From the sequence record MK295204: a DNA stretch of 64,000 nucleotides. One strand, written 5' to 3'. Shown here in pieces: positions 1 through 64,000 of this stretch. How positions within the stretch are numbered: position 1 is the first letter of the stretch; each line of letters begins with the position of its first letter. A program made the translations under genes and the position numbers. The stretch is from Shigella phage vB_SdyM_006. Below the pieces are notes generated by a model, which did no database searches, was not told the DNA's origin, and worked only from the letters and a program-made list of their open reading frames with translations.

Positions 1-1562
1 TTTTTATTCCATCAGCTAAAATTATTGCACATTCAAAAGCAATTGGCACATACCCACAATTAGGTGCAGGATGGACTGCCGAAGTTTCAAAAAGTACTTC
101 TGGTGTTGCAGGTTCAATCACTTTAGATTCTATTATTGTTGATTCAGGTATTTTACTAACAGAATCTGATTCTGCAAATAGTATTATTACTTCTGAAGAA
201 TATATGGAACAAATTAAAGCTTATTCATTACCTGCTATTGCAGCCGTATATCCGGGTGAACGAGGTTCTAATATTGAAGTAGAAATAGTCTCTAAAGAAT
301 CTTATGAGAAAAATACGACTATAAATCAATACCCAGATGGTGGCGAAAAACAAACTTCCGGTCCTTTAGTATTCCAATATGGACCTCAAAATGAAGACCA
401 GTATGGTATCATTGTTCGTGTTGACGGAATTATCCAAGAATCTATGATTCTTAGTGTTAAACGTGGCGATAAAGATGTGTATGGTTCTAACATTTTTATG
501 GATGACTATTTCTCTAAAGGTTCTAGTAAATTCATTTATGCTAGTTCAATGAATTGGCCTAAAGGTTTTTCTGGATTTATTAAATTAGGTGGCGGTTTAT
601 CATCAAATAAAACTGTTTCTGCTGGTGATTTAATGCAAGCTTGGGACCATTTTGCTGATCGTGAATCATTACATGTTAATTTGCTGATTGCTGGATCTTG
701 TGCTGGTGAATCTGAAGAAATTGCATCAACTGTCCAAAAACATGTTATTTCTATTGCAGATGAACGTCAAGATTGTTTAGCTTTAATTTCTCCTCCAAGA
801 GAGCTCCTGGTTAACGTTCCTTTGGCCAAAGCTGTTTCTAATATAACATCATGGAGAAAAGGTAGAAGTTCATCAGGCGAAGCCCTGGACAACAATATGA
901 ATGTTAATAGTACATATTTTGAGATTGACGGCAACTATAAATATCAGTATGACAAGTACAATGATGTTAATAGATGGGTTCCATTAGCAGCAGATATTGC
1001 AGGATTATGTGCTAGAACAGATTCAGTTGCACAACCATGGGCTTCACCAGCTGGATATAATCGTGGTCAAATCATGAATTGTATTAAACTTGCTATTGAG
1101 CCAAGACAATCACATCGTGATGAACTATATCAATTAGGAATTAACCCTGTTGCAGGATTTGCAGGTGGTGATGGATTCATTTTATTCGGAGATAAAACTG
1201 GTGCATTAGCTCCAACTCCATTTGACCATATTAACGTTCGTAGACTGTTTAATATGCTTAAGAAAAATATTGGTGATTCCGCTAAATATAAATTATTCGA
1301 AATCAATGATGATTTTACTCGTAAATCGTTCAGAATGGAAGTTTCTCAGTATCTGGCTGGATTAAAATCACTTGGTGCAATGTATGATTTCCGTGTAGTT
1401 TGTGATACAACAAACAATACTCCTGCAGTTATCGATAGAGGAGAATTTGTAGCTTCTATCTATATTAAACCTGCACGTAGTATTAACTATATTACATTGA
1501 ACTTTATCGCTACAAATACTGGCGCTGATTTTGATGAATTAATTGGACCTCAACAACAGTAA
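1..1562 (+). CDS. 18: tail sheath protein, C-terminal ~520 aa (5' end lies outside window)
   Basis: Reading frame is open from position 3 to the stop at 1560-1562 with no upstream stop; sits directly upstream of the tail tube gene as in T4; followed by a hairpin terminator. Confidence 0.8.
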   Translation, partial: FIPSAKIIAHSKAIGTYPQLGAGWTAEVSKSTSGVAGSITLDSIIVDSGILLTESDSANSIITSEEYMEQIKAYSLPAIAAVYPGERGSNIEVEIVSKESYEKNTTINQYPDGGEKQTSGPLVFQYGPQNEDQYGIIVRVDGIIQESMILSVKRGDKDVYGSNIFMDDYFSKGSSKFIYASSMNWPKGFSGFIKLGGGLSSNKTVSAGDLMQAWDHFADRESLHVNLLIAGSCAGESEEIASTVQKHVISIADERQDCLALISPPRELLVNVPLAKAVSNITSWRKGRSSSGEALDNNMNVNSTYFEIDGNYKYQYDKYNDVNRWVPLAADIAGLCARTDSVAQPWASPAGYNRGQIMNCIKLAIEPRQSHRDELYQLGINPVAGFAGGDGFILFGDKTGALAPTPFDHINVRRLFNMLKKNIGDSAKYKLFEINDDFTRKSFRMEVSQYLAGLKSLGAMYDFRVVCDTTNNTPAVIDRGEFVASIYIKPARSINYITLNFIATNTGADFDELIGPQQQ

Positions 1563-1565
1563 TAT

Positions 1566-1584
1566 AAGGCCGAAAGGCCTTTTA
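1566..1584 (+). terminator. hairpin terminator after gene 18
   Basis: AAGGCC-GAAA-GGCCTT stem-loop followed by TTTTAT. Confidence 0.5.
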
Positions 1585-1599
1585 TAAAAGGATTAAATA

Positions 1600-2091
1600 A
1601 TGAATCTTACAGATTTAACACGTGCCTTTGAATCAGGAGATTTCGCTCGTCCAAACTTGTTCGAGGTCGAAATTCCGTTTTTAGGTAATAATTTTAAACT
1701 TAAATGTAAAGCAGCAACTATGCCGCCAAGTGTGGTAGAAAAAATTCCTGTTGGGTACATGAACCGTAAACTAAATATTGCCGGTGACCGTACTTATGAT
1801 GACTGGACAATTACGGTTTATAATGATGATGCACACTCAACTCGTCAAAAAATCCTTGATTGGTCGCATTTAACACATGGCCGTGGTGACGAAATTTCTG
1901 GTGCTTCTCCTGCAGAATATAAGAAAACTGCTTTAATCCGTCAATTCCATCGTAATGGTAAAGATGTTACACACGAAGAGACAGTCCAAGGAATTTGGCC
2001 TACTAACGTTGGTGAAGTTCAATTAGATTGGGACTCAAATAACGAAGTTGAAACATTTGAAGTAACATTCTCTGTTGACTGGACCGAATAA
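1600..2091 (+). CDS. 19: tail tube protein
   Basis: 163 aa, same length as T4 gp19; shared stretches TRAFESGDFARPNLF, EKIPVG-MNRK, LDWDSNNE-TFEV. Confidence 0.93.
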   Translation: MNLTDLTRAFESGDFARPNLFEVEIPFLGNNFKLKCKAATMPPSVVEKIPVGYMNRKLNIAGDRTYDDWTITVYNDDAHSTRQKILDWSHLTHGRGDEISGASPAEYKKTALIRQFHRNGKDVTHEETVQGIWPTNVGEVQLDWDSNNEVETFEVTFSVDWTE

Positions 2092-2095
2092 TAAT

Positions 2096-2109
2096 GGGCC
2101 TACGGGCCC
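2096..2109 (+). terminator. GC hairpin after gene 19
   Basis: GGGCC-TACG-GGCCC followed by TTATTA. Confidence 0.4.
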
Positions 2110-2120
2110 TTATTAATGGA

Positions 2121-2128
2121 TATAAATA
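2121..2128 (+). promoter_or_regulatory. T4-type late promoter TATAAATA upstream of gene 20
   Basis: Exact TATAAATA 21 nt upstream of ATG 2149. Confidence 0.6.
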
Positions 2129-2148
2129 TTAGTAACAATGGAGATATT

Positions 2149-3699
2149 ATGTTTGAAACTTTAAAAATGTTTAGCCCTTGGGCTAAAGAAGACCAATCAA
2201 CGTATAACCAAATAATTAATAATAACAATGATTCTATAACAGCTCCTAAATTTGATGATGGCGCTATAGAATATGAATCTGATTCATCTTCATATAATGT
2301 TTTAATGCAACAATTCTTCGGTTCTAATATAAGTCCAGAAGTTAAAAACACAACAGATTTAATTAAAACCTATCGGGCTTTAGTTAATATACATGAAGTT
2401 GATAATGCTGTTTCTGAAATAGTCAACGATGCTATAGTTTTTGATGACGACGAAGAAGTTGTATCAATAAATTTAGACAATACTTCATTTAGTGATTCTA
2501 TTAAAACTAAAATACAAGAAGAGTTTGATTCTGTTTTAAATATCTTAGATTTTAGACGAAGAGCCCAAGACCATTTTAGAAGATGGTATATAGATTCAAG
2601 GATTTATTTCCATAAAGTAATAGATGTTAATAACCCTAAAAAAGGGATAATGGAACTTAGACGATTAAATCCTTTTAATGTCCAATATGTCAGAGAAATT
2701 ATCACTGAAACAGAAAATAATGTAAAGGTTGTTAAAGGGTATAAAGAATCTTTTATCTATGATACTGGAAATGAAAGTTATACAATTGGCGGTAGAATAT
2801 ACGGTCCTAACACTAAAATATCTATCCCAAAATCTGCTATAGTTTATGCTCACTCTGGTTTAGTTGATGAATGCGGTAAAAATATTATCGGATATTTGCA
2901 TAGAGCTGTTAAACCGGCTAATCAATTAAAACTATTAGAAGATGCTATGGTCATTTATCGTATCACACGTTCTCCGGAACGAAGAGTGTTTTACATAGAT
3001 ACTGGTAACATGCCAAATAAAAAAGCAACACAACACATGAACAATATTATGAATGGGCTTAAAAACCGAGTTGTCTATGATGCAACTACAGGTAAAATTA
3101 AGAACCAACAACATAATATGGCTATGACTGAAGACTACTGGTTACAAAGACGTGACGGTAAAGCAGTTACTGATGTTACTTCTCTTCCTGGTGCAACAGG
3201 AATGAATGAAATAGAAGACGTCAGATGGTTTAATCAAAAATTATATGAAGCACTAAGAATTCCGTTATCTAGAATCCCTAATCCACAAGGTGGTGTTAAT
3301 TTTGGAATGGGCTCAGAAATAACTCGGGATGAGGTAAACTTTTTTAAATTTATCAAAATTCTTAGACATCAATTTGAGGCTATTCTTTCAGACCCACTTA
3401 AATCTAATTTAATCCTTAAAAAGATTATTACAGAAGAAGAATGGAACGAAGAGCGTAATAATATTAAAATCATTTTTAATAATGATTCATATTTTACTGA
3501 ACTTAAAGATGCCGAAATATTAGAACGTAGATTGAATATGCTTCAAATGGTAGAACCGTTTATCGGTAAATATTATTCTAATAGATCTGTTATGAAAGGT
3601 ATTCTTAAAATGACAGATGAACAAATAGAACAAGAATTTAAACAAATAGAACTAGAATCTAAAGATTCTAAATTTAATGATGAGCCCGAGGAATTTTAA
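2149..3699 (+). CDS. 20: portal vertex protein
   Basis: Long collinear similarity to T4 gp20 (e.g. [47 protein letters not shown]); start moved to ATG 2149, which follows a GGAG and a TATAAATA late promoter and matches the T4 N-terminus (FSPWAK). Confidence 0.93.
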
Positions 3700-3927
3700 A
3701 TGGAAGACATAATTGTAGCAATTAAAAATAAAGACCTTGTAGAGGTTAAAAAACTTTTCAGTGAAGCAATGAAAGAGCGAACACTAGGTCTAATCGAAGC
3801 CGAAAAATTAAAAATCTGTCAAAATATTTTTGTCGAAGGCGAAGAATCTGACAAAGACGATTCAGATGACAAAGAAAAAGACGTTAAAGATACTAAAAAA
3901 GATAAAGATGACAAAGATGCCGAATAA
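3700..3927 (+). CDS. 67: prohead core protein (acidic C-terminus)
   Basis: 75 aa, position between gp20 and gp68 as in T4; acidic Asp/Lys-rich tail. Confidence 0.65.
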
Positions 3928-3938
3928 GGAGAATTCTT

Positions 3939-4361
3939 ATGATTATTGTAGAAGATGATTTCGACATCACATTAGAAAACATAGAATCTTTTTCTGAAGA
4001 AGCAAGTAAACAATTCGACCTTATAAAAGCGTTAGAAAAAACCGATATAAATAGAATTATAGAGAACATTGCTTCTAGTGGTGATTTTGGTACTGCGATT
4101 TGTATGGGCTCATTAAACGAAAATATGCCTTTAAACGAGTATATTGTTAAACATGTTTCTTCACGCGGTGAAGTTACAAGAACTAAAGATAGAAAAACTC
4201 GTGAACGAAATGCGTTTAAAACAACTGGTTTAAGTAAATCTAAACGTAGACAAATTGCAAGAAGAGCCGTAAAAACTAAACGCGCTAATCCTTCTATCCA
4301 AACACGTGCTCAAAGAAAACGTAAAAAAGCGATGAAGAGAAGAGAGGCCTTAGGGTTATGA
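3939..4361 (+). CDS. 68: prohead core protein
   Basis: 140 aa vs 141 aa in T4; position between gp67 and gp21; basic C-terminus. Confidence 0.6.
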
Positions 4362-4984
4362 GTGAAATACTTTTAATCGAAGACTGGGGATTACCAGGTG
4401 AAACCTTAAACGGAACACCCTTAATTGAATCTTCAGAATCAGACGGCGCTCTTTATATTGAAGGTATTTTTATGCAGGCTGAAGTCGTTAATAGAAATAA
4501 ACGACTTTATCCTAAAAAAATCCTAGAACAAGCCGTAAGTAAGTACATAAAAGAACAAGTTAATTCTAAACAGGCTTTAGGCGAATTAAACCACCCACCA
4601 AGAGCTTCAGTTGATCCGATGCAAGCAGCGATTTTAATAGAAAAATTGTGGTGGGAAGGCAATAACGTGTATGGGAGAGCTAGAGTCATTGAAGGCGATT
4701 ACGGCCCAGGCGATAAGCTTGCTGCTAATATACGAGCTGGATGGATTCCAGGTGTAAGTTCTCGTGGCCTTGGTTCTTTAAAATCTTCTGGTAAAGGATA
4801 TAACGTTGTTCAAGAAGGTTATAGATTAACAGTAGGTGTAGACGTTGTATGGGGTCCTTCAGCACCAGATGCTATGGTTACTCCAAAAAGAATTCAGGAA
4901 TCTGTAGATATTCCTAAAAATATGGAAAATAGTGCTGACAAGGCATTTTCTTTATTATCACAGCGCTTAAAACAAGCGTTATAA
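4358..4984 (+). CDS. 21: prohead core scaffold protease
   Basis: Strong similarity to T4 gp21 ([55 protein letters not shown]). Confidence 0.92.
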
Positions 4985-5016
4985 ATAATTATGTAATTTA
5001 ACAACAGGACTTAAAA

Positions 5017-5811
5017 ATGCTTAAAGAATTCTTAATTGAAGAAGCACAGAAAATCAATGATGTTTCTGTAGCTCTAGATGGCATTTTCGAATCAGTTGAA
5101 TTGTCTGATGATGTAAAAGCCCAATTCAGCACTGTTTTCGAAAACGCAGTAAAAACTAATGCTATCAAATTAGCAGAAACCCATATCAATGACTTAACTG
5201 AAAAAGCTGATCAAAAAGAACTAGAGATTAAAGAATCTGTTCAAGCTGCTATAGAAACAGAAATGACCGAAAACATTTCTAAATTTATGGACCATGTATC
5301 AGAACAGTGGTTAGAAGAAAATAAATTAGCTGTGACTAATGGTATTAAAGCCGATTTATTTGAATCTATGTTCCAAAGTATTAAAACCGTAGTTATTGAC
5401 CATAATGTTATTCTTCCTGAAGAATCTGTGGATGTAGTCAAAGAAATGGAAGAAGAACTGGAAGAAAGTAAATCTGAAGTTGCTTCATTATTCGATAAAA
5501 CTGTATCTTTGCAAGAAAAAGTAAACACTCTTGAAAAAGAAAAAATTATCAAAGAAGAAACTCAAAATTTGACTGAATCACAAAAAGAAAAAGTTGCTTC
5601 TTTAATTGAAGGACTTGCTTATGGTGATAAGTTCAAAGATAATTTAGAAGCTATTGTTTCTATGGTGTCTAAAACTAATGAAGAAAAAGCACCTATTTCT
5701 GAAGCTATAAATACTACTGATGAGAGCGGTATCAACTATACCCCAGAAAATCCTGTCGTAAAAAACGACCCAATGAGTGTTTATACAGCTGCGGCTAAAA
5801 AAATCAATTAA
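5017..5811 (+). CDS. 22: prohead core scaffold protein
   Basis: 264 aa, acidic coiled-coil rich; N-terminus MLKE-LIEEAQKI and NVILPEESVDVV-EMEEEL match T4 gp22. Confidence 0.85.
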   Translation: MLKEFLIEEAQKINDVSVALDGIFESVELSDDVKAQFSTVFENAVKTNAIKLAETHINDLTEKADQKELEIKESVQAAIETEMTENISKFMDHVSEQWLEENKLAVTNGIKADLFESMFQSIKTVVIDHNVILPEESVDVVKEMEEELEESKSEVASLFDKTVSLQEKVNTLEKEKIIKEETQNLTESQKEKVASLIEGLAYGDKFKDNLEAIVSMVSKTNEEKAPISEAINTTDESGINYTPENPVVKNDPMSVYTAAAKKIN

Positions 5812-5831
5812 TTTAATTTAAAGGTATTAAA

Positions 5832-7382
5832 ATGGAAATCAAAAATAAAGATGCATTAATCGAAAAATGGGGTGGTTTTATGAGCAACCCTGATCTTGGA
5901 GTTATCGAAGGTTCTACCAAACAAGCTATTATGGCTAAAATCTTAGAAAACCAAGAAATGGATATTCAAAAATCTCCAGAATATCGTGACGAAAAAATTG
6001 CTGAAGCTTTTGGTGATTTTTTAACTGAAGCCGAAGTTGGTGGTGACCATGGTTATGACGCTAGCAATATTGCTATGGGTAAAACAAGTGGTGCTGTAAC
6101 TCAAATTGGGCCTGCTGTAATGGGTATGGTTCGTCGTTCATTCCCTAATATGATCGGGTTTGATATCGCTGGTGTTCAGCCAATGAATGGACCAACTGGT
6201 CAGTACTTCTCATTACGTTCTATTTACGGTGAAGATCCACTGGCTAAAGATGCTAAAGAAGCATTCCATCCTATGTTTGCACCAGATGCAATGTACGGTG
6301 GTCGTGGTTCTCACGAAGTATTCGAAAAAATCGAAGCTTCAAAATCATTAACCGAAGGTAAAGTTTACACATTTGAATTTGCCGAAACTGGTACTGCACA
6401 TTTACAAGCTGTAGAAGCTGTTACTATTGCAGGTACAGATGTAGAAGTAGATGTTCTTAAGAATATTGAAGCTGGTAAATTAGTAGAAATCGCAGAAGCA
6501 ATGGCAACAAGTATTGCGGAACTGCAACAAAGCTTTAATAAGTCTAAAGACAATCCATGGGATGAAATGACTTTCCGTATCGACAAACAAGTTGTTGAAG
6601 CGAAATCAAAACAACTTAAAGCAAGTTATTCTATCGAACTGGCACAAGATTTACGTGCAGTACATGGTATGGATGCTGATGCTGAGTTGAGTTCTATCCT
6701 GGCTACAGAAATTCTGTTAGAAATGAACCGTGAATTAGTTAACTGGATTAACTATACTGCTCAACCTGGTAAAACTGGTATGACATTAACCATGGGTTCA
6801 AAAGCAGGTGTATTTGACTTCCAAGACCCAATCGATACACGTGGTGCAAGATGGGCTGGTGAAAGCTTCAAATCTCTGTTATACCAAATCGATAAAGAAG
6901 CTGCAGAAATTGCACGTCAAACTGGTCGTGGTGCTGGTAACTTCTTGATTGCTTCACGTAACGTTGTTAATATCTTAGCTTCTGTTGATGTTAACGTTAC
7001 TCCAGCTGCTCAAGGTTTAGCACGTGGTCTGAATACAGATACAACTAAAGCAGTATTTGCCGGTGTTCTTGGTGGTAAATACAAAGTTTATATTGACCAA
7101 TACGCTCGTCAAGATTACTTCACTGTTGGTTATAAAGGTGCTAACGAAATGGATGCAGGTATCTACTACTGTCCATACGTTGCATTAACACCATTACGTG
7201 GTAGCGATCCTAAGAACTTCCAACCAGTAATGGGCTTCAAAACTCGTTACGGTATTGGTATTAACCCATTTGCTGATTCTCGTTCACAAGCTCCAACAGA
7301 CAGAATCACTTCTGGTATGCCTTCTTTAGATTCAATCGGTAAGAATGCTTACTTCCGCCGTGTGTGGGTTAAAGGTGCATAA
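5832..7382 (+). CDS. 23: major capsid protein
   Basis: 516 aa; near-identical blocks to T4 gp23 (GDHGY, TSGAVTQIGPAVMGMVRR, RGSDPKNFQPVMGFKTRYGIGINPF); strong terminator downstream. Confidence 0.97.
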   Translation: MEIKNKDALIEKWGGFMSNPDLGVIEGSTKQAIMAKILENQEMDIQKSPEYRDEKIAEAFGDFLTEAEVGGDHGYDASNIAMGKTSGAVTQIGPAVMGMVRRSFPNMIGFDIAGVQPMNGPTGQYFSLRSIYGEDPLAKDAKEAFHPMFAPDAMYGGRGSHEVFEKIEASKSLTEGKVYTFEFAETGTAHLQAVEAVTIAGTDVEVDVLKNIEAGKLVEIAEAMATSIAELQQSFNKSKDNPWDEMTFRIDKQVVEAKSKQLKASYSIELAQDLRAVHGMDADAELSSILATEILLEMNRELVNWINYTAQPGKTGMTLTMGSKAGVFDFQDPIDTRGARWAGESFKSLLYQIDKEAAEIARQTGRGAGNFLIASRNVVNILASVDVNVTPAAQGLARGLNTDTTKAVFAGVLGGKYKVYIDQYARQDYFTVGYKGANEMDAGIYYCPYVALTPLRGSDPKNFQPVMGFKTRYGIGINPFADSRSQAPTDRITSGMPSLDSIGKNAYFRRVWVKGA

Positions 7383-7395
7383 TCTTTAAGTTTAA

Positions 7396-7420
7396 AGCCC
7401 GGGAAACCGGGCTATTTTAT
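7396..7420 (+). terminator. terminator after major capsid gene
   Basis: AGCCCGG-GAAA-CCGGGCT followed by ATTTTATT. Confidence 0.7.
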
Positions 7421-7500
7421 TAATATTTTATCGTAAAGTATTAATAAAATATTTTAAACTCTAACAACTAAAAAGATTTATACTTTAAGAGAGAAATAAA

Positions 7501-8751
7501 ATGACCAATAAGATTCAAAAATTATTGCGCGAATCAAGTACAACAGCCAGTTCATCTAATGGACGTCCTGATCTTGTTGGGTTAACACGCGCAACACATG
7601 ATTTAATTTTTACAGATTTAATTGCAATACAGAATACAAATCAGCCAGAAGCGACTCTTTATGGTGTCAAATATTTAAATGACAATAAAGATATGAGTTT
7701 TATGACACCAGCTACATATTCTGGTGCTATAAAATCAAGAGAAAATATCGAAGAACTTGACCCATCTAAATCATATTCTAAAGATGATATGTTTAAATTT
7801 GAAGAAGTGGTTTATAAAGTCGTTAAAGATAATCCATTTACAGATTTGACGTCATTACCAAAAAATGAAGCTTTAGGCCAAGCAATTATAGATGGTTCTA
7901 TTAGATTTATGTCTGAAGCGGCATTAACTGGGCATTTTGAAAAGAAAGACGTAGAAATAGCAGAAGCTTCTGTCAGATTAGATCGTTGGAATATTCCTGT
8001 AAGAACAAGAAAAATTAAAACAGAGCTCACAGTTGAATTTGCTCAAGACTTAAATTCAAACCAGTTTGAAGCAGGTGCCGTAATTGATGACATGTTAGCT
8101 ACTATTTTAGCTGAAGATGTTAATAAAGACGTTATCCAAAAAATTATGACTGTTTCTAGTCGATATAAGGTTAAAGGAATTTCTGATAAAGGAATGTTAG
8201 ATTTAACCAAAACGGATGTTGCTCCTGAACAAGGACGTACTTTATATCGTTATATTTGTGAAATGAATGCGTCTATCGAAAGAAATACAACTTATGATGG
8301 GACATATGTTTTAGCTAGTTCAAGATGTGCTGCTATTTTGTCTGCATCAGGTTGGATGGATATTAATCCTGATTATCCTTTAGCCGCTGGCACACTTAAA
8401 AATGGCTTACCTGTTTATTCTGACCCTTGGTCTCCTGTTGACTATGTAGTTGTAGGAACTAAACAAAACCTTGGTGAGCTAGAACATGTAGGTTCTTTAT
8501 TCTATGCACCTTATATTGATTTTGATGGCGCAGGTGCTTATAAATTAGTTGTCGATCCAGATAGTTTACAACCTAAACTTGCTTTAATGGTCCGATATGG
8601 GTTATCAATTAATCCATATACAGTCATTGAAGTAGACGAAACACCTCAAAAAGAATCTATGTTAGTTCAAGGTGATGATTGGGACAATTTAGTTGGTAAG
8701 TCTAAAATGTCATATATTTTAGGTGTTCAATTACCTAAACTTATAGAATAA
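7501..8751 (+). CDS. 24: capsid vertex protein (gp23 paralogue)
   Basis: 416 aa, directly downstream of gp23; C-terminal pattern RYGLSINPY echoes the gp23 fold. Confidence 0.88.
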   Translation: MTNKIQKLLRESSTTASSSNGRPDLVGLTRATHDLIFTDLIAIQNTNQPEATLYGVKYLNDNKDMSFMTPATYSGAIKSRENIEELDPSKSYSKDDMFKFEEVVYKVVKDNPFTDLTSLPKNEALGQAIIDGSIRFMSEAALTGHFEKKDVEIAEASVRLDRWNIPVRTRKIKTELTVEFAQDLNSNQFEAGAVIDDMLATILAEDVNKDVIQKIMTVSSRYKVKGISDKGMLDLTKTDVAPEQGRTLYRYICEMNASIERNTTYDGTYVLASSRCAAILSASGWMDINPDYPLAAGTLKNGLPVYSDPWSPVDYVVVGTKQNLGELEHVGSLFYAPYIDFDGAGAYKLVVDPDSLQPKLALMVRYGLSINPYTVIEVDETPQKESMLVQGDDWDNLVGKSKMSYILGVQLPKLIE

Positions 8752-8765
8752 TTTATTTAATTTCC

Positions 8766-8806
8766 GGTAATTTATTACCTTTTTTGGGAACTTCGGTTCC
8801 CTTTTT
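8766..8806 (+). terminator. tandem terminators after gene 24
   Basis: GGTAA-TTTA-TTACC + TTTTTT, then GGGAAC-TTCG-GTTCCC + TTTTT. Confidence 0.75.
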
Positions 8807-8807
8807 A

Positions 8808-9371
8808 TTAGAAAAAATCATCTAATGTAAACTCTTTATATCCTATCATTTCTTTGAATTCGCACATCACTATTGGGTTATATAAATTATAAGTCTTTAT
8901 CCCTAAATAACGTGCTAGATAAACAGCTGTTCTTGTCCCTCCAGAAACATTCCCATATTTATCCTCAGGTGCCCAAAATATAACTGAATCAACAGGATTT
9001 TCTAAAGTAGGTGTTAATATTTGCATACAATTTCTACATTGAAGATGTTTAACAGTTTTAGAAACACTGTCTAATTTAGGATAAAATCTTCTTATAATAT
9101 TAGCGGCTTTTTCTTGGATTTCGTCATTAAAGTCTGTAAATATATGAACACCATTCCCAGAATAGTGATTATTGAACCCCTGGTGAGGAATAATAACACA
9201 TTTATTTTCAGATGAGTATTTCTTCATAAACAAATAATCACTCCCAGGCGCTCCTCCTGATGTTCCTAGCACTCCTAAATTAGAAATATATTCTCCACCA
9301 CTTATTAAAATATTAGATAAACGACTTGGTATTTTTCTTGACCCTATTAAAGCTACAGAATTTTTAACCAT
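8808..9371 (-). CDS. SLOG/DprA-like Rossmann-fold protein
   Basis: N-terminal pattern LIGSRKIPS...GTSGGAPGSD and C-terminal GGTRTAVYLARYLGIKTYNL resemble the DprA/LOG/YpsA (SLOG) glycine-rich nucleotide-binding loops; motif-level call only. Confidence 0.45.
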   Translation of the reverse strand: MVKNSVALIGSRKIPSRLSNILISGGEYISNLGVLGTSGGAPGSDYLFMKKYSSENKCVIIPHQGFNNHYSGNGVHIFTDFNDEIQEKAANIIRRFYPKLDSVSKTVKHLQCRNCMQILTPTLENPVDSVIFWAPEDKYGNVSGGTRTAVYLARYLGIKTYNLYNPIVMCEFKEMIGYKEFTLDDFF

Positions 9372-9380
9372 GCTAACCTC

Positions 9381-9400
9381 AAAAAGGACCCGAAGGTCCT
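9381..9400 (-). terminator. hairpin terminator 14 nt upstream of SLOG-like gene start
   Basis: AGGACC-CGAA-GGTCCT with T-run on minus strand. Confidence 0.55.
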
Positions 9401-9405
9401 TTAAT

Positions 9406-9561
9406 TTATTGTAAAGCTAAAATTAAACCCACAATAATAAACCATAACACAAACCCAATCCATAATGGTGATAACACCCATAGCCAAGACCAAGCAATGA
9501 CACCAACTAGTTTTAAAACAATAAACACAATACCTAGTACACCCAAAAATCCAATTTTCAT
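9406..9561 (-). CDS. small hydrophobic protein, 51 aa, likely membrane-embedded
   Basis: My own translation: MKIGFLGVLGIVFIVLKLVGVIAWSWLWVLSPLWIGFVLWFIIVGLILALQ; start 2 nt after upstream gene stop; followed by a hairpin terminator; below the ORF-track length cutoff. Confidence 0.35.
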   Translation of the reverse strand: MKIGFLGVLGIVFIVLKLVGVIAWSWLWVLSPLWIGFVLWFIIVGLILALQ

Positions 9562-9562
9562 A

Positions 9563-9808
9563 TTACCAACCTGTTATTTGTATTATATTAGAATCAAATT
9601 GGGTTCTTTTAACAGTTAACCCTTCGTTTTGTAATTTTGTAATAACTTTCTCTTGGACTCGGTATGAGATTTCACCTAGAGTCCAAGTTAAACTATCATA
9701 CCCATGTTTAGATTTAAGCATTAATCGCTTTGCAATATCATTAAACACCTGTTTAGATTCAAGCTCAACTAAGCTATCTTTAGAATCTTTTAATTTATCA
9801 ATAAACAT
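9563..9808 (-). CDS. hypothetical protein
   Basis: 81 aa ORF tightly packed downstream of rnlB. Confidence 0.4.
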   Translation of the reverse strand: MFIDKLKDSKDSLVELESKQVFNDIAKRLMLKSKHGYDSLTWTLGEISYRVQEKVITKLQNEGLTVKRTQFDSNIIQITGW

Positions 9809-9815
9809 AATAAAC

Positions 9816-10820
9816 CTATTTTGTAATTAAATTGACCCAATCTTTTCGAATGAATTCTTGTATTTCTTTTTGAATAGATTTCTTGATTAATGCTGGGTCA
9901 TCGTAATCAAGAATATCATGCCCGTCTTTTAACATATCTTTTAAAACATCCTGCATCATTAGACCTTGAACTTTGCCAAAATCTTTTGAAGATATTTCGC
10001 CAACATGGCTAATCACATTAGATAAACGTTGTGCAGTGATATATGATGTAGAAAAATTAACCAGTTCTTGGTCGTCATTTGATAATTCTGGTGTAGGTCT
10101 AATTGTTTTTACTTTACCAGTTTCTTTGAACTTAGCATTTTTACATTTAAAAATTACACGGCTTTTATTATTGAACTGTGTTGGAGTAATAGGTTTAAGA
10201 ACATAACCTTCTGCAATATTTTCTGAACCTTCTTTTTGAGGACCAAATACGTGGGCATTTGCAGCCGGAATACCATGTTCTTTTACTATTGCATTAAATT
10301 CTGGGATTAAAGAATCAAATGAACGCTCTAAATTACTTAATTCATCAAAGTCACCAGTTAAAATAACAGGGCAGATTTTAAGATTTGTTTTAGAAGATAA
10401 CATTCTTAAAAATAAAGCATCTACTAAATCACCATTAATTAAAATATCAAATACCCAGAAATCTTTTTCTTCGTAATCTACTTCTCGTTGAATACCAGGG
10501 CCTGCATATTCGCCAAAGACTGTTAAAAGTTCTAAGTCAGGCATTGATTCTTTAACAGTATTAAACATGTCAAGAATGTTTTGTTTATAACGCTTTAAGA
10601 TTAATTCGTATCCAAAAAATGCTTCAGATTCACCAATAAGATTAGTTCGTTTTGCACAAACAACATCTACACCATCACAAATAAAACTAAAATTAGTCCC
10701 ATGTATTTTTTCTTGGGCAATCCAAGGAATACCTGGTGCTGTTTTTCCTTCAAAAAAGGCCTTTTCTACTAATTTAGTGTTATCAATATTTTCAATAGAA
10801 TCATATTTAATAAATTGCAT
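9816..10820 (-). CDS. rnlB: RNA ligase 2
   Basis: 334 aa; nucleotidyltransferase lysine motif KIHGTN, plus blocks GYVLKP and KCKN-KF and GKVQGLMMQDVL matching T4 Rnl2. Confidence 0.9.
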   Translation of the reverse strand: MQFIKYDSIENIDNTKLVEKAFFEGKTAPGIPWIAQEKIHGTNFSFICDGVDVVCAKRTNLIGESEAFFGYELILKRYKQNILDMFNTVKESMPDLELLTVFGEYAGPGIQREVDYEEKDFWVFDILINGDLVDALFLRMLSSKTNLKICPVILTGDFDELSNLERSFDSLIPEFNAIVKEHGIPAANAHVFGPQKEGSENIAEGYVLKPITPTQFNNKSRVIFKCKNAKFKETGKVKTIRPTPELSNDDQELVNFSTSYITAQRLSNVISHVGEISSKDFGKVQGLMMQDVLKDMLKDGHDILDYDDPALIKKSIQKEIQEFIRKDWVNLITK

Positions 10821-11156
10821 TTATACCTCAAACAATCGTATTTTAAGACTAGTTGTATATTTGATTTCTAAATTATAAACTTTACCACTATAAACAACAA
10901 GAATTTTATTTGGGTTTTCTTCACACCACATTATATTATCGTCATTAATAATGTTTAAAAATTCTAGCTCTGAATAACAAGCCCACGAGAATGATTTACT
11001 TAAAAACTCTTTTAAATCAAGCCAATCGGTTTCGTCACAAATAGCAGGACTCATAACAGCAAGTTTGTGGGTATATGTTTCTTTATCACACCAACGAGTA
11101 AAAAACACTTCACGTTTTTCTTCTAAAGGAATAACACCAGCAGTATACCAAGACAT
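10821..11156 (-). CDS. hypothetical protein (paralogue of next gene)
   Basis: C-terminal NKILVVYSGKVYNLEIKYT aligns with NSILVLYIGESTQLEVKFT of 11166..11450. Confidence 0.4.
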   Translation of the reverse strand: MSWYTAGVIPLEEKREVFFTRWCDKETYTHKLAVMSPAICDETDWLDLKEFLSKSFSWACYSELEFLNIINDDNIMWCEENPNKILVVYSGKVYNLEIKYTTSLKIRLFEV

Positions 11157-11165
11157 AATAATTCC

Positions 11166-11450
11166 TTATTTGATTGGGATGATTCTAAATTTGTATTCAC
11201 CGCCACGAGTAAATTTAACTTCTAACTGAGTTGATTCACCAATGTAAAGAACCAAAATTGAATTTTTATTAGAACGTAACCAGTCTTGATATTCTTCAAA
11301 AGACTTGCGTAAAGATGGGATGCTATTTTTATATCGGCCTAAAATAGTCCATGAGAATTCACCACTGCCCATCCATTTAGTGGAACGGTCATATTTTAAA
11401 AGGTTTTCAATATCAATATTTAACCATGTTTTAAAGTTTTCTTTAATCAT
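11166..11450 (-). CDS. hypothetical protein (paralogue of previous gene)
   Basis: 94 aa; shared C-terminal motif with 10821..11156. Confidence 0.4.
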   Translation of the reverse strand: MIKENFKTWLNIDIENLLKYDRSTKWMGSGEFSWTILGRYKNSIPSLRKSFEEYQDWLRSNKNSILVLYIGESTQLEVKFTRGGEYKFRIIPIK

Positions 11451-11650
11451 TTTCTTACCTTCATTCGTTTACGATAAACTACTTTTTCGCGAGTTTTAAA
11501 TTCCTTCTGTTTTTGTTCAACTTCAATATAAACAGAAGCCATTTCTTTAGCTGTTCCACCCATTTTTCTGGCTATATCAACAAAGTGCATACCTTGTTGT
11601 TTAAGAAAGTGGATTTTTATTTTATCATGATTTGTCATTATTTTCTTCAA
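11447..11650 (-). CDS. hypothetical small basic protein
   Basis: 67 aa ORF; 4-nt overlap with downstream gene. Confidence 0.35.
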   Translation of the reverse strand: MKKIMTNHDKIKIHFLKQQGMHFVDIARKMGGTAKEMASVYIEVEQKQKEFKTREKVVYRKRMKVRK

Positions 11651-11831
11651 AATCTTTACAGATATCCAAGAGTTTTTTGTTTAAAGCTTCAACAAATTCT
11701 GTAGCTGAATCAGGGTATTCGTTAAATAAATAACACAAATACTCACTATGTATTTCATGGGCCACTTGAGAAACCATAGTCTTAAGTTCTTTATTCATAT
11801 AATCACCTCTCAATAATGTGTATTCTATCAT
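11625..11831 (-). CDS. hypothetical protein
   Basis: 68 aa ORF; overlaps both neighbours by about 26-29 nt, so the true start may be internal. Confidence 0.3.
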   Translation of the reverse strand: MIEYTLLRGDYMNKELKTMVSQVAHEIHSEYLCYLFNEYPDSATEFVEALNKKLLDICKDFEENNDKS

Positions 11832-12237
11832 CTAAAATATCATTAAGCATAGGACCAATGACATCCCAATTTAAGCCACCATTAGAACACCCTGGTTTAG
11901 GCAGGAGAACTCTTTTAAAATTGTTATTAGATACTATCTCCATTAATTCTAATGCACTCTTACGTATCAGGTCTTTATCAGACTTGTTATACCAATCATG
12001 TTTAGTAGGAAATGATATTAAATTAATGTTATTATATTTCGTAAGAATTCTGCATACATGGCCGTATTGGATTAAGGATTTAGCCATGATTAAGTCTAAA
12101 TTAGGAACCTTCAACGAAAAGAGACGGGCAATTCCGGCTCCCATAACAGCTCTTTTATTTTTCTTGATATTCATGTTTGTTGTAATGCAAATAGCATCAC
12201 AAGGGATATCAAGAATATTTCCAGATACTATTTTCAT
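11803..12237 (-). CDS. macro-domain protein (ADP-ribose binding/hydrolase fold)
   Basis: 144 aa; N-terminal GNILD-x4-DAICITTN and glycine loop AVMGAGIA, C-terminal LLPKPGCSNGGL, resemble macro-domain signature loops. Confidence 0.55.
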   Translation of the reverse strand: MKIVSGNILDIPCDAICITTNMNIKKNKRAVMGAGIARLFSLKVPNLDLIMAKSLIQYGHVCRILTKYNNINLISFPTKHDWYNKSDKDLIRKSALELMEIVSNNNFKRVLLPKPGCSNGGLNWDVIGPMLNDILDDRIHIIER

Positions 12238-12656
12238 AAAGCTTCTTTTAAAACTTCTATAGCATGCTTAATTTCAAAAGGGATACCTTCTGATGGATGC
12301 TGGCGAATGTTATCGTCAATATGACTAAAATCCATGCCAATTACACGGACTTTATATTTTTGCTCACTATCAAATTCTGATATATTAGAACCCCAAGTGT
12401 TTGATGATGTAACTTCTTTAGTCTCAAAATAAGTACATCCACAATGACAATATTCGTGCCAAAAATCACAGTCTTTATCAAATAAAGGGTGGTCTTCGCG
12501 AAGAGTTAAATATACCGCATAACTCCAATCCGGACGACCATCATTAAATAAAGCTTTATAACTAGGTGGTAATCCTGTAAACCATGAAGTAACTTCAATA
12601 GCTTCGCCTTTCTTTTTATCTGCATGAACAGTGTATACATATTTTTGAATAGACAT
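12234..12656 (-). CDS. hypothetical protein with His/Cys cluster
   Basis: 140 aa; contains WHEYCHCGC (HExxH-like plus Cys cluster); start overlaps stop region of downstream macro gene by 4 nt. Confidence 0.45.
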   Translation of the reverse strand: MSIQKYVYTVHADKKKGEAIEVTSWFTGLPPSYKALFNDGRPDWSYAVYLTLREDHPLFDKDCDFWHEYCHCGCTYFETKEVTSSNTWGSNISEFDSEQKYKVRVIGMDFSHIDDNIRQHPSEGIPFEIKHAIEVLKEAL

Positions 12657-12854
12657 TTATTTTACCTCAATAATAGTGAGTTCAGTATCTTCTGTCAAAT
12701 CACAAAAGTCAAAAGCCAATGCAGCAATACCTGGGTATTCTGATTCGTCAATAATACATTCAGTATTATTATTTTTGATGTCTAAGGCTAATTGATAATT
12801 AGACGTAGTAAATCCAAGTTCAAGTTCTTCGCACCATACGGTATACTTTTTCAT
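12657..12854 (-). CDS. small protein, tandem paralogue A
   Basis: 65 aa; aligns along its length with 12855..13049 (VWCEE, GF-T--YQLA, C-terminal IEVK). Confidence 0.45.
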   Translation of the reverse strand: MKKYTVWCEELELGFTTSNYQLALDIKNNNTECIIDESEYPGIAALAFDFCDLTEDTELTIIEVK

Positions 12855-13049
12855 TTATTTTACCTCAATGAGTTCACAATCGTATAAACAACTACACAGT
12901 TCACAAAAAGAATAAGCCGATGCATATGAATCAGTGTCTATCCAAAACCCAAGATTATCAATAGCACCTTTACGAACTTCATAAGCAAGTTGATAATCAA
13001 CTGTTTCAAATCCAATTTTCTTTTCTTCGCACCATACTATATATTTCAT
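12855..13049 (-). CDS. small protein, tandem paralogue B
   Basis: 64 aa; paralogue of 12657..12854. Confidence 0.45.
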   Translation of the reverse strand: MKYIVWCEEKKIGFETVDYQLAYEVRKGAIDNLGFWIDTDSYASAYSFCELCSCLYDCELIEVK

Positions 13050-13894
13050 GAGTATTCCTTGTCATAATAAGAATCTGGAGTAAAAATATTTAACATATTT
13101 GTAGAATTATCAATAGTAATAATATTTTCCTGTTCAACTTCAGGTGTATAATATTTTAAAAACTCTTCTTTAACGTATTTTACTGGATCACTTTTATAAT
13201 CGTCAGTAGAAATATCAAATAATTCAATTGTATACGTATCAAGCCATTTTTCAGAACATGTTAATCGTCCACATAATAATCCATCATAAACGATAGCATA
13301 TTCAATATGGCCCCATTTATATGAGCTATCAGCGTCGTGTCTGATTAGATAAAACTTAATATCAGAATTCTCACAATCATCACTAATATTGTCACGAACA
13401 TCGTATTCATTGAGCTCGGTCAATTCACTTAAAGCATTAATAAACAGGTTTTTATATTGAGGGCCAGTTACTAACTTATCTTCTGTTAGTTCTTTCTCAA
13501 TAAATTCTTTTAAAGTTAAAACTGGCAATTCATACTTAGGAAATAATGCAGTTTCAGTAATAGTGCCGATATTCAATTCGGCCAATTTCTTAATAACAGA
13601 ATCTTCAGCTTTATCAGAATCAGTCCAAATATGAAGAACTTTAAAATTATGATTATTCCAAATTTTTTGTGGGTCAACATCAATCACATCTTGGGTTTTA
13701 GACAAAAACATTAAAAGGTAATCAGAATCATTCCACCCTACTGGGTTTTCGTATTTTTGAATGACTAGATATTGGAAATCAGTCATTAATGCATTATATC
13801 TTTCTTTAGAAGCTAAAGAAGTAGAATCCATAGATGAAGAAAAAGCTTCAATAACACTAGCTGGGTTTTTAATTAACATTTTGAATAGTCCCAT
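13046..13894 (-). CDS. hypothetical protein
   Basis: 282 aa ORF, no recognisable motif. Confidence 0.5.
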   Translation of the reverse strand: MGLFKMLIKNPASVIEAFSSSMDSTSLASKERYNALMTDFQYLVIQKYENPVGWNDSDYLLMFLSKTQDVIDVDPQKIWNNHNFKVLHIWTDSDKAEDSVIKKLAELNIGTITETALFPKYELPVLTLKEFIEKELTEDKLVTGPQYKNLFINALSELTELNEYDVRDNISDDCENSDIKFYLIRHDADSSYKWGHIEYAIVYDGLLCGRLTCSEKWLDTYTIELFDISTDDYKSDPVKYVKEEFLKYYTPEVEQENIITIDNSTNMLNIFTPDSYYDKEYS

Positions 13895-14115
13895 GTGATT
13901 TTAACACGATCATGATATATTACTCTATCATGGCTTTTTGAAACTGTAAATCCTTTTTCTTTAAGAATTTCAATCAACGCATCTTTAATGGCTTCATTTT
14001 CTGGAAGCTTTGCGTAATGCTCTGTACTATCATGCAAAGCCAGTTGGCAAATATCATTTAACACAATAGCTAAATTGTGTTCAACAACAGTATTTTTAAG
14101 ATCAGATAAATTCAT
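13873..14115 (-). CDS. hypothetical protein
   Basis: 80 aa ORF, first gene downstream of a putative minus-strand early promoter. Confidence 0.4.
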   Translation of the reverse strand: MNLSDLKNTVVEHNLAIVLNDICQLALHDSTEHYAKLPENEAIKDALIEILKEKGFTVSKSHDRVIYHDRVKITWDYSKC

Positions 14116-14149
14116 ATTATTCTCACAGTTGCGAATTGATGATGTGTAT

Positions 14150-14177
14150 ACTATATTATAAAATAGTGTTTGTAAAC
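14150..14177 (-). promoter_or_regulatory. putative divergent early promoter (GTTTAC-N16-TATAGT)
   Basis: GTTTAC on minus strand (plus 14172-14177) with TATAGT 16 nt downstream; weaker match. Confidence 0.3.
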
Positions 14178-14200
14178 ATCTAAAATAATTTAAAATAAAT

Positions 14201-14229
14201 GTTTACTTTTGCTGTCATTATGATATTAT
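14201..14229 (+). promoter_or_regulatory. T4-type early promoter (GTTTAC-N17-TATTAT)
   Basis: -35 GTTTAC 14201-14206, 17-nt spacer, -10 TATTAT 14224-14229; part of a conserved cassette. Confidence 0.6.
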
Positions 14230-14271
14230 ATACATATTGAAACGAAACATGAAAAACAAATGGAGTATATT

Positions 14272-14616
14272 ATGAATAAGACACAAATCAATGCAGTTTT
14301 AAAAACTTTAGGTTATGGTAATTTACGTTATTCTAATGGTAAAACATACCGCAGAGGAAACTCTATGGTTAAAGGTTTTCATTTAATTTCTACTGGTGCA
14401 TGTATGGTGACTTCACCAGAAACACAAAAATTTAGTGATCTTGTTAATGAGTTAAAACAACATTTTGAATTACAATCATATTATGACAATTGCATGGCAA
14501 TATTTGTGACAGGAAAATTAAAAATTGTTGTTTGTTTAACAAATTTTAATACATACGGTGGCTTAAACCCAGATTATAAAACATGGTTTGCATCTGTTAA
14601 TATTGAAAAGTTATAA
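14272..14616 (+). CDS. hypothetical protein, lone plus-strand gene in an accessory island
   Basis: Start placed at the second ATG, preceded by GGAGTATAT as in two other copies of the same promoter-leader cassette; own early promoter upstream and bidirectional terminator downstream. Confidence 0.5.
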   Translation: MNKTQINAVLKTLGYGNLRYSNGKTYRRGNSMVKGFHLISTGACMVTSPETQKFSDLVNELKQHFELQSYYDNCMAIFVTGKLKIVVCLTNFNTYGGLNPDYKTWFASVNIEKL

Positions 14617-14620
14617 AACA

Positions 14621-14645
14621 AAAATGGGACCGTAAGGTCCCATTT
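14621..14645. terminator. bidirectional terminator between plus-strand island gene and gene 54
   Basis: TGGGACC-GTAA-GGTCCCA flanked by A-run and T-run. Confidence 0.7.
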
Positions 14646-15560
14646 TCAAATTAATCTTGTTACAGCTCCTATTCCTCCTCCAGCACCACCTAATCTTGTT
14701 AAATTTCTTAATGAAGAGCTTAAAGAGTTTTCTTCTGAAATTGTATCTATGGCACCAATTGCTTTTGATTCTAACCAATCAAGAGCTGCTTGCCTACCGA
14801 CAGAACCTACCTGCATCACCCTGTATGCGAATGTAACATCAAAAACAGCAATAGTATTATTATCTTCATATGAAAGTTCAGGAGCACCTACCGACATAGG
14901 AACACACCCTGTGAACATGGCAACAGTATGTGGAAGACCGTTTCTATTGTGTAAATTAACCTGGATATCGGCTTCAACATCTATAGGTAAAGCACGTAGT
15001 CCTGTGATTGGGTCTTCAACTGAATTCACCCAATCTTGCATAGCTCGATAATTACTTGCTTCTGAATCCATCCTAAACGAAATTATCAACGGGTCATATT
15101 CTCTAGATAGAACTTTTATATTAGGTGAATTATGATTTTTATCCATCTCATAAGATAGTCTGTTTTCTGGTAATTTGACAGAATAAACCATTAACCCAGA
15201 TGTTGGAAATGCCATATTAAAGAAATCTAATAGATAAGTCCCTACTTCAAATTCTCCTAATAATGATTGAACCACACGATTAGACATGGCTCCTAAAAGA
15301 TATTTAGAAACACCAGATTTTCTCACTAGTTTTTGAGTACCAGCAACAACTAGACTTGATACTGCACTAGTTACATCATTTTGAGATATTCCAAGAAAAT
15401 CTGTATCTATAGGTAAATTGTTAAACAAAAAACCACCAAAATTATCTAAAAGCTCATTAGTTTTTGATGATGGGGCTGTGGCAAAAACAACACTAAACAT
15501 GTTTGTTCTTTGGAAGTCAAGATTGACAGCTTGGCTTTTAAATTCTTCTAATGTATACAT
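14646..15560 (-). CDS. 54: baseplate tail-tube junction protein
   Basis: 304 aa; last gene of the 51-27-28-29-48-54 hub series, matching T4 order and length (320 aa). Confidence 0.75.
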   Translation of the reverse strand: MYTLEEFKSQAVNLDFQRTNMFSVVFATAPSSKTNELLDNFGGFLFNNLPIDTDFLGISQNDVTSAVSSLVVAGTQKLVRKSGVSKYLLGAMSNRVVQSLLGEFEVGTYLLDFFNMAFPTSGLMVYSVKLPENRLSYEMDKNHNSPNIKVLSREYDPLIISFRMDSEASNYRAMQDWVNSVEDPITGLRALPIDVEADIQVNLHNRNGLPHTVAMFTGCVPMSVGAPELSYEDNNTIAVFDVTFAYRVMQVGSVGRQAALDWLESKAIGAIDTISEENSLSSSLRNLTRLGGAGGGIGAVTRLI

Positions 15561-16603
15561 TATAACAATCCTTCTGCAAACAAAGTTCCACGATTTAGTG
15601 TTAAAATCTCTCTAAACGTTATTTCAAGAGTAAACGTACTTGGTAAATTTGGGGCCATGGCTAGACCATTAAAATGTCCATTAGGAGATTTGTCAAATCT
15701 TATACTAGAAATCTGGGCTGGTCCAAATATATCAGTTCGGCCATCATAAGAAGATGTTTTACCAAAATTTCGTATAACCCATATTGTTGGGTTACTTACA
15801 ACAAGAACATTAGTTAAAAAACTTGTAATATTTTCCAATATTGTTCCTGAAGTATCAGCACCGTCTGGGGTATTAGGATTTATTAATGTTGTTTTATACC
15901 ATTCATCAATAGCGGCTTTAATTTCTTTAGCAAATTTAGACACACCTGTTTCACCATAAGAGAAATAACTAAATATTTCGTAAATATACAAAATTTGTAT
16001 AAGGTCTTGTGGAGTCCTTGGTGTTAAATGCCAGGTAAAAACTTTAGTTCTATTATCCGCTCCAGCATACATAGATCTAGCTGTAGTATAAATTTGTTCG
16101 CCTTTATCAGCCATAATTCCTTGTGTAATCGAATCTAATGCACCAAAAACAGCCGTTGACGCAACATTACTCAAAGCACCTGTTACGCTACCACCACCTT
16201 TAGTTAATAAAGAATCTCCAACATCATTAAATCTATGAGAAATGTTATCTACGTCAGATTGACTTCTTGGCATTAATATATTAGCAACAGATTCTTGACT
16301 AAAGGTGGTTGTCCCACCTTTTTTAGAAAAATCAATATTAATTGCGTCAACGGCATTTTGTTTTTTTCTAAAGTCTCTTAATGAGCCTGTATCGCGTGCA
16401 TTATAATTATATGCAGTAAATAACAGCCCGTTTTTATATAAGTCATTAAGTCTAAAATCTAAAGCATTATCTGTACCAGAGGCTCGTTCTGCTGGAAACT
16501 GAGCCACTAATGTTTTGGTTTGAGTATTTGTTGGATTAGAAGACCCAGCAGATATTTTTGTTCCTATTTTCTCTACTTCTTCATCCAGAACTTTTATTTT
16601 CAT
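15560..16603 (-). CDS. 48: baseplate tail-tube cap protein
   Basis: 347 aa; position between gp29 and gp54 as in T4 (364 aa). Confidence 0.75.
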   Translation of the reverse strand: MKIKVLDEEVEKIGTKISAGSSNPTNTQTKTLVAQFPAERASGTDNALDFRLNDLYKNGLLFTAYNYNARDTGSLRDFRKKQNAVDAINIDFSKKGGTTTFSQESVANILMPRSQSDVDNISHRFNDVGDSLLTKGGGSVTGALSNVASTAVFGALDSITQGIMADKGEQIYTTARSMYAGADNRTKVFTWHLTPRTPQDLIQILYIYEIFSYFSYGETGVSKFAKEIKAAIDEWYKTTLINPNTPDGADTSGTILENITSFLTNVLVVSNPTIWVIRNFGKTSSYDGRTDIFGPAQISSIRFDKSPNGHFNGLAMAPNLPSTFTLEITFREILTLNRGTLFAEGLL

Positions 16604-18324
16604 TAATTAACCTCTAAAGCTTTATACATGCCAGGAGCAGCATATCCTGTTACAGGATTTTGTTGAATAACAGTCTTATTATTAGCTACATTGTTTTGGA
16701 CATTAGCTGTATTTGTGGTCGTTTGAGATGATGTTTCTGTTGTTTCTATATTATTGATATTTTCTGCACTTGTGTAAGCTTGAGATTCTTTAGGATCTTC
16801 AGGTTTAATAGATGGGATCTGCTCTAATAACAAATCTGATCTATCTAATGCATCTATTCCTAATTTATAATAATCCGAATCGACTTCAACATCTTGGTTA
16901 TCAACAATAGAACTTGCAAGTTCTCTTAATTCGCCAGCTATTTTAGTTAAAGCCTCTGGGTTATTTCTATGAGCTTCAGATAAGGCCATTAATTGATTTA
17001 ATCTAGCTTCAGTTTTTACTTGTTCTTCTATATCGCCCATTTCTGGTGCAGATTCATCTTGCTTTTTAGCTAAAGCAATAGCCCTATCAGCATCTTCTCT
17101 ACTTATAACATTATTTTTTACATAAGTGTTTGCAGCTTCTTCTATAGACCCACCTGTAAATCTTGCTCTAGCTTTTATCATTGATAAATAGCCTTCATCA
17201 TCACTTTTGGCGGTATTTCTAATGTCGTTACCACGAACTTTAGCCATTAACTTAAGTTCATCTTCGTTAGGCATATAACCTGTATTTTTATTATATGCTT
17301 CTATAGTTGCAACTTCTAATTCGTCAGCCCAGTCGTCCTGCCCTATAGCTCGTAATAATGAAGATAACATTTTTCCTAATGCGTACTGTAAGCCTTGTAA
17401 AAGATTTTCTAAAACGTTTACCATACCTTTTACAATGGCTAATGCTAAATTACCAAAATCGCCTTCTTTCCAGAATTTTTTGACATCTTCTAGTGTAGCA
17501 AATATAGAACGCAATATCGGGGCTAGTGGTCCAAGTTTTTCTTCAAAATCGTCAAAGGCTTCATTAAATAATTTACCCCAATATTTAAAATGAATCATTA
17601 TAAGGTCCATAGCTAATACTATAGCCAACATTATTGCTGCCCATTTGGCAGCAAACAACGCCGCTGTTACAGTGTATTTAAACAACATATCAGCTATTCT
17701 GTTTGTCATCCCATAAGCAGATTTGAACCCAGTTTTAACATTTTTATTTAAAGAATTTAAAACTTTAGATAAAGAGTCTTTTTCTTTATTGTCATCTTTA
17801 GGTTCTTTCTTTTTCTTCTCTTCTTCTGGGACCGGTGCTCTATCGACGTCATCTCTTCTAATAACAAGGTCTTTAATAGCAGATTCTAGTTTATTATCTT
17901 CAACCGGAACAGGGAGTTTAGAAAAAGCTTCTTCGGTCTCAGAAACTTCTGGTTCTACAATTTCCTGTTTTTCTGGTTTAAATTTTTCTTTTAACATATT
18001 ACTTAATTTAGATATGTTCGAAGAAAAAGAATTTGATAATTTAGAATTACTTGTTGCTAAGTCTTTTAAGTTATTATTTGTTTCTTGACTAGAATCTATT
18101 AATAACTCAACACCAGCTTGAACATCTTCTACAGAAGAAACAACTTTAGAAGTCCCAGATTCTACGGTTTCTGCAACTAGCTCAATACCATTTGATAAGT
18201 CATCTAAAGAATCAGAAACATTAAGCATAGAGTTAGCAACATTTTCTTGGCCTTTAGATTCTTTAGATATTTTATTTTTTTCTTCTATTACTTTATTTCT
18301 TCTAAACGAATCAGGTGTTTTCAT
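16603..18324 (-). CDS. 29: baseplate hub / tail length determinator
   Basis: 573 aa vs 590 in T4; position after gp28; low-complexity Ser/Asn-rich segments and a central hydrophobic stretch. Confidence 0.75.
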   Translation of the reverse strand: MKTPDSFRRNKVIEEKNKISKESKGQENVANSMLNVSDSLDDLSNGIELVAETVESGTSKVVSSVEDVQAGVELLIDSSQETNNNLKDLATSNSKLSNSFSSNISKLSNMLKEKFKPEKQEIVEPEVSETEEAFSKLPVPVEDNKLESAIKDLVIRRDDVDRAPVPEEEKKKKEPKDDNKEKDSLSKVLNSLNKNVKTGFKSAYGMTNRIADMLFKYTVTAALFAAKWAAIMLAIVLAMDLIMIHFKYWGKLFNEAFDDFEEKLGPLAPILRSIFATLEDVKKFWKEGDFGNLALAIVKGMVNVLENLLQGLQYALGKMLSSLLRAIGQDDWADELEVATIEAYNKNTGYMPNEDELKLMAKVRGNDIRNTAKSDDEGYLSMIKARARFTGGSIEEAANTYVKNNVISREDADRAIALAKKQDESAPEMGDIEEQVKTEARLNQLMALSEAHRNNPEALTKIAGELRELASSIVDNQDVEVDSDYYKLGIDALDRSDLLLEQIPSIKPEDPKESQAYTSAENINNIETTETSSQTTTNTANVQNNVANNKTVIQQNPVTGYAAPGMYKALEVN

Positions 18325-18829
18325 TTTGGAATAATCCTAATATGTCGTCGCCATAAACAACTTTGTCTTCAAGGTTTATAGCAATACTTTTTCCAAGTTC
18401 ATCAGCCCATTTATACACAAAAGCTGGCATACTACCAAAATCAACTTTTTCTAAACATAATGTTTCTAAAAGTTCTTTAGCTGAAGTGAATCTTTCTCCT
18501 GGTAATATGTCTCTAAATTTATATTCTTTTCCTTGATAAGTAAATTTAGGTGTTGGTAATAGATAAACATCATTTATTGAGTAAGTTTTATCTTTATATA
18601 CGAATGTGTCTGTACATTTACCATTAAATTCGGCTAAATGAAGCAAGACTAAATGAGCTTCTTTAAATGACAAATTTTTATCTACAGAATCAAGAACTAT
18701 TTTTAAAGTATCTTCTGGAGATTTAGCTTCTTTGAATTTGTCATAATAATTAAGTCCGAGTTTAGGAATTGTTAATTCTTTTCCATTTATATTAATCTTC
18801 TTCAGTGGAAGAATTATCTTTAATTTCAT
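18311..18829 (-). CDS. 28: baseplate hub distal subunit
   Basis: 172 aa vs 177 in T4; position between gp27 and gp29. Confidence 0.65.
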   Translation of the reverse strand: MKLKIILPLKKININGKELTIPKLGLNYYDKFKEAKSPEDTLKIVLDSVDKNLSFKEAHLVLLHLAEFNGKCTDTFVYKDKTYSINDVYLLPTPKFTYQGKEYKFRDILPGERFTSAKELLETLCLEKVDFGSMPAFVYKWADELGKSIAINLEDKVVYGDDILGLFQNENT

Positions 18830-19937
18830 TTTTTACCTTAATATGATCTACTGGTTTAAGAATTTTACTATTACTGAACATGTAAATATGTGTAAAACTC
18901 TGATTATTAGACATTTCATGTATAACAGAATCTACATAAAAAGTACTTAAGAACTGATTCTTAGGGTCATAGAATTCTAATTTATTTCCAGGCGTTATAT
19001 CAAAATCCCCATAAGTTGTACATTTTGCATAGGAATCATATTGAGCCATTGTATTTAATTTAGTCGCTTCTTCATACCCATTTCTAAATAACTGATCTGA
19101 ATACCCGCCATTTCTCGAAACTAAAATAGAATTTTCGCCATTTCCATTCACTATCCTAGTACAAGTTTTATCAATCATACTAAAAGAATATATAGTCGAG
19201 TTTTCGTATGGGTTTCTATTATGAGAATTTGTTTTTGTTATCCATTCAAAATCATATGCAAGTGGATATTCAAGTTGATCTGCAAATTGTCCAACCATTA
19301 ACGGTTCTCCGACTACCATTTCCTTAACTTTTGAATTAATGATTTGTTGGAAATCTGTGACGTGGATCCCATTAAAATCATCCCAAACCAAAGCAAACAT
19401 ATCAGATGCAACAGAAATACCAGTATCTCTAACATAGTCCATATATTCCTTAATTCCAAGAACCCATGGAACTAAAGGAACGTGAATATTCGTGCCAGTG
19501 ATCGTAGGTTTCAATAAAGGGGTGTCGGTATATAAAACATTTATCATTTCTTCTATAGTCTCTGTGGCGTTCTTGAAGAACACTCGACTAAATTTAAGAT
19601 TTTTATTTTTATACGGTGGAATCAATTGCATTGTAATAATGTTATCGCCTTTTTGATCAACTGATACAGAAGAATATTTTACGGCATAAATTCTATTTTT
19701 AGTTATTGATGTATTTGCATTACCTACAGAAATTTGGATTATTTGGTCTCCATCTAATTTAGTATGCATATTTTTATGATCGTAAATTTGTAACATCCCT
19801 TCGTTGGTCCCGTATAAATCATCTCTAATTGTCAACGAAGTAAAAGTTCCTGCTAATTCTATAAATCGGTTTTCTAACCAAGCATCATAACTTTGGTATA
19901 ATTTTATCGATATATTAGGATAACCCACCTTTTGCAT
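18792..19937 (-). CDS. 27: baseplate hub protein
   Basis: 381 aa vs 391 in T4; position after gp51. Confidence 0.8.
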   Translation of the reverse strand: MQKVGYPNISIKLYQSYDAWLENRFIELAGTFTSLTIRDDLYGTNEGMLQIYDHKNMHTKLDGDQIIQISVGNANTSITKNRIYAVKYSSVSVDQKGDNIITMQLIPPYKNKNLKFSRVFFKNATETIEEMINVLYTDTPLLKPTITGTNIHVPLVPWVLGIKEYMDYVRDTGISVASDMFALVWDDFNGIHVTDFQQIINSKVKEMVVGEPLMVGQFADQLEYPLAYDFEWITKTNSHNRNPYENSTIYSFSMIDKTCTRIVNGNGENSILVSRNGGYSDQLFRNGYEEATKLNTMAQYDSYAKCTTYGDFDITPGNKLEFYDPKNQFLSTFYVDSVIHEMSNNQSFTHIYMFSNSKILKPVDHIKVKNEIKDNSSTEED

Positions 19938-20688
19938 GTTTTTTGTCCTTTAAATCTTTTTCTATTAATGCTAATGTGATTGTCCTGTTCATTGGGGTCA
20001 TTTTCTCTATATCGTTTAGAGAATAGCCTTGTTTAACCATGATATGATTAATTTTATAAAATGCTATAATTTCCTCTTCAGACAAAATTATTTTAAACAG
20101 GTCTAAAATGTTTCTATATACCATTTCGTGAGTATCACAACAACTAAATTTAACAGGGATATAAATTGGATATATCTCTTTTATTATTTGTTCAAAATCA
20201 TCTAGAGAAATAACAGACATAACAAGATTTTTATTCTCTTGGTCTAAATCTTCCCATATATAAGAACCATTATTGTCTTCAATTTTATATATACAGCTGT
20301 CAAATAATTTTTTTATATCAGTTGTCATTATATCTGTAAAATCAAAATGAATTTTTATTCCTGAAGTTTCTAGAACAGGTCTTTTAAGTCTTTTCAATTC
20401 TAAGTTTAAAAAGGTCTTCTTTTCTTTACCACATTTAGGGCATTTAAAACGTATAGGAAGAACAGATTTACCAATAGATGAAGTAAACCAAATTATAAAT
20501 GCATAAGCTCTATATATTTTTGGCATATAAGGAAATGACTCTTCTAATAATTCATCTAGTATTTGTTCTGCTTCTTCTTGATTTTTTTCTATTTCACTCC
20601 GTACAAATAATAATTGTAAATAATCATCATTAGTAAACTGACGAATTCTGTATGTTTTTTCTGGTGTGACTATTCTTATTATGTTCAT
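19915..20688 (-). CDS. 51: baseplate hub assembly protein
   Basis: 257 aa vs 249 in T4; divergently arranged from gp26 with a shared late-promoter region; contains CPKCG and CCDTHE motifs. Confidence 0.65.
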   Translation of the reverse strand: MNIIRIVTPEKTYRIRQFTNDDYLQLLFVRSEIEKNQEEAEQILDELLEESFPYMPKIYRAYAFIIWFTSSIGKSVLPIRFKCPKCGKEKKTFLNLELKRLKRPVLETSGIKIHFDFTDIMTTDIKKLFDSCIYKIEDNNGSYIWEDLDQENKNLVMSVISLDDFEQIIKEIYPIYIPVKFSCCDTHEMVYRNILDLFKIILSEEEIIAFYKINHIMVKQGYSLNDIEKMTPMNRTITLALIEKDLKDKKHAKGGLS

Positions 20689-20704
20689 AGTGTCTCCTCT
20701 TATT

Positions 20705-20712
20705 TATTTATA
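20705..20712 (-). promoter_or_regulatory. late promoter TATAAATA for gene 51 (divergent, overlapping)
   Basis: Exact octamer on minus strand 17 nt upstream of ATG 20688; overlaps the plus-strand octamer by 4 bp. Confidence 0.5.
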
Positions 20713-20716
20713 AATA
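20709..20716 (+). promoter_or_regulatory. late promoter TATAAATA for gene 26
   Basis: Exact octamer 18 nt upstream of ATG 20734. Confidence 0.6.
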
Positions 20717-20733
20717 GATAAAAAGGAGACACT

Positions 20734-21318
20734 ATGTTTGAAATAACATGTAACGACATAACATACAACGCTAGATATTTCACTCTAGACGAATACGAGG
20801 ACGTTCTTAATAAAATAACTGATAATAATATTAAAGACGCCATTAGTGGGCTCTTAATTGATTGTATAGACTCCTACGATACAAACTTGCCTAAACACTA
20901 TGCAGAATGTATTTTTCTTAAATTATGGGCTCACAGTTTAGGTGGAGTAACTAAAGAACTAAATGATATTTTTGTTAATTTTAATTATATAGAAACACCT
21001 AAAGAAAAAGGATTTATTTACAAATTAGATGGATTGAGTCTCAAAATGAGATATCCAAAATTATTTGAAGACTCTGATAAATTAGAAATGGTCATAAATT
21101 GTATTGACTCAGTATTATTAGAAGACCAAACAGAAATTAAAGCTTCAGAGCTTTCTTCAGATGATTTAAACGTTTTATATTCATACTTGACGAAAGACGT
21201 AATTTTTTCGTTAAGAGACGAATTACTTAGACCTAAACCGTATATCGCTTTTCCTGTTGATGACGAAATTAAAACAATAGAAGGGTTTAAAAATTTATTA
21301 GAGGTGATAGATGAGTAA
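20734..21318 (+). CDS. 26: baseplate hub subunit
   Basis: 194 aa vs 208 in T4; immediately upstream of gp25; TATAAATA late promoter 18 nt upstream. Confidence 0.7.
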   Translation: MFEITCNDITYNARYFTLDEYEDVLNKITDNNIKDAISGLLIDCIDSYDTNLPKHYAECIFLKLWAHSLGGVTKELNDIFVNFNYIETPKEKGFIYKLDGLSLKMRYPKLFEDSDKLEMVINCIDSVLLEDQTEIKASELSSDDLNVLYSYLTKDVIFSLRDELLRPKPYIAFPVDDEIKTIEGFKNLLEVIDE

Positions 21319-21697
21319 AATGAATGTTTTATATTCTGACTTAGACCCTAAAATGGAAAAAGGCTGGGATAAAGACCTGCATAAAGTCGTAGGAGATAGG
21401 GCTGTCAAAAATTCTATTCTAGGAATAATTAGTACTAGGAAAGGGTCTAGACCCTTTGACCCAGAATTTGGGTGTAATATAACAGACCAATTATTCGAAA
21501 ATATGAGTCCATTAATAGAAGACACTATAGAGCGATCTATAGTTTCGGCTATTAAAAATTATGAGCCAAGAGTACAAAGATTAAAAGTTTCTGTTACTGC
21601 ATTGTATGATTCAAATTCTATAGTTGTAGATATTATTTTTTCTATTGTAGATAATCCAGACACATTAGAACAGATAAAAGTTCAATTATCAAAATAG
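21311..21697 (+). CDS. 25: baseplate wedge protein (lysozyme-like fold)
   Basis: 128 aa; blocks LYSD-DP-M, TRKGSRPFDPEFGC and NYEPR--L-V match T4 gp25. Confidence 0.9.
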   Translation: MSKMNVLYSDLDPKMEKGWDKDLHKVVGDRAVKNSILGIISTRKGSRPFDPEFGCNITDQLFENMSPLIEDTIERSIVSAIKNYEPRVQRLKVSVTALYDSNSIVVDIIFSIVDNPDTLEQIKVQLSK

Positions 21698-21936
21698 TTT
21701 ACTATAGTTATTAATTTATTACTTAATAGTTATATATAATATATAAAGAACTTAATAAAATAATAAAAATTCTGGAGCTGCGCTCCAGATTTCTTTAGAA
21801 ATAGTAACATATAGTTATTAATTTATTACTTAATAGTTATATAGAATATACTATACTTTTAATAAATTAATTTACTAGAGTTACTATTAATAGGCTATTA
21901 TAATAAAATGGTTATAATGAATCATTTGGAGGAACT
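21698..21936. repeat. composite AT-rich intergenic repeat element, copy A (gp25/uvsY)
   Basis: Contains two copies of ATAGTTATTAATTTATTACTTAATAGTTATATA plus a stem-loop; near-identical modules at 58498..58703 in swapped order. Confidence 0.8.
21772..21788 (+). terminator. stem-loop inside composite repeat, downstream of gene 25
   Basis: CTGGAGC-TGC-GCTCCAG. Confidence 0.4.
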
Positions 21937-22347
21937 ATGAATTTAGAAGAATTACAAACAATGTTATCAGAAGATTTAAGAATTGATCCATTAAAACTTC
22001 AATATGAAGCTGCAAATAATCCAACATTATATGGAAAATGGTTAAAAATTTATTCTGATATAAAGAAAGGAATTATTTCTTATGAAGCTAATAAGAAAAA
22101 ACTTTTAAAACAAAGATTAGACCATTATACTGGACGTGGTGATGAAGTGTGTATGGACTTATATGAAAAATCAGAACTTAAAACTGTTATTGCAGCTGAC
22201 CCAGAAATTTTGAAAACACAAACATCTGTGGAATATAGAACATTATTATTGGATTTTGCATCAAAAGCTTTAGATGCTATTAAAGCCCGTGGATTTAGTA
22301 TTAAGCACATTCTAGAATGTAGACAATTTGAGGCAGGAACAAAATGA
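21937..22347 (+). CDS. uvsY: recombination mediator protein UvsY
   Basis: 136 aa; LQYEAANN, YTGRGDE, YEKSE-KTV, LLDF-S-ALDAIK-RGF-IKHI match T4 UvsY. Confidence 0.9.
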   Translation: MNLEELQTMLSEDLRIDPLKLQYEAANNPTLYGKWLKIYSDIKKGIISYEANKKKLLKQRLDHYTGRGDEVCMDLYEKSELKTVIAADPEILKTQTSVEYRTLLLDFASKALDAIKARGFSIKHILECRQFEAGTK

Positions 22348-22715
22348 CAAGCATTGATGTATTGAATCAACAGATTGATTTAGCTTCTTCAATTGAAGGA
22401 ATTACTGACAAAACTCCTGTAATAAAATCAATGAAACACTATTTAAGAGATATAAATAATATTAAGCCAATGGCTGAAGGTATACTTAAAAGTAATAAAT
22501 TACCTGATTATACATTATCTCAAATCATTGAAGAACTAAAAGGATGGGCTATGGACCATATTTGTGTAGTTTGTAAAAAGCCTATTGATGAGAGTTTAGT
22601 TATCTATAACGATAATAATGAACCTGTTCATCCGGGGCCTTGTTATAATTTTGCTAAAGAACAACCTGTAACAGAATCAGGTCATTCTTTAAATGAAGTA
22701 GAATTATTAATGTAA
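22344..22715 (+). CDS. hypothetical protein downstream of uvsY (UvsY.-2 position)
   Basis: 123 aa; overlaps uvsY stop by 4 nt. Confidence 0.5.
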   Translation: MTSIDVLNQQIDLASSIEGITDKTPVIKSMKHYLRDINNIKPMAEGILKSNKLPDYTLSQIIEELKGWAMDHICVVCKKPIDESLVIYNDNNEPVHPGPCYNFAKEQPVTESGHSLNEVELLM

Positions 22716-22720
22716 AAAAT

Positions 22721-22746
22721 AAAAGACGAGGGTTACTCGTCTTTTT
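22721..22746. terminator. bidirectional terminator between uvsY.-2 and uvsW.1
   Basis: AAAAGACGAG-GGTTA-CTCGTCTTTTT. Confidence 0.65.
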
Positions 22747-22954
22747 CTGTTTCTAAATCTTCTAATTCTAATCTCTTGCCTTCTAAGGCATCTCTTATAG
22801 AGATATCATCAGTATCTTTAATTTCTAATTCTTTTATACGTTTAGAATAATATTTTTCTAATTCGTCTAAACCAGCCAATGTTTGACATTCTCTTATTTT
22901 GTTCATAAAAGTTTCGACACTAGCTTCGATTAAAATATCTTTAAATTTTAACAT
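22733..22954 (-). CDS. small acidic protein downstream of uvsW (UvsW.1 position)
   Basis: 73 aa; overlaps uvsW 3' end by 7 nt. Confidence 0.5.
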   Translation of the reverse strand: MLKFKDILIEASVETFMNKIRECQTLAGLDELEKYYSKRIKELEIKDTDDISIRDALEGKRLELEDLETEKDE

Positions 22955-24453
22955 AATTTTACCTCTCTCATAGAATAATCAAATTGTTCACTTGCATACC
23001 TTTCTATACGTTCTAAAGCGTGTTTTAATGCATAATTTAAATGTACATATTTCTTTTTAGAATTTTTAGATTTAGGTTTTACACCCATGTCATCTACAAT
23101 GTCCCAAAGAACACCTTCAGCTTTAGAACCATGTAATCTAAGAACACGTCCAATAGATTGTAATACGGTTACTTTTGATTTAATTGGGTGTGCAAATATA
23201 ACATGGTGTAAATTTTTTATAGATACACCAGCACTGAAAACACCATAAGAAGCGACTACAACCATCCCTGAGCGTTTTTCTGCTAAGGCCTTTATAATAT
23301 CTCTATCTTTGTCTTTAACTTCTCCTGCGATAAAGAAGACGTTTTCTTCGCCATATATAGCCTTACATGCCTCGTATAGATCTTTACCATGGGCTATTCT
23401 ATCAAACATAACAAACACATTTTCATTTTTAGATGCTAATTTACATGCAAGTTTAGCTATCCATTCATTACGCTGTTTAGCTTTAATAATGATTTTAATT
23501 TCATCTTGATACGAAAATCCTTTAACTTTTTCTGTAAACGCATCCGGGTATCTTAAAAACAAAGTATTAATTTTAAGTTTAGACACTTGTCCTGCTTCCA
23601 TTAGTTCAGCCGTGGACACTGGTTTGTATATATCTCCAAATAATCCGATATATTGCATTACATTAGCTTTGCCATCTTTAACGGTTCCTGTTAGCCCGAA
23701 TTTAAATTTACAGTTGTTTAATCCGTTAATAATAGTACTAATACTTTTACCAGTCGCTAAATGACACTCATCATTCATTAACATTCCAAATTGACTAAAC
23801 CATTCTTTTGGTTGCTTAATAGCTGTCTGCCAGGTTGATACGTAAACCAAAGCATCAGAATCTTTAGCTGTACCGCCTTTTATTCCTAATAACATTTCTT
23901 TAGAAAATAGTCTATAGTCGACTAAGTCATCAATCATTTGTTTAACAAGAATAGTTGTTGGAACTAAAATTAAAACTTTACCTTGAAAGTTTTCTATATA
24001 ATAACGTGCTAAGAGCGCCTGGATCAACGATTTACCAGCTGATGTAGGTAAATTCAATAAAGCTCTATTTTGTGTTAAGCCTTTAACTACAGAATCTTTT
24101 TGATACCAATGAGGCGTTATCTTAGATGACCCAGAATATATTTCTTTAGAATCTATCCAATCAGAAACTTCTTTTTCAGTAATATCGCCATTATCATATA
24201 TTTTAGGATCCGTTTCTACAGTATAGTCCATATTAGAAGCAAACTTTTTAACATAGTTCACAAGCCCGTATGGTAATAAGCCGTCATACCCTAAAATTCT
24301 AATCTTGCCGTCCCATTGACCATATTTAAATTTTGGATTAAATTGGTACCCAGGAGTTTCGAAAGAGAAATAATCTCTTAATTCAAAGAACACAGAATCT
24401 TCACACTCGATTTTTACACTACTATAATCGTAAAACTTTAATTTAATATCCAT
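22948..24453 (-). CDS. uvsW: UvsW DNA helicase (SF2)
   Basis: Long identity runs with T4 UvsW (PTSAGKSLIQALLARYY, WFSQFGM-MNDECHLATGKSIS, KKKYVHLNY-LKH); start set at ATG 24453 (MDIKLKF), which lies downstream of a minus-strand TATAAATA. Confidence 0.92.
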   Translation of the reverse strand: MDIKLKFYDYSSVKIECEDSVFFELRDYFSFETPGYQFNPKFKYGQWDGKIRILGYDGLLPYGLVNYVKKFASNMDYTVETDPKIYDNGDITEKEVSDWIDSKEIYSGSSKITPHWYQKDSVVKGLTQNRALLNLPTSAGKSLIQALLARYYIENFQGKVLILVPTTILVKQMIDDLVDYRLFSKEMLLGIKGGTAKDSDALVYVSTWQTAIKQPKEWFSQFGMLMNDECHLATGKSISTIINGLNNCKFKFGLTGTVKDGKANVMQYIGLFGDIYKPVSTAELMEAGQVSKLKINTLFLRYPDAFTEKVKGFSYQDEIKIIIKAKQRNEWIAKLACKLASKNENVFVMFDRIAHGKDLYEACKAIYGEENVFFIAGEVKDKDRDIIKALAEKRSGMVVVASYGVFSAGVSIKNLHHVIFAHPIKSKVTVLQSIGRVLRLHGSKAEGVLWDIVDDMGVKPKSKNSKKKYVHLNYALKHALERIERYASEQFDYSMREVKLC

Positions 24454-24467
24454 TACTTTCACCTTGT

Positions 24468-24475
24468 TATAAATA
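24468..24475 (+). promoter_or_regulatory. late promoter TATAAATA for inh-like/hoc-like genes
   Basis: Exact octamer 33 nt upstream of ATG 24509. Confidence 0.6.
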
Positions 24476-24481
24476 CATATA

Positions 24482-24489
24482 TATTTATA
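24482..24489 (-). promoter_or_regulatory. late promoter TATAAATA for uvsW
   Basis: Exact octamer on minus strand 28 nt upstream of ATG 24453. Confidence 0.6.
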
Positions 24490-24508
24490 CAAAGCCTAAG
24501 AGGACATT

Positions 24509-25222
24509 ATGAAAATTGATCAACAATATATTGATTCTTTAACTGAAGAATATACTTCAGGCGAAATTGATAGAAAAACAGCTAAACAAAAATTAACAGA
24601 TTATGCTAAAGAATCTTTTAATTTTGATTTAAACAAACAAAAAAGTTTTGAGAATATGATTGTTCAGCTTAAAGAAATGATCGATAATTATGTAGAACCC
24701 GAATTAGAAGAACAAGATGGAATTTCTATTAAAGATCTAATTACCGCAGCTGACCAATTAGATGGTAAAAGTGTTTTTAATGATGCCAATGAAGAAGCAT
24801 TAGAATTACTTTCAGATGTTTCTTATGATGGAATTAAACCAGATTTGGTAATTAAAACACCCCAACCACAAATTACTAAAGAAGAAATTATTGATAAACC
24901 AGAAAAATCTTTAATAAGTAAGAATTTAGAAGTTAAAGAAGAAATTAAATCCCAAGAATATATGCCGGAATCGGCAAAATATGTTCTTCCTGATGGGTTC
25001 TCTCCAACTATTACATTAATTGGTAAAACTCCTGGATATTATACTCTTCCATGGTGGATTTATCAATGGATTTTAGAAAATGAAGATTGGAAAGATAGGC
25101 CAGAAGAATGCCCCGAGTATTCAGCTATTAATATTTTAAAATCATTGATTTACTTTATTAATAGAGATGGACAGGTCAAAATTAGAGAAACAAGAAATTC
25201 AAGATTTTATACCCTAAAATAA
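24509..25222 (+). CDS. hypothetical late protein (position of T4 inh)
   Basis: 237 aa; TATAAATA late promoter 33 nt upstream; assignment to Inh is positional only. Confidence 0.35.
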   Translation: MKIDQQYIDSLTEEYTSGEIDRKTAKQKLTDYAKESFNFDLNKQKSFENMIVQLKEMIDNYVEPELEEQDGISIKDLITAADQLDGKSVFNDANEEALELLSDVSYDGIKPDLVIKTPQPQITKEEIIDKPEKSLISKNLEVKEEIKSQEYMPESAKYVLPDGFSPTITLIGKTPGYYTLPWWIYQWILENEDWKDRPEECPEYSAINILKSLIYFINRDGQVKIRETRNSRFYTLK

Positions 25223-25231
25223 GGATTATAT

Positions 25232-26056
25232 ATGAGTATAGTACTAAAATTAACACCAGAGAACCCTAAAATTACTATAGGAGAATCTCAAGAATTCACC
25301 ATGACTACAGAGAATCAAACAGATGAGACTCTAAAATATGAATGGTATATTAATGAAGACATATATGAAGCCACAAATAAAAATATGACATATACACCTG
25401 ATAAATCAGGTGAATTTATTATAAAATGTAAAGTATCTTCTTTAGGATTAGAAGGGGAAACCGTTTTAGGCGAAGAATCCACCACTTTAACTGTAAATCT
25501 TAAAACTATAACCGATTTGACGACAAATATTACAGGCCCAAAAGAAGCAGAATATGGCGAAGAATTTGAACTTGTTGTAAATGCTGAAACTACAGCAGAA
25601 TCTCCTAAATATACATATAAATGGTCTAGTGGTGAAACTACAAAAAAAATAAAGGTAATTGAATCTGAAGAAGGTGAAAAAACTTTTACATGTACAGTAA
25701 CATGTAAATCAACTAATTATGAACCCGCTACTTCAACATCAGAACATAAAGTTTCTATATCAAAACCCGTAGTTCCTGAACCAGATCCGTCTTGTGAATC
25801 ATGTAGATATATTCATCCTTTAGACCATAGAGAATCAGCATATTTATGGGTAGGATACTGGGTACTAGAAGAAATAGAAAAAGCCGTGGAAGAAGGAATT
25901 GATTGGAAGAAGCCAGATGATACTGATCTAAAATATAAATGTGATTTGAAGACCCTCGCATTTATGTTAGAAAAATACCCTAATGTAGATGTACAAGAAT
26001 CAAGAAATGGATATATCTTATCTAAAGACGATATTGAAAATGGGGTTATTTACTAA
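25232..26056 (+). CDS. Ig-like domain protein, possible Hoc-like capsid decoration
   Basis: 274 aa; two roughly 90 aa repeats with Ig-like beta-strand patterns plus a C-terminal domain; position next to the inh-like gene. Confidence 0.4.
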   Translation: MSIVLKLTPENPKITIGESQEFTMTTENQTDETLKYEWYINEDIYEATNKNMTYTPDKSGEFIIKCKVSSLGLEGETVLGEESTTLTVNLKTITDLTTNITGPKEAEYGEEFELVVNAETTAESPKYTYKWSSGETTKKIKVIESEEGEKTFTCTVTCKSTNYEPATSTSEHKVSISKPVVPEPDPSCESCRYIHPLDHRESAYLWVGYWVLEEIEKAVEEGIDWKKPDDTDLKYKCDLKTLAFMLEKYPNVDVQESRNGYILSKDDIENGVIY

Positions 26057-26060
26057 ACAA

Positions 26061-26090
26061 AAAAGGGACCAATTGGTCCCTTTTTATTTT
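26061..26090. terminator. bidirectional terminator after hoc-like gene
   Basis: A-run, GGGACC-AATT-GGTCCC, T-run. Confidence 0.7.
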
Positions 26091-26359
26091 TATTTTCTAA
26101 AGATCTTACCAAATTTGCTAATCACAAAATTCTCACCAACTTTAATATCGATACGAATAGAAACATGTCCTATTGTATCAGTATTCAACATATCACTTAA
26201 AGACATTGAAGAATGTCTTTCGAAATCTTCAACAATATTAAACCCATCATTATCACAATGAGTGTCAATAAATTCTTTAAGCTTTACTGAGCTTCCTTCA
26301 GATAAAATAGGGTCATTATAGAAACGACAAGATGATTCAAATAATTTTAAAGTAACCAT
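26090..26359 (-). CDS. hypothetical protein downstream of alt
   Basis: Start set at ATG preceded by AAGGAG (MVTLKLFE...); about 89 aa. Confidence 0.4.
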   Translation of the reverse strand: MVTLKLFESSCRFYNDPILSEGSSVKLKEFIDTHCDNDGFNIVEDFERHSSMSLSDMLNTDTIGHVSIRIDIKVGENFVISKFGKIFRK

Positions 26360-26419
26360 GATATTCTCCTTTGTTGTTGATGTAAGTATAGTAACACTAC
26401 ACAAAGGAGATGTAAACAA

Positions 26420-28483
26420 TTAAATAATAAATTTTTCTGGGACAAAAGTAAGATCAACAGCTGTTGATAATAATTCTAGCCCTTTTTGACTAATTTTACC
26501 AGTATTTTCTTTTAAGAATTCTTTAAACCCAATTTTTTCGATTTTTCCTTCAGATAAAAACTTATTTCCGTCAATAAGTTCGCTTTCATCTAGTAATTCT
26601 GGATCCACTACAGATGTTTCTACTAATATTGGTCTATTAAATTCTATATCACGAGCGTTTTCATAACCGTGGATAGAATGAATCTTAAGAGCTAAACCTC
26701 TAGGTAAAATCACCTCGCATTCACTAGAGTATTTTGACATATTACCAGGAATAATAACATTGACTTTATGTGCACCTTTAATAGTTATACCCATAGAAAT
26801 GTTAATATCTGTTTTCTTAGTTGCTTTCTTACCATTAACGGCTACACCAATATTTTTTGGTGTCATAACTGTTGATATAACATCATCGAATGTTTCGGAT
26901 TCAAAAGTTACTGTAGTCGCGTTAGGTTTAATATTATCAAGAACATCATTTCGTTCCCCAAAAATAATTGGAGCTAATGAAGTCGAAATATAATTAGGAA
27001 AATATAATGTTTTATTTTTAGCAGCTTTTTCTACGTCGGCATAAGGTAATTTTTGTGCTCTATATAAAATAGTTCCTTTTTCTAACTTGGTTCCTTTTTT
27101 GAAGGCCCCATCTAAGACAGGAATTTTGTTTTCATACACAGATTTTAAACTTTTATCTTTACCAAGCAAAAAGTCGTTCATTTCTTCATATCCACGTAAA
27201 GCATAATCTGTGATAACTTTTCGCTCTTCTTCTGTTAAATCCATTTCTGTTTCGGTTCTAAATAACTCTTCTAAAGGAGTATAGAAAACATTTCTGTTTA
27301 AAGCAGAGATACAGCCTCTTAAAGCTCTAGTCTTAGCCACATTATCGTCAGGTCCATATGTTTCTAAATCTTCGGCTATTTTTTTGTAAACATCCATAGC
27401 ATTATTAGAAGTTTTGAGCGCATTGTTAATTATCAATATATACGGTTTTGCTAATTTATATTTTTCTTCACTAGATAAATGATAAAAATTTTCAACACCA
27501 TACCCAGATATGCGTTCTAAAGAATCTAATAAAAATCTAGCTTCTAGATCTGATTCTTCTTCACTCACGGCCGAATTTATTTTATCTAAAAACACAGATT
27601 TAGATTCATCAATTTTATTAAGGACATTTTTATGAACTAATGCAATTTTTGTAGAATCACTTTGGACAATAGGAGGATTATCTTGTAGTTCAATATATTT
27701 TCTTCTTCCTTCTTCAGAATAATTTTCTAAGTCTTCTGGTTTAGAAACACCATACATTGCTGATAATAATTCACGTCTAGAAACTTTAGTTTTTGAAATG
27801 ACAGATCGTTCACTTCTTGTGTTTTCTTGTGCTGCAATACTTCCTGCAATGGCTTCTAATTTAGACACTTGCTTGCCAGTTTTGTCATTGATATACACAT
27901 CACCTACTTTAGAATCGACTTTAGTATATAAGTCAGAATCAATACCAGGAATCCCAGCGATGTCTTCTAAAGGTCTGTTTTTACGATATATTAAAACATA
28001 AGCATGTTTACCTGTAAATTGATACAAATCTTCTAAGACAACAAATTTACCACCAGTACGTTGCATAGCCAGACGTTTGATTATTCTTTGTAATGTCTTT
28101 TCTTGGCCTTTCATTTTTTTAGCAGGGAATCTAAATAAAACTGCGTCCATTTTAAGTTTTTTAACTTGTTCGTATACAGTGTCAAAAATAGTATTCAATG
28201 CCCCAATAGGGTCTGAGCCTAAACCATTTCTTAATTCTGCTGCATTACCATTTTTAGACAAACTCATCAAAAACACTTGAACAAATTTATCACCTTGCTT
28301 TACTGCTTTTAATGCATCGCCTTTAGATAAATAAGACACCATTCTAACTAAAAGATTGTCATTTCCAGGAACACTGACATTCCATAATTGAGGGACCTTA
28401 GCCCTTTTATTAAGATTAATAGCTTTATATTGAGCTATTTCTGAATCAAAAACCTCATTTAAATTAATTTCATTTAATTCCAT
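26420..28483 (-). CDS. alt: Alt-like ADP-ribosyltransferase (packaged, R-S-ExE class)
   Basis: 687 aa vs 682 in T4; ART triad in order: LYRAQ (Arg), ISTSL (Ser-Thr-Ser), ECEVILPRG (Glu-x-Glu); TATAAATA late promoter upstream. Confidence 0.8.
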   Translation of the reverse strand: MELNEINLNEVFDSEIAQYKAINLNKRAKVPQLWNVSVPGNDNLLVRMVSYLSKGDALKAVKQGDKFVQVFLMSLSKNGNAAELRNGLGSDPIGALNTIFDTVYEQVKKLKMDAVLFRFPAKKMKGQEKTLQRIIKRLAMQRTGGKFVVLEDLYQFTGKHAYVLIYRKNRPLEDIAGIPGIDSDLYTKVDSKVGDVYINDKTGKQVSKLEAIAGSIAAQENTRSERSVISKTKVSRRELLSAMYGVSKPEDLENYSEEGRRKYIELQDNPPIVQSDSTKIALVHKNVLNKIDESKSVFLDKINSAVSEEESDLEARFLLDSLERISGYGVENFYHLSSEEKYKLAKPYILIINNALKTSNNAMDVYKKIAEDLETYGPDDNVAKTRALRGCISALNRNVFYTPLEELFRTETEMDLTEEERKVITDYALRGYEEMNDFLLGKDKSLKSVYENKIPVLDGAFKKGTKLEKGTILYRAQKLPYADVEKAAKNKTLYFPNYISTSLAPIIFGERNDVLDNIKPNATTVTFESETFDDVISTVMTPKNIGVAVNGKKATKKTDINISMGITIKGAHKVNVIIPGNMSKYSSECEVILPRGLALKIHSIHGYENARDIEFNRPILVETSVVDPELLDESELIDGNKFLSEGKIEKIGFKEFLKENTGKISQKGLELLSTAVDLTFVPEKFII

Positions 28484-28513
28484 TTTATCACCTTTATAAT
28501 AAGAATATATTAC

Positions 28514-28521
28514 TATTTATA
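28514..28521 (-). promoter_or_regulatory. late promoter TATAAATA for alt
   Basis: Exact octamer on minus strand 30 nt upstream of alt ATG 28483. Confidence 0.6.
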
Positions 28522-28527
28522 CCAAAA

Positions 28528-28550
28528 AGGAGACCGAAGTCTCCTTGTTT
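28528..28550 (-). terminator. hairpin terminator (AGGAGAC-CGAA-GTCTCCT family)
   Basis: 7-bp stem, CGAA loop, T-run on minus strand; between cassette gene and alt late promoter. Confidence 0.6.
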
Positions 28551-28563
28551 TTATATTATTTAT

Positions 28564-28773
28564 TTATTCACCAATTTCTTCTAAGAAATTCTCATAATCA
28601 GTTGGGAATCTTTTCCAAAACTTTTTAATTTTTTGTTCTTTATTCTTGCATTCTGCCAATGAAATCATTAAACCGTTATCAGAATCAGATTCAACTCGTG
28701 TTAATGTTAAACCTAATTCAGAAAGTGCTGTTAAGTGATTTTGTGCCAATACATATAAATATAAATCAAACAT
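28564..28773 (-). CDS. hypothetical early protein (cassette-driven)
   Basis: Start placed at ATG after GGAGTATATT within the conserved early promoter-leader cassette; 69 aa. Confidence 0.45.
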   Translation of the reverse strand: MFDLYLYVLAQNHLTALSELGLTLTRVESDSDNGLMISLAECKNKEQKIKKFWKRFPTDYENFLEEIGE

Positions 28774-28813
28774 AATATACTCCGTTGTTTCCGTGTGTTG
28801 TTTCAATATGTAT

Positions 28814-28842
28814 ATAATAACATGTCTACAGCAAAAGTAAAC
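28814..28842 (-). promoter_or_regulatory. early promoter (GTTTAC-N17-TATTAT), cassette copy
   Basis: Minus-strand GTTTAC (plus 28837-28842), 17-nt spacer, TATTAT (plus 28814-28819). Confidence 0.6.
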
Positions 28843-28861
28843 ATGTTATTGTGGCTTTTTA

Positions 28862-29098
28862 TTAAATAATTCTAGCTATCAATGCAGAAGTATTAATACT
28901 AACAGTAAATTCCATTGGCGTTTCATCTTCTTCAGAACTAATTACCATTGAATGGATTTCGGTAACACCAGATACGGATAAAACTCTATCTTCAATAATA
29001 GTTATATGTGAAGAATATTCAAAAGGACCATATGGGTCTCCATCTAATCTAGATGTATCTTTAAGCATTTTTAACAATTCAGCACTTGATAATTTCAT
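28862..29098 (-). CDS. hypothetical early protein (cassette-driven)
   Basis: Start placed at ATG after GGAGTATATA in the second copy of the cassette; 78 aa. Confidence 0.45.
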   Translation of the reverse strand: MKLSSAELLKMLKDTSRLDGDPYGPFEYSSHITIIEDRVLSVSGVTEIHSMVISSEEDETPMEFTVSINTSALIARII

Positions 29099-29135
29099 TA
29101 TATACTCCATTTTCGTATGTTGTTTCAATATGTAT

Positions 29136-29164
29136 ATAATAACATGTCTACAGCAAAAGTAAAC
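29136..29164 (-). promoter_or_regulatory. early promoter (GTTTAC-N17-TATTAT), cassette copy
   Basis: Minus-strand GTTTAC (plus 29159-29164), 17-nt spacer, TATTAT (plus 29136-29141); directly follows a terminator hairpin. Confidence 0.6.
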
Positions 29165-29185
29165 AAAAAAGAGCCTTTCGGCTCT
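29165..29185 (-). terminator. hairpin terminator upstream of cassette promoter
   Basis: GAGCC-TTTC-GGCTC followed on minus strand by TTTTTT then GTTTAC. Confidence 0.6.
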
Positions 29186-29387
29186 AAATAATTTTTGATA
29201 AATCATCTTGTATTGCTAAGATTTTATGAAAATCTGATTCTCTTATAGGACAAGACTTATCTAACTTAAATGATATTAAAGAATTCATAAAGATAGATTC
29301 TATTTGTTCTTCTAAATCATCTATTAAAATATTCTTCTGGTGATTGTCCAAAGATTTCATAAAAGTCATTTGCCTCTTGTTTATCAA
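29184..29387 (-). CDS. hypothetical small ORF overlapping ligase 3' end
   Basis: 67 aa ORF; overlaps the ligase gene by at least 44 nt in another frame, so doubtful. Confidence 0.2.
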   Translation of the reverse strand: MINKRQMTFMKSLDNHQKNILIDDLEEQIESIFMNSLISFKLDKSCPIRESDFHKILAIQDDLSKII

Positions 29388-30789
29388 GACGTCTCATTTT
29401 AACACGTGGTAAAAATAAACTATATGTTTCTCGTCCATCAACTTTTTGAGCTGCATTACATACACCCGAGATAATCATACCGACAAGTTTACCTTTCTTA
29501 TGAAGATCCCATAATAAACGACGGTCTAATTCATGACGTTTATCGAGTGGAATCCAGATTTTTTCTTTTGAACCTTTTACCTTTTCGTAATCTTTATCCT
29601 TAAAACCAGAACCACAGTCAACTAAAATAGTCCCATCTCTAGACCTTAAATTGACACCACCTAATTTTTCAGGGTCTTTAGAATGTGGATACGCACCAAT
29701 AATTTCTAAATCAAAATCTTTTTCTTCTTTAAATTTTACTTGGTCACAAGTACGTCCATCAGACCAAACACCAAGTTTATTTTTTAGAATAATACCTTCT
29801 AACTTCATATCAACATATTTTCTGTAAATAACTTGGGCTTCTTCTAAAGTCTTAACTTCTTCTGATGGAATTAATTCTAAACGTCCTGCTTTTTTAGTAA
29901 TTAATTCTAAATTTTTTAACCTTTCTTTGTAAGGTTTATTAATTTCTGAATTATCAGTCTGTGTACCTTGTGTAACTTCATAGTTAATTAGATCCCAGAC
30001 CTGGAATTTAACACAATCTGCTTCGGTTTTTGAAATGGTTCCTTGGATTGATTTATTTGCAATACCGTTACCTTCTTCTCTAGAAGCAACAATATTTTCT
30101 TCTTCGTCTTCATCAAAGAATAAATCTAGACCTTGTTTTGTTGATTTAGGAAAATAAACTAGTTCACCATCAAGAACAACGTTTCCTAATCCTTCAGTGA
30201 TAGATACAATTTCTTCTTTTAGCAAATCTAGACCAAGATATTCGCTACCAGAACGAGAATATAAATTAACTTCCCCGTCTACAACTTCGGCAAAACATCT
30301 AGCACCATCTGCTTTAAGCTGAGCTAATGCTGGGAATTTAATTTTAGATACATTAGCTTTACTAAAAGGCGCTGCTAAAAACTGCGGCTGCTTTGGTAAT
30401 AAATTTTCCCATACTTTGTTTGGAATACTTCTTCCTACACCACATTCCAAGTCACGTTTGACAATGCGTTTAATTAATGCTGCATCTTTAGGGCATAAAC
30501 TTTCTAATACATCTTTTAAAGCAGCAATTGCAGCATGTCCTGTTAAAACCCGTTCACCTAAAACATTTTCTAAAAAATCTAAAGCGTCACGAAGTGTTTT
30601 AGATTCGGTTTTAGGTTCATATTCTGGAATCTTTTTAATATGGAATTTGACTCTTTGAGAATATGTTAATCTAAACACATCTTTTACTAATAAATTGTTT
30701 TTATATTTTAAAAGAATATTTTCTTTTTCTTTTAATGAATCCGTAGAAGCTAGTTCTACAATAATATCGTATACCATACCTTTTTCCAT
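29317..30789 (-). CDS. 30: ATP-dependent DNA ligase
   Basis: 490 aa vs 487 in T4; adenylation motif FPALAQLKADGARCFAEV, plus RDLECG and GLEGIILKN blocks. Confidence 0.93.
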   Translation of the reverse strand: MEKGMVYDIIVELASTDSLKEKENILLKYKNNLLVKDVFRLTYSQRVKFHIKKIPEYEPKTESKTLRDALDFLENVLGERVLTGHAAIAALKDVLESLCPKDAALIKRIVKRDLECGVGRSIPNKVWENLLPKQPQFLAAPFSKANVSKIKFPALAQLKADGARCFAEVVDGEVNLYSRSGSEYLGLDLLKEEIVSITEGLGNVVLDGELVYFPKSTKQGLDLFFDEDEEENIVASREEGNGIANKSIQGTISKTEADCVKFQVWDLINYEVTQGTQTDNSEINKPYKERLKNLELITKKAGRLELIPSEEVKTLEEAQVIYRKYVDMKLEGIILKNKLGVWSDGRTCDQVKFKEEKDFDLEIIGAYPHSKDPEKLGGVNLRSRDGTILVDCGSGFKDKDYEKVKGSKEKIWIPLDKRHELDRRLLWDLHKKGKLVGMIISGVCNAAQKVDGRETYSLFLPRVKMRRLDKQEANDFYEIFGQSPEEYFNR

Positions 30790-30798
30790 TTATAGTCC

Positions 30799-31434
30799 TT
30801 ATTTTATACTATTTAATGATTCTTCTAAGTCTGGTAAAATGGATTCAAAATCATACCAGTCTTTAACATTGATAATAGGACAATCTGGCAAATCACGTTG
30901 TCCACGTGGCATATGAATCAAAGGTAGTCTCGAAATAACTTTATGACAATCTTCAAGATTATGAGCCAAATCATCAACAAAACATAAAAGATTTTTAGTG
31001 TGTTTAACTTTAACATCTAAATAATGAGGAGTTTTAGATTCACCATAATTCACAAGTAAAATATCACTAAATGCATTAGGAAATAAAGAATTCAAATTAT
31101 ATAACCGATTAAACAATGCCTGGTTAGTAGTTCCTAAAGCTGTGATAGCAACAAATTCATACTTATGTTTAAGCCTATTAATGACTTCAATGGCATCAGT
31201 ATATCCAGTTAGATACTTAATATATTTTGAGTTATTGTATTCCGTCATTAATTTTAAGCCAAGTTCTTCATTACAACGGAACATTTCGCCTGGCGACATA
31301 AAAACATTTTCTGTGATAACTCTTAAAATATTTGATGTATCAATACCATAATCTTGTGCAAAATAAGGAAGTCCAGATGCCCACTGGACTAAAATGCCAT
31401 CAACGTCAGTTAAAATAACAGGTTTTACTTGCAT
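30799..31434 (-). CDS. HAD-superfamily phosphatase, nucleotidase-like
   Basis: N-terminal HAD motif I VILTDVDGILV; 211 aa. Confidence 0.55.
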   Translation of the reverse strand: MQVKPVILTDVDGILVQWASGLPYFAQDYGIDTSNILRVITENVFMSPGEMFRCNEELGLKLMTEYNNSKYIKYLTGYTDAIEVINRLKHKYEFVAITALGTTNQALFNRLYNLNSLFPNAFSDILLVNYGESKTPHYLDVKVKHTKNLLCFVDDLAHNLEDCHKVISRLPLIHMPRGQRDLPDCPIINVKDWYDFESILPDLEESLNSIK

Positions 31435-31877
31435 TATGCATCCTCATATTTAATTGCCATAAGAGCCTTTTTAGTGAATTCGTAGATGTCAATATTTTTA
31501 ACACCTTGGCTTAAAATAGATTCCACTGTTTTATCAAGAACTGGCTTAATAAAAGGTCCTTGAAGATTCATTGTTCCAGTTCTATCTTTAAATGCGATAA
31601 CGAATTTACGATCGACCCAATTATTTTTGGGTTCAAGATTTTCTATTTTTTCAAAATAACCATGTTCATCAACGTCAATAATAAACGCTACTGTAAAATC
31701 GTCTTCGGTTAAAGTTTCGTCACCACATTTAAGTTTTTTGACATGTCCACTTTCGTCAAGTTCAATAACTTTAAATGGGCTATTTGAGATAGCATTAGCA
31801 ATACGTTCATTAGAATAATTTTCATCAACAAATCCGTCAATGTCAATTAATTTATACCAACCATTTAATTCAAACAT
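31434..31877 (-). CDS. hypothetical protein (paralogue of next gene)
   Basis: 147 aa; shares Y-x-LI, YS-x-E-I and NPFKV-x-L motifs with 31885..32337. Confidence 0.45.
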   Translation of the reverse strand: MFELNGWYKLIDIDGFVDENYSNERIANAISNSPFKVIELDESGHVKKLKCGDETLTEDDFTVAFIIDVDEHGYFEKIENLEPKNNWVDRKFVIAFKDRTGTMNLQGPFIKPVLDKTVESILSQGVKNIDIYEFTKKALMAIKYEDA

Positions 31878-31884
31878 AGTATTC

Positions 31885-32337
31885 TCACTTAAAAGTAATA
31901 GATTGGGTGATTTCAGCAGTTTTATCTAAAGTATACATTTCAACTTTACCAGTAGGATTTTTTGTTAAAAATGCTTCGATACTTTTATGTGCTGATTCTT
32001 CATCTAGAGGAACTGAAGAAGTTTCTACACCGTTTAAAATTTGGACTAAAACTACACGGGCTGACGGGACTACAACTTCATTAAAATACTCCACTTCATA
32101 TTTAGAAATCACCACTGTTAATTGAGAGTCAAAATCAGAAGGTGTGTATTCTTTTCCGTTAATTGAAATTAAAACAACATCACGATTGCCAGGCCCAAGA
32201 GCTAAAACTTTAAAAGGATTTTTCCCAATAAGGTTATAAATTTTTTCATTATATGCCGAGTACTCTTTAAACTCGTGTTCATTGATAAGTTGATAAGATT
32301 TACCGATTTCAAATTCAAAAGCTGTTTTAGTTTTCAT
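31885..32337 (-). CDS. hypothetical protein (paralogue of previous gene)
   Basis: 150 aa; paralogue of 31434..31877. Confidence 0.45.
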   Translation of the reverse strand: MKTKTAFEFEIGKSYQLINEHEFKEYSAYNEKIYNLIGKNPFKVLALGPGNRDVVLISINGKEYTPSDFDSQLTVVISKYEVEYFNEVVVPSARVVLVQILNGVETSSVPLDEESAHKSIEAFLTKNPTGKVEMYTLDKTAEITQSITFK

Positions 32338-32338
32338 A

Positions 32339-32659
32339 TTAGGACCTTATTTTTAAGATTGTTTTCATTGCAGCAACTAATGGTTTTTTATCCTCAACCC
32401 AGTCATCACAACATAAATTTTCATTATCGAAATTATTGTATCTAGAACCTAGACAATGTAAACCGATAAATGTATCATTTGATGTTTTTGTTACACTGAT
32501 ATCATGGTCTAACATTAAGACCCAAGCTTGATTAATATTATTACATGGATCAAATTTTAAGCCATTAATATAAACAAATAACTTAAACCCTTGGTTTTCT
32601 ACTGTGTATTCATACCCAAGACTTTTAGCTAGTTCAATATTAATATCAAGTTCAGTCAT
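32339..32659 (-). CDS. hypothetical protein
   Basis: 106 aa ORF with FDPCNN motif; 4-nt overlap with upstream NADAR-like gene. Confidence 0.45.
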   Translation of the reverse strand: MTELDINIELAKSLGYEYTVENQGFKLFVYINGLKFDPCNNINQAWVLMLDHDISVTKTSNDTFIGLHCLGSRYNNFDNENLCCDDWVEDKKPLVAAMKTILKIRS

Positions 32660-33093
32660 AACCGTCTCCTTAAAGATGTCAATATACCACAGAATTCTTG
32701 GTTTGTTAATATAGTTTCGAACTTATTTTCGCATCCTATAGTATGAACTAATGTTTTATCGCCTGTTGCTCTCAGAGCATCTCTGAATGATTTATTCTGA
32801 TTAAACATATGAATATATGCTCTGACTAGTAAACGTTTGTAGGCTTCACTGTGACGATTAATAGGGCATCCATTATACCACATAGTGTCATTTTTCATTT
32901 TAGGACCAGCTAATTTGGCCTTTAATCCATGCAGTTTAAACACTTCAGATTGTTCTTTAGGGTCTTTAATTTTTAATCCTTGTAAAAATCCTTCTATACT
33001 GCCAAAGAGCTGATTGTCCATTTTAAAAGGATGCTCAGCAAAATTACTTAAAGCACATGAAGGCCAAGGGCCTCTAGAATGAATATCAATCAT
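32656..33093 (-). CDS. NADAR-like (YbiA-type) putative ADP-ribose glycohydrolase
   Basis: 145 aa; LSNFAEHPFKMDNQLFGSIEGFLQGLKI aligns with the YbiA core FSNFA-x-PI-x-DG-x3-TSEHYFQAQKF. Confidence 0.55.
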   Translation of the reverse strand: MIDIHSRGPWPSCALSNFAEHPFKMDNQLFGSIEGFLQGLKIKDPKEQSEVFKLHGLKAKLAGPKMKNDTMWYNGCPINRHSEAYKRLLVRAYIHMFNQNKSFRDALRATGDKTLVHTIGCENKFETILTNQEFCGILTSLRRRL

Positions 33094-33107
33094 ATATCCT
33101 CTAAACC

Positions 33108-33130
33108 AAAAAAGGAGACCGGAGTCTCCT
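33108..33130 (-). terminator. hairpin terminator 20 nt upstream of NADAR-like gene start
   Basis: AGGAGAC-CGGA-GTCTCCT with T-run on minus strand. Confidence 0.55.
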
Positions 33131-33137
33131 TAATCAT

Positions 33138-33374
33138 TTATAGTGTCACCAAATCCAAGATACGCTCTATTTGGTCAATAATTGCTTTGCCAGAGTCATT
33201 ATCGTAAACAAACTTTGTTAATGCTATATTTCTTATAGTAGTTGTTTTTGCTAATTCTTTAAGATCGTTATTAAAGAAATAAAGTGCGTCGGCTTCATTG
33301 TCGAAATACTTATTATAAACCTTTTTTTCTTTAACAATTCTGTATACTAAATTATATTGAGTTGATGTTGACAT
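33138..33374 (-). CDS. hypothetical early protein
   Basis: 78 aa; early promoter upstream, hairpin terminator downstream. Confidence 0.45.
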   Translation of the reverse strand: MSTSTQYNLVYRIVKEKKVYNKYFDNEADALYFFNNDLKELAKTTTIRNIALTKFVYDNDSGKAIIDQIERILDLVTL

Positions 33375-33402
33375 TTTAGACCTCCGTTATTAATTGTGAT
33401 CT

Positions 33403-33432
33403 ATAATATCCTTTTTTAAAAGAGAAGTAAAC
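33403..33432 (-). promoter_or_regulatory. early promoter (GTTTAC-N18-TATTAT)
   Basis: Minus-strand GTTTAC (plus 33427-33432) and TATTAT (plus 33403-33408) upstream of gene 33138..33374. Confidence 0.45.
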
Positions 33433-33450
33433 ACTTATTTTCAATAAAAC

Positions 33451-33474
33451 CAAAAAAGGAGACCGAAGTCTCCT
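33451..33474 (-). terminator. hairpin terminator (AGGAGAC-CGAA-GTCTCCT family)
   Basis: Same stem as 28528 copy; T-run on minus strand. Confidence 0.6.
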
Positions 33475-33479
33475 TAAAT

Positions 33480-33614
33480 TTATTTCTTGTTTCCTAAATT
33501 AGCTAAAAACTTAGCTCGCCCATTTTCTTGTCGTTTAACAAATCCAACCAGTTTGTCTAGGTCTTGGTTAATACGTTTATTTGTTTTTCGTTTGTAACCT
33601 TTACGTGCGGACAT
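33480..33614 (-). CDS. small basic protein, 44 aa
   Basis: My own translation: MSARKGYKRKTNKRINQDLDKLVGFVKRQENGRAKFLANLGNKK; below ORF-track cutoff. Confidence 0.3.
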   Translation of the reverse strand: MSARKGYKRKTNKRINQDLDKLVGFVKRQENGRAKFLANLGNKK

Positions 33615-33623
33615 AGTAATTCC

Positions 33624-33869
33624 TTATTTCAATGTAACAATATAATGACGAACAGCTTTACGTGCATTAGAACTTAAATGCTTAGCATATTTTAAATTAT
33701 CATTTTCGATAAGCTCTTGGTGAAGATTTTTTTGTTCTGGATTTAAGTGTTTAAAACCTTCAAGAACTTTAAGTGCTTCAGCCAGAACATCGATTGATGC
33801 ACCATAGTTTTCATGGCCATTTTGGAAAGAATTACGTTGGATATCTAAAATTGTTTTTACAAAAGTCAT
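33624..33869 (-). CDS. hypothetical protein
   Basis: 81 aa ORF upstream of gene 31 region. Confidence 0.4.
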   Translation of the reverse strand: MTFVKTILDIQRNSFQNGHENYGASIDVLAEALKVLEGFKHLNPEQKNLHQELIENDNLKYAKHLSSNARKAVRHYIVTLK

Positions 33870-33900
33870 AGATGCCTCAAAAATGCGAGGTTAATATTTA

Positions 33901-33917
33901 GTGGTCATAATGACCAC
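33901..33917. promoter_or_regulatory. 17-bp perfect palindrome GTGGTCAT-A-ATGACCAC
   Basis: Exact palindrome in the intergenic region downstream of gene 31; no adjacent T-run. Confidence 0.3.
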
Positions 33918-33942
33918 CGGTTTAGAACACATGTTCATATAG

Positions 33943-34260
33943 TTATTTATACACTGCTGCAATAGATTTATAATGAGCAGTAATAAATTTTATTGGGAAT
34001 TCACTAGCTTTTTTATCATTAAAAACAGTTTCTGGATGAGGAACATTACGCATGTTACCTGTAGGTAAAGGGACCTTATCACCGATCTCAAAATAACCTT
34101 GAGGAACACAATCACCAATGGCATAAATTTCACCATATTGTGGTAATTCACCTTGTTGACGAACACCAATAACAATACCTGAAGCCGAAACTTCTTCGGT
34201 CCCAGCTGATTCTGCTTTTGCTGCTATAATAACGCTTTCACCTAATGCTTTAATATCCAT
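33943..34260 (-). CDS. 31: head assembly co-chaperonin (GroES-like)
   Basis: 105 aa vs 111 in T4; GNMRNVPHP and FITAHYKSIAAVYK align with T4 gp31 (IRNVPHP, FVTCHYKAIPCLYK). Confidence 0.85.
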   Translation of the reverse strand: MDIKALGESVIIAAKAESAGTEEVSASGIVIGVRQQGELPQYGEIYAIGDCVPQGYFEIGDKVPLPTGNMRNVPHPETVFNDKKASEFPIKFITAHYKSIAAVYK

Positions 34261-34589
34261 TAAACCAACCTTAAAATGTCTTCATACTTCATAGAATTAA
34301 CAGAAATAATTGATTCTGTTGTAATAGAACGCCATGCATTAATCTCTGTATCAAATACTCGGATATATGATGGTGTTTTTGTTTCTTTTTCTGTTAAAGG
34401 TTTAGAACTATCTTGTTTAGGATGATGTTCTTCAGGAATAATATCATAATCTAGTGTACAGCGAATAACTCTAATAGAACCATCTTTTTTAGTAAAAACA
34501 ATTTCATTTTTACCATTATGTAGTAAGGTTTTAATTAAAGCAGTTAATTTAGCTTTTCTTTCTTCTGTAAGTTTCATTTTACACCACAA
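34260..34589 (-). CDS. conserved hypothetical protein
   Basis: 109 aa ORF between cd and gene 31. Confidence 0.45.
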   Translation of the reverse strand: MWCKMKLTEERKAKLTALIKTLLHNGKNEIVFTKKDGSIRVIRCTLDYDIIPEEHHPKQDSSKPLTEKETKTPSYIRVFDTEINAWRSITTESIISVNSMKYEDILRLV

Positions 34590-35125
34590 TAGTTAGTTAT
34601 AGTAGACCAATCAATATGATTGAGATTAGAACGCTCATATTTAATAACTTCAATTCCAGAATCTAATAAAATCTGGTCCCATCCAGGAACATTGCGATCA
34701 TATGTTTCTGCATAAACAAGTTTTTTAATACCAGATTGAGCAATCGCTTTAGCACAATCAGGACATGGCGATAATGTTACATACATTGTTCCGCCATCAA
34801 TAGAAATACCATTACGAGCAGCAAAAATAATTGCATTTAATTCTGCATGGATTTCATGTTTAGAAGACCATGCATTATGTTGCTCACGGAATTCCATATT
34901 TAATCCTGTAATAGTTTTAGGACGAGGACCTGGAACAATAATAGGTTTAGTCCAACCTTTTTCTGCTGCATGGTCGCAGCAATTGACGCCACCAGTAGGA
35001 GAACCATTATAACCAGTAGAAATGATTCTTCCACCTTTTTCAATAACAGCACCAACTTTCCAAGAAACACATTTAGATTCTTGAGAAATGATATAAGCAA
35101 GTTGGAGATATGTCGAAGCTTTCAT
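34574..35125 (-). CDS. cd: dCMP deaminase
   Basis: 183 aa; N-terminus MKASTYLQLAYIISQESKC-SWKVGAVIEK-GRIISTGYNGSP nearly identical to T4 Cd; zinc motifs HAELNAI and PCPDCAKAI. Confidence 0.93.
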   Translation of the reverse strand: MKASTYLQLAYIISQESKCVSWKVGAVIEKGGRIISTGYNGSPTGGVNCCDHAAEKGWTKPIIVPGPRPKTITGLNMEFREQHNAWSSKHEIHAELNAIIFAARNGISIDGGTMYVTLSPCPDCAKAIAQSGIKKLVYAETYDRNVPGWDQILLDSGIEVIKYERSNLNHIDWSTITNYCGVK

Positions 35126-35411
35126 TAGAACGATCCTCTATGTATTCTAAACATTTAGACGGAGTTTGAACCTGTACATCATAAGTATGGCTCTCATAAT
35201 TGAATTCTGCTTTAACAACATATTTTAAAGCATGTTCTGGGTCCATTAATTGAATTAATGTATGGATTGTTGATTTCAAATTTAATTGAAGTTTCCAATC
35301 GCATATCTCAAATAAATTATTTTTATGCCATTGTTCAATATACAAACGAAGAAACTCATCCAAATTTTCTGGAGATGCATGATTTAATTCTTTTACAACT
35401 TTAATACTCAT
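35073..35411 (-). CDS. hypothetical protein
   Basis: 112 aa ORF; 52-nt overlap with cd start in another frame. Confidence 0.35.
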   Translation of the reverse strand: MSIKVVKELNHASPENLDEFLRLYIEQWHKNNLFEICDWKLQLNLKSTIHTLIQLMDPEHALKYVVKAEFNYESHTYDVQVQTPSKCLEYIEDRSNESFDISPTCLYHFSRI

Positions 35412-35413
35412 TA

Positions 35414-35752
35414 TTATTCCTTAAGCATATACATATAAACTAAATAGGTTGTGTTTCTAGTTTTTACAATAGCTACTCTATCATCTAACATTTTAAAGCT
35501 CTTTACAGTAGATGTACTAACATAAGTTTCATCTTTAAATCGATTAGAAATATCACTGTAAATAAGTCCAGAAATACCAAATCTGGCTTCTAAATTAACT
35601 TCAAGAATATGCTCTAATTTATCAGACATTCGATGTCCGATAACAGCTAGAATAGCATCGCATGCACAAGCATTTCGAATAGAAGATAATTCAGATTCTT
35701 GGTTTTGCCCTATTTTATCTTCAATTGCGTTAATCAATTTTTCTGTTTTCAT
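35414..35752 (-). CDS. hypothetical protein
   Basis: 112 aa ORF immediately downstream of the DAHP synthase gene. Confidence 0.45.
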   Translation of the reverse strand: MKTEKLINAIEDKIGQNQESELSSIRNACACDAILAVIGHRMSDKLEHILEVNLEARFGISGLIYSDISNRFKDETYVSTSTVKSFKMLDDRVAIVKTRNTTYLVYMYMLKE

Positions 35753-36723
35753 TATAAGTCCACAATTAATTGTGCAGTGTCAAAGATATCAATACAAGGA
35801 TCTGTAATTGATACACCCCATAAAAGATTATCGGAAATCTTTTGATTACCTTCTATTAAATTACTTTCAATCATAAGCCCAAAAGTATTTTTAGCTTTAA
35901 TTGCTTCTTTAGCTACATTAATTTGGTTTTTAAAATTACCTTCACAATTAGCGTGTGAGCAGTCAACCATAACTGGAATCTCTAAAGACTCAATATATTC
36001 TTTAGAATAATTAGTTTTATATTCTTTACCGATTTTACCACCACGTAAAATAATATGCGTATTTAGATTTCCACTTGCATAGATTTTACTAATCACGCCA
36101 TCCATATTAATACCTAAATACGAATGTGGAAAAGCTGAACTCTTCATAGCATCTAATGCTACTTGAATATCACCTGATGTTGAATTTTTAAATCCAACGG
36201 CCATAGGCAGCCCAGAAGCTATTTCACGATGAGTCTGTGATTCTGTTGTTCTAGCGCCGATAGCAGTCCAACTAAAAATACCAGATAGATACTTAATAGT
36301 AAATGGGTCTAAGACCTCTGTCGCCAAAGGAAGCCCAAGATTCAATAGTTCTATGCATAAGTGACGAGCAATTCTTAACCCTTCATCCATGTTAAACGAA
36401 CCATTTAATTCAGGGTCATTAACAAGTCCTTTCCAACCTACGGTTGTACGTGGCTTTTCAAAATAGACCCGCATTACTAAAAGACATTTATCACCAATAT
36501 GGTTTTGTAATCTTTTTAAATACTGCCCGTAAATGACCGCTTGTGCTGGGTCATGAATAGAACAAGGCCCAACAACGATCAGTTTTTTAGAACTCACGCC
36601 AGAAATAATATCTTTAACTTCTTGGCGATGATTTTCCACTTGTTGCTTTAATTCATCAGAAATTGGCAACTCATCATGTAGCTCTTGTGGTGTGCTAATA
36701 GTTTTAACGTGCATGGATATCAT
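35752..36723 (-). CDS. 3-deoxy-D-arabino-heptulosonate 7-phosphate (DAHP) synthase, class I (AroG-like)
   Basis: 323 aa; collinear with E. coli AroG: VVGPCSIHD, MRVYFEKPRTTVGWKGL, GARTTESQTHRE-ASGL, HIILRGG, DCSHAN, ESNLIEGNQ, SITDPCI; all four AroG metal ligands (Cys, His, Glu, Asp) conserved. Confidence 0.88.
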   Translation of the reverse strand: MISMHVKTISTPQELHDELPISDELKQQVENHRQEVKDIISGVSSKKLIVVGPCSIHDPAQAVIYGQYLKRLQNHIGDKCLLVMRVYFEKPRTTVGWKGLVNDPELNGSFNMDEGLRIARHLCIELLNLGLPLATEVLDPFTIKYLSGIFSWTAIGARTTESQTHREIASGLPMAVGFKNSTSGDIQVALDAMKSSAFPHSYLGINMDGVISKIYASGNLNTHIILRGGKIGKEYKTNYSKEYIESLEIPVMVDCSHANCEGNFKNQINVAKEAIKAKNTFGLMIESNLIEGNQKISDNLLWGVSITDPCIDIFDTAQLIVDL

Positions 36724-36964
36724 ATTCCTCTGAATGGATTAAATGAGTATCATCTTCGATTTTTAACCATAACGTTAATTTAAAAATACCTAAACGACAA
36801 CTGATATCCCATTCAACATCTGATTTAAATAGTGTTTTGAAAATACGATTGACCTGATAAACAATAGCTTCATCAGTAGAAGCATAATCAGAACACATGG
36901 AAATTACGCCTTGAGCCATATCTGATATTGATAATTGCTTAGGAACTTTGTATACATTACACAT
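36704..36964 (-). CDS. hypothetical protein
   Basis: Start set at internal ATG preceded by GGAGA (MCNVYK...), about 86 aa. Confidence 0.35.
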   Translation of the reverse strand: MCNVYKVPKQLSISDMAQGVISMCSDYASTDEAIVYQVNRIFKTLFKSDVEWDISCRLGIFKLTLWLKIEDDTHLIHSEEYDIHAR

Positions 36965-37163
36965 AAAGAATTCTCCAAGTATATCCACCTTCTGGATATT
37001 CACCAATAATAAAATATTGAATACCTTTTGGCGATTCAACTGTTACTAAAACTTCATTAATAAACCCAGAATTAATAGTATTGTGTGAGTTTAAAGTTAC
37101 AGTTGAATCAACTATTTTTTCTGAGAGAGCTTTTGCAAACTCTCTAACTTTATTTTTAAACAT
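36957..37163 (-). CDS. hypothetical protein
   Basis: 68 aa ORF. Confidence 0.35.
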   Translation of the reverse strand: MFKNKVREFAKALSEKIVDSTVTLNSHNTINSGFINEVLVTVESPKGIQYFIIGEYPEGGYTWRILYV

Positions 37164-37168
37164 TATAA

Positions 37169-37360
37169 TTAACCTAAGTTTAAAACAACTTTTTTAATTT
37201 CGCAATCAGGGCCGAAACGAGTATCTATTGCATCTTTAGCTTCTTTGAATGATTTGTACAAACACAAATGTTCTTCTCGTTTTCGTGTAAAGATTCCTTG
37301 CGAAATAGAAATACCTTGAATCATAAAAGTATTTTTACGAAAAATTGCAAATAATTCCAT
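37169..37360 (-). CDS. hypothetical protein
   Basis: 63 aa ORF abutting pnk stop. Confidence 0.35.
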   Translation of the reverse strand: MELFAIFRKNTFMIQGISISQGIFTRKREEHLCLYKSFKEAKDAIDTRFGPDCEIKKVVLNLG

Positions 37361-38358
37361 TAAAAGTCACCTCTATTAACTTGCCAGCACTCAAGTCCAA
37401 GAACTCGCCACATATCAACTACTTGTTGACGGTCATCTAAAACATAAAGAACATTATACCTATTTGCAATGTGTTTGTAAAACAATTCTTTCTTAACAAT
37501 AGAATCTTTTCTATGATCTTTATGACTACGCATAATAAGCTTAGAATATTTTACGCCGTGTTTGTTAAGCCATTTTTCGGTCCCAATACGATGCTCTTTT
37601 TCTTCACCTTCTTCGCGTCCAGATGTTAATAATATCTCAACACCTAAATCATGCATCATATTAATATGATTAATAACATTTTGACGAGGTGTATCTTTCC
37701 ATAATTTATACAGGTCATGTGGGCTACGATGATTGTTGTCAGCAATAGTTCCATCAATATCAACAATAATAGCTTTAGGCAAATCTAAAGTCTTAGACCA
37801 ATCAGGAACACCATGCAAGTAATGTTGCATTTTTTCATAAAACGAATAAATTACTGCTGGAGGAACTGCTGATTCTCCACGGTACAAGTTTCGTTTATAT
37901 AGTGTTTCTAAGTCTTCATCAAAATAAACCCAATCAAGCTGGTATTTAAAGGTTTTAGCAATATCTTTCCATTTATCTCGTGTTTTTGGATTTAAGTTTG
38001 TGTCTGACACAATAACAATGCGATGACCAGATTTATTAAGCCATTCAACTGCGAGCAATTGCTGTTTATCTGTAACTTCTCGCTCACGTTGTTTTGATGG
38101 CTTATATTCATTACGCTTGCAATTAAATAGTTCACAGCGTAAATCATCACGATTAACATTTAGAACAATACCTGGATTAGCAGATACCATTTCTTCAGCC
38201 CAAGTAGATTTACCAGAACCTGGTGCACCAACTGTCATAATAATTTGTTTTACAAATTCTTCTTTTGGTTTTGGAATATCATAACCCATGTACTTAAGAA
38301 CCTGTTCATTTTCAATATTAACCCAAGTAATATCATCACTTTGCATTGGTACAAACAT
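37360..38358 (-). CDS. pseT: polynucleotide 5'-kinase / 3'-phosphatase
   Basis: 332 aa; P-loop GAPGSGKST, HAD motif IIVDIDGTIA, C-terminal VDMWRVLGLECWQV-RGDF matching T4 Pnk. Confidence 0.93.
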   Translation of the reverse strand: MFVPMQSDDITWVNIENEQVLKYMGYDIPKPKEEFVKQIIMTVGAPGSGKSTWAEEMVSANPGIVLNVNRDDLRCELFNCKRNEYKPSKQREREVTDKQQLLAVEWLNKSGHRIVIVSDTNLNPKTRDKWKDIAKTFKYQLDWVYFDEDLETLYKRNLYRGESAVPPAVIYSFYEKMQHYLHGVPDWSKTLDLPKAIIVDIDGTIADNNHRSPHDLYKLWKDTPRQNVINHINMMHDLGVEILLTSGREEGEEKEHRIGTEKWLNKHGVKYSKLIMRSHKDHRKDSIVKKELFYKHIANRYNVLYVLDDRQQVVDMWRVLGLECWQVNRGDF

Positions 38359-38533
38359 AATAATCCTTATTCTTTAATCAAAGAATTCATAAATTCGATA
38401 AAAGCTTCACGTGCATCATTGAGTTGCTCAGCCGTTTTATTATATTCGTCGTAATCAGTCACATGTCTAAGAGATGTTCCTAATTGTTCGAATTGGCTAA
38501 ACAACCCATATAAAATATGAAACTCTAGAGGAG

Positions 38534-39247
38534 TCATTTTAATTCCTGCTCAATTTTGTCAATGATTGCATAAATTTCATGTTTAACTGGAGTAACGGTT
38601 TTACCTGATTTTTTAAACAACTTAGAAGCTTCTTCAGGATTTGTTTTATACAATTTTTTAGCTTCTTCTTTGATGATAGTGGCTTCTTCAACTGCAGACA
38701 TAAGTTCTTTAAGCTTTTTACGAAGATCTTCGATATCATTATTACATGGAACAAAATCTTTTTCTAAAATCATAAAACGATGCCATTGAGTAACAGAAAT
38801 TGGGTCAGTTAATTTAAAATCTGATATTTCTGTTTTACCAGGAATAATGATATCATTATCAGTCTCAGCAACTTTGACTACAACATGAGTCACTTTGTCA
38901 TCTTCAATAGTTGGAATAAACCGAGGTCTTAAATCAGGATTTGCCTTTTTAGTAGAATGCAAAGAAGCAAATCGTTTAAACCGAGTATCTGTAATACTAT
39001 GGACAAACGAAGCATCATTAAGCATATATACGTTCTGGTCATCTTCAAGAATGTGCACATCACCTGGGAGATGTAACATATATCCTGACGATGAAGCAGG
39101 GCTAGAATTGAAACCTGGTAAATGATTAACTTCAGAATAATCGATCTTAAAAAGACCATCAGATCTTCGTGTTGCATTGACAGTAATAGGGAACACAATA
39201 CCTGCCATGCTTGCAAAACCATTATGGCTTGTTAATTTAATTTTCAT
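38534..39247 (-). CDS. hypothetical protein (shares N-terminal motif with next gene)
   Basis: 237 aa; N-terminal F-x-S-x2-GI-x-FPI-x-V-x-AT motif shared with 39250..39471. Confidence 0.5.
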   Translation of the reverse strand: MKIKLTSHNGFASMAGIVFPITVNATRRSDGLFKIDYSEVNHLPGFNSSPASSSGYMLHLPGDVHILEDDQNVYMLNDASFVHSITDTRFKRFASLHSTKKANPDLRPRFIPTIEDDKVTHVVVKVAETDNDIIIPGKTEISDFKLTDPISVTQWHRFMILEKDFVPCNNDIEDLRKKLKELMSAVEEATIIKEEAKKLYKTNPEEASKLFKKSGKTVTPVKHEIYAIIDKIEQELK

Positions 39248-39249
39248 AA

Positions 39250-39471
39250 TTATTCCTCTATAACTGAAAACTCACGTGGTGTAAAATAATAAGAATCTGT
39301 TGATGCGGATTTGTCAAATCCTTTTAATTTAATGAACTGAGATTGGGCAACGTTGATACAAGCGCTGTTATCACAATCAGGTGTAGCATAGACTTCAATA
39401 GGAAACTGAATACCTTCTAAAGAAGTAAACCTGCCATCACATAATATTTTTACTTTTATCATAATTTTCAC
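39250..39471 (-). CDS. hypothetical protein (paralogous N-terminal motif)
   Basis: 73 aa. Confidence 0.4.
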   Translation of the reverse strand: MKIMIKVKILCDGRFTSLEGIQFPIEVYATPDCDNSACINVAQSQFIKLKGFDKSASTDSYYFTPREFSVIEE

Positions 39472-39745
39472 ACTTAGGTTCGTTTAAGTCAACACGGTAA
39501 TAACATACCATAGTTTTCATTTGTTGTAAATATCTTTTTACATCTTCAAGCCAAATTCTTAAATCTTGAGAGTCTTTATAAGATAAAGCAACTTGTGGGC
39601 CGTCTTTATTAATGACTTTCCATTTTACATCTAATGGCTGAACAGGAGCTGGCCATTGTGGATGGATTTTAGGCACTTCCTGTGGTGCAGGAACAACGCT
39701 ATTGCACCCGGTTAATAACATAATAGGAATTATCAGATGTTTCAT
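39437..39745 (-). CDS. o-spanin (outer-membrane lipoprotein)
   Basis: Signal peptide ending in lipobox LLTGC, proline-rich N-terminal region; overlaps i-spanin gene by 4 nt. Confidence 0.7.
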   Translation of the reverse strand: MKHLIIPIMLLTGCNSVVPAPQEVPKIHPQWPAPVQPLDVKWKVINKDGPQVALSYKDSQDLRIWLEDVKRYLQQMKTMVCYYRVDLNEPKCENYDKSKNIM

Positions 39746-40101
39746 TTCGTTTCCTCTACAACACTATCAGTGAACTTTTTAAACGAATTATTAATAAGTT
39801 TAGACACTAGTCCAGGTTTAGATTCAACGATATGTTCACGAGCTGCATCTTTTTTTAGTTTATAAGTTATGCTATTGGTTTCCGTCTGAATAGAACTAAA
39901 CTTATCGTTTAAAGCGTTGTATTGCTTTATTTGATTATTAAGTTTTTCTTTATAATCATCAAATTCTGTATTAAGCTTTTGTAGTGCTTTTTCTGTTTGA
40001 TCTAGTTTTGTTGCATTTTCTGTGTATAAATGGAATAATACCCCATTACTCAAAATAAGAACAAGACCAATAACTAAATAAATTTTTGTGTTCATTGACA
40101 C
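39742..40101 (-). CDS. i-spanin (inner-membrane, coiled-coil)
   Basis: N-terminal hydrophobic helix IYLVIGLVLILSNGVLFHL followed by coiled-coil-like periplasmic region; translationally coupled to o-spanin. Confidence 0.7.
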   Translation of the reverse strand: MSMNTKIYLVIGLVLILSNGVLFHLYTENATKLDQTEKALQKLNTEFDDYKEKLNNQIKQYNALNDKFSSIQTETNSITYKLKKDAAREHIVESKPGLVSKLINNSFKKFTDSVVEETK

Positions 40102-40592
40102 ACCTTAAAAATTGTGTTAATGATGTCGTCAGAAGATAATCCTCTGAATAGAATATGATTTCTTGATGTTGAAGAACTACAGGAAAAAGAAGGGATTAAA
40201 GAAGCCATATCATCGTATGTTAGTTCTTTATGCATAATACCAAGTTGGTGTTTTTCATAAATCGGGTCAACGATAATATAGCATTTATGGCCATTGATAT
40301 GAACATTAGGCTGTGAAATATTAATAAAGACCTCTGCATCAGTGTTAGCTAAATAACTTTCTAAAAATGACTTCATTTCTTGAACAGCTTCAGGTAATTT
40401 TTCGCGTCGTTCTTCAGAAACACGATTATTATATTCTTTTTGTTTGAGTGATTTAGATTTATTACGACCTAAAGCTGCTCTTAAATCAGACAAATAGCCT
40501 ACGCGTTTAGAGCCTTTCCAAACAGATAACCCATCATGACGGTCTCCAAAAGAAGCCACTACCATATCATTTGTAATTAGTTGTAAATCCAT
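40092..40592 (-). CDS. hypothetical protein (position and size of T4 alc)
   Basis: 166 aa vs 167 aa for T4 Alc; positional inference only. Confidence 0.4.
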   Translation of the reverse strand: MDLQLITNDMVVASFGDRHDGLSVWKGSKRVGYLSDLRAALGRNKSKSLKQKEYNNRVSEERREKLPEAVQEMKSFLESYLANTDAEVFINISQPNVHINGHKCYIIVDPIYEKHQLGIMHKELTYDDMASLIPSFSCSSSTSRNHILFRGLSSDDIINTIFKVCQ

Positions 40593-40649
40593 GTTAACCT
40601 CTCATTTTCAAATTTGTCTTACTATATTATAAAAATGAGAGGTTGTAAA

Positions 40650-41768
40650 CTACTTTTTATATACTTCTGGGATAAAAAATGTGTAGTATTTAACAAATAG
40701 ATCGTTTAAACATGATAATAATACGTCATAGTCAAATCCATTATACATTTTCATATAGGCAGAAAACACTTGTGGCACGCCTGCTTTATTGAATTCTGTC
40801 TGACCATTGATTGCGTAGTCTTTTCGATCTTTTCCAAGATTTGCTTCATAAACCATTTTAACAGATTCAACTTGGTCATGAATAGCTTGAGTATAGACTT
40901 CTTCAAAGGCTTTAATTTTTTCTAAAGATTCTTGGTCATTTGCAAATAATGATTTCAAATCGTCAGAGGTTCCTTCTACAATTGCTTTAAAAAGGTCTTC
41001 ATTTGAAGTAATAGAATCTTTTGTTCTGTGTAAAGAAACATAAGCATAACTTTTTACTTTAAATTTAGTCCCATCAGACATCTGAGCAACAACGCCTTCA
41101 ATACCTTGTGATTCATAAACACGCTCTACCCAACCTTCTTCAGGTTCGTATCTAGTAACCAAAATTGGTCTTAATTCTTTAATTGCTTTTAAAGAGTCAT
41201 AATCAATATATTCGCCGGTTTCATTATGACGAGCATTTAACAAGATTAAAGCTGGCTCAGAGTATTTAAGAACAATACGATTTGTTGGTGCAACATATTC
41301 AAAATTAAAAGTGTACTCAGGGTTATCTTTAATCACTTTCCTAACTTCAGAATACATTTCACTATTGATTAGTTTACATGCCTCTAGAGCCTGTTCTGAG
41401 CTAATAGAACCTTTAGATTTTAGATAAACGAACCCGTCAACAAGATAAGAACTAATTAATGAGCCGTCAGCTTTATCCATGAGATATTCTACTTTAGAAA
41501 GATCTAAATCCATTGTCATAGGATTTTCGTTTAAATTAAAAAACTTTTCCATAGGTCTAGAAAGAACTTTGACTGGATTATTATCTTTATCAAGTTCAAA
41601 CATAATACCACGACATTCTAAAGCATCTGGCAATAACCAATCTGAATATGAAGCATAATTATAATTAAAAATCCTTCCTTTTTTATCTATACTCAAATTT
41701 ACGTCATTATAGAAAAACTTTGTTCTATCATACTCGCATAAAGCCATCAAATTGTCAAATAGTTTCAT
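40650..41768 (-). CDS. rnlA: RNA ligase 1
   Basis: 372 aa vs 374 in T4; nucleotidyltransferase motif KADG (KxDG) and position upstream of denA. Confidence 0.8.
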   Translation of the reverse strand: MKLFDNLMALCEYDRTKFFYNDVNLSIDKKGRIFNYNYASYSDWLLPDALECRGIMFELDKDNNPVKVLSRPMEKFFNLNENPMTMDLDLSKVEYLMDKADGSLISSYLVDGFVYLKSKGSISSEQALEACKLINSEMYSEVRKVIKDNPEYTFNFEYVAPTNRIVLKYSEPALILLNARHNETGEYIDYDSLKAIKELRPILVTRYEPEEGWVERVYESQGIEGVVAQMSDGTKFKVKSYAYVSLHRTKDSITSNEDLFKAIVEGTSDDLKSLFANDQESLEKIKAFEEVYTQAIHDQVESVKMVYEANLGKDRKDYAINGQTEFNKAGVPQVFSAYMKMYNGFDYDVLLSCLNDLFVKYYTFFIPEVYKK

Positions 41769-42175
41769 TCTTTTTCCTTATGTTGTGTATTCCAATCAGG
41801 GTTAAACATTTTAATAAAAATTGGCTCTTCAAGGTCCATAGTACTTATTTCCATTTGCCCTAAATCATTTTTAGCCACTAAGTCAAAACACTGACGATAA
41901 TAAAATATTACAGATTTACCTTGATTTAAAGAATCATAGATATTTTTAGATTTAGTGGAATCTGAAGTCCAAGTTTGCCTGTTCATGGAAGTTCTGTAAT
42001 AATTTATCCTCTTTCTAAGATTTTTAGTTTTACCAATGTAAACTAATTGTCCATCAACTTCTATAGCGTATATTACATTTCTTTTTGTTTTAAGCTCTTT
42101 TGGAATAGGTGATATTTCATTATTGTCTAAATTGAGCTCTAAATATTTTACAAATCCGAATTGTTTAAATGACAT
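41765..42175 (-). CDS. denA: endonuclease II (GIY-YIG family)
   Basis: 136 aa, same length as T4 DenA; GIY-YIG core VIYAIEVDGQLVYIGKTKNLRKRINYYR. Confidence 0.85.
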   Translation of the reverse strand: MSFKQFGFVKYLELNLDNNEISPIPKELKTKRNVIYAIEVDGQLVYIGKTKNLRKRINYYRTSMNRQTWTSDSTKSKNIYDSLNQGKSVIFYYRQCFDLVAKNDLGQMEISTMDLEEPIFIKMFNPDWNTQHKEKE

Positions 42176-42182
42176 AAAAATA

Positions 42183-42198
42183 AAGGGCCGAAGCCCTT
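42183..42198 (-). terminator. hairpin terminator between nrdB and denA
   Basis: AAGGGC-CGAA-GCCCTT, T-run on minus strand. Confidence 0.55.
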
Positions 42199-42202
42199 CT
42201 CC

Positions 42203-43375
42203 TTATAAGTATTTCTTAAATCCATCTAAAACTTCTGGATTAATATCTTCATCAATTTGAGAAATTAAATAAGAATCGATTTCAACTTCTTGAGGTGCTG
42301 ATTGAACACCTTCAGAATTTAGATATTTAGACATCCAGACTAAAGGATTTTTAAGACCTTTATATGGACTATTTAATCCAGCATGACGCATTCGGATATC
42401 AGTAATATAGTCTACATAGCCTTTAAGATTTGTATGGTTTAAACCTGAGACAGTCCCAAATTTAAACAGATCATCTACCCAATCTTTTTCTTGTTGATTT
42501 ACTTCTAAGAATAATGTAGTAGCTTCTTCTTCAAGTTCATCTGCGATTTTTTTCCAGTGTTCGCCTTCTTTACCAGATTGCCATTGACGAATCATATATT
42601 GAGTGCCTTTAAGATGTAATTGTTCATCACGGGCAATCAACTTCATGATTTTGGTATTGCCTTCAAGAACACCTTTGTTTTCGAAGAAATTAAATGTACA
42701 CGCAAAAGATACATAAAACCGAATAGCTTCTAAAGCATTAATGGCATGCATACATAGATATAGTTTACGCATGGCATCATCTAAATCTTTTTCATATCGA
42801 TTCCAAGCGCCAATTAATTGGAATCCTGTTGGGTCTCGTTGTTCTTCTTCCTCAATAATGTCTTTAATATTTTCGTATTCTCTGATAGCCTTAATTAAAG
42901 AATCATAATATTTTGTGATTGATTCTGCACGAGCCATAATAGCATCATCAAGAACAATTTCGTCAAATTCTTTTGATGGGTCTTCATAAAGATTACGCAT
43001 AATATGAGTATAAGACCTAGAATGAATTGTTTCGCTAAATGACCATGTTTGAATCCATGTTTCTAATGAGACATCAGAACAAATAGACAATAAAGCTTCT
43101 GATGGACCACGTCCTTGAATAGAATCAAGAAGTGTTTGATATTTTAAGTTATTAGTAAAAATTCTTTTTTCGTGTTCAAGTAATTTGTCGTACTGTGATT
43201 TGTCTGTCATTAAATTAACTTCTTCTGGCCGCCAAAAAAAGCTTAAAGCTTTTTCAGTCAAATCTTCAAAGACTCGATGTTTTACTGTTTCGTAACGTGC
43301 AATACCTGTTGATTCACCAAAGAACATTGGCTGAGACATGATGTCGATTTGTTCTTTATTAAAAATAGTTGCCAT
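42203..43375 (-). CDS. nrdB: ribonucleotide reductase small subunit (class Ia), uninterrupted
   Basis: 390 aa vs 388 in T4; contiguous ORF, so no intron. Confidence 0.9.
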   Translation of the reverse strand: MATIFNKEQIDIMSQPMFFGESTGIARYETVKHRVFEDLTEKALSFFWRPEEVNLMTDKSQYDKLLEHEKRIFTNNLKYQTLLDSIQGRGPSEALLSICSDVSLETWIQTWSFSETIHSRSYTHIMRNLYEDPSKEFDEIVLDDAIMARAESITKYYDSLIKAIREYENIKDIIEEEEQRDPTGFQLIGAWNRYEKDLDDAMRKLYLCMHAINALEAIRFYVSFACTFNFFENKGVLEGNTKIMKLIARDEQLHLKGTQYMIRQWQSGKEGEHWKKIADELEEEATTLFLEVNQQEKDWVDDLFKFGTVSGLNHTNLKGYVDYITDIRMRHAGLNSPYKGLKNPLVWMSKYLNSEGVQSAPQEVEIDSYLISQIDEDINPEVLDGFKKYL

Positions 43376-43476
43376 TTTAATCCTTAATTTTTCTTTTTAC
43401 AAGGGTCCCATCTTTTACTGCTTTGTCATAAGCAATTTTAATTAATCGTAGACGTTCCACTTTAGAATTTCTAATT

Positions 43477-43510
43477 TTGTTAAAATCTATCTCGGACGAA
43501 TCCGAGATAG
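43477..43510 (-). terminator. terminator after nrdA
   Basis: 10-bp stem CTATCTCGGA-CGAA-TCCGAGATAG then T-run on minus strand. Confidence 0.65.
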
Positions 43511-43515
43511 TTGTA

Positions 43516-45756
43516 TTATAACTTACAGCTTTCGCAATCTGACTGTCCTTGATCTTCATCTTGATTATTACCATCATTAGTATTATGATAATACATAGTT
43601 TTTCCACCTAATGACCAGAAGTATAACATATCATCCATGATTACGCTCATTGGTACCTTAGATTTTTCATAAATACTTGGAGTGTAATAAGTATTAACAG
43701 AAATACTTTGGTCTACAAACTTCTGCATAATAGCAGCTTGAGTTAAATAACCTTTCATTCCGCGTTTACTTAGGTCCCAGGCATAATCATAAAGATCTTC
43801 ATTAAACTCAATATTAGGAACAACTTGATTAAACGACCCGTCTTTAGAAGCTTTAGCTGTTACAGATTTTCTTGGTGGTTCAATACCATTTGTGCTATTA
43901 GAAACTTGAGAAGACGATTCACACGGCATTAATGCAGATAAAGTACTGTTTCTGATACCATATTTCTTAAGGTCTTTTCTTAAAGATTCCCAATCACAAA
44001 CATATTCCGGTTTAACAATTTTATCTAAATTTTTATTATACCAATCAATAGGTAATAAGCCTTGAGAATACTTAGTTTCGTGATAAAGTTCGCATGGACC
44101 TTTTTCTTTAGCTAAATCAACAGAAGCTCTGATTAATGCATATTGTAGTCGTTCAAATAACTCATGAGTAAACTGTTGTGCATTATCATAATTTAAGAAC
44201 TGAGAAGCTAACGCCGCTGCATAGTTAGTTACACCCATTCCTAATGCTCTACGTTTTTTAGCAATTAAAGCTTTTTCAACAGGATAATCTTGATAATCTA
44301 ATAAAGCATCTAATGCTCGGACACCGACACGTGCAATTTTATTAATTTGTTCTTGGTCTTGATAATCAAAAGAATCTAGAACAAATGCACTTAATGTACA
44401 TAAAGCTATTTCGCCATCAGGTTTGCCTACATCACTTGTTGGCAATGTAATTTCAGCACATAAATTACTTAATCTGATAGGTGATGTTCTTCTGATAAAA
44501 GAACCTTGTCTATTAACATTATCGACAAAGAACGGATAAATTCTTGCAGTGTTAGCTCGTTCAGTTAATAGAATAGAAAATACTTCTGAAGCCTTAATTC
44601 GTTTTTTACGAATATTAGGGTCTTTTTCTGCTGCTTCATATAAATTACGGAATTTCTCTTCATCAGAAAAATATGAATCATACATTCCTTGGACTTCATG
44701 TGGGCTGAACAGAGTAATATAATCGTTATTAATTAAACGTTCAATCATAAGGTTATTAATTTGAATTCCATAGTCAAGATGTCGAATACGGTTTTCTTCA
44801 ATGCCTTTATTATTTTTTAGAACAAGCAATTTTTCTAATTCAAGATGCCAAATTGGATAATATAATGTAGCAGACCCACCACGAATACCACCTTGAGAAC
44901 AACTTTTTACAGAAGCCAAATGAGTTTTCCAGAAAGGAATAACGCCAGTGTGTCTTACTTCGCCTGAACCAATTTTAGAACCTTCAGCACGATACATACC
45001 AGCATTAATGCCAATCCCAGCTCGTTTAGAAATATATTTGATAATTGAACGGTTTGTTTCATTAATAGAATCTAATGAGTCACCACTATCAATAACAACA
45101 CAAGAGCTAAATTGACGAGTAGGTGTTCGTACACCAGCTAAAATAGGTGTAGGTAATGATAATTGTTTATCCGAGACTACGTCATAGAATTCAATGACCT
45201 GGTTTAATCGATTATTAGTTTCTTCTTGGAATAAGCACATCCCAATTAGCATAAATGCATATTGAGGAGTCTCGTAAATAATTCCAGTCGAACGGTCTTT
45301 AACTAAGTATTTACTTATTAATTGCATTGTCCCTGCATAAGTAAATTTAAAATCTTTATCATGATTGATATGATTTTCTAATTCTTCAATTTCTTGTGCT
45401 GTATATTTACTTAAAATCTCAGAATCATATAATCCCAGGTTTACATTACGAGAAATTAATTCAATAAATGGAATAGGATTAGATTGTCCATATACTTTTT
45501 TACGTAATGCAATATGCTCTAAATTAGAAGCCACATACTGATAATCTGGGGTTTCTTTTGAAATATTAGAAGCAGCAACTTTAATAATTGTTCGTTGAAT
45601 CTGCTCTGTGGTCATATTATCTGTAAACATTGGTCTAGAGATTTCCATTACTTCATATGGGTCCACTGATGTATTTCTGCATGCAATCTCTAGTACATTA
45701 ATAATTTTAGATTCGTCAAAATCTTGAGTTACACCTGATGATTTAATTACTTTCAT
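43516..45756 (-). CDS. nrdA: ribonucleotide reductase large subunit (class Ia)
   Basis: 746 aa; catalytic blocks NLCAEI, SNLC, C-terminal CESCKL redox pair; 10-bp-stem terminator directly after stop. Confidence 0.95.
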   Translation of the reverse strand: MKVIKSSGVTQDFDESKIINVLEIACRNTSVDPYEVMEISRPMFTDNMTTEQIQRTIIKVAASNISKETPDYQYVASNLEHIALRKKVYGQSNPIPFIELISRNVNLGLYDSEILSKYTAQEIEELENHINHDKDFKFTYAGTMQLISKYLVKDRSTGIIYETPQYAFMLIGMCLFQEETNNRLNQVIEFYDVVSDKQLSLPTPILAGVRTPTRQFSSCVVIDSGDSLDSINETNRSIIKYISKRAGIGINAGMYRAEGSKIGSGEVRHTGVIPFWKTHLASVKSCSQGGIRGGSATLYYPIWHLELEKLLVLKNNKGIEENRIRHLDYGIQINNLMIERLINNDYITLFSPHEVQGMYDSYFSDEEKFRNLYEAAEKDPNIRKKRIKASEVFSILLTERANTARIYPFFVDNVNRQGSFIRRTSPIRLSNLCAEITLPTSDVGKPDGEIALCTLSAFVLDSFDYQDQEQINKIARVGVRALDALLDYQDYPVEKALIAKKRRALGMGVTNYAAALASQFLNYDNAQQFTHELFERLQYALIRASVDLAKEKGPCELYHETKYSQGLLPIDWYNKNLDKIVKPEYVCDWESLRKDLKKYGIRNSTLSALMPCESSSQVSNSTNGIEPPRKSVTAKASKDGSFNQVVPNIEFNEDLYDYAWDLSKRGMKGYLTQAAIMQKFVDQSISVNTYYTPSIYEKSKVPMSVIMDDMLYFWSLGGKTMYYHNTNDGNNQDEDQGQSDCESCKL

Positions 45757-45767
45757 TTTATTCCTTT

Positions 45768-46379
45768 CTAGATATAATATTGATCTATTTTTCTAATATG
45801 GCTTTTAATAAACGAACTTAATATGGATGACAATTTTATAGAATTTTCTACATTGTAACACCCCATAATCTTTTTATCACAAGATGCTAAAGAAAACATA
45901 TAAACAGGTTCTTTGTTTTCATCATTTAAATAATTAACAATAGATACAGCAGAAGAAAAATGGTTATTGTTTTTATCATCTGTTAAAAAATCTTTGATAC
46001 ATATTTCTGTCTTAGATTCTGCATGGTATTTCCAACTATCTAGATATTTCACAAGTTTATTAAGCTTAGTTTTATAATGGGATAAAATTTTATCTGCACA
46101 TATTTTATTAGGGGTTTTACCGTATGAATAAAAACTTGGTGTGTGTAAAATAATATGTCTAGTCCCGAAATTAAATCCTATAGATGCCACTAAATTTATA
46201 GGTCTATTTTTATTTCTTATCTTTTTGTATTCTAAAGAAACAGATTCTGATAAAACAATCCATTCGGATTCGTTAATTTCATAAAAAGCATTATTTGATA
46301 TTTCTGTGGAAATATCAGTTTTATTAATATACATAAAAGTCTCACAAATATATTTTATCATTAAACAGTTTATTAACAA
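45768..46379 (-). CDS. hypothetical protein
   Basis: 203 aa ORF between nrdA and td; no nuclease motifs recognised. Confidence 0.5.
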   Translation of the reverse strand: MLINCLMIKYICETFMYINKTDISTEISNNAFYEINESEWIVLSESVSLEYKKIRNKNRPINLVASIGFNFGTRHIILHTPSFYSYGKTPNKICADKILSHYKTKLNKLVKYLDSWKYHAESKTEICIKDFLTDDKNNNHFSSAVSIVNYLNDENKEPVYMFSLASCDKKIMGCYNVENSIKLSSILSSFIKSHIRKIDQYYI

Positions 46380-46626
46380 CTTCGGCTATTATATCACCAT
46401 GGCATGGCTTAGGATAACATGTGCAACCAAGTCTAGAGCCTCTTAAAACTTCAAGATGATGTTTATTTATTTCGCCAGTTTTTATTTTATTAAGAAAATA
46501 TGGGATAAACCTTTTGATGTTTTCTTCTCTAGTTCCATCTTTAAAAGGATTACCCCACATTGTCCCTCTTTGAATATTAATATCAAAGTCAGAGTTATAT
46601 TTATTAACGACTCTACAATGTTTCAT
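46342..46626 (-). CDS. small Cys/His protein, possibly DUF4326-like
   Basis: 94 aa; motifs WGNPF and LGCTCYPKPCHGD; family assignment from memory, not verified. Confidence 0.45.
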   Translation of the reverse strand: MKHCRVVNKYNSDFDINIQRGTMWGNPFKDGTREENIKRFIPYFLNKIKTGEINKHHLEVLRGSRLGCTCYPKPCHGDIIAEVVNKLFNDKIYL

Positions 46627-46787
46627 TAACTATACATTAAAGGAAGAATTACAACAAACAATAATAGCATAATTAATAATAATTCCATTATATCTCCTTA
46701 AACCAAGGTTGGGTTTCTTCATACAAAAATCCGGCCATTAAACAAATAACAGGAAACCAAATAATAAAAGCTATTAAATATTCCATG

Positions 46788-47135
46788 TTAGTCCTTTGGC
46801 TTCATGAATTCTAATAAAGCTTCTTTAAGTTCGCTAATATTAAGCCAGGCATTAAATTCTGATTTATATTCTCTAAAGTCTATAATATATTCTAAAGGAA
46901 CAATAGAACCCAATTTTAGTTCATGTGTATAATCAAACAGTAACGTTGAACCAGAATAACAACTAATTTTTAAATTTTCGTATTCGTTATAATTAAATTC
47001 AATTGTCTTATCAAATGGGTCTACATCATACAATAATTCGCATTTATACAATTCGGAACAAAGGGATTCTACAGAATCCCAAATTCCTAAAGTGTGCTCA
47101 TAATCATCATAGACCGCTTGGACTAAAAAATTCAT
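46788..47135 (-). CDS. hypothetical protein
   Basis: 115 aa ORF. Confidence 0.45.
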   Translation of the reverse strand: MNFLVQAVYDDYEHTLGIWDSVESLCSELYKCELLYDVDPFDKTIEFNYNEYENLKISCYSGSTLLFDYTHELKLGSIVPLEYIIDFREYKSEFNAWLNISELKEALLEFMKPKD

Positions 47136-47143
47136 AATATTTC

Positions 47144-47995
47144 CTATACACTGAAAGGGTATTTAATAGCAGGGTGATATTGATAATCTTGTACTTCAAA
47201 ATCATCTACAGTGACCCAGGTTTCAATATCTTCTAATGATCTGATATTATCATTAATAATAAGTTTAGGTGCATTAAACGGCGTCCTAGACACATGCTCT
47301 GGGACTAAAGATAATTGGTCTTCATAGATATGGGCATTTGTTATCTTATGAAACACTTTACCAGGTTTATTTGCTGTAATCTGGGCCATTAAATGTAAAA
47401 GCACATAACACTGAATCATATTAAAATTTAAACCTAATGGGACATCACATGATCTTTGGTATGAAGTTAAATATAAAGTCCCATTAACGAGAGAAAAATT
47501 ATGGGTATGCATACAAGGACGTAAACAACCTAAGTCAAATTCTCCTGGATTCCAGAACGTTAGGATTTCTCCACGATCATCAGTTCCTTCACTTAAATTA
47601 TCATAGATTTTTCTGAGTTGGTCAATAGTGCTATTAGGTCCTTGCCATTGTCGTCCTTGAACACCATAAACACGGCCCATATCGTCTTCACCTTTGCGAT
47701 GAGGGTTATTTAGCCATGCTTGATTTTCATTAGCGTTTGCATTCCATGTATTACAACCAATTTCACGAAATTGCGCTGCATTGTCGTAACCACGAAGATA
47801 TCCTAACAGTTCAGCAATAGCAGCTTTATAAAAGCTTTTACGAGTTGTATCAATTGGGAATTCAGAATATTCTAGGTCGGCATTAATAATAACACGACAA
47901 AATTTTCCAGTTCGTTTATTATATACGTCTTGGCCTTCATTATAAATCTTTTTTAATAATTGTTGATACTGATTCTTTTCTAAGATCTTTTCCAT
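47144..47995 (-). CDS. td: thymidylate synthase, uninterrupted
   Basis: 283 aa; active-site region [11 protein letters not shown] and C-terminal [10 protein letters not shown]; single contiguous ORF. Confidence 0.95.
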
Positions 47996-48285
47996 TTATT
48001 ATCACTCACGTACACCAATTGTTTAAAAGATAGTTTAAGCTGTTCTATAGATACTTTAGAATCCGCTGTAACGAATTCTAATTCACCCATTCCTAGCATT
48101 TTACCATCAACCCAAAGTTCAATACATGTCATGTCCCACCAATTTTTTCTAGAATTCAAGAAATCTCTAACTTGTTCTAAGTTAGAGAAAACTCCTGCGT
48201 TTCTAGAGGATTCACACATATTATGGTCAACAACAATAAGTATCTTCGACATTTTTATCCACCAAAACAAAATAAATTTGCTCAC
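47980..48285 (-). CDS. hypothetical protein
   Basis: 101 aa ORF overlapping td start by 16 nt. Confidence 0.4.
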
Positions 48286-48634
48286 CTTGTTTAATAAAAT
48301 ATCCGTAGATTTTTACTTCAGTATCTTTAACTTTAACATACCCTTCAGAAACGGCTTTTGTTATGTCAAATAGTGTAGTACGAATATAAACCAAGCCATC
48401 TTTAGTTCTAATAGATGTACATGATGAATTTATATTTGAGCCAAGTTCTTTTATATCACAAGAAATCTCATAAATACCATGGTGTAATTCTCGTTCTTGA
48501 CAATTTCTATAATTAGATTTAAAAGTTTTTAAAGAAATAGAATCTAAAAAGAATGTTCTTGAAGGAGGCGCTTTAACTAATTTCCATGAGCACATTGGTT
48601 GTACAAACTTTTTATACAATTTAATTTCAGCCAT
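48227..48634 (-). CDS. hypothetical protein, tandem paralogue A
   Basis: 135 aa; shares W-x-LV-x-AP, FF-x-D, HG(I/V)YE and SEG motifs with 48627..49028. Confidence 0.45.
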   Translation of the reverse strand: MAEIKLYKKFVQPMCSWKLVKAPPSRTFFLDSISLKTFKSNYRNCQERELHHGIYEISCDIKELGSNINSSCTSIRTKDGLVYIRTTLFDITKAVSEGYVKVKDTEVKIYGYFIKQGEQIYFVLVDKNVEDTYCC

Positions 48635-49028
48635 TATTCAAGTCCTCATTTATTAAAGGATAAAGACAAATAATACGGCCATTTTTTCTAAAGATACCTT
48701 TAACTGTAATTAAGTTATTTTCAATTTTAGTATGTCCTTCAGAAATAGATTTAAAAAGACGACATAAACATGTGTCCATTTTAACAGCTCGTTTATCTGT
48801 GATATCTGAATTTGTCAAATATAAATCGTGTCCATTACCGCCATATTCTCTATCAATTTTATAATTTTTTAATTCGTAGACACCATGCGGCATAACATCA
48901 ACATGTTCTTTTCGTATTAAAGATTTATACCCATCGATAGTAAGGTCTTTAAAGAATAAGAAATGTTCTTTAGGTGCTTCTACAAGAACCCAATTATTTT
49001 GTTCTTCAAATCTGTGAATTAGTTGCAT
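48627..49028 (-). CDS. hypothetical protein, tandem paralogue B
   Basis: 133 aa; paralogue of 48227..48634. Confidence 0.45.
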   Translation of the reverse strand: MQLIHRFEEQNNWVLVEAPKEHFLFFKDLTIDGYKSLIRKEHVDVMPHGVYELKNYKIDREYGGNGHDLYLTNSDITDKRAVKMDTCLCRLFKSISEGHTKIENNLITVKGIFRKNGRIICLYPLINEDLNNG

Positions 49029-49648
49029 ACTCGTTCCAGTATAGTTTCTTCGATATAATTTTTAATATCGATATCGTTAAAATAATCAGTAACATATAAA
49101 TGAGATTCTACTAACTTAAATTTAGCGTATCCACTCAAATATTGCCCAATAGATTTATCTAAAAATGTATCTGCAGGATTTGTATCTGCATGTAAAACAG
49201 AAGTCCAAATAATCCTATCACAAAATTCAAATGAAGCTTCGATTAAACGTTTACCACCTATAATAGAAACTAAGTTCTTAGGGTTCTTGTTGTTAAATGT
49301 TGGAGCAACTTCGGCTTCTTTACAGATTTGTTCTAATTCATAAGGACCCCATGGTCCTACTATTTCTTTATCAGCAGGTTTTCCGTCTAATGAAAGTAGT
49401 TCACCTCTAGGGTCATCAACAAGAACAATAGAAATTCGGTCTTTCAATTTAGGCATAGACATAAATGTTTTAGGGCCCATGATAACATACGAATCAATTT
49501 GAGACGTAACAGGAACCATTCTAGGAGCTATAGTTCTTGATCTGAAGTTATCCATATCTTTTTTAATACGTGGCCAAGGAAGGGTTCCTTTGAATCCTAT
49601 TCCGTATCCTTTCTGGTCGTATTGAGTTGCAAAAACGGTCTGAATCAT
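49019..49648 (-). CDS. frd: dihydrofolate reductase
   Basis: 209 aa; DHFR N-terminal signature GTLPWPRIKKDMDNFRSRT and glycine pair IIGGKRL; position upstream of td. Confidence 0.8.
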   Translation of the reverse strand: MIQTVFATQYDQKGYGIGFKGTLPWPRIKKDMDNFRSRTIAPRMVPVTSQIDSYVIMGPKTFMSMPKLKDRISIVLVDDPRGELLSLDGKPADKEIVGPWGPYELEQICKEAEVAPTFNNKNPKNLVSIIGGKRLIEASFEFCDRIIWTSVLHADTNPADTFLDKSIGQYLSGYAKFKLVESHLYVTDYFNDIDIKNYIEETILERVCN

Positions 49649-49682
49649 AGAATCTCCAAAGGGACTTTCGTCCTTTAATTTA

Positions 49683-50033
49683 TTAAGCTAGCCAAAAATC
49701 TTTATTCGTACCAAAAATATTAATTGTGACCTTATCAGCAGTCTCATCATATTTTTTATTAACTAAAACTAGGTCATCAATCTTGTGACATACACGAAGT
49801 TTCTTATAAAAATAATTTAATATTTCATAAAGTTCTTTTGTTTCTTCACGCGGTTCGTTAGACATACAATAACAACGAATAGCAGATAAATCATATCCAA
49901 ATTCTTCTGGGCCCATAAGTTTTGCATTAATTTCTGCAGGGTCAACATCTTTATAACAACACATAGGGTAGACAGTCCCATCCATGTCACGAAATTTGAA
50001 GCCGTAATCTGCCAGTGTTTTTAAAGTTTTCAT
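49683..50033 (-). CDS. hypothetical protein
   Basis: 116 aa ORF. Confidence 0.45.
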   Translation of the reverse strand: MKTLKTLADYGFKFRDMDGTVYPMCCYKDVDPAEINAKLMGPEEFGYDLSAIRCYCMSNEPREETKELYEILNYFYKKLRVCHKIDDLVLVNKKYDETADKVTINIFGTNKDFWLA

Positions 50034-50040
50034 ATTGTTC

Positions 50041-50544
50041 TCACATTTTTACCAAAGTTTCTTTTAAAAATTCATATGCACTGATGAAGTCTTTTTCTTC
50101 AGTATATCCAAGTTCAGGTATTTCAATAGAAGGGTCTTTAAATCTAGCTTCAAGAGTTTTTATCATTTTCTTGACACCTTTTTTATCTAAAAATACCGCT
50201 TTACCTGGTGTATATAAATTCGCAGAATACACTTTATGCTTAGTGGGCCCATCTACAATCTTACCTTCATCTAAAGGTTCTAAAAACTGTATTGTAAATT
50301 GAGTAAACAAATAAGGTGTAATAACCCATGGAACAAATACACCATCAACACAGAGTCGATAACAAGATTGATTAATTCGTTTAAGCCCAAATTCAACATC
50401 CCATTTACTAAAATCATTATTTGTAATATAATTAGCAATTTGAGTATTTTGAACTCCATTTTTAGCATTAATGAATTTATTAAAATCTTCTTTAGATTTA
50501 AATTTGTACCGACATACGTTTTTAAGGTTTTTAGGCTGTTTCAT
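50041..50544 (-). CDS. hypothetical early protein
   Basis: 167 aa; preceded by GTTTAC-N17-TATTAT early promoter and SD GAGG. Confidence 0.5.
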   Translation of the reverse strand: MKQPKNLKNVCRYKFKSKEDFNKFINAKNGVQNTQIANYITNNDFSKWDVEFGLKRINQSCYRLCVDGVFVPWVITPYLFTQFTIQFLEPLDEGKIVDGPTKHKVYSANLYTPGKAVFLDKKGVKKMIKTLEARFKDPSIEIPELGYTEEKDFISAYEFLKETLVKM

Positions 50545-50572
50545 AATCTACCTCATTTGTTTTGATGTGTCC

Positions 50573-50601
50573 ATAATATCACGCTAAAAATCTTTGTAAA
50601 C
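50573..50601 (-). promoter_or_regulatory. early promoter (AAATAAATGTTTAC-N17-TATTAT)
   Basis: Minus-strand GTTTAC (plus 50596-50601), 17-nt spacer, TATTAT (plus 50573-50578); follows the gene 32 terminator. Confidence 0.55.
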
Positions 50602-50620
50602 ATTTATTTTCTATAAAACC

Positions 50621-50643
50621 AAAAAAGGAACCCGAAGGTTCCT
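50621..50643 (-). terminator. terminator after gene 32 (AGGAACC-CGAA-GGTTCCT)
   Basis: Hairpin then T-run on minus strand, directly followed by an early promoter. Confidence 0.65.
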
Positions 50644-50655
50644 TTTATTAAGAAA

Positions 50656-51552
50656 TTAGATGAGTTCGTTTAAAATATCATCAACTGACTGGTCAGTCAT
50701 TGAGCTTTCACCCAAATCAACTGGTTCGTTAAATGAAGACATTTGACTAGAAAAATCATCTTGAGCAGATAAATTATCTAATTCGGCATCAATATCAGCA
50801 GAAGCATTTGATGCAGAACCTGCAACCATTCCAACACCCATAACTTGTTTAAACTTAGTTTCTAACTCAGCATAAGGTTTAAACTGGTCTTTAGCAACGA
50901 TAGCTTGTAAATCTACACATTGATCAATAATTGATTTTTGAACAGCTTCATCATCAATATTAGGAATTTCTGATTGTGCATAGAACTTACAGTCATCATA
51001 ATTAGGGAAATTACTTACTTTTTTAACTTTAAGAGCAAAGTTAGCACCTTCAAAAGGACAGAAAATATTTACTGGTGTCTCACCCATTTCGATATCAACG
51101 TTTGCCATAGAATCAATCTTATCCATGATTTTTTGACCGAAACGATATTTAAATACTTTACCTTCATTTTCAGGAGCACTTGGGTCTTTAACAACTAAAA
51201 TATTAGCCCAATAAGAATGTTTACGTTTAATCAGTTTATATTCTTCTGGATTAGTATTGTATGAGTCTTTTTCTGTTAAATATTTACACACTGGGCATGA
51301 ATCATAATCGCCGTGTGTAGAACTACAATTATTGATATACCATTTACCATTTTTCTTAAAACCATGATTTGTTAGTTTAACAAATGGAGTAGCATTATCA
51401 TCTTTAGCTGGTAAAAAACGAATTACTGCGTTACCATTACCTGCGGCATCAGTTTTTAATTTCCATTCGTTTTTATCTTCGTTTTGAAAACCACCACCTT
51501 TTAAGCCAGCTAATTGTTCTTGAAGTTCTGTTACTGATTTACGTTTAAACAT
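50656..51552 (-). CDS. 32: single-stranded DNA-binding protein
   Basis: 298 aa vs 301 in T4; zinc ligands in [15 protein letters not shown], acidic C-terminal tail. Confidence 0.93.
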
Positions 51553-51593
51553 ACTTTTACCTTTATATTATTTACAGTTTTACTTTATTTACT

Positions 51594-52247
51594 TTAATAT
51601 TTACATGCATTGATTGTTTCAACAAAAACTTTCTTTGCCGTTTCACTATCTATTTCTAGAAGTTTTTTATATGAACTTAATTTAGTTGAATATGTAGACC
51701 AAACTAAGTCAGTCGAACATTGGTCATGTTTATTTATAATACCTAAAAACGAATCAAGTAAAATAAAAGTTTCATAACCAATGATATTAGATTGGAGAAG
51801 TTTGAATATATAAGATGTTTGTGTTTTAGTATTATATTCAAATATATCTTTAAGCGAACTTACATTTATCTTTTTAGAGAAGTAATAAATGTTTTTAAGG
51901 TCTTCTTTATAAACATCAGAAAGACCTTGTAATTTACCAATATATTCTCTATAAAATACCAAGGCGTCGGCGTCGGATATTTCACCTATCCAAGCATCTT
52001 GGTTAGCTACTAAATTAGAAATAAAAATATAAACAAGTTCATTAAGTTTATATTTATCAGAAAGTTTTTCAAAAAAATATTTATCACGACGTTTATTATA
52101 AGCCGCATCCGATATACGCATTGTCCAGTTATACTTAATTACATCGTATTTACCGTTCATATGATTTTTTAACATCAAATATAATTGGTACACACTTTTA
52201 CCGGTAATATATCTATTTGAATTATGTGGAATACGGACTTTAATCAT
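51594..52247 (-). CDS. 59: helicase loader
   Basis: 217 aa, same length as T4 gp59; long identity runs (GKSVYQLYLM-K-HMNGKYDVIKYNW, FISNLVANQDAWIG-ISDADALVFYREYIG, FKLLQSNII). Confidence 0.95.
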   Translation of the reverse strand: MIKVRIPHNSNRYITGKSVYQLYLMLKNHMNGKYDVIKYNWTMRISDAAYNKRRDKYFFEKLSDKYKLNELVYIFISNLVANQDAWIGEISDADALVFYREYIGKLQGLSDVYKEDLKNIYYFSKKINVSSLKDIFEYNTKTQTSYIFKLLQSNIIGYETFILLDSFLGIINKHDQCSTDLVWSTYSTKLSSYKKLLEIDSETAKKVFVETINACKY

Positions 52248-52251
52248 AATA

Positions 52252-52521
52252 TTAAAATAAGAAATCTAATGTATTCATTGTAAAAGATTTACGAACAGAT
52301 GGACGAAGCTCGTTGTTTTCTAAAGCTTCTTTAGTAATTTTATCAACTATAGCACCTGGTAAATACTTATTACATAAATTGTATGGAATAGAATTTTCTT
52401 CTAACCAATTTGTAGAAGCTTCTAAATAAGAAGCTCCTTCTTTAACTTTTTGTTCAATTAAAGCTCCAACTAATGTTGGGTCTTCTATATCAATATTATT
52501 GGTTTGGGAACAAAGAGTCAT
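52252..52521 (-). CDS. 33: late transcription accessory protein (gp33 position)
   Basis: 89 aa; position between gene 59 and dsbA as in T4; positional call. Confidence 0.5.
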   Translation of the reverse strand: MTLCSQTNNIDIEDPTLVGALIEQKVKEGASYLEASTNWLEENSIPYNLCNKYLPGAIVDKITKEALENNELRPSVRKSFTMNTLDFLF

Positions 52522-52765
52522 ATAAATCTAATGCCTCGTCAGTTTCTGCTTCGAATCGTTCACGAGTTTGTTTATGGTAAATTGCAAATACACGATTCCA
52601 CATTTTAGAATCAACACCTAATTCGTCTTTGGCTTGGTTTTTAATGTCTTTAATTTTTTCGGCGTATCCTTCCATAATAGTTTTTTGGTCAGATGCATCT
52701 TTAATCATTGCTGCTAATTTTTCACCATGGACTGCTTCATCAAATTCAATTTTTTCTTTAGACAT
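52496..52765 (-). CDS. dsbA: dsDNA-binding protein (DsbA position)
   Basis: 89 aa, same length as T4 DsbA; positional call. Confidence 0.5.
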   Translation of the reverse strand: MSKEKIEFDEAVHGEKLAAMIKDASDQKTIMEGYAEKIKDIKNQAKDELGVDSKMWNRVFAIYHKQTRERFEAETDEALDLYDSLFPNQ

Positions 52766-52773
52766 AATTACCT

Positions 52774-53691
52774 CTAAAACATGTTAATATCTTTAGTTAA
52801 TTTAACTAAACCGGATTTTATAAAATATGGATAAATTTTACTTCTTCCAGGAACTTTAAAATTATCAAACTCATCAATAATTTTTGTTTTAATATCTTCT
52901 GGAATACAAGTCATATCTATCATAATCTTGTTTTCATTAAAGCGTTTAAGTTCTTCTTCAGAAAGATGTTTTTCTGGACCATCGTCTAAACAATCTTGAA
53001 TTAACTTAGACGAAATACTTGGTGCACGTTCACCTTCTAAACGAGTAAACCAGTAGTCTGAACGGCATTTTACACCAGCTACAGCATCTTTTCTATCACC
53101 TTTAAGAAGTTTAGTCATTAAAAACTCTGGGATAGGTTCTTTTGATTTAACCATCTTTTTAAGTTGTGGTGCCCATTGTTCAACATTATTATGTATATGC
53201 AATTGTTTATAGTCACCATCTGAAGAAATAATCATTATTTTTCTGTCTAAACATTCTCTAAGAGTAAGAACGCCGATAATATCATCAGCTTCAACTCGTG
53301 GAATGTCAATAGAATAATAAGGCATATTATCTTTAAATTCGGCTTTAATTATTTCCATTGCTGAAAAATAACCTTCCCAATCAAAAGAAGTATTATCTTC
53401 ACGGGCGGCTGCACGTGTTTTCTTGTAATAATACCCGTAGTCTCGACGCCAATAGCCGTTATTAGCATTATCAAAAGCTAGCACTGTAATTGGATATTTG
53501 TCATTAAATTTTTTAAGATTGTACCTGATACTGTTTAAGATAATATGGCGTAACATCCCGATTTTAATAGGAACATTTTGGAATTCTTGTAAGGCTGAAG
53601 CTAATGCAATTTGAGACATATCAAAAAACTTAATTCCAGGTTTTTCGTCTTCTTCGTCTTCAAAAAATGCGCTTAAATTAACTTGATTCAT
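52774..53691 (-). CDS. rnh: RNase H (5'-3' exonuclease, FEN family)
   Basis: Blocks FDMSQIAL, HLILNS, GYWRRD-xYYYKK-R, WDWEGYF, ISSDGD-KQLH, SDYWFTRLEGER match T4 RNase H; start set at internal ATG 53691 (MNQ...). Confidence 0.9.
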   Translation of the reverse strand: MNQVNLSAFFEDEEDEKPGIKFFDMSQIALASALQEFQNVPIKIGMLRHIILNSIRYNLKKFNDKYPITVLAFDNANNGYWRRDYGYYYKKTRAAAREDNTSFDWEGYFSAMEIIKAEFKDNMPYYSIDIPRVEADDIIGVLTLRECLDRKIMIISSDGDYKQLHIHNNVEQWAPQLKKMVKSKEPIPEFLMTKLLKGDRKDAVAGVKCRSDYWFTRLEGERAPSISSKLIQDCLDDGPEKHLSEEELKRFNENKIMIDMTCIPEDIKTKIIDEFDNFKVPGRSKIYPYFIKSGLVKLTKDINMF

Positions 53692-53729
53692 AAATCCTCT
53701 AATAAATATAGTAAAGAAAGGAGCCATAT

Positions 53730-56700
53730 ATGACTTTAAATAAATCACTTAAAGCAACGTACGGACTTGATGCCTCTAATGAAAAAGTTATAAATGTCGG
53801 ATTAGCTGACAAAAATACTTTAACAGATGGCGTTAATGTCGAATTTTTAATTCAAGAAAACACAATCCAAGCATACGACAAAAATCGTGGATATGAAAAA
53901 GGCTTTGCTGTTATATTTGAAAATAGAATTTATGTTTCAAATCAAAAAATAGAATCTCCAGCTGGAGATTTTGAGCCTCATAAATGGTTTTCTTTACGTG
54001 TAGACCCTAAATGGGACACGGTATTTGAAACCGTAGCATCAGGTCAAATTATAACATCAGGACAGTTTATTGCAGCTAATACGTCAATAAACGATTTATA
54101 TTTTAAATTGCCTAGAAAACCACAACCAGGTGATACAATTTGTATCAAAGAGGTCTCTGGTAATTCAGGCTATAAGTTCCTTAAAATAGGTAAAACCGAT
54201 AATAATATTTTATGGAACGGAACTAATGTTGAAGAATTATATCTAACACGTCCGTATTCGCAAACTTATTTTATATTTTCTGGGAACGTTTGGAATGTAT
54301 TTCAAATAGAGCACGAAGATATTGGTAGAATAATATCTACTTCACCATTAAAGCAACAAGTTTCTTCTGGAGAGAGATTATATAGATTATCCAATACTGG
54401 TCCTATCAATATCATGTTACCTAAATATGCTATGCATGGTGATGTTATTGAGATGTTTGATATTGATGGATTAACTTCAATAAATCACTTAACTCTTTAC
54501 ACGTCTGAAGGGTCTGGGCATGCTATAGGAACTTTAGGACAATCTAAATTAGAAATAAGAACTATTGGTAACGGGCGATTAGTATTTGATAGTTCTAATA
54601 ATCTATGGAGATTATGGGACGGCGATATAAGAACTCGTTTAAAAACTATCAAAGAAGATCGTAAACTATTACCTAATGAACAGGTTCTTGTCTATGGGAT
54701 GAATAATACAGTTAAAGAAACCGTCACTCTAACGTTACCTAGAAATATTGCTGTCGGTGACACAGTTGAGATTTCTTTAGGTTATATGAGAAAAGGCCAG
54801 ACAGTTATCATAAAGACTGAGGGCGATGATATTATTGGGACTGATAAAACATTATTACAATTCCCTAAACGATCTCAGTATCCGCCTGAAATGACCTGGG
54901 TTGAAGTAAAAGAACTTGTGTTTAATGGTACTGATGATTATTTACCTTATTTAAAATTTGCGTATGTAGAAACATTATCTGATTTAGGGTGGGCAGTTCA
55001 ACATTATCGTCCTAATGTTGAGCGTGTAGATTTTAAAAATCCAGAAAGAATCGGATTGATAGCATTAGCTACTCAAGATCAAGCAAACAAAGATCATGAA
55101 AACAACCCAGAAAAAGAATTGGCTGTAACACCATTTACTTTGGCAAATAGAGTTGCTACAGAAGAACGACGTGGTATTGCTAAAACAGCAAAAACTTCTA
55201 TGGTCAATCAAAACTCAAATGGAAAATTTGAAGATGACACAATTGTCACACCTAAAAAATTAAACGAACGAACAGCTACAGAAGAACGACGTGGCCTAGC
55301 CGAAATTGCTACTCAAGAAGAAACAAATACAGGTAAAGATGATACGACTATTGTTTCTCCATTAAAACTCGAGAACAGGAAAGCCTCAGAAACTTTATCT
55401 GGTATTGCTAAAATAGTCCCATCTAAAGGAACGCCAGGAACACAGCGTGATAAACAAGGAACTGGTGTTTATAATTACACGGATAATAAGACTATTGTTT
55501 CTCCTTCAGCTATACATGAGCTTTTAAGTACAGAAAATTCTCATGGTGTTGTTTATTTAGCTTCTGAAACTGAAGTTATTGAAGCACCAGATATGGACCC
55601 TAAATTTCCTGTTGCTGTAACTCCGGTTCAATTACATAAGAAAACTGCTACAGAAGATAGAATAGGTTTCTCTCAAATCGCTACACAAGAAGAAACTGAT
55701 GAAGGAACTGATAATTTTAAATTTATAACACCTAAAAAATTAAATGATCGAAGATCAACAGAAACTTTAGAAGGTATCTCAAGATACGCTACTTATGAAG
55801 AGTTTAAAAAAGGTGATTCAAATTTAATATCCGAGCCTAATAAAATAAAACAGTTTTTACAAGAAGCAAGAATAAAAGTTGTTCCTGAATCTGGAATAGT
55901 TTTTACTGGTAATATTTGGGACACATGTAATTTTGATATCAAACCTTCAACTGAAGTTGATAGAGGGACATTAAAATTATCAACTCAAGGCCAAGCTAAT
56001 ACTGGTGAAGATGATACAACAGCAATTACACCTAAAAAATTACATAATAAAAAATCAACTGAATTGGTTGAAGGTATAATCCAACTTTCTAATTACGCTG
56101 AAACAATAGCAGGTGATGTTAATAATAAAGCAATATCTCCTCAGAATTTTGTTTTAGCTGTTCAAACAGAAAATAATGGATTAGAAGCCTCTACTTCTTT
56201 ACGTGGATTTGTTAGACTGTTAGATGGTGCTAGTATTTGGCAAGGAACAGATGAATCTGGTAGTGACCCGGATAATGAAGACTTTTTGCATAATGGATAT
56301 GCAGTATCTCCACGAGAATTAAATAAAGCTTTAAGTCATTATCTTCCTATCAAAGGAAAAGCAGTTAACTCTACTTTATTTGATGACTTAAAAACTTCTG
56401 ATTTTATTAGAAGAAACATAGACCAAGAAATTGATGGGGATATGACTTTTAATAACCCAGTTATTCTTAAAGATACATTAGTTTCTACAAGTTCTGGTAA
56501 ATTTGAATCACTAGAAAGTAAAACGGTTTCTGTCGGTGACGGTACTAAAGGTTCAATAAACTTTTTGTCTGCTACACCATGGAAAATTGATGTACAAGAT
56601 GATTTCAAAATTAACAATGTAAAAATTGATAAAGATGAAGTTATCCATTCTAAAGGATTAGAAACAATTTCTCATGTTGACACTTCAGAATATAGATTAA

Positions 56701-57386
56701 ATGGTAAAACATTTATTTCTGGACAAGGTACTATCAATGTAGGTGATGCTGAATCTCAAATTAGATTCCAATCCAAAAATCCTAATGATGTTAGAATTTC
56801 TGGCTCTACAATTATTGTTAATACCAATTTAGAAGAAAAAGGTAATAAGCACTTTATTAATCGTAAACAAGATACCGTTGACGGAGATATTGAATTTACT
56901 AAACCAGTTAAAATCAATATCCAAGAAAATATGGTTGAAGTTTCCGAAGGTATATTTGTTGCCAAAATAACTTCTAAACAAGAATATGAGAAATATCCAG
57001 GTATTGCAGTTCCTAAAATAGACCAAGAAACACAAAAAGTTATTGATTATACTTATGTTAAAGGACCTGGTACACTTACTCAATATGGTGATACTAAATC
57101 TTATACATACAGAATCTGGGCTCCACAAGCTTTAGGTCAAGAAGATAATCATAACAACTATTCATTATGGATGCAGGTTTATAATCCAGTTAAAGGAGAA
57201 TTTGATGCATGGGGTAGAATATACACATCTCAAAATCCACCAACTGCTGCTGAAATAGGAGCTGTGTCTTCATCTGGTTCTACTTTCGAAACACTTAAAG
57301 TTAATCAATGGTTACAAGTTGGACCTGTAAGAATGGTTCCAGACCCAGTAACTAAAACTGTAAGGTATATATGGATCGATGAGTAA
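53730..57386 (+). CDS. 34: long tail fibre proximal subunit
   Basis: 1218 aa; internal repeats of the form ATEERRG-x-A...DDTT-x-TPKKL; first gene of the 34-35-36-37 series. Confidence 0.85.
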   Translation: MTLNKSLKATYGLDASNEKVINVGLADKNTLTDGVNVEFLIQENTIQAYDKNRGYEKGFAVIFENRIYVSNQKIESPAGDFEPHKWFSLRVDPKWDTVFETVASGQIITSGQFIAANTSINDLYFKLPRKPQPGDTICIKEVSGNSGYKFLKIGKTDNNILWNGTNVEELYLTRPYSQTYFIFSGNVWNVFQIEHEDIGRIISTSPLKQQVSSGERLYRLSNTGPINIMLPKYAMHGDVIEMFDIDGLTSINHLTLYTSEGSGHAIGTLGQSKLEIRTIGNGRLVFDSSNNLWRLWDGDIRTRLKTIKEDRKLLPNEQVLVYGMNNTVKETVTLTLPRNIAVGDTVEISLGYMRKGQTVIIKTEGDDIIGTDKTLLQFPKRSQYPPEMTWVEVKELVFNGTDDYLPYLKFAYVETLSDLGWAVQHYRPNVERVDFKNPERIGLIALATQDQANKDHENNPEKELAVTPFTLANRVATEERRGIAKTAKTSMVNQNSNGKFEDDTIVTPKKLNERTATEERRGLAEIATQEETNTGKDDTTIVSPLKLENRKASETLSGIAKIVPSKGTPGTQRDKQGTGVYNYTDNKTIVSPSAIHELLSTENSHGVVYLASETEVIEAPDMDPKFPVAVTPVQLHKKTATEDRIGFSQIATQEETDEGTDNFKFITPKKLNDRRSTETLEGISRYATYEEFKKGDSNLISEPNKIKQFLQEARIKVVPESGIVFTGNIWDTCNFDIKPSTEVDRGTLKLSTQGQANTGEDDTTAITPKKLHNKKSTELVEGIIQLSNYAETIAGDVNNKAISPQNFVLAVQTENNGLEASTSLRGFVRLLDGASIWQGTDESGSDPDNEDFLHNGYAVSPRELNKALSHYLPIKGKAVNSTLFDDLKTSDFIRRNIDQEIDGDMTFNNPVILKDTLVSTSSGKFESLESKTVSVGDGTKGSINFLSATPWKIDVQDDFKINNVKIDKDEVIHSKGLETISHVDTSEYRLNGKTFISGQGTINVGDAESQIRFQSKNPNDVRISGSTIIVNTNLEEKGNKHFINRKQDTVDGDIEFTKPVKINIQENMVEVSEGIFVAKITSKQEYEKYPGIAVPKIDQETQKVIDYTYVKGPGTLTQYGDTKSYTYRIWAPQALGQEDNHNNYSLWMQVYNPVKGEFDAWGRIYTSQNPPTAAEIGAVSSSGSTFETLKVNQWLQVGPVRMVPDPVTKTVRYIWIDE

Positions 57387-58497
57387 TATAATGGTTGAAT
57401 TCGGCCAAGATTATGTAGGTGCTCAAACGTTTGCAGAGAACAATGCACTTACATATAAGTTAACTATTAAGGCTAGTAATAAAAACACACAGGGTGAATC
57501 CTGTGTGTTAATTAACGATAATCAAATAACAACTGAATGCGATACTGGTATTAATGTTTGGGTCATTAATAATATAGGTAAACTTGATAATACTATGTGT
57601 TTTGATGTATCAACAGAATCTGGTATAACAGCATTTATAACATTTTTGAAAGAACAAACTTCTGGAATAATTTGTTTAGCTTCATCTAACGAATTAGATT
57701 CAACTCAAGTCTTAGCTGATTATATGAAATCTATAGGTTCTGCTTCATGGAATAATTTTATGATTTCTAAAATCAAAACAGTGTCTTATGCAGCAGTCTA
57801 TCGTCCAGAATTAAAATCCATTGTTCTGGAATCTATACAATATTCTGATGGAATTAAAGAAGATGAATTACTTGAGTTAGAAACCATTTTTGATTCTAAT
57901 AATTCTATAGGAATAACAGGATTTCCTGGTTCAATCGTATATGATTATAAAGAATACACGTCAATTGAACAAGATTATAAAAAATGGCCTACTAATCTTT
58001 TAAATAACAAGCTTTCTGATTATGGTCTTAAACCTGGCGATTGGGTTTCTTTGAGTGCTTCTATATTTGGAGATAAAGAATTAAAAGATGACGGTGGATG
58101 GACTAGAATAGATTGTAGATGGGTATTTGGTAATGCATGGAAACAATCATTTTATTTAGAAAGTACATTGAAAGGGAATTATCCTGTTCAGTCTATGGTT
58201 AATCCTGGTATCTGGGAATCTAAAACAGTTTATTCTCAAATACCAGAAGGTGTAGATGGATTTGTTATAATAGCTTCAAGATATAATTCAGACTTAGGCC
58301 ATTCTGCTGTAAAAAATGTTGCATTCGGAAGAGCTGCAGAACCTATAATAGAAAAATCTGATAGACAAATAGGTATAAATGGTATTAGAAATTCTTTTGT
58401 AAAAGAGGAAGAACAAAAAGTAGGATCGTTATTAAGTTTGTTAAATCTTAAAGACAAATCCGACACAGTTTCTTCTATAAACTTTAAAGAAATATAG
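57379..58497 (+). CDS. 35: long tail fibre hinge protein
   Basis: 372 aa, same length as T4 gp35; overlaps gp34 stop by 8 nt. Confidence 0.75.
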   Translation: MSNIMVEFGQDYVGAQTFAENNALTYKLTIKASNKNTQGESCVLINDNQITTECDTGINVWVINNIGKLDNTMCFDVSTESGITAFITFLKEQTSGIICLASSNELDSTQVLADYMKSIGSASWNNFMISKIKTVSYAAVYRPELKSIVLESIQYSDGIKEDELLELETIFDSNNSIGITGFPGSIVYDYKEYTSIEQDYKKWPTNLLNNKLSDYGLKPGDWVSLSASIFGDKELKDDGGWTRIDCRWVFGNAWKQSFYLESTLKGNYPVQSMVNPGIWESKTVYSQIPEGVDGFVIIASRYNSDLGHSAVKNVAFGRAAEPIIEKSDRQIGINGIRNSFVKEEEQKVGSLLSLLNLKDKSDTVSSINFKEI

Positions 58498-58634
58498 TAA
58501 CATATAGTTATTAATTTATTACTTAATAGTTATATAGAATATACTAGACTTTTAATAAATTAATTTACTAGAGTTACTAATTTATTACTTAATAGTTATA
58601 TATAATATAAAGAACTTAATAAAAATAATAAATT

Positions 58635-58658
58635 CTGGGAGCTTTGCTCCCAGTTTTC
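58635..58658 (+). terminator. stem-loop inside composite repeat, downstream of gene 35
   Basis: CTGGGAGC-TTT-GCTCCCAG followed by TTTTC. Confidence 0.5.
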
Positions 58659-58675
58659 TTTAGAAAATGCTCTTT

Positions 58676-58683
58676 TATAAATA
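58676..58683 (+). promoter_or_regulatory. late promoter TATAAATA for gene 36
   Basis: Exact octamer 20 nt upstream of ATG 58704. Confidence 0.6.
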
Positions 58684-58703
58684 GTATAAAGAAAGGAGAT
58701 TAT

Positions 58704-59168
58704 ATGGCAGATCTTAAAAGAGGAAGTACTGCTGGAGGAGAATTAATCCTTACACAAGGTAATTTTCCATTAATTCCAGTAGGAAATTCCTTATATTTTA
58801 ATAAGCATAAAGTCTATACCGAACACGATAAGCCTACAGCAGAAGAAGTTGATTCTGTTTCGGCATCTAAAGGTGGAGAATTTAAAGAAAGAGTAATTTT
58901 TAAAGAATTACAGGTAGGGAAACAAGACCCTTTAATTATTAAAGACCATTCTATAGCTGGGACTGAAATAATTCTTAAACAATTAGAAATTAAAAACTTA
59001 GAAAAATCATTACTAGTTCTTAATCCTGATAATCCAGAATTACTTCAAGTTCAATCAATGAAAACAGATAGATTGGTTTTAGACACAATATCAACTCAAC
59101 CTAATCATGCAGTTAGATATGACCAAGTGGTTCTTGTTGGAGATATTATAGATTTTGGAGAATTCTAA
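58704..59168 (+). CDS. 36: long tail fibre distal small subunit
   Basis: Start at ATG 58704 (MADLKRGSTAGGELILTQGNFPL), matching the T4 gp36 N-terminus; AAGGAG SD and TATAAATA late promoter upstream. Confidence 0.85.
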   Translation: MADLKRGSTAGGELILTQGNFPLIPVGNSLYFNKHKVYTEHDKPTAEEVDSVSASKGGEFKERVIFKELQVGKQDPLIIKDHSIAGTEIILKQLEIKNLEKSLLVLNPDNPELLQVQSMKTDRLVLDTISTQPNHAVRYDQVVLVGDIIDFGEF

Positions 59169-61261
59169 TGGCAAAAATTCCAAGAATACAATTTAAAAGA
59201 ACTAAAACACCAGGAACAAAGCCTTCAAAAGATATTTTAGCTGAAGGTGAATTAGCAATTAACTTAGCTGATAGAACTCTTTTTACAAAATCCGGAGATG
59301 ATATTATTGATCTTGGCTTTGCTAAAGGCGGCACAGTTAATGGAGATATTAATCAAGAAGCTGGAAATTTTACAACCAATGGGTCAATGACTGCTAAAAC
59401 ATACATTGATATAAAAAATAGCTTAAATGACAAAAAAATATTTAGGCTTTCTTATGAAGGAGATCGTGGCGCTTTATTGTCTGTTAATGAAGGCGACAAT
59501 AAATGGAAAACTATACTTGTTCCATTAGACGAAGATGGGACTAAAACTATAGCTACTCGTGAACACGTAGGAAAAATGGTTTCTACTAATGATGGAGAAA
59601 CCAAATTAAGGGCTCCAAACCAGACTAACTTATTGATTGCAAAAGACAATAAAGAACTTGTTTGGTACGATGGATCCACTAATAATAGAATGGTTAATTT
59701 TGGTGCAGGTGGTTTAGATTTAGCCCACAAAGGTAGTGATATTGTCGGAGTTAGTTTATACAAAAAAGATGGCAATCAGGTTCGAATAGAAACCCATGCC
59801 CATTCATCGGCCCTTATGTTAGCTTTTGCATATAAAGATTCTGCAGGAAATAATTCATATGTAATCAATATGCCAAAAGAAAATGGTATATTAGCTACAC
59901 AAGGATGGACAGATGCCAAATACTATAAAAGGAATGACAGCCCATCGTTCAAAGAATACGTTAATGTTTTTCATAATACCACAGGGTCTTATACTCAATT
60001 AGGATATGGTAATGCAGGTGCTACATGGTCAGTTAACACAGGCGGCAATTGGTATATATTAAAACATCCCCTAGCTAATGGTACAGTTGCTTCTCAAGAA
60101 TGGAGTCAAGCTACGCATTACAATAAATCAGAATCTGATAATAGATATGTTAAAATTGGTATAGGTGGTGGTTACCCACTACATAATTATAATGCAGGTG
60201 GCCATGGCTATTCTACTTGGAATGAAAAAGGTGTACGTCAAGCTTATATAGGATTCGCAAATGATGGTTCTACAGAATTTACCATTAGTAACGAAAAAGG
60301 ATCTAATAGTACTATTAACCTTAAAGCGGGTAATGTTTTAGTTAATGGTGTAACTATCGCCTCTCAAAACTGGGTAATTTCTAATTTTTATAAAAAAACA
60401 GAAACATATAATAAATCTGAAATTGATGGCAAAGTTAATGGACGATTAACACAGGCCCAAGGTGATGCTAGATATTATACTAAAACCGATTCTGACGGTC
60501 GTTACTTACGAATGAATATCACCAACAAAACTAGTATGCCGGTATTCTATAGAACAGCAAACTATGGAGATGATGCAAACCAACGTGATTTAAATTACGC
60601 AGGATTTTATAGAACTAACGGATTAAACAGCTTACCGAGTCTCATAATTCATGTTCCTCATAGTAGTGGGCTAGCTCATGGAAGAGGTATAGGATTTGAC
60701 TACGGTTCAGCCGGATATGGGATTTATACTTATGCATATGATGCGAATGGAAAATATCAAGGTCAAAAATCTATCGCATTGAGCGAGTATCACTATTCAA
60801 AAACTGTATCAGATGATAGATATTACCAGAAGTCTCAAACATATTCTAGAGCAGAAGTTGATTCTAGAGTAAACGGAAGATTAACTCAAGCCACGGCGGA
60901 TGGAAGATACGCGTATAAAGGTGGTGCTAATGCTCAAAACTTTGGTGCTAACATAGTTGATGCTGCTGACGTTAATATTCGTTCAGATTTAACTGTAAAA
61001 TCAAATTTAGTTAAAATAAATAATGCTATACAAACTGTTAAAACATTAACAGGGTATACATATGATTTAAAATTAAACGATAATACATATAAACAATCTG
61101 CAGGTATAATAGCACAAGATGTACAAAAAGTTCTACCAGCATTAGTTACAGAGGACTCTTTAGGATTATTATCTGTTAATTATAATGGTTTAACTGCAGT
61201 TCTTGTTAATGCTATAAATGAATTATCTGAAAGATTAGAAAGATTAGAACGAGGTGTATAA
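59168..61261 (+). CDS. 37: long tail fibre distal subunit with C-terminal intramolecular chaperone domain
   Basis: 697 aa; N-terminus MAKIPRIQFKRTKT-GT-PS; D-x-RY fibre repeats; C-terminal ~92 aa with SDLTVK Ser-Lys dyad and GIIAQDVQKVLPALV...AINELSERLERLE typical of peptidase S74 chaperone domains. Confidence 0.85.
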   Translation: MAKIPRIQFKRTKTPGTKPSKDILAEGELAINLADRTLFTKSGDDIIDLGFAKGGTVNGDINQEAGNFTTNGSMTAKTYIDIKNSLNDKKIFRLSYEGDRGALLSVNEGDNKWKTILVPLDEDGTKTIATREHVGKMVSTNDGETKLRAPNQTNLLIAKDNKELVWYDGSTNNRMVNFGAGGLDLAHKGSDIVGVSLYKKDGNQVRIETHAHSSALMLAFAYKDSAGNNSYVINMPKENGILATQGWTDAKYYKRNDSPSFKEYVNVFHNTTGSYTQLGYGNAGATWSVNTGGNWYILKHPLANGTVASQEWSQATHYNKSESDNRYVKIGIGGGYPLHNYNAGGHGYSTWNEKGVRQAYIGFANDGSTEFTISNEKGSNSTINLKAGNVLVNGVTIASQNWVISNFYKKTETYNKSEIDGKVNGRLTQAQGDARYYTKTDSDGRYLRMNITNKTSMPVFYRTANYGDDANQRDLNYAGFYRTNGLNSLPSLIIHVPHSSGLAHGRGIGFDYGSAGYGIYTYAYDANGKYQGQKSIALSEYHYSKTVSDDRYYQKSQTYSRAEVDSRVNGRLTQATADGRYAYKGGANAQNFGANIVDAADVNIRSDLTVKSNLVKINNAIQTVKTLTGYTYDLKLNDNTYKQSAGIIAQDVQKVLPALVTEDSLGLLSVNYNGLTAVLVNAINELSERLERLERGV

Positions 61262-61854
61262 TGGCAGTAACAGGACCACGAGTCGGTAGTTCTGCTAAAG
61301 CAGAAACCGGCCTAGCTAGTATGAAGGCCGCCGGCGCTAAATTAGGTTTAAGTGTCCCTTTTAAAATGTCACAAATGATTGGTAAAAGTGTAGCAGTTAA
61401 ATGTATTATGGGTTCAGCACAGAAGCCAGTGTTTAATCAACAAATCTATTTTGTCTATGCATCAAAAGGGGTACTACAAAGTCCGAGAATACCAAGTACA
61501 TTGAACATTGGTGATATACCTGAATCTAACCCGCCATTGAACACTACTTATAAAATTGAAGATGTGGAAGTTATCTCTATATACCGTTCTGATGATGTGG
61601 CTAAAACTAAAAATGAATATGGTTTTGGTATTCAAACAAAAGATTATAAACAACCGTGTAATGAGATAGAAGTTGAAATTAAAGGATATAAAGCTAAATT
61701 GAAATTAGTGTGGCGTGTTGGGGGTTATGCAAAGCCAACATTTTATGTAAGCACTCGTGATGTTGGTAATAACAACTGGCAAGACGTTAGAGATGTTTAT
61801 GATTTCTTACAAGCTGGCAAAGAATACGAATTTATTATTAAAAAGGTGAGTTAA
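61261..61854 (+). CDS. hypothetical protein in the gp38 slot (possible fibre tip or assembly factor)
   Basis: 197 aa; start overlaps gp37 stop (TAATG); lies between gene 37 and holin t where T4 has gp38; no glycine-rich adhesin motifs. Confidence 0.4.
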   Translation: MAVTGPRVGSSAKAETGLASMKAAGAKLGLSVPFKMSQMIGKSVAVKCIMGSAQKPVFNQQIYFVYASKGVLQSPRIPSTLNIGDIPESNPPLNTTYKIEDVEVISIYRSDDVAKTKNEYGFGIQTKDYKQPCNEIEVEIKGYKAKLKLVWRVGGYAKPTFYVSTRDVGNNNWQDVRDVYDFLQAGKEYEFIIKKVS

Positions 61855-61895
61855 CAATATTTTGCGCATAATTTAATTAGTTTAAGAGAACAACT

Positions 61896-62519
61896 ATGGA
61901 TAAAGGCTTTTTTCTAAGCCTGCTTGATACATTGTTTAAAGACGCCGATGGAAAATTAATCCTTTGGCGTCTTCTTTCTATAGGAGTACTTGGGATTGGA
62001 TGTTTTTTATATGTCGCTAGAAATGAATTTTTGGAATTATATAAAAACACTAGATATGAGGCTTATCAACAAGTTCAAAAACAAGAAAGAGAACTTAAAT
62101 TTGAAAAAGCTGTTGTAGACCAATTGCAAATAGTCCATGTATCATCTGAAGCAGAGTTCAGTGGAATAACTGAATTTAGACCTGTAGGATTAAATTATTT
62201 TTTTGATTTAATTGCTTATGAAGGGAAACTTCCTGAGGAATTAAACTCAAAAAATTTAGGAGGCTGGCCTGTAGATAAAACTGCAGAAGAATATATCAAT
62301 CATATGAATGGACATTATTATACATCAACAGAACATTTTAGATTACCAACAAGGACTAAAATAGAAAATAAATGGTTGTTTTCTTGTCCTTATTATAATT
62401 TAAATAATAATTATGCCGGGAGTATATTTATGATGTGGCCTGAAAAACCTGAGATAAATGAAGATAGACTTAATATTATATGTTCTCAGGCTTCCAGGAC
62501 CATAGGTAGGACTAAATAA
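61896..62519 (+). CDS. t: holin (T-type)
   Basis: 207 aa; N-terminal TMD and blocks LQIVH-SSEA-FS, FRP--LNYF-D-IAYEGKLP, CPY-NL-N-YAG-I-M-W match T4 holin T. Confidence 0.9.
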   Translation: MDKGFFLSLLDTLFKDADGKLILWRLLSIGVLGIGCFLYVARNEFLELYKNTRYEAYQQVQKQERELKFEKAVVDQLQIVHVSSEAEFSGITEFRPVGLNYFFDLIAYEGKLPEELNSKNLGGWPVDKTAEEYINHMNGHYYTSTEHFRLPTRTKIENKWLFSCPYYNLNNNYAGSIFMMWPEKPEINEDRLNIICSQASRTIGRTK

Positions 62520-62521
62520 AA

Positions 62522-62917
62522 TTACGAATATAATCTATCATATTGTTGTTTATGTTGTGACTGAAAGGATTCTACACAACATTTACAATATGGAAATAAC
62601 TTGTCTTCAGAATTATTCGATTCTGAAAATGAACTAATCATTAATTGTTTACCACATCCTTTACAAACTTTTGTTGATTTAACAAATGTGTCTGGGCATG
62701 GCTCTACTAATAATTTTGATAAAACCGATTTACCTAATGTAACCACTACTAAATCCGATTGTAAATAATTGTTTTTACAATCACCCCAATCAACATAAAT
62801 AGTACGTCGCCCTCTATCTTTAACTACACCAATTTTATTAATAGGGTTTTGTTTATCGCCTATATAGTATTTTGATGACGGACTAATATAAACTAAATCG
62901 CCAGTTTTAATGTGCAT
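62522..62917 (-). CDS. hypothetical protein with C-terminal zinc-ribbon-like Cys cluster
   Basis: 131 aa; CKGCGKQ ... YCKCC. Confidence 0.45.
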   Translation of the reverse strand: MHIKTGDLVYISPSSKYYIGDKQNPINKIGVVKDRGRRTIYVDWGDCKNNYLQSDLVVVTLGKSVLSKLLVEPCPDTFVKSTKVCKGCGKQLMISSFSESNNSEDKLFPYCKCCVESFQSQHKQQYDRLYS

Positions 62918-62919
62918 AA

Positions 62920-63174
62920 TTAATCCTTATGATGTTTGCTTGTAGCGGTTTTAATAATTGTGTTGTTATTAACAAAATCTTCAGCTTCTTGTTCAGAAAC
63001 AATTTTGATAACTAATGTGTCTTCGCCATTTTCTAAACGTTCTTCTAAAGGGCATATCGAATCCACATAATCTTTAATAGATTTGATATAATTATTGTCT
63101 GTTACTACTCGCTGAGTCCCAGAAGCAAACATATCCACTTTACCATTTCTTTTATAAGATGCAATAGAATACAT
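62920..63174 (-). CDS. hypothetical protein
   Basis: 84 aa ORF. Confidence 0.4.
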   Translation of the reverse strand: MYSIASYKRNGKVDMFASGTQRVVTDNNYIKSIKDYVDSICPLEERLENGEDTLVIKIVSEQEAEDFVNNNTIIKTATSKHHKD

Positions 63175-63533
63175 TATAAGTGACCTTCTTCTTGATTTAA
63201 GTTAATTTTATATTCAAATACGTGAGCGTAATAACCGTTATGAATATTAACAAGTTCTAAATAATACCCACCTGTGATTTCAAAACAGATACTATTAAAA
63301 TAATTAGAATTGTCATCGCCAATAGAAAAGTCTGTTAGCCCAATAAAGCAAACATCTTCCGGAAGATCTTCAAATTCAACTGAGGTAAAGCCATCATCAG
63401 ATTTTTGATAAAATTTATAATACGCTGATTCACAACAGTGTTGAGAAGACACATCGTATCCAACAAAATTATCATTTTGATCAATAAAATTTGTTGTAGT
63501 AGACCACTCTTTTACACATTTCTTTTTAATCAT
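63174..63533 (-). CDS. hypothetical protein
   Basis: 119 aa ORF. Confidence 0.4.
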   Translation of the reverse strand: MIKKKCVKEWSTTTNFIDQNDNFVGYDVSSQHCCESAYYKFYQKSDDGFTSVEFEDLPEDVCFIGLTDFSIGDDNSNYFNSICFEITGGYYLELVNIHNGYYAHVFEYKINLNQEEGHL

Positions 63534-63877
63534 TTTTTAAGTTCCAATTCTTCTTTAGAAAACCAACGAATCATACCGTATTTGTCAACACACGCATAAG
63601 ATAAACTATCACTATCATCAATCTCGTGAACAGTAAGTTCTTCGCCAATAGAAACATCAGATTCACAACCTACTAGATTCTTAGTAAATACAACCTTATC
63701 ACCAACAGAGAATCCTTCATATAGATTCCAGTCTTCTAGTTTAAATTTACCTTTTAGTCCAGGACTTAATTCAATTTCTAAAGGATAATCACCACCTGAA
63801 ACACCTACAAGAGTTCCTTTAATATTACCATTTATGACAGTAGCACCAATATTGATACCATTACCAACTTTAAACAT
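63530..63877 (-). CDS. hypothetical protein
   Basis: 115 aa ORF, glycine-rich N-terminus. Confidence 0.45.
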   Translation of the reverse strand: MFKVGNGINIGATVINGNIKGTLVGVSGGDYPLEIELSPGLKGKFKLEDWNLYEGFSVGDKVVFTKNLVGCESDVSIGEELTVHEIDDSDSLSYACVDKYGMIRWFSKEELELKK

Positions 63878-64000
63878 ATTAACCTCTATTTAAATGCATT
63901 TCAATAATAGAATAAGTCGATTTATGGCCCATATTAAATTCTTCAATTAATTGTTTTTTCTCGTCTTCAGTTAATGACTTAATTAAAGACTTTAAGTTAC
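63870..64000 (-). CDS. hypothetical protein, C-terminal fragment (5' end outside window)
   Basis: Open minus-strand frame entering from the window end and stopping at 63870-63872 (...LTEDEKKQLIEEFNMGHKSTYSIIEMHLNRG). Confidence 0.3.

What the first reader, a model, noticed from the sequence alone, without database searches (positions are those of the whole stretch)
11803..12656. Macro-domain protein co-transcribed with a His/Cys-cluster partner
The 144-aa protein has macro-domain-like loops (GNILD...DAICITTN, AVMGAGIA, PKPGCSNGGL). Its upstream neighbour overlaps it by 4 nt and carries WHEYCHCGC, a possible metal site. Macro domains remove ADP-ribose from proteins or nucleic acids; in a phage this suggests reversal of host ADP-ribosylation-based defence (for example DarT-type DNA modification) or control of the phage's own Alt transferase. 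The pair sits in an accessory island absent from T4.
Basis: partly seen in the sequence, partly recalled or inferred. Interest (0 to 1): 0.6.

Follow-up and report, generated by a model that had tools for sequence, protein, structure and literature searches.

The report
Phage orphan DarG-like macrodomain gene
A T4-like Proteus phage carries a stand-alone copy of the ADP-ribose-removing domain of the bacterial DarG antitoxin, most likely to strip off the ADP-ribose that the host DarT defence toxin puts on phage DNA; this trick is already shown in other phages, and the neighbouring gene is probably an unrelated protein of unknown function.

Summary
Two minus-strand genes, 11803-12237 (144 aa) and 12234-12656 (140 aa), overlap by ATGA, and all quoted motifs are present.

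The 144-aa protein is a high-confidence macrodomain of the DarG/TARG1 class. The model has pLDDT 96.4, and the best solved matches are DarG macrodomains. It is 32-37% identical to DarT-adjacent bacterial DarG2 macrodomains and 29% identical to PhiKZ gp104 (AdfM), a proven anti-DarTG2 enzyme. It keeps the catalytic Lys (K79), the catalytic Asn (N21) and the DarG-specific Trp (W82). It lacks DarG's C-terminal domain and has no darT neighbour, so it is an orphan antitoxin-like counter-defence gene.

The "partner" reading is not supported. The 140-aa protein belongs to an uncharacterised, largely phage-borne family (108 cluster representatives). Its distant relatives sit without a macrodomain nearby, and close macrodomain relatives sit without it. 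The cysteines of WHEYCHCGC are lineage-specific. What the family conserves is a His/Asp set: H56, H71, D109, H112, D115.

T4 is not without a macrodomain. It has a distant, non-orthologous one, Tk.4 (also named AdfM), which this phage lineage lacks.

Verdict: new member of a known kind, modest interest.

The parts
11803..12237 (-). Gene for a 144-aa stand-alone DarG-type macrodomain (AdfM-like orphan antitoxin). Key residues: N7, T19, N21, 31-VMGAGIA-37, 76-FPTK-79, W82, 116-GCSNGG-121.
   Evidence: ORF. NCBIfam DarG 6.2e-18 over positions 2-138. PADLOC DarG 1.5e-18. Best PDB hits are the Thermus aquaticus and M. tuberculosis DarG macrodomains. AF2 pLDDT 96.4. Foldseek TM 0.80-0.82 to DarG macrodomains. 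29% identity to PhiKZ AdfM. 32-37% identity to DarT-adjacent DarG2. dN/dS 0.15.
12234..12656 (-). Gene for a 140-aa uncharacterised alpha/beta protein (PHROG 20299). It carries WHEYCHCGC at residues 66-74. The family-conserved residues are H56, H71, G73, D109, H112 and D115.
12234..12237 (-). ATGA stop/start overlap between the upstream gene and the macro gene. It is compatible with translational coupling.
   Evidence: Sequence. The same overlap is kept in phage PM2.
14148..14184 (-). Sigma-70/T4-early-like promoter candidates (TTTAGA-18-TATAAT and GTTTACA-17-TAGTAT). They head the minus-strand cluster, about 14115 down to about 9406, that contains both genes.
   Evidence: Consensus scan and sequence. 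No TATAAATA late-promoter box anywhere in 9300-14700. No terminator-like site inside the cluster on the minus strand. This is inference only: the number of promoter-like sites does not exceed the shuffles.

Best explanation
The 144-aa protein is an orphan, antitoxin-like ADP-ribosylglycohydrolase of the DarG macrodomain type. It is the same kind as PhiKZ AdfM.

Proposed mechanism: it is expressed from an early-type transcription unit. It binds ADP-ribose through its two glycine-rich loops (VMGAGIA and GCSNGG). Using K79, with N21 and W82 positioning the modified base, it cleaves ADP-ribose off thymidines that a host DarT2 toxin has attached to single-stranded phage DNA. This restores phage replication and packaging in DarTG2-carrying Proteus strains.

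The upstream 140-aa gene is a separate accessory gene of an uncharacterised family with a conserved His/Asp site. It is not an obligate partner of the macrodomain.

What is shown here: the fold, the family placement, the conservation of catalytic residues, the orphan status and the lack of general gene linkage. What is inferred: the substrate (thymidine-linked ADP-ribose on DNA), the biological role and the expression timing.
For: Family placement:
- DarG-specific profiles outscore generic macro profiles. NCBIfam DarG scores 65 bits against 22 bits for the next family. PADLOC DarG scores 65 bits. Pfam Macro scores 21.5 bits.
- The best solved relatives by sequence are the DarG macrodomains 5m31 and 5m3i and the DarT-DarG fusion 7omu, ahead of TARG1.
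- The AF2 model has pLDDT 96.4. Its top Foldseek hits are DarG macrodomains (E 4e-11, TM 0.82), followed by TARG1.
- It is 32-37% identical to four bacterial macrodomain proteins encoded directly after darT, and it shares their FPTKxxW and GxxNGGL motifs.

Catalytic residues:
- N7, T19, N21, T78, K79, W82, G116, N119 and G120 align with the TaqDarG ADP-ribose ligands and with catalytic K80, N22 and W83 (alignment; residues named in PMC5179494).
- N21, K79, G116 and G120 are invariant in 55 homologues.

Link to a tested homologue:
- PhiKZ gp104 (AdfM) is 29% identical, E 2e-16, and has the same best PHROG, 335.
- gp104 removes DarT2-made ADP-ribose from DNA in vitro, rescues DarT2 toxicity and is needed for growth on DarTG2 hosts (PMC13309987).

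Orphan status:
- The protein ends where DarG's C-terminal domain begins.
- No DarT is detectable in the window or in phiP4-3 positions 5000-167849.

Context:
- The same window carries a gp30.3/AdfN homologue, the T4 anti-DarTG1 enzyme (PMC11825919).
- darT-darG is reported, rarely, in Morganella morganii, the host of sister phages that carry the same gene (PMC13227991).

Independence from the neighbour.
Against: - No biochemical or genetic test was done for this protein. Macrodomains of this class can also act on protein- or RNA-linked ADP-ribose, and sequence alone does not fix the substrate (a point made in PMC9503650).
- Identity to the tested AdfM is only 29%.
- Taq K29 and G119, whose mutation lowers DarG activity, are Ala and Ser here, although active PhiKZ AdfM also has Ala at both positions.
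- I did not show that Proteus strains carry DarTG2. A plasmid search with DarT2 listed no Proteus among the top organisms.
- The two genes keep their ATGA overlap or adjacency across Bragavirus and Gualtarvirus, so some lineage-specific cooperation is not excluded.
Confidence: 0.6

Rival explanations
1. The macrodomain is an active ADP-ribose hydrolase but its natural substrate is not DarT2-modified DNA. Candidates are ADP-ribosylated host or phage proteins (Glu/Asp-linked), ADP-ribosylated RNA from other toxin or defence transferases, or small ADP-ribose derivatives such as O-acetyl-ADP-ribose, ADP-ribose-1''-phosphate or immune signals.
For: PHROG 335 and RefSeq annotate the family as 'phosphatase' or 'ADP-ribose binding protein'. 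TARG1, a protein de-ADP-ribosylase, and Poa1p, an ADP-ribose-1''-phosphate phosphatase, are also fold matches. The gene sits four genes from RNA ligase 2. A survey of viral NAD/ADP-ribose systems argues that phage macrodomains may favour soluble derivatives (PMC9503650). Enzymes that reverse RNA ADP-ribosylation are an active topic (PMC11833690, abstract seen).
Against: DarG profiles and structures beat TARG1, Poa1p and MacroD-type matches by a wide margin. The DarG-specific Trp (W82; Ala in TARG1) is present, and the TARG1 Asp125 position is Gly as in DarG. Both experimentally tested phage macrodomains act against DarTG2. From established knowledge, T4-type Pnkp/Rnl RNA repair does not produce ADP-ribose-1''-phosphate.
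Confidence: 0.25
2. The two overlapping genes form a two-component counter-defence module. The 140-aa protein binds and blocks the toxin, like DarG's C-terminal domain or AdfA/AdfB, or supplies a metal-dependent step, while the macrodomain erases the modification.
Confidence: 0.1
3. The macrodomain tempers or reverses ADP-ribosylation made by the phage's own Alt-like transferase.
For: An Alt-like ADP-ribosyltransferase is encoded in the same window at 26420-28483 (Pfam ADPrib_exo_Tox, 1.7e-14).
Against: Alt is about 14 kb away, in another transcription context. By established knowledge Alt-type enzymes modify arginine, and reversing that linkage needs ARH/DraG-type hydrolases, not DarG/TARG1-type macrodomains. 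This macro family also occurs in many phages of unrelated types.
Confidence: 0.03

Closest known systems
AdfM of Pseudomonas phage PhiKZ (gp104), anti-DarT factor macro (Morgan et al., Cell Rep 2026, PMC13309987)
   Same: Stand-alone phage macrodomain of about 145-160 aa. 29% identity, E 2e-16. Same best PHROG, 335. Shares the VMGAG loop, FPTKxxW, GCxNGGL and the catalytic Asn (N23 in gp104, N21 here). Both are closest to bacterial DarG2 macrodomains.
   Different: This one sits in a T4-like Straboviridae phage with no phage nucleus, so no nuclear import is involved. It has a 6-residue insertion (MNIKKN) after the catalytic Asn and lacks gp104's insertion before the last glycine loop. It is untested.
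DarG2 antitoxin of DarTG2 toxin-antitoxin systems (Thermus aquaticus and M. tuberculosis DarG; PDB 5m31, 5m3e, 5m3i)
   Same: Macrodomain with catalytic Lys, Asn and base-stacking Trp. Best sequence and fold matches. 32-37% identity to DarT-adjacent DarG2 from plasmids.
   Different: No C-terminal DarT-binding domain, no adjacent darT, and 65 bits against the 250-bit NCBIfam cut-off. It is phage-encoded.
T4 Tk.4, also named AdfM (HIDEN-SEQ preprint, 10.1101/2025.11.20.689424)
   Same: Stand-alone macrodomain in a T4-type phage. Its loss sensitises T4 to DarTG2.
   Different: Only 23% identity and 25 bits to the window protein. It has LYTQ instead of FPTK, so it lacks the catalytic Lys motif. 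It sits at a different locus, next to vs. The syntenic slot in phiP4-3 holds an unrelated ORF, and no Tk.4 homologue was found in positions 5000-167849 of that genome.
Human TARG1/OARD1 (PDB 4j5q/r/s)
   Same: Same macrodomain subclass, with the catalytic Lys at the equivalent position.
   Different: The TARG1 Asp125 position is Gly here. TARG1 has Ala where this protein and DarG have Trp. Similarity is weaker, 16 bits.
AdfN (T4 gp30.3), NADAR-type orphan antitoxin against DarTG1 (PMC11825919)
   Same: The same strategy: a phage carries an orphan copy of the antitoxin's hydrolase domain. A homologue is present in this same window.
   Different: Unrelated fold (NADAR). It acts on guanosine-linked ADP-ribose made by DarT1.

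Membership tests
Macrodomain superfamily | Three-layer alpha/beta/alpha macro fold with a mixed central sheet | tested here: met
   AF2 pLDDT 96.4, pTM 0.90. 173 PDB matches at E<=1e-3, and the 50 listed are macrodomains or proteins engineered from a macrodomain scaffold; TM 0.82 to 5m3e.
Macrodomain superfamily | Glycine-rich ADP-ribose/diphosphate-binding loops | tested here: met
   31-VMGAGIA-37 and 116-GCSNGG-121 align with the TaqDarG ligand residues V31, G117, N120 and G121. G33, G35, G116 and G120 are invariant in 55 homologues.
Macrodomain superfamily | Score at or above the Pfam PF01661 gathering cut-off | tested here: not met
   21.5 bits against a 22-bit cut-off, E 2.4e-4. This is a narrow miss by a generic model and is outweighed by the DarG-specific profiles and the fold.
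DarG2 antitoxin (NCBIfam NF048014 equivalog) | N-terminal macrodomain with catalytic Lys (TaqDarG K80) plus the N22 and W83 equivalents | tested here: met
   K79, N21 and W82 align with them.
DarG2 antitoxin (NCBIfam NF048014 equivalog) | C-terminal DarT-binding domain (full length about 340-370 aa) | tested here: not met
   The protein ends at residue 144, where the DarG C-terminal domain starts. It matches only positions 2-138 of the 338-position model and scores 65 bits against a 250-bit cut-off.
DarG2 antitoxin (NCBIfam NF048014 equivalog) | Encoded next to a darT (DUF4433) toxin gene | tested here: not met
   No DarT by tblastn or by a 5-sequence HMM in the window or in phiP4-3 positions 5000-167849.
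AdfM, PhiKZ gp104 type (orphan phage DarG-like macrodomain) | Stand-alone macrodomain encoded by a phage and homologous to gp104 | tested here: met
   29% identity, E 2e-16. Both have best PHROG 335 and second PHROG 30914. PhiKZ-like phages appear among the tblastn hits.
AdfM, PhiKZ gp104 type (orphan phage DarG-like macrodomain) | Conserved catalytic Asn (gp104 N23) | tested here: met
   N21 aligns with N23 and is invariant in 55 homologues.
AdfM, PhiKZ gp104 type (orphan phage DarG-like macrodomain) | Removes DarT2-made ADP-ribose from ssDNA and protects the phage from DarTG2 | not testable with these tools
   Needs biochemistry and phage genetics.
AdfM, T4 Tk.4 type | Orthology to T4 Tk.4 (sequence and position next to vs) | tested here: not met
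   25 bits and 23% identity. The vs-adjacent ORF of phiP4-3 is unrelated. No Tk.4 homologue was found in the window or in positions 5000-167849 of the phiP4-3 genome.
TARG1-type protein glycohydrolase | Catalytic Lys plus Asp (TARG1 D125) dyad | tested here: not met
   The Lys is present (K79), but by my hand alignment of the TARG1 loop, with the TARG1 sequence recalled from memory, the Asp position falls in the 119-NGG-121 loop, at a Gly as in DarG (DarG loop from the alignment; D125 role). TARG1 scores only 16 bits.
   Across 65 representatives: H67 4, C70 2, C72 9, C74 32. The conserved residues are instead H56 59, H71 54, D109 63, H112 63 and D115 61. A His/Asp metal or active site remains possible but was not tested.

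The most novel reading that the evidence does not exclude
The 140-aa neighbour and its roughly 108-cluster, mostly metagenomic phage family are a new small His/Asp-dependent enzyme or metal-binding anti-defence factor. In the Proteus/Morganella/Providencia T4-like lineage it would have been recruited to work with the orphan macrodomain, for example by binding DarT2 or by processing the released product. That would give a split, two-gene analogue of the two-domain DarG.
Probability: 0.08. Interest if true: 0.6.

Novelty: new member of a known kind. Interest (0 to 1): 0.3.

Why it matters
It adds a Straboviridae (Bragavirus/Gualtarvirus) example to the recently defined class of orphan-antitoxin counter-defences. 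This T4-like lineage apparently lacks T4's own macrodomain factor Tk.4 and instead carries the DarG/PhiKZ-type enzyme at another locus, alongside an AdfN homologue. That pattern suggests non-orthologous replacement and layered anti-DarTG protection. In practice it predicts that these Proteus phages, which are candidates for therapy, should resist DarTG2-carrying hosts. It also corrects the RefSeq annotation of phiP4-3, which misses the gene. The neighbour defines an uncharacterised phage protein family with a conserved His/Asp site that may deserve its own study.

Tried and rejected
Rejected hypotheses:
- Orthology to T4 Tk.4/AdfM: only 25 bits, a different locus, and no Tk.4 homologue in phiP4-3.
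- 'Split DarG': hhalign of the neighbour family against four DarG C-terminal domains gives probability 0.4%.
- Pseudogenisation in phiP4-3, which its truncated annotation suggested: the ORF is intact at 99.3% identity.

Searches that found nothing useful:
- Sequence searches for the neighbour in Pfam, NCBIfam, PADLOC and PDB, including all 65 family members and a profile: nothing significant.
- tblastn of a typical distant family member (P0164) against isolated phages: no match.
- A viral-contig scan with the close family alignment returned only the three known isolates.
- A DarT2 search of plasmids to look for Proteus DarTG2: no Proteus among the organisms listed, so uninformative.

Weak or unavailable results:
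- The AlphaFold-database fold library was not available.
- The search for related loci with the broad family alignment failed because no stretch was conserved enough.
- The sigma-70-like site directly upstream of the neighbour gene (12698-12670, 11 of 12 matches) was not adopted as an internal promoter. Promoter-like sites are no more frequent than in shuffles (36 against 31.6 +/- 5.9), and the site would leave almost no leader.

Full report
**Where the window comes from.** The window is from a T4-like Proteus phage of the genus Bragavirus (Straboviridae). Positions 11000-14200 are 95.6% identical to Proteus phage phiP4-3, and parts are 81-85% identical to PM2, Pm5461 and SJ_PmiM. The finding lies in a block of about 14 short, tightly packed minus-strand genes, from about 14115 down to about 9406. 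This block sits between the capsid vertex gene and the gp54/gp48 tail-tube genes, and it also contains RNA ligase 2 and a DprA-like gene.

**Checking the observation.** Both ORFs are on the minus strand. The macro ORF is 11803-12237 (144 aa) and the upstream ORF is 12234-12656 (140 aa). Both are genuine genes. They are conserved in seven Proteus-phage database records, covering four Bragavirus phages, and at 46-54% identity in Morganella and Providencia T4-like phages. Against PM2, dN/dS is 0.15 and 0.18. The RefSeq annotation of phiP4-3 shows only a 141-nt CDS here, but the full 144-codon frame is intact at 99.3% identity, so that is an annotation gap and not a pseudogene.

**The 144-aa protein is a DarG-type macrodomain.**
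- The generic Pfam Macro model only just misses its cut-off, 21.5 against 22 bits.
- DarG-specific profiles score far higher. NCBIfam DarG gives 65 bits (E 6e-18), covering model positions 2-138 of 338. PADLOC DarG gives 65 bits.
- Against solved structures, the best sequence matches are the macrodomains of Thermus aquaticus and M. tuberculosis DarG and the Thermosipho DarT-DarG fusion, ahead of human TARG1.
- An AlphaFold2 model built on 55 homologues has pLDDT 96.4. Its best Foldseek matches are the same DarG macrodomains (E 4e-11, TM 0.82), followed by TARG1.
- I extracted four bacterial macrodomain proteins encoded immediately after darT on plasmids. The window protein is 32-37% identical to their N-terminal domains and stops exactly where their roughly 190-residue C-terminal domain begins.

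**Catalytic residues are in place.** Jankevicius et al. list the ADP-ribose ligands of TaqDarG. They show that K80 is essential, that N22 is the next most important residue, and that W83 is placed to stack on the modified thymine, where TARG1 has Ala. In the HMMER alignment these map to N7, T19, N21, T78, K79, W82, G116, N119 and G120 of the window protein. N21, K79, G116 and G120 are invariant across 55 homologues. By my hand alignment of the TARG1 loop, with the TARG1 sequence recalled from memory, its second catalytic residue Asp125 corresponds to a Gly here, as in DarG. Two positions whose mutation weakens TaqDarG (K29, G119) are Ala and Ser here, but the active PhiKZ enzyme also has Ala at both.

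**What is already known about phage macrodomains.**
- Morgan et al. (Cell Rep 2026) showed that PhiKZ gp104, which they named AdfM, is a DarG2-like macrodomain. It removes DarT2-made ADP-ribose from DNA, neutralises DarT2 toxicity and is required on DarTG2 hosts.
- The window protein is 29% identical to gp104 (E 2e-16) and falls in the same PHROG. PhiKZ-like phages are among its 173 tblastn hits in isolated phages.
- A preprint independently found that T4 gene tk.4, also a macrodomain and also named AdfM, is T4's anti-DarTG2 factor.
- I retrieved Tk.4. It is only 23% identical (25 bits) to the window protein and has LYTQ where DarG, gp104 and the window protein have FPTK.
- In phiP4-3 the slot next to vs holds an unrelated 146-aa ORF, and no Tk.4 homologue is detectable in the window or in positions 5000-167849 of that genome.
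- So this lineage appears to have a DarG/PhiKZ-type enzyme at a different locus instead of the Tk.4 type.
- No DarT is encoded in the window or in that genome, so the macrodomain is an orphan.
- The window also has a clear gp30.3/AdfN homologue (Pfam Phage_30_3, 1e-42), the NADAR enzyme T4 uses against DarTG1. It also has an Alt-like transferase about 14 kb away.

**The 140-aa neighbour.** It matches PHROG 20299 (function unknown) and nothing in Pfam, NCBIfam, PADLOC or PDB. In isolated phages it occurs only in 12 records of the Proteus/Morganella/Providencia T4-like lineage, always next to the macro gene.

An exhaustive profile search found 108 cluster representatives, mostly stand-alone proteins of 115-170 aa. 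None has an informative Pfam hit, and the family profile has no PDB hit.

The family instead conserves H56 (59), H71 (54), G73 (64), D109 (63), H112 (63) and D115 (61).

In the AF2 model (pLDDT 80.7) these residues fall at the end of strand 3, the start of strand 4, and the end of strand 5 with the loop after it. From the topology I infer that they lie at one edge of the sheet, which would fit a metal or active site. I could not inspect the coordinates.

**Are the two genes a functional pair?** The linkage does not extend beyond the one related lineage.
- Four independent loci carrying distant family members have no macrodomain in the 1-6 kb of flank that was available, judged by an HMM of the macro family.
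- One of these is a syntenic T4-like fragment. There the homologue is followed directly by the DUF2774-like gene, a small gene and RNA ligase 2, which is the window's gene order without the macro gene and the 57-aa ORF that follows it.
- Conversely, three independent loci with the closest outside macro homologues (44-47% identity) have no member of the neighbour family within 5 kb.
- About 160 phage database records carry the macro gene without the neighbour.
- A profile comparison with DarG C-terminal domains is negative, at probability 0.4%.
- The ATGA overlap is compatible with translational coupling, but stop/start overlaps are common throughout this block.
- The block starts after sigma-70/T4-early-like promoter matches at 14184-14148. 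It has no late-promoter box and no internal minus-strand terminator. The two genes are therefore probably co-transcribed with a dozen others. This is an inference from consensus scans that do not exceed the shuffles.

**Conclusion.** The best-supported reading is that the 144-aa protein is an orphan DarG-type ADP-ribosylglycohydrolase. It most likely removes DarT2-made ADP-ribose from phage DNA, which makes it a new member of the AdfM kind in a T4-like Proteus phage. The substrate and the role are inferred from homology and conserved catalytic residues, not shown. The main rival is a different ADP-ribose substrate. The neighbour is best treated as an independent accessory gene of an uncharacterised family with a conserved His/Asp site; a lineage-specific cooperation with the macrodomain is not excluded but has no support beyond adjacency. 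Reports of rare darT-darG in Morganella morganii fit the ecology. I did not show that DarTG2 occurs in Proteus.

Noticed in passing
window 32656-33093 (-): 145-aa homologue of T4 gp30.3/AdfN (Pfam Phage_30_3 1.2e-42, NADAR 9.6e-6), the orphan NADAR antitoxin that T4 uses against DarTG1. The phage therefore seems to carry hydrolases against both DarT types.
   Followed up: partly
window 26420-28483 (-): 687-aa Alt-like ADP-ribosyltransferase (Pfam ADPrib_exo_Tox 1.7e-14), about 14 kb from the macro gene.
   Followed up: partly
L001 12802-13233 (phiP4-3 record 57528-57959): RefSeq and GenBank annotate only a 141-nt CDS (gp092) and leave a gap, although the full 144-codon macro ORF is intact and 99.3% identical. 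This is an annotation error in the public record.
   Followed up: yes
L018 41051-41491 (phiP4-3 gp238, outside the window): The slot next to vs, where T4 has tk.4 (its macrodomain AdfM), holds an unrelated 146-aa ORF. No Tk.4 homologue was found in phiP4-3 positions 5000-167849.
   Followed up: partly
window 12657-12854 and 12855-13049 (-): Two adjacent small ORFs (65 and 64 aa) both match PHROG 21221. They look like a tandem duplication just upstream of the 140-aa gene. Function unknown.
   Followed up: no
window 10821-11156 and 11166-11450 (-): Adjacent 111-aa and 94-aa ORFs cross-hit each other's PHROGs (18468 and 19888). A single 112-aa gene in the syntenic metagenomic locus L006 matches both, which suggests another tandem duplication.
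   Followed up: no
window about 12534: Nucleotide-level (megablast) similarity to PM2 and Pm5461 runs from about 11064 and stops inside the 140-aa gene at about 12534. The 140-aa protein is much more diverged (69-70% identity) than the macro protein (85%). This may be a mosaic or recombination boundary.
   Followed up: no
window 12243-12263 (residue 132 of the 140-aa protein): A position that is Asp in 59 of 65 family representatives is Ala in the window protein, and Asn or Cys in its close relatives. This is a lineage-specific loss of an otherwise conserved acidic residue.
   Followed up: no
window 9383-9402 and 14619-14648: Two GC-rich hairpins with T-runs. One is a perfect palindrome (AAAGGACCCGAAGGTCCTTT) at the low end of the minus-strand block. 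The other is a 13-bp stem right after the gp54-like gene. They are likely terminators bounding the accessory block.
   Followed up: no
window 11625-11831 (-): The mechanical 68-aa ORF that overlaps the macro gene's end probably starts at the internal ATG at 11798, giving 57 aa with GAGG upstream. That is what PHROG 24549 and the phiP4-3 annotation cover, so there is a 4-nt gap after the macro stop rather than an overlap.
   Followed up: partly

Follow-up and report, generated by a model that had tools for sequence, protein, structure and literature searches.

An adjacent pair of probably old, asymmetrically diverged paralogues in an accessory block of a T4-like phage

The window, by which we mean the whole stretch of 64,000 nucleotides of Shigella phage vB_SdyM_006 that was analysed, carries two very small genes, orfA and orfB, on its minus strand. 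They sit in a plastic accessory block between the homologue of baseplate gene 54 and the gene for RNA ligase 2, in a region that is 97% identical to Proteus phage phiP4-3 (Straboviridae, Bragavirus), and the window belongs to a Bragavirus as well. From upstream to downstream, the block and its borders contain the following features.

14619..14648, minus strand: hairpin resembling an intrinsic terminator, with 13 pairs and a run of T, downstream of the baseplate tail tube initiator gene
14148..14184, minus strand: two overlapping sigma-70-like promoter candidates (TTTAGA-18-TATAAT and TTTACA-17-TAGTAT), in the gap upstream of g80
13873..14115, minus strand: g80, first gene of the block, phrog_8208
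13046..13894, minus strand: g282, function unknown, 282 aa from the first ATG
12855..13049, minus strand: orfA, 64 aa, transcribed first, A-type and by our reading the conservative paralogue
12855..12869, minus strand: last 15 nt of orfA, ATTGAGGTAAAATAA, codons I-E-V-K-stop, with GAGG 8 nt upstream of the orfB ATG
12657..12854, minus strand: orfB, 65 aa, B-type and by our reading the fast-evolved, Bragavirus-specific paralogue
12657..12671, minus strand: 3'-terminal 15 nt of orfB, again ATTGAGGTAAAATAA, abutting the g140 ATG
12234..12656, minus strand: g140, 140 aa, conserved downstream neighbour, phrog_20299, with its ATG directly after the orfB stop
11803..12237, minus strand: macro-domain protein, 144 aa, phrog_335, with its start overlapping the g140 stop
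9816..10820, minus strand: RNA ligase 2, with several small ORFs between it and the macro gene

The TAA of orfA leads directly into the ATG of orfB, with zero spacer. BLASTP aligns the two proteins with 30 identities in 69 columns (43%, E=2e-12), and their Smith-Waterman score of 111 was reached in 0 of 5000 shuffles (24.2 ± 4.5, maximum 54). The motifs quoted in the original prediction (MK-Y-VWCEE, GF-T--YQLA and the C-terminal IEVK) are all found in the pair. In the DNA alignment, identity lies mainly in the first ~45 nt and the last ~15-21 nt, including the 15-nt tail, and several gaps are needed in the middle. The original prediction, which had named an insignificant alignment as the outcome that would overturn it, described back-to-back, alignable small ORFs with adjacent stop and start codons; coordinates, spacing and significant protein and nucleotide similarity bear this out. 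orfA and orfB are real genes and true tandem paralogues.

The neighbouring genes are for the most part uncharacterised. g80 is 46% identical to its homologue in the Bragaviruses PM2 and SJ_PmiM, and the homologue on contig L010 has a weak match to Pfam Phage_T4_Y10B. The start of g282 is more likely at position 13879 (277 aa), as called in phiP4-3 and on contigs L006 and L009, and its stop overlaps the orfA start (ATGA). Searches of Pfam, PHROGs and the PDB gave no match for g282, and neither the PDB nor Pfam gave one for g140. The macro-domain protein matches Pfam Macro with E=2.4e-4 (21.5 bits against a cutoff of 22) and PDB entry 5m31, 'Appr-1-p processing domain protein', with E=8.8e-7. 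Like the plastic ('hyperplastic') regions of T4-like phages, the block consists of small, dense, overlapping ORFs after a host-type promoter candidate, and close relatives vary in it by indels, duplications and mosaic exchange. The T4 interval between gene 54 and alt is one such plastic region, and the Phage_T4_Y10B match of the g80 homologue ties the block to it. However, no homologue of the orfA/orfB family was detected in T4, and the neighbours seen here (macro, g140, RNA ligase 2) differ from those in T4.

A survey of copy number, one of the checks suggested with the original prediction, showed that relatives carry no copy, one A-type copy, one B-type copy or both.

Tandem A-type and B-type copies, preceded by g282: the window, phiP4-3, ENA contig L006 and Logan contig L009
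Single B-type copy, no g282: PM2, SJ_PmiM and contig L010
Single A-type copy, preceded by a 251-258-aa g282 homologue: Gualtarviruses MP1 and PSTRCR_121, and contig L008
No member of the family: Bragavirus Pm5461, which has two tandem g80-family copies instead

In addition, tblastn gave one A-type match each in the Gualtarviruses Rgz1 and PSTRCR_127. g282 is present only where an A-type copy is present and is absent from PM2, SJ_PmiM, L010 and Pm5461; it shares 28-30% identity (E 1e-14 to 1e-18) with the gene preceding the A-type copy in MP1, PSTRCR_121 and L008.

The two copies are not each other's closest relatives. orfB is 68-72% (~70%) identical to the single copy of the Bragaviruses PM2 and SJ_PmiM, and orfA shares 64-66% identity with that of the Gualtarviruses MP1 and PSTRCR_121, whereas all comparisons between A-type and B-type fall at ~35-43%. 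Trees were built from ~64 columns by neighbour-joining only. With six outgroups, they recovered the T4-like clade in 147/150 bootstraps, the B clade in 150/150, orfA with the Gualtarvirus copies in 113/150 (75%) and A with B in 15/150 (10%); with one outgroup, the last two groupings appeared in 124/200 (62%) and 45/200 (22%). Relative-rate tests counted 12-18 lineage-specific changes in orfB against 2-6 in orfA (p 0.0004-0.03 in most comparisons), and orfA against MP1 was symmetric. orfB has changed at about four times the rate of orfA, chiefly in helix alpha1 of its predicted fold and in the segment that follows. The change is also visible in the core motif: orfA keeps T-x-D-Y-Q-L-A-Y-E-V-R-K-G-A, of which DYQLAYEVRKG also occurs in the single copies of Gualtarviruses and in distant homologues from unrelated phages. 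In orfB the motif is changed to A-L-D-I-(K/A)-N-N-N, a change found only in Bragavirus B-type proteins, which have a conserved signature of their own (NNNTE..EYPGIA..FCDLTE). We consider it very probable that orfA and orfB are old paralogues that diverged asymmetrically, with orfA the conservative and orfB the derived copy. Judged from these sequences, the duplication predates the divergence of the known Bragaviruses under either dating, and may have taken place before the split of Bragavirus and Gualtarvirus or in the Bragavirus stem. The stem date, with A and B as sisters, may hold because the long B branch may be drawn toward the root artificially.

Two other histories of the pair have to be weighed against this. 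The original prediction was of a recent in-place tandem duplication of a tiny gene, kept for dosage or diversification. A recent event would agree with the zero spacer, with the 5' and 3' ends shared at the nucleotide level down to the 15-nt tail, and with the synonymous codons, which are the same at 16/21 sites between A and B of one genome as opposed to 11/23 between A and the PM2 B allele. This excess, which lies mostly at the gene ends, is however not significant (Fisher p=0.069), and gene conversion between A and B was rejected on that ground. Protein identity between the copies is only 43%, each has a closer orthologue in another lineage, A and B are sisters in only 10% of bootstraps, and B alleles have already diverged to 70% within the genus. 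Moreover, the tandem is not confined to one genome or strain: it occurs in four genomes or contigs that differ by dS of up to 0.29 in g282 and 0.7 in orfB, and high nucleotide identity is limited to the ends of the unit and does not run along its whole length. A recent duplication retained for dosage is therefore most improbable, as copies so diverged do not fit dosage amplification. The tandem duplication itself stands, its recency does not, and diversification fits the strongly diverged copies better than dosage, in the sense of an old and asymmetric divergence.

The second history concerns the origin of the A-type copy, and in it a Bragavirus with only a B-type gene gained a cassette of g282 and A from another T4-like phage, directly upstream of B. 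Such an import is suggested by the grouping of A with single-copy Gualtarvirus-type genes in 62-75% of bootstraps, by the adjacency of a ~250-aa gene and an A-type copy, which is the Gualtarvirus arrangement, and by orfA being proportionally closer to MP1 (66%) than are macro (54%), g140 (46%) and g282 (29%). Sub-genic mosaicism also indicates that recombination is frequent at the locus, and the block is bounded exactly by start codons. g282 and orfA are present or absent as one block, from start codon to start codon; the stretch that is absent extends from the AAATG of the g282 start to the AAATG of the orfB start, and in PM2 and SJ_PmiM the stop of the g80 homologue overlaps the B start. These boundaries would fit a start-to-start deletion or equally an insertion. 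However, the identities between the window, MP1 and L008 give the order (window,(MP1,L008)) for all three genes compared: macro (MP1-L008 79%, window-MP1 54%, window-L008 51%), g282 (55%, 29% and 28%) and orfA (71%, 66% and 60%). No plausible donor is known, because g282 shares only 28-30% identity with each of the known Gualtarvirus-type homologues, a distance expected under vertical descent given 55% between MP1 and L008. Import would also need an earlier loss of g282 and its return to the same place, hence more steps than a single deletion, and would leave the shared IEVK 3' end of orfB and orfA in the tandem genomes unexplained. Since orfA follows the order of its neighbours and no donor-like block is known, the sequences favour vertical inheritance of g282 and A with a single deletion in the PM2 lineage, and we regard import as unlikely. 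On the favoured account, the duplication would be at least as old as the genus and would have been followed by rapid divergence of B; PM2-type phages would then have lost g282 and A, and Pm5461 the whole family. A PM2 B gene formed as an A/B chimera by unequal crossover was considered and dropped, as the nucleotide comparison contains no A-derived tract.

Purifying selection acts on both copies. Across the four tandem genomes the orfA protein varies by one substitution at most (dN 0-0.006, dS 0-0.056), and orfB alleles have dN/dS of 0.16-0.46, with no sign of positive selection among them by this ratio. orfA is almost without synonymous divergence although the adjoining g282 has dS of 0.14-0.29 among the same four genomes; a recent sweep or conversion of the segment, or constraint at the nucleotide level, is possible. 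Between the window and contig L009, g80, orfA and g140 are 100% identical in nucleotides and orfB is 83% identical (dS 0.68). Codons ~10-38 of the L009 orfB are PM2-like and both ends equal those of the window, a pattern that marks this gene, by its sequence, as a mosaic from sub-genic allele exchange. orfB and the PM2 single copy are therefore alleles of one locus.

The arrangement of the block suggests how it is expressed. The hairpin at 14619..14648 separates the late structural genes from the block, and the promoter candidates at 14148..14184 are likely to be an early promoter for it; the record of Morganella phage MP1 has a terminator and a promoter annotated at equivalent positions. A scan with the promoter consensus gave 37 sites, compared with 30.8 ± 5.8 in shuffled sequence, and thus no enrichment, so we infer early expression from position and the analogy to T4. 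A further match at 12698..12670 (minus strand; TTGACA-17-TATTAT, 11/12) in the 3' end of orfB was rejected: it is not conserved in PM2 and SJ_PmiM, would start transcription within a ribosome-binding site, and comes from a scan at chance level. The block would thus be transcribed as an early unit from a host-type promoter. Within it, the GAGG in the tail of orfA is probably the ribosome-binding site for orfB, and that in the tail of orfB probably serves g140. Part of the conserved IEVK tail is probably the ribosome-binding site of the downstream gene, because its codons hold GAGG 8 nt before the next ATG; in each copy, the IEVK-stop codons would carry the binding site of the next gene and so couple translation. 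The single-copy B alleles of PM2 and SJ_PmiM end in IILTNKDL, with AAGGA instead of GAGG. T4-like phages in general have tightly packed genes with embedded ribosome-binding sites, and these features do not prove a functional link between neighbours. Between the late-gene terminator and the promoter candidates lies a lone plus-strand gene (14260..14616, 118 aa), with 46-47% identity in PM2 and SJ_PmiM.

Both proteins belong to phrog_21221: residues 1-64 of orfA match positions 1-64 of the 66-position profile (E=1.1e-37), and residues 2-65 of orfB match positions 1-66 (E=2.5e-32). In PHROGs v4 the function of this family is annotated as unknown, and its known members, all hypothetical proteins, come from T4-like phages of Proteus, Morganella and Providencia. 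The split into A-type and B-type, the tandem state and the distant members outside T4-like phages are apparently unrecorded for it, and the literature on phiP4-3, phrog_21221 and Bragavirus makes no mention of these genes or the family. The distant members that profile searches recovered (P0013-P0018, 66-100 aa) lie in unrelated phage contexts, and all of them keep the A-type core T-x-D-Y-Q-L-A-Y-E-V-R-K-G...N-C...D-C-T-I-E-E; orfA is 46% identical to the outgroup P0013. One of them adjoins genes for DUF7173 and AAA_24 proteins, and another lies on a 44-kb contig with genes for a helicase, a DUF2800 protein and a 722-aa protein. Since distant members occur in non-T4 phage contigs, where they adjoin replication-type genes (L014 5001..5204, L007 469..696 and L015 832..1134), the small domain is mobile between unrelated phages. 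P0016 has a 35-aa N-terminal extension. The A-type member P0004 lies on a 40.7-kb contig under the NCBI label 'TPA: hypothetical protein [Vibrio cholerae]'; because its sequence is Gualtarvirus-like, the contig is probably of phage origin and was filed under the name of a bacterium.

Other searches added few relatives. An exhaustive phmmer search of orfB against 1.84 billion representatives found one true relative; the long repeat proteins P0007 and P0008 (Calx-beta-like) in the same list owe their scores to internal repeats. A scan of IMG/VR returned only phiP4-3 and MP1, nothing new. Pfam assigned no family to any member, either at default thresholds or at E<=10, its sole entry (eIF3a_PCI_TPR-like, E=0.047) being noise, and the sole match of the family profile in a PDB sequence search, MS2 coat protein (E=0.088), is a chance match. 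All 16 members compared are acidic, with pI 4.05-4.69. The pair falls at pI 4.05-4.3 with a net charge of -6 to -11, and orfB has 14 Asp and Glu against 4 Lys and Arg. Of the four Cys in A-type proteins, just two are retained throughout the T4-like members, and Asn replaces the first in the distant members, for which reason the idea of zinc binding was discarded.

Structure prediction, also proposed as a check, gave a confident small alpha/beta fold for orfB. The AF2 model, built with 18 sequences, has a pLDDT of 91.9 and a pTM of 0.78, with the order b1(2-8)-b2(13-17)-a1(20-27)-a2(31-37)-a3(41-53)-b3(58-63); the orfA model (11 sequences, pLDDT 64) has the same outer elements. Foldseek against BFVD gave no match at E<=0.001, only uncharacterised phage proteins at E>0.05 with a best TM of 0.66-0.68, and searches of the PDB by sequence and by fold gave no significant match. 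No known anti-defence or other family in Pfam, the PDB or BFVD thus matches the pair by sequence or fold. The best-conserved element of the family comprises the end of strand 2, helix alpha1 and the following turn, exactly where the B-type has diverged. This raises the possibility that these small acidic proteins each bind a macromolecule of the host or the phage through the alpha1 surface, and that A and B now recognise different targets or variants of one target (neofunctionalisation), so that a phage with both copies would cope with a wider range. That the alpha1 face contacts a conserved target and was re-tuned in B is the weakest step of our explanation; we offer it tentatively from the model, as a proposal that leans to the doubtful side.

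T4 Arn and T7 Ocr are small acidic phage inhibitors of host defence that act as DNA mimics. The pair resembles them in being small, strongly acidic, apparently located in an early region and dispensable, the last because relatives carry 0-2 copies. The family has the strong negative charge expected of mimics of the Ocr, Arn and ArdA type, a property that is necessary but far from specific, and no sequence or structural similarity to a known acidic DNA mimic was found. Acidity, position behind the promoter candidates and dispensability (0-2 copies) are circumstantial evidence for the putative anti-defence role at which the original prediction hinted.

Two further accounts of the family compete with that of acidic binders. 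The weak GIY-YIG-like topology of the fold model could indicate a minimal, catalytically dead relative of the GIY-YIG nuclease domain of I-TevI, SLX1 and PD-T4-3, either a decayed homing-endonuclease module or a nuclease mimic, which would act on or against nucleases of this kind or the DNA that they cleave. The family alignments show a conserved Tyr in strand 1 and a conserved Glu in strand 3, and the best structural match is the 5hmC-specific nuclease PD-T4-3, although below significance. The Tyr of the second motif and an Arg in register are missing, however: the residue preceding the invariant G-F is K, E, Q or A instead of Tyr, and the conserved A-type Arg lies 13 residues after the Gly and is lost in the B-type. 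In I-TevI, the Arg lies 8 residues after the Gly. The proteins are also too short, with 64-65 aa and no C-terminal helix carrying the Asn; 11 members gave no match to Pfam PF01541 at E<=10, and hhalign of the family against the I-TevI catalytic domain, whose sequence was entered by hand, gave a probability of 0.13%. We treat the likeness as topological resemblance only and consider a GIY-YIG origin improbable. Still further from what we would expect is its special form, a dead GIY-YIG-like decoy or inhibitor of GIY-YIG defence nucleases, with the conservative and the re-tuned copy of phiP4-3-type phages covering two target variants. Alternatively, the small proteins could be subunits or regulators of a module of g140 and the macro protein, for example in an ADP-ribose-related counter-defence, with A and B as alternative partners. 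Bragavirus, Gualtarvirus and L008 all keep the order small gene, g140, macro; adjacent genes abut or overlap at their stop and start codons, and the putative ribosome-binding site of g140 lies within the small gene. Synteny among related T4-like phages, however, follows from common descent and carries no independent weight; in Pm5461, g140 and macro are present without a member of the small family, and the distant P0013 and P0018 adjoin unrelated genes. We give this partnership little credence.

Taken as a whole, an old duplication with later loss, early coupled expression and products that would be small acidic binders with different targets is the best explanation of the locus, to which we assign a probability of roughly 0.6. 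The pair represents ordinary paralogue turnover in a plastic region of a T4-like phage, within an uncharacterised family. The result corrects the view of a recent duplication for dosage and is modest on its own; it describes one locus at which close Proteus phages differ in copy number (0, 1 or 2), have lost a block and exchange alleles patch by patch. It provides a small, defined family with a sharply conserved DYQLAYEVRKG common to unrelated phages and a confident fold model of the B-type. The natural genotypes (A and B, B only, A only, none) could be used in tests of a role in host range or counter-defence, in candidate phages for therapy directed at Proteus, Morganella and Providencia. Should the copies turn out to bind different targets, they would offer a clean case of a duplicated phage accessory gene that has undergone neofunctionalisation.

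Several minor observations concern the rest of the block. The tandem g80-family paralogues of Pm5461 (L011 3867..4100 and 4123..4344, both on the minus strand; 77 and 73 aa) are 48% and 30% identical to the window g80, and lie at the same spot as the pair; the locus therefore repeatedly generates tandem paralogues. The macro gene is intact in phiP4-3 (L001 3004..3438) and Pm5461 (L011 3004..3438), but GenBank calls only a 141-nt fragment in each, and the Pm5461 record also lists an opposite-strand 'putative membrane protein' there; these calls are likely mis-annotations.

A second adjacent pair of paralogues lies next to RNA ligase 2.

11166..11450, minus strand: 94-aa gene, phrog_19888
10821..11156, minus strand: 111-aa gene, phrog_18468

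The two share their C-terminal ~27-45 aa (BLASTP E~2e-4), and each matches the PHROG of the other at ~2e-5. Several relatives of this pair occur in Gualtarviruses; one of them, a 214-aa protein of MP1 (L003 5316..5960), gives two matches. For the 111-aa gene, nucleotide identity between the window and L009 (3318..3653) is no more than 65%, with dS ~1.9, whereas genes a few hundred bases away are 96-100% identical between the two, which places a sharp mosaic boundary beside it.

Follow-up and report, generated by a model that had tools for sequence, protein, structure and literature searches.

The 11.4-kb baseplate-hub/uvsW/hoc block at positions 14646..26056 of the DNA analysed here (a 64-kb stretch of the genome of Shigella phage vB_SdyM_006, hereafter the window) is flipped relative to phage T4. 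We consider it likely that this block is a self-contained module that flipped once, and that the palindromic hairpins at its two ends are ordinary terminators whose stems match because they come from a limited repertoire. The orientation was established by comparing gene order with T4 and phiR1-RT. The window reads 24(+), dprA/rnlB(-), [54 48 29 28 27 51(-), 26 25 uvsY(+), uvsW(-), inh hoc(+)], alt and 30(-), whereas T4 reads 24(+), rnlB 24.2 24.3 hoc inh(-), uvsW(+), uvsY 25 26(-), 51-54(+), alt and 30(-). These strand lists show that the segment from hoc to 54 is inverted and that its flanks keep the T4 polarity. An inversion from uvsW to 54 between T4-like flanks had been claimed in the first-pass annotation and is borne out, the gene identities assigned there were right, and the two palindromes reported with it, TGGGACC-GTAA-GGTCCCA at 14625..14642 and GGGACC-AATT-GGTCCC at 26065..26080, were found exactly at those positions. 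The window is approximately 99% identical to phiP4-3 (genus Bragavirus, Proteus phages) and 84-90% identical to Pm5461. The features of the block and its junctions are listed in Table 1.

Table 1 Features of the inverted block and of its two junctions in the window
Feature	Position	Strand	Remarks
T4 gene 24.3 homolog (DUF2774)	11447..11650	-	24.3 abuts hoc in T4-order phages
sigma70-like promoter, GTTTAC-N17-GATATTAT	~14201-14230		precedes o118
o118 (118-aa ORF, phrog_13016)	14260..14616	+	converges on gene 54
left block-end hairpin, AAAATGGGACC-GTAA-GGTCCCATTTT	14621..14646	.	between o118 (+) and gene 54 (-); predicted bidirectional intrinsic terminator
late operon 51-27-28-29-48-54	14646..20688	-	genes and internal order as in T4 51-54
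gp54	14646-15560	-	late operon
gp48	15560-16603	-	late operon
gp29	16603-18324	-	late operon
gp28	18311-18829	-	late operon
gp27	18792-19937	-	late operon
gp51	19915-20688	-	late operon
overlapping divergent TATAAATA late-promoter motifs	20705..20716	.	between gp51 (-) and gp26 (+)
gp26	20734-21318	+	within 20734..22715 (+) group
gp25	21311-21697	+	within 20734..22715 (+) group
uvsY	21937-22347	+	within 20734..22715 (+) group
ORF with uvsY.-2-like C-terminus	22344-22715	+	within 20734..22715 (+) group
internal palindromic hairpin, AAAAGACGAG-GGTTA-CTCGTCTTTT	22721..22745	.	convergent junction of the uvsY.-2-like ORF and uvsW.1
uvsW.1	22733-22954	-	
uvsW helicase	22948-24453	-	
divergent TATAAATA late-promoter motifs	24468..24489	.	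between uvsW (-) and inh (+)
inh	24509-25222	+	
hoc (274 aa)	25232-26056	+	
right block-end hairpin, AAAAAGGGACC-AATT-GGTCCCTTTTT	26060..26085	.	between hoc (+) and o89 (-); predicted bidirectional intrinsic terminator
o89 (89-aa ORF, phrog_25116)	26090..26359	-	alt side; converges on hoc

The inversion itself is already known. Oliveira et al. (2017; Sci Rep 7:46157, PMC5384007) described an inversion of more than 10 kb of the baseplate-hub/outer-capsid cluster in Morganella phage vB_MmoM_MP1 and Proteus phage vB_PmiM_Pm5461 and found the T4 orientation in every other T-even genus; breakpoints, a mechanism and the hairpins at the flanks are not described in that paper. The window shows the same block in the same orientation and in the same clade: more than 10 kb, including the hub and tail-tube cap genes and hoc, is inverted between collinear flanks, in a Bragavirus genome whose clade is monophyletic with MP1. 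Beyond that report, we add seven phages, place the left breakpoint beside the 24.3 homolog and trace the hairpins to ancestral terminators.

All nine phages of the Morganellaceae-infecting clade that were compared carry the inversion, and recurrent flipping, with relatives in either orientation sharing the same hairpins, was not seen. By contrast, 47 of 50 T4-like loci from IMG/VR, a few of which end before one junction, show the order of T4 or one that is consistent with it. A neighbour-joining tree of six block proteins with a midpoint root recovered the inverted clade as monophyletic, and the inversion looks, from these sequence comparisons, like one old, derived event, probably with a single origin. 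The first-pass annotation had left room for the orientation being ancestral and common to T4, but the ancestral orientation is that of T4. The midpoint root does put the inverted clade and the PS2-like loci on one side, as might be expected if the Bragavirus orientation came first and that of T4 were derived. However, every other sampled lineage has the T4 order, including the distant RB49-like clade (the outgroup) and the sister PS2-like loci L043 and L044, in agreement with the survey of T-even genera cited above, which makes this polarity very improbable. Relatives in the other orientation were also sought by pattern. The exact 26-nt pattern of the hoc end plus hairpin had no match in metagenome contigs, and the gene 54-type hairpin pattern occurred in IMG/VR only in phiP4-3, Pm5461 and L064, none of them an informative relative in the other orientation; the L064 contig has no T4-type marker-protein matches.

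The arrangement of promoters and hairpins suggests how such a block could be turned around. The segment would be a transcriptionally self-contained late-gene module, in which two divergent late-promoter pairs drive outward operons from 51 to 54 and from inh to hoc, each closing with its own GC-rich palindromic intrinsic terminator. Pm5461 has annotated promoters at the sites equivalent to both pairs. The module would have flipped once, in the ancestor from which the T4-like phages of Morganellaceae, namely Bragavirus, Gualtarvirus and PSTCR6, descend, with breaks in two short intergenic spacers, hoc|24.3 and 54|alt-side. Because it brings its own promoters and terminators, the flip would have been tolerated and then fixed, and it was presumably neutral. 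The hairpins, as the cognate terminators of gene 54 and hoc, would now insulate convergent transcription at o118/54 and hoc/o89. Their common GGGACC stem would derive from the small terminator-stem repertoire of T4-like phages, possibly with occasional copying between terminators, and would be no scar of the inversion.

The junction neighbours help to place the breaks. In the window, approximately 3 kb from the 24.3 homolog to gene 54 (11650-14616) consist of lineage-specific inserted ORFs; among the phages examined, o118 is present only in Bragavirus members and has no match in MP1, PSTCR6 or PSTRCR_121. PSTCR6 has its 24.3 homolog immediately after gene 54, so that the left breakpoint falls in the spacer of approximately 120 nt between genes. 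On the other side, an o89 homolog adjoins hoc in PSTCR6. When o89 was compared with T4 alt.-3 and phiR1-RT g199 to pin the right breakpoint, no similarity was detected at E < 0.01, and searches of Pfam and PHROG with o118, o89 and a 282-aa ORF returned families of unknown function or no match.

Both block-end hairpins are perfect 26-nt palindromes with 11-bp arms and a GGGACC stem. Their predicted RNA folding energies on the two strands were -17.3 and -17.8 kcal/mol (left) and -16.6 and -17.0 kcal/mol (right). Each would form a stable GC-rich stem-loop just after the stop codons with a U-run on both strands, the run on the plus-strand side of the left hairpin being short (ATTTTC). The right hairpin, and only the right one, corresponds to an annotated rho-independent terminator in Pm5461, predicted by MFOLD, and the left stem is kept in five of five Bragavirus phages with a variable loop. 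The window has five convergent gene junctions, and a palindrome of this kind stands at four of them. We detected no difference from bidirectional intrinsic terminators of convergent genes, which likewise are perfect GC-rich palindromes with A-run and T-run sides between two stop codons. Judged by sequence, the block-end hairpins are most simply interpreted as bidirectional intrinsic terminators.

Such hairpins are not peculiar to the inverted phages. Whatever the orientation of the block, almost every T4-like locus has a GC hairpin 0-6 nt past the stop codons of gene 54 and of hoc, which marks the two as cognate terminators belonging to the block. The stem after gene 54 is common to the T4 group (ATGGGGACC), Bragavirus (ATGGGACC) and MP1 (GGACC), and this conservation with T4 indicates that the hairpin travels with its gene. 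The match between the two ends has to be weighed against this background. GGGACC-N4-GGTCCC occurs at only two sites in the window, the two block ends, and is absent from another 98 kb taken from the almost identical genome of phiP4-3 (approximately 162 kb examined in all). Dinucleotide shuffling gave an expectation of 0.01 for such a pair, but this is an inappropriate null, and the terminator stems actually present in T4-like loci were used instead. Of 273 terminator-like hairpins in these loci, 34 have the core GGGACC, which ranks second in frequency among 6-bp cores, and two hairpins of that set share a core in 4.5% of pairs. A hand tally of the phiP4-3 hairpin lists gave approximately 2-5% core-sharing within a genome, and other stems recur in the phiP4-3-type genome (AAGGAGAC and AAGGACC, four times each). 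We estimate that the GGGACC match of both block ends within approximately 162 kb is a 2-5% coincidence. By a rough count, stem sharing between gene 54 and hoc recurs in three of approximately 17 lineages against the 4.5% expected (p ~0.04), and this excess hints at some coupling between both terminators. Both figures count against the explanation preferred here.

The first-pass annotation had proposed that recombination between the matched palindromes inverted the block. In this explanation, the terminators at hoc|24.3 and 54|alt.-3 of an ancestor would have been palindromes of similar sequence, and the block would have been flipped by strand exchange between them, whether through recombination over short homology, template switching during replication, or cleavage of a cruciform and mis-joining. 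A palindrome is its own inverted repeat, and two copies can hence support an inversion. Breakpoints and hairpins do coincide, with a permissible interval of approximately 26-33 nt at the convergent junction that is mostly hairpin, but the coincidence is uninformative because there is hardly any non-coding DNA there outside the hairpins. A plausible pre-inversion substrate exists in T4-order phages with near-identical end hairpins, namely, L014 with a 33-nt near-identical repeat and L023-25 with GGAGCC at both ends, and the 54|alt junction has been independently rearranged in RB49-like phages. By contrast, the inverted MP1 and PSTRCR_121 have unmatched stems (GGACC versus GGGAACC) and in the inverted PSTCR6 gene 54 is not followed by a GC hairpin. 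With hairpins after 54 and hoc near-universal, inversion occurring without a match and a match occurring without inversion, the causal claim found no support. The event would moreover be ancient and single and the stems turn over between genera, so the present match in Bragavirus cannot be a relic of the inversion.

The hairpins themselves argue in the same direction. The identical core available for homology is only 6-7 bp, and each hairpin is internally symmetric, the seventh base pair differing between them (T:A in the left one and A:T in the right one), so that neither has chimeric arms. The additional flank similarity, AAACAAAAA, is direct rather than inverted and equals the generic T-run flank of terminators in the phage. 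When mosaic boundaries among Bragavirus phages were tested for hairpin sites, the clear boundary in SJ_PmiM fell at approximately 19,400, inside gp27. Taken with the evidence on PeSL cassettes and loop flips given below, these observations leave inversion through the hairpins unlikely. In a separate comparison, the hoc hairpin of MP1 showed a 31-nt identity with gp24 terminators of Klebsiella and Edwardsiella phages. We rejected it as a sign of a mobile hairpin because a palindrome holds only approximately 17 nt of independent information and the database spans 2.3 Gb, so that such a match is near the chance expectation.

Inverted-repeat-like sequences bounding an 11.4-kb segment might also suggest a switch that is still flipping, similar to phase variation, with the palindromes as crossover sites. 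Invertible segments of the Gin/Hin/Cin type have an adjacent invertase or recombinase gene and occur in both orientations among isolates or within populations. Here, the annotation of phiP4-3 lists no invertase and no serine/tyrosine recombinase within the block or its flanks, and the nine relatives share one orientation. The block holds essential baseplate genes with their own promoters, and flipping would switch nothing. An active invertible segment is effectively refuted.

Terminator stem-loops have a precedent as rearrangement sites in T4-type phages. Promoter-early stem-loop (PeSL) cassettes mediate modular shuffling (Arbiol et al. 2010, PMC2839356; Comeau et al. 2014, PMC4122927); recombination of such cassettes is documented in RB49 and phi1, where one crossover was mapped within a loop (PMC2839356). 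Like the block-end hairpins, PeSLs include GC-rich intergenic terminator stem-loops, for which a role as recombination points has been proposed and in part demonstrated. The general idea in the first-pass annotation that palindromes act as rearrangement sites thus has a parallel; its reading of the matched palindromes as cause or mark of this inversion does not stand. PeSLs differ in being composites of a stem-loop and a sigma70 promoter that act as direct repeats and give ORFan indels or mini-circles, not inversions of core genes. A stem-loop followed by a sigma70-like early promoter, AT-rich upstream, is found after gene 54 in MP1 and PSTRCR_121, a PeSL-like architecture that is in favor of hairpin involvement, whereas the block-end hairpins of the window have no adjacent promoter.

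Between close relatives, the loops of T4-like terminators often flip to their exact reverse complement with stems unchanged. In the gene 54 terminator of the clade, the loop is TTAC in the window and PM2 and GTAA in Pm5461. Such flips, seen in many lineages, indicate that strand-switch events occur at terminators, and are also in favor of a hairpin-mediated route. Related phenomena are the 'minute inversions' of chloroplasts and quasipalindrome mutagenesis in T4. The flips seen here, which are exact reverse complements of the loop, also resemble the hairpin-loop inversions that arise by template switching during replication (Monttinen and Loytynoja 2022, PMC8794818), but they span 3-4 nt and not 11 kb. 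Terminators might serve as strand-switch substrates at two scales, flipping their own loops and, rarely, exchanging with other terminators of the same stem. This might explain the copied end hairpins of Bragavirus, L014 and L023-25, the 11.4-kb inversion and the alt inversion at the same junction in RB49-like phages, but we regard it as unlikely.

If the hairpins had mediated the inversion, the PeSL idea would extend from the shuffling of accessory ORFans to the re-orientation of core structural modules, and a sequence-level rule for break sites in large phage genomes would follow. As the evidence stands, the analysis mainly confirms a published rearrangement, and any self-contained transcription module inverted in a T4-like genome would be expected to show matching hairpins at its breakpoints. 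Results that can be reused are the distribution of the inversion across the clade, the position of its left breakpoint beside the 24.3 homolog and the documentation of T4-like terminator loops as hotspots of exact reverse-complement flips. Clear PeSL-like cassettes are also present elsewhere in the window, for example, at 33456 and 50623 on the minus strand.

In the window the genes run 24(+), dprA...rnlB...(-), o118(+), [54 48 29 28 27 51](-), [26 25 uvsY uvsY.-2-like](+), [uvsW.1 uvsW](-), [inh hoc](+), o89, alt...30(-), where o118 and o89 are ORFs converging on gene 54 and hoc, respectively; the T4 record reads 24(+), rnlB 24.2 24.3 hoc inh(-), segE uvsW(+), uvsY.-2 uvsY.-1 uvsY 25 26(-), 51 27 28 29 48 54(+), alt.-3...alt, 30(-). 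The hoc-to-54 block is therefore inverted between flanks that keep T4 polarity, as the first-pass annotation had proposed. This inversion is already known, having been published by Oliveira et al. (PMC5384007), who do not discuss breakpoints, hairpins, or mechanism. By megablast, both junction regions were 99.2-99.7% identical to Proteus phage phiP4-3 (Bragavirus, Straboviridae), to whose record the window is antiparallel, and the other Bragavirus phages SJ_PmiM, Pm5461, and PM2 matched at 84-99.8%. The inverted order was present in 9/9 distinct group phages, namely, Bragavirus (window/phiP4-3, counted as one, SJ_PmiM, Pm5461, and PM2), Gualtarvirus (MP1, Rgz1, PSTRCR_121, and PSTRCR_127), and PSTCR6. 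A survey of IMG/VR, using a gp27 alignment scan and then tblastn with 21 marker proteins, yielded 50 loci; only three, the genomes of phiP4-3, MP1, and Pm5461 already counted above, were inverted, and the other 47 have the T4 order or one compatible with it. Loci compared in this analysis carry L numbers below. Yersinia phage phiR1-RT and the distant RB49-like loci also show the T4 order for the block. In a neighbour-joining tree built from six proteins of the block, the inverted phages form a single clade, and their order is most simply read as a single derived inversion in the ancestor of the Morganellaceae-infecting T4-like phages. The idea that relatives occur in either orientation with the same hairpins was not borne out: the group phages share one orientation, and a search for Bragavirus-like contigs with the opposite one found none.

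Both end hairpins lie exactly where they had been placed. Predicted RNA folding on either strand gave -16.6 to -17.8 kcal/mol, with z-scores of -4.4 to -5.8. A GC-rich perfect hairpin follows the stop codon of gene 54 by 0-6 nt, and another that of hoc by the same distance, in nearly every T4-like locus in either block orientation, and such a palindrome lies at 4/5 of the window's convergent junctions. The T4 group (ATGGGGACC-GAAA/TTTC-GGTCCCCAT), Bragavirus (ATGGGACC-N4-GGTCCCAT), and MP1 (AAGGACC-TTCG-GGTCCTT) recognisably share one gene 54 terminator stem, which therefore moved with gene 54. Given the divergent late-promoter motifs inside the block, both block ends are 3' ends of outward-reading late operons, and the putative terminators there are part of the module. 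As judged from sequence, the end hairpins are best described as putative bidirectional intrinsic terminators, the ordinary cognate ones of gene 54 and hoc.

Features of the window that bear on the block inversion
Feature	Position	Strand or location	Description
Left hairpin	14621-14646	both strands	perfect 26-nt palindrome, 11-bp arms, AAAATGGGACC-GTAA-GGTCCCATTTT
Right hairpin	26060-26085	both strands	perfect 26-nt palindrome, 11-bp arms, AAAAAGGGACC-AATT-GGTCCCTTTTT
Divergent TATAAATA late-promoter motifs	20705-20716 and 24468-24489	inside block	promoters annotated at same sites in Pm5461
24.3 homolog	11447-11650		DUF2774 ORF
PeSL-like cassettes	33456 (33400-33475) and 50623 (50560-50646)	minus	stem-UUCG-stem, then TTTTTTGGTTTTAT, AT-rich tract, TGTTTAC-N17-GATATTAT
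Further PeSL-like sites	28527 and 33112		

The first-pass annotation had suggested that the inversion arose by recombination between matching palindromes. GGGACC-N4-GGTCCC occurs within the window only at the two block ends and is absent from the further 98 kb of phiP4-3. Among 273 terminator-like hairpins of T4-like loci, GGGACC (34) and GGAGCC (35) are the two commonest cores, and two hairpins have a common 6-bp core in 4.5% of cases, within loci and between loci alike. Other stems are reused in the phiP4-3-type genome, AAGGAGAC four times (three in the window and one more in phiP4-3) and AAGGACC four times, and AAAAATGGGACC-ATTC-GGTCCCATTTTT was found on an IMG/VR contig without T4-type marker-protein matches. 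Extra flank similarity (AAACAAAAA / TTTTTGTTT) was rejected as a mark of special pairing, being in direct orientation and a generic T-run terminator flank in this genome. Because GGGACC-type cores are common, stems are reused, and the flank similarity is generic, we rate the stem match as a coincidence, with a chance of roughly 2-5%, noticed after the fact. GGGACC-type hairpins likewise stand at two convergent junctions of T4 (24/rnlB and 54/alt.-3); the T4 gene 24 terminator (L002:3611, between gene 24 and rnlB) is GGGACC-TTTC-GGTCCC, and a closely related phage carries its loop in the flipped form GAAA.

Across the genomes compared, stem matching does not track the inversion. Matching stems are lacking in the inverted Gualtarvirus (GGACC after gene 54 versus GGGAACC after hoc) and PSTCR6 (no GC hairpin after gene 54, GGGAGC after hoc) but present in T4-order loci: L023-25 have GGAGCC at both block ends, and L014 has a 33-nt near-identical direct repeat, ATAAAAA[C/G]AAAGGGACCCGAAGGTCCCTTTTT, hairpin included, at both (L014:3692-3724 and L014:15424-15456). 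Its relative L016 has this repeat at the gene 54 end only, which suggests that one terminator may have been copied onto the other. Matched gene 54/hoc stems occur in 3/~17 lineages versus 4.5% expected (~p = 0.04 on a rough lineage count), a weak hint that these two terminators are sometimes homogenised and nothing stronger. With ordinary cognate terminators whose match does not follow the inversion, the causal role given to the palindromes is unsupported.

Gene 54 of PSTCR6 is followed directly by a homolog of T4 24.3 and phiR1-RT g181, the gene abutting hoc in T4-order phages; the left breakpoint therefore lay in the ~100-120-nt spacer from the hoc terminator to 24.3. The T4 spacer holds the hoc terminator and a TATAAT-type -10 motif, read as a putative promoter, and its MP1 equivalent now holds the gene 54 terminator and a sigma70-like promoter. 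In Bragavirus, gene 54 has since been separated from the 24.3 homolog by the insertion of ~3 kb of lineage-specific small ORFs (11650-14616; none in PSTCR6), among them o118 with its own putative early-type promoter, so that what now flanks the left hairpin on its outer side is no longer the original junction. The inserted region, at the old breakpoint, is hyperplastic. Its part from ~12.85 to 13.75 kb, including most of a 282-aa ORF (13046-13894) with no PHROG match, lacks a counterpart in SJ_PmiM, Pm5461, and PM2. On the right, 33 nt separate the hoc and o89 stops, 26 of them hairpin, and the T4 spacer from 54 to alt.-3 is 26 nt; coincidence of breakpoint and hairpin is thus forced by geometry and mute on mechanism. 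Both hairpins are symmetric internally, each with a seventh base pair of its own (T:A left, A:T right), and therefore neither has chimeric arms, which is weak evidence against exchange between them because the inversion is old.

The terminator loops vary on a smaller scale. In 396 hairpin comparisons from 59 near-identical locus pairs, 26 showed an exact reverse-complement loop on unchanged stems (e.g., GAAA/TTTC, GCAA/TTGC, CGAA/TTCG, TCAC/GTGA, and TTAC/GTAA), at ~15 or more site-and-clade combinations by our own count, covering window 14632-14635 and orthologous terminators in L002-L059. The mismatch rate was 13.1% in loops versus 6.1% in the background and 2.2% in inner stems. The gene 54 terminator loop (gene orientation) is TTAC in the window and PM2, GTAA in Pm5461, GTTA in SJ_PmiM, and ACAA in phiP4-3, that is, four loops on an invariant stem among five Bragavirus phages; between the window and phiP4-3 (L001 ~17127), 3/4 loop bases differ in an otherwise ~99% identical region. 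These flips fit a pattern that Monttinen and Loytynoja 2022 (PMC8794818) described, in which template switching at hairpins during replication inverts the loop. A non-exhaustive literature search found no paper reporting them in phage terminators.

Such small-scale strand switching at hairpins favors the proposal that the block inversion used the end hairpins, as does the precedent of PeSL (promoter-early stem-loop) cassettes, a terminator stem-loop plus early promoter, which mediate modular shuffling in T4-type phages (PMC2839356; PMC4122927), one crossover being mapped inside a loop (PMC2839356). PeSL-like cassettes are present elsewhere in the window, and RB49-like phages underwent an independent rearrangement at the 54/alt junction: in L034, L040, L042, L045, L047, L049, and L055 (~15.8-18 kb in each), alt lies immediately downstream of gene 54 and on its strand, inverted versus T4, with no hairpin between them. 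L040 and L055 have two tandem alt copies. Against the proposal stand the distribution of matching stems and a sharp boundary between SJ_PmiM and the window, which are ~85% identical left of ~19,400 and 99-100% identical from there to ~29 kb. The boundary is a mosaic one left by recent homologous recombination; it falls in gp27, an essential baseplate gene, and at no hairpin. The favorable points do not demonstrate that the hairpins took part in the 11.4-kb inversion, and we consider it unlikely that the inversion used the hairpins, which we take as cognate terminators.

Other differences were seen among these phages. Hoc (25232-26056) has 274 aa in the window, phiP4-3, and SJ_PmiM, 359 aa in Pm5461 and PM2, and ~361 aa in MP1; its central part is unalignable among the length variants, probably through gain or loss of an Ig-like domain. 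In PM2 (L058:3167-6824), the uvsW annotation is split, and uvsW is interrupted by two ORFs, one of them a homing endonuclease gene. Genes 23 and 24 are separated in PSTCR6 and phiR1-RT by a ~1.5-kb ORF, which in phiR1-RT is annotated as a homing endonuclease. A DprA-like gene (8808-9371) between gene 24 and rnlB is found in the Bragavirus-containing clade and several other T4-like lineages, not in T4.

Follow-up and report, generated by a model that had tools for sequence, protein, structure and literature searches.

The gene 51-26 junction and its mirrored signals

We asked why genes 51 and 26 of a T4-like phage diverge from a short spacer in which two translation start regions and two late-type promoter boxes are arranged as mirror images, and whether this symmetry is a selected device or a by-product. 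The window (the whole stretch of 64,000 nucleotides of Shigella phage vB_SdyM_006, MK295204, that was analysed) is Bragavirus DNA, of the kind represented by Proteus phages phiP4-3 and SJ_PmiM. The features of the junction are as follows.

19915-20688, minus strand: gene 51 homologue (baseplate hub assembly protein, 257 aa); ORF matching Pfam PF12322 (E 3.6e-43) and phrog_150, annotated in SJ_PmiM, phiP4-3, and Pm5461
20734-21318, plus strand: gene 26 homologue (194 aa), paralog of gene 51; PF12322 (E 3.2e-30), phrog_150
21311-21697, plus strand: gene 25 homologue (baseplate wedge), second in the rightward unit; PF04965
20686-20736, both strands: whole 51-bp near-palindrome; predicted RNA hairpin, its 13 outer pairs continued inwards by A/U-rich pairs (9 on the plus strand)
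20686-20698, minus strand: gene 51 translation start region (AGGAG, ACACT, ATG), left arm of a 13-nt inverted repeat
20724-20736, plus strand: gene 26 translation start region (AGGAG, ACACT, ATG), right arm of the repeat
20705-20716, both strands: perfect 12-bp palindrome TATTTATAAATA, formed by two exact late boxes that share a self-complementary TATA (4 bp)
20705-20712, minus strand: late-type promoter box TATAAATA for gene 51 (exact), predicted +1 at about 20699, 11-nt leader; orthologous site annotated as a promoter in Pm5461
20709-20716, plus strand: late-type promoter box TATAAATA for genes 26-25 (exact), predicted +1 at about 20722, 12-nt leader; annotated promoter in Pm5461

As the first-pass annotation had it, genes 51 and 26 diverge from a 45-bp spacer (20689-20733), an assignment that agrees with PF12322 and with the annotation of relatives; the start region at 20686-20698 (CATAGTGTCTCCT) is the perfect reverse complement, over 13 nt, of that at 20724-20736 (AGGAGACACTATG); and the two boxes, at 20709-20716 (plus) and 20705-20712 (minus), overlap by 4 bp. 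Gene 26 has its ATG 17 nt from the box end and gene 51 has it 16 nt away, the other boxes of this phage lying 20-33 nt from their starts. In T4, the TATAAATA consensus of late promoters occupies positions -13 to -6 (Nolan 2006), and under this rule transcription is predicted to begin 11-12 nt before each AUG, which supports the further claim that both mRNAs start with essentially the same SD-spacer-AUG.

Genes 51 and 26 are paralogs

When alignments of gp51 and gp26 were compared with hhalign, the two matched with a probability of 99.2% (E 1.4e-19) and with their N-termini in register. Both window proteins match PF12322 over their full length, and the two T4 proteins matched it as well (E 3.9e-52 and 8.8e-64). 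Judged by sequence, gp51 and gp26 are thus PF12322 paralogs, and the junction joins two duplicated genes placed head to head. The head-to-head layout with similar signals on either side would consequently reflect an old duplication or inversion. The two products had been called hub proteins, which holds for the identity of the genes but not in the sense of stoichiometric hub subunits: gp51 and gp26 are described as hub assembly chaperones, and gp51 as catalytic and absent from the virion (Leiman 2010).

The two boxes are the likely promoters of both operons

The gene 51 homologue is the first gene of a leftward late operon (51-27-28-29-48-54). Because the window is AT-rich, with 15 copies of TATAAATA found versus 16.9 expected (i.e. 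no enrichment) and about three matches to TATTTATAAATA with at most one mismatch expected, motif counts alone are no proof of promoter function. Box position relative to gene starts, however, carries signal: 8 of the 15 are found 16-33 nt before an annotated start and in the matching orientation, compared with about 0.4 expected, where start regions were placed from the SJ_PmiM annotation by exact matching (57 of 97), linear coordinate transfer being unreliable outside the baseplate region owing to indels and divergence. On the minus strand between 14000 and 24481, the junction box at 20705-20712 is the sole exact box. The sole other relaxed match in this interval, an overlapping AATAAATA at 20701-20708, was set aside, as its predicted start would land inside the SD. 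A search of both strands for an alternative exact box upstream of either operon returned none. Further, terminator-like hairpins were found on both sides of the junction.

14619-14648, minus strand: terminator-like hairpin with a 13-bp stem and a T run, located where gene 54, and with it the leftward operon, ends; gene 54 end placed by linear coordinate mapping from SJ_PmiM
21771-21789, both strands: bidirectional terminator-like hairpin that ends the 26-25 unit and would block minus-strand read-through towards the junction
22721-22745: terminator-like hairpin

We take the two boxes to be the promoters of the two operons because no other exact box lies upstream of either and because of these three terminator-like hairpins. 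An intrinsic terminator at the junction itself was considered and rejected, there being no T-run after the hairpin on either strand. Among the features of late promoters of the T4 type, the junction shows exact consensus boxes, correct orientation near structural genes, and conservation at orthologous sites, including in T4. With regard to the late transcription machinery, gp33 (PF16805, E 3.6e-21) and DsbA are encoded within the window; the gp55 sigma factor and the sliding clamp (gp45) lie outside it, and their Pm5461 versions were seen as names in the BLAST table of another paper.

The leftward box would thus drive 51-27-28-29-48-54 and the rightward box 26-25, with a hairpin terminator closing each unit. 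Each transcript would start 11-12 nt before its AUG, leaving a leader made up almost entirely of a strong SD (AGGAG) and the 5-nt spacer after it. T4 late open complexes melt DNA from -12 to +2 and require upstream duplex for gp33 and gp45 (Shi 2021). At the junction, the stretches predicted to melt (20710-20723 and 20698-20711) have 2 bp in common, and the upstream duplex of each promoter is the transcribed DNA of the other, so that, by geometry, the two promoters would need the same DNA. Competition between the divergent late promoters, which had been proposed, is plausible on these grounds, and the promoters would be expected to fire alternately rather than jointly.

The promoter palindrome is conserved across genera

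We surveyed 18 lineages and found TATTTATAAATA between genes 51 and 26 in 15 of them, including T4/T2, CC31, PS2, VR7, Cronus, and an Acinetobacter phage. In these lineages gp26 is 26-39% identical, spacers measure 45-53 bp, and the box-to-ATG distances are 15-24 and 16-22 nt. From genus to genus, the 12-bp promoter palindrome has changed less than the proteins whose genes it serves. The remaining three lineages have related box arrangements; among these, Morganella phage MP1 and lineage L048 retain two boxes in another arrangement, without the TATTTATAAATA palindrome. Within the genus, the junction is identical to that of Pm5461 (Proteus phage vB_PmiM_Pm5461, KP890823) at 44 of 45 positions (97.8%), the one difference being a loop base, whereas flanking coding sequence is 81-89% identical (80-89% for neighbouring sequence as a whole). 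This pattern points to purifying selection on the junction.

The T4 26/51 junction (NC_000866, 116428-116479, palindrome 116450-116461) resembles the one described here in its orthologous head-to-head genes, the same TATTTATAAATA, strong GGAG sites on both sides, a 50-bp spacer, and box-to-ATG distances of 17 and 21 nt. It differs in that only 6 of the 13 start-region positions agree between the two sides in T4, the spacer lengths are not the same, and the T4 RNA fold reaches only -13.3 and -11.6 kcal/mol. The T4 records that we examined carry no promoter features at 26/51, and the supplement of a T4 dRNA-seq preprint lists no coordinates near 116444 or 116467. Late promoters for T4 genes 26 and 51 are presumably present in published lists. 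The GenBank record of Pm5461 annotates the two boxes of the 51|26 junction, as well as the two between uvsW and inh, as promoters found by MEME (Melo et al. 2016, PMC4923195), but it covers the boxes only, and their overlap, the palindrome, the mirrored starts, and the hairpin are not discussed in that paper; our literature search found no discussion of the 51|26 junction. Overall, we conclude that the predicted promoter pair is ancestral, already annotated, and hence not new.

The exact mirror is specific to Bragavirus and most likely a by-product

The comparison across related phages thus showed a widespread promoter palindrome but an exact SD-spacer-ATG mirror in Bragavirus only, among the 18 lineages. 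In the other 17, the 51 side and the 26 side match on average at 6.3 of 13 positions within a phage, compared with 7.2 of 13 between phages, and one of the 272 cross-phage pairs also matches at 13/13. The Bragavirus sites resemble those of other lineages on each side: the 51 side matches the 51 sides of Cronus and L046 at 12/13, the 26 side matches the 26 sides of Cronus and L021 at 12/13, and the two sides of Cronus match each other at 11/13. Within this phage, 4 of 4656 pairs of annotated gene starts share the same 13-mer up to and including the ATG (i.e. about 1e-3 per given pair), and the window holds three perfect inverted repeats of 13 nt whose loop is no longer than 40 nt, compared with 0.15 in Markov simulations. 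At the empirical rate of 1/272 per lineage, the probability that a set of 18 would contain one exact mirror is about 0.07, which is low enough to leave room for selection on the symmetry. Within the genus, the mirror persists across about 15% genome divergence, and the start regions together with the first 17 coding nt of both genes show no variation. Recent gene conversion between the paralogs was considered as the source of the mirror and rejected, as identity ends at the ATG and the proteins are only about 25% identical.

From these comparisons, the exact symmetry is most likely a by-product rather than a selected device. Two gp55-type TATAAATA boxes that share a self-complementary TATA would generate the palindrome TATTTATAAATA, and in Bragavirus two consensus-like ribosome-binding sites, already similar in the ancestor, may have become identical over 13 nt by a couple of substitutions or by one quasi-palindrome-templated change. 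Selection on each ribosome-binding site separately could then have preserved the identity. Taken as a whole, this account, a compact bidirectional late promoter whose symmetry is incidental, is in our judgment the probable one. The junction is largely ordinary: elements of this type are known, and the symmetry is a refinement particular to one lineage. It is nonetheless a compact natural example of regulation, in which promoters sharing four bases, two flanking ribosome-binding sites, and two paralog-led operons meet in 51 bp.

A predicted hairpin would bury both start regions in read-through RNA

Neither the paralogy of gp51 and gp26 nor the hairpin described here had been remarked upon in the first-pass annotation. 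RNA crossing 20686-20736 is predicted to fold with -26 and -24 kcal/mol on the two strands (z -6.9 and -7.2), and in such read-through RNA the 13-nt start region is predicted to be more than 99% paired (unpaired probability 0.008 and 0.001). The late boxes lie in the hairpin loop, and the predicted starts at 20722 and 20699 fall just inside the arms. Late transcripts would thus begin inside the hairpin and lack its 5' arm, which is predicted to leave the start region open (unpaired probability 0.57 and 0.63, computed on the initial 30 nt of each predicted late mRNA). This recalls T4 gene e (lysozyme), soc, 49, and I-TevI, in which a hairpin that occludes the ribosome-binding site contains an internal late promoter (McPheeters 1986, via PMC3014915). 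The likeness to the gene e type lies in the pairing of SD and AUG in longer transcripts (predicted here) and in the late box inside the structure; the junction differs in being symmetric, so that it would act in both directions, in that upstream transcripts are probably blocked by terminators, and in that no such strong structure is kept beyond the genus.

The palindrome might accordingly be read as a selected two-way translational gate, in which RNA entering from outside (e.g. antisense or read-through) would close off the SD and AUG that lie downstream, and only transcripts from the late boxes within the hairpin would be translatable. The depth of the predicted fold (z about -7), the closed and open states of the start region in the two kinds of RNA, the boxes within the loop, and the documented T4 paradigm all argue for such a gate, as does a second hairpin, at 40596-40644, that carries a promoter-like TATAAT in its loop and lies upstream of an alc-like gene. 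We nevertheless consider a gate unlikely, for the following reasons. First, the strong hairpin is found in Bragavirus only (-24.8/-22.8 kcal/mol, compared with -8.7 +/- 2.2 and -9.3 +/- 3.0 in the 17 other lineages, range -5 to -16), and the weak SD/anti-SD pairing seen elsewhere is expected of any close head-to-head pair of ribosome-binding sites. Second, the junction would be insulated by two bidirectional terminators on one side and by a terminator and 6 kb of antisense on the other. Third, both genes are late and have no obvious need of early silencing. Fourth, the arms are invariant within the genus, and the two junction haplotypes that are known differ by one loop base, which leaves no covariation to read; a search of viral and metagenome contigs for more Bragavirus variants returned only Pm5461 and phiP4-3. 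Rfam gave far sub-threshold matches only, to miRNA-precursor hairpins, which we attribute to the hairpin shape.

The wider proposal that the Bragavirus junction is a selected symmetric 51-bp device, combining matched start regions with a bidirectional gate of the gene e type (hairpin of about -25 kcal/mol), likewise has only a small chance of being correct. If it were, gp51 and gp26 could be produced solely from transcripts initiated within the junction, and the gene e gate would have a bidirectional form. The Bragavirus junction would be a convenient template for studying mutual exclusion of late promoters that share a TATA and the gating of translation in both directions by a symmetric hairpin; beyond this value as a template, knowledge of T4-type late expression is unchanged.

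Equalised translation and DNA-level roles are less probable

It had also been suggested that the mirror equalises translation initiation of the two genes, and paralogous chaperones may indeed act in a fixed proportion. The identical 13-nt start regions, the near-identical leaders of 11-12 nt, the role of both products as hub assembly chaperones (Leiman 2010), and the invariance in the genus of the start regions and first 17 coding nt would all suit selection for equal initiation. A design of this kind is not supported by the 17 other lineages, in which the two sides resemble each other no more closely within one phage than across phages, i.e. T4-like phages show no trend to matching start regions. 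Further, the sequences past the AUG differ, with predicted structures of -8.6 and -3.7 kcal/mol over the first 70 nt, the operon contexts are unlike, output depends also on the relative firing of both promoters, and gp51 is described as catalytic and not in the virion (Leiman 2010). We therefore regard selected equalisation as quite improbable.

The palindrome could instead act at the DNA level, as a site for a dimeric protein (e.g. the A/T-binding DsbA) or as a cruciform, with the promoter-like boxes secondary. A perfect 12-bp palindrome is kept across genera, and DsbA, encoded in the window, has been reported to bind weakly to A/T-rich sites that overlap two T4 late promoters. However, two promoters sharing a TATA fully explain both the palindrome and its conservation, and MP1 and L048 keep two boxes without the palindrome, which makes a primary DNA-level role very improbable. 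Pure coincidence of boxes and repeat in AT-rich DNA, with no promoter function, would fit the lack of window-wide enrichment of TATAAATA and of the near-palindrome but is already contradicted by the comparative data (the palindrome at the exact junction in 15 of 18 lineages and 97.8% conservation of the junction), as well as by the strong enrichment of boxes just upstream of starts and the lack of an alternative promoter for either operon, and is hardly credible.

A crossed pair of boxes lies between uvsW and inh

The first-pass annotation had likened the junction to a back-to-back pair at 24468-24489, where we located the following boxes.

24468-24475, plus strand: late-type box for inh-hoc, 33 nt from box end to the ATG at 24509; annotated in Pm5461; inh identified by phrog_1051
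24482-24489, minus strand: late-type box for uvsW, 28 nt from box end to the ATG at 24453; annotated in Pm5461

A pair of boxes is thus present between uvsW and inh, but it is convergent and crossed rather than back to back: the boxes face each other, and the predicted 5' ends at 24481 (plus) and 24476 (minus) cross by about 6 nt. Together with the 51|26 junction of MP1, this site resembles the Bragavirus 51|26 junction in having two opposite TATAAATA boxes within about 22 bp between divergent late genes. The crossed pairs differ from it in that the boxes face each other (TATAAATATTTATA, or 6 bp apart) and the transcripts would overlap at their 5' ends, in place of divergence from a shared TATA.

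Gene content and transcription units around the junction

From 19900 to 21700, the sequence shares 99.8-99.9% identity with Proteus phages SJ_PmiM and phiP4-3 and ~84.5% with Pm5461 and PM2, all four of which belong to the genus Bragavirus (Straboviridae). The baseplate region is 99.9% identical to that of SJ_PmiM (L052 and L053 in our genome set), yet of the 97 start regions annotated in SJ_PmiM, taken as 33 nt each, only 57 recur exactly in the window; the window is a mosaic relative to the SJ_PmiM genome. The genes and terminators considered here are as follows.

Genes and terminator-like hairpins around the junction
19915..20688, minus strand: gene 51 homologue (ORF, Pfam PF12322, phrog_150, annotation in relatives)
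20734..21318, plus strand: gene 26 homologue (ORF, Pfam PF12322, phrog_150, annotation in relatives)
21311..21697, plus strand: gene 25, following the gene 26 homologue
14619-14648: terminator-like hairpin closing the leftward unit, at the mapped end of gene 54
21771-21789: terminator-like hairpin closing the rightward unit after gene 25, scoring as a terminator on both strands
22721-22745: bidirectional terminator between uvsY.-1 and uvsW.1, a hairpin scoring as a terminator on both strands

The last of these agrees with the conserved bidirectional terminator described after uvsW.1 (Nolan 2006).

PF12322 is matched over nearly the full length by both window proteins and both T4 proteins, and gp51 and gp26 of the window both fall in phrog_150. 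BLASTP aligned their N termini (25% identity over 73 residues), and profile-profile comparison with hhalign extended the match to 191 columns (probability 99.2%, E 1.4e-19), with a C-terminal extension on gp51 relative to gp26. Judged by these alignments, gp51 and gp26 are paralogs, so that the junction joins two head-to-head duplicated genes; the T4 tail review makes no mention of this paralogy. Genes 51 and 26 lie head to head in most Straboviridae and in the tandem order 51, 26, 25 in RB16 and the Slopekvirus PMBT1 (Klebsiella phage, L056 897-2191), the two layouts being separated by an inversion, of either direction.

Overlapping late promoter boxes at the junction

As claimed in the first-pass annotation, genes 51 and 26 are separated by a 45-bp spacer, their start regions CATAGTGTCTCCT (20686-20698) and AGGAGACACTATG (20724-20736) are exact reverse complements of each other, and two late promoter boxes, TATAAATA at 20709-20716 (+) and 20705-20712 (-), overlap by 4 bp. 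Together, the boxes form the perfect palindrome TATTTATAAATA. The arms of the inverted repeat reach 16 nt if one mismatch is allowed, and the inner AT-rich part of the junction is 91% self-complementary by itself.

The reading of these boxes as promoters was right, but the promoter pair is not new: the Pm5461 GenBank record labels both 51|26 boxes, as well as both uvsW|inh boxes, as promoters found with MEME, by a method described in Melo 2016, and TATTTATAAATA is present in the 50-bp 26|51 spacer of T4 and T2. When the junction was compared across 18 distinct lineages, whose gp26 shares 26-39% identity with that of the window, the exact 12-bp palindrome was found in 15. In these, the spacers measure 45-53 bp, except for one of 65 bp in an Acinetobacter phage, and box and ATG are 15-24 nt apart for gene 51 and 16-22 nt apart for gene 26. 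A crossed form, TATAAATATTTATA, occupies the junction of one further lineage (L048) and of Morganella phage MP1, the nearest outgroup, and the phiAS4 junction carries TATTTAAATA. Escherichia phage JSE (L055 1493-1562, RB49-like) has a 70-bp junction with the imperfect version TATTTATAAAATA, made up of an exact leftward and a degenerate rightward box. Further, the RefSeq start of gp51 in Enterobacter phage CC31 (L005, NC_014662; start 1034) looks truncated. It yields 217 aa and a spacer of 148 bp; an upstream in-frame ATG (~1133), served by a GGAG site, yields 250 aa and a junction of the usual 49 bp that includes the palindrome.

In a window as AT-rich as this, raw counts of the motifs carry no information: TATAAATA occurs 15 times against 16.9 expected, and ~3 12-mer palindromes with at most one mismatch are expected. 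The signal lies in the position and conservation of the boxes; for 8 of the 15, an annotated start on the matching strand follows 16-33 nt downstream, against an expected ~0.4, and the spacer is identical at 44 of 45 positions between two Bragavirus lineages whose flanking genes are 81-89% identical and whose 25-uvsY intergenic region is 80% identical. The shared, self-complementary TATA places the two boxes in the most compact way and probably freezes their arrangement, because most changes would harm at least one promoter. Either chance or an internal promoter may account for an exact TATAAATA at 22451-22458 (+), which falls within a uvsY.-1-like ORF (22344-22715) and is not followed by an annotated start in the next 60 nt.

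No other exact box was found upstream of either operon on the relevant strands, and relaxed matching added only one further site, AATAAATA at 20701-20708 (-), which overlaps the junction box. By the T4 rule, in which the box occupies -13 to -6 (Nolan 2006), transcription would start at ~20722 (+) and ~20699 (-), and the predicted leaders, AAAGGAGACACU and GAGGAGACACU, are the shortest in this phage. The genes for gp33 and DsbA are located within the window, and a gp55 sigma factor and a sliding clamp have been named for Pm5461. In T4 late open and activated complexes, the melted stretch runs from -12 to +2, with gp33 and the gp45 clamp located on upstream duplex (Shi 2021). The corresponding predicted bubbles, 20710-20723 and 20698-20711, overlap by 2 bp, and the upstream DNA of each promoter is transcribed DNA of the other. 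This geometry makes it very unlikely that both promoters are occupied simultaneously, and competition between them, as originally suggested, is plausible.

The second promoter pair reported between uvsW and inh is real (24468-24475, +; 24482-24489, -), but its likeness to a back-to-back arrangement does not hold: the boxes face each other, which makes the predicted 5' ends cross. The first 10 nt of each predicted transcript contain the box of the other, and hence both predicted leaders start with the late-box complement (UAUUUAUA). The site is kept in Pm5461, with one substitution and one indel in 100 nt.

Mirrored start sites and the junction hairpin

The start regions of genes 51 and 26 were aligned at the ATG, and matches were counted out of 13.

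Within-phage matches between the two start regions
Bragavirus: 13/13
Cronus: 11/13
PS2: 8/13
T4: 6/13
CC31: 6/13
MP1: 4/13

Among 97 annotated SJ_PmiM starts, 4 of 4656 pairs share an identical 13-mer ending in ATG, and identity of any given pair is therefore a ~1e-3 event. The window has 3 perfect 13-nt inverted repeats with a short loop, against 0.15 in simulations. The sequence space of strong ribosome-binding sites is small, and 13/13 was also reached by 1 of 272 cross-phage pairs. The Bragavirus 51 side matches the orthologous side of Cronus and of lineage L046 at 12/13 positions, and the 26 side that of Cronus and of lineage L021 equally well; two substitutions from a Cronus-like ancestor would therefore give the exact mirror. 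A single quasi-palindrome-templated change, a mechanism familiar from T4 mutagenesis, is a possible alternative origin.

RNA crossing the junction is predicted to fold to -26 kcal/mol (+) and -24 kcal/mol (-), with z of ~-7, and the 13-nt start region to be >99% paired in a 151-nt context; in the predicted late mRNAs, the unpaired probability averages 0.57-0.63 over the first 30 nt. Both the strong hairpin and the exact symmetry are specific to Bragavirus and are most simply a by-product. The main rival is that they form a selected gate like that of T4 gene e, which would work on the principle seen for e, soc, 49, and I-TevI of T4 (per review). We retain it because the Bragavirus fold lies ~7 standard deviations from the family mean (+ strand), but consider it unlikely: the corresponding segment of 17 other lineages reaches only -8.7 +/- 2.2 and -9.3 +/- 3.0 kcal/mol, a weak fold that arises because close head-to-head sites necessarily have SD/anti-SD pairing; terminators insulate the junction; and the only two haplotypes offer no readable covariation. 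Equalised translation, proposed from the mirror as a design principle, is unsupported, the mean within-phage match (6.3) being not above that between phages (7.2); both proteins are listed as hub assembly chaperones (review), which leaves some room for matched expression without being evidence of it. Since DNA identity ends at the ATG, the mirror is not left over from the duplication.

Two other inverted repeats were noted. At 7395-7451, a GC-rich terminator-like hairpin (AGCCCGGGAAACCGGGCT and a T run) directly precedes a perfect 13-nt inverted repeat made of A and T only (7413-7425 / 7439-7451). Upstream of an alc-like gene (ATG at 40592), at 40596-40644 (-), AACCTCTCATTTT and AAAATGAGAGGTT form a perfect 13-nt inverted repeat whose 23-nt loop includes TATAAT and whose predicted fold is -18 kcal/mol. 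The SD of that gene (GAGAGG) is part of the 3' arm, and the structure resembles a hairpin that occludes the RBS and bears a promoter-like -10 element in the loop.
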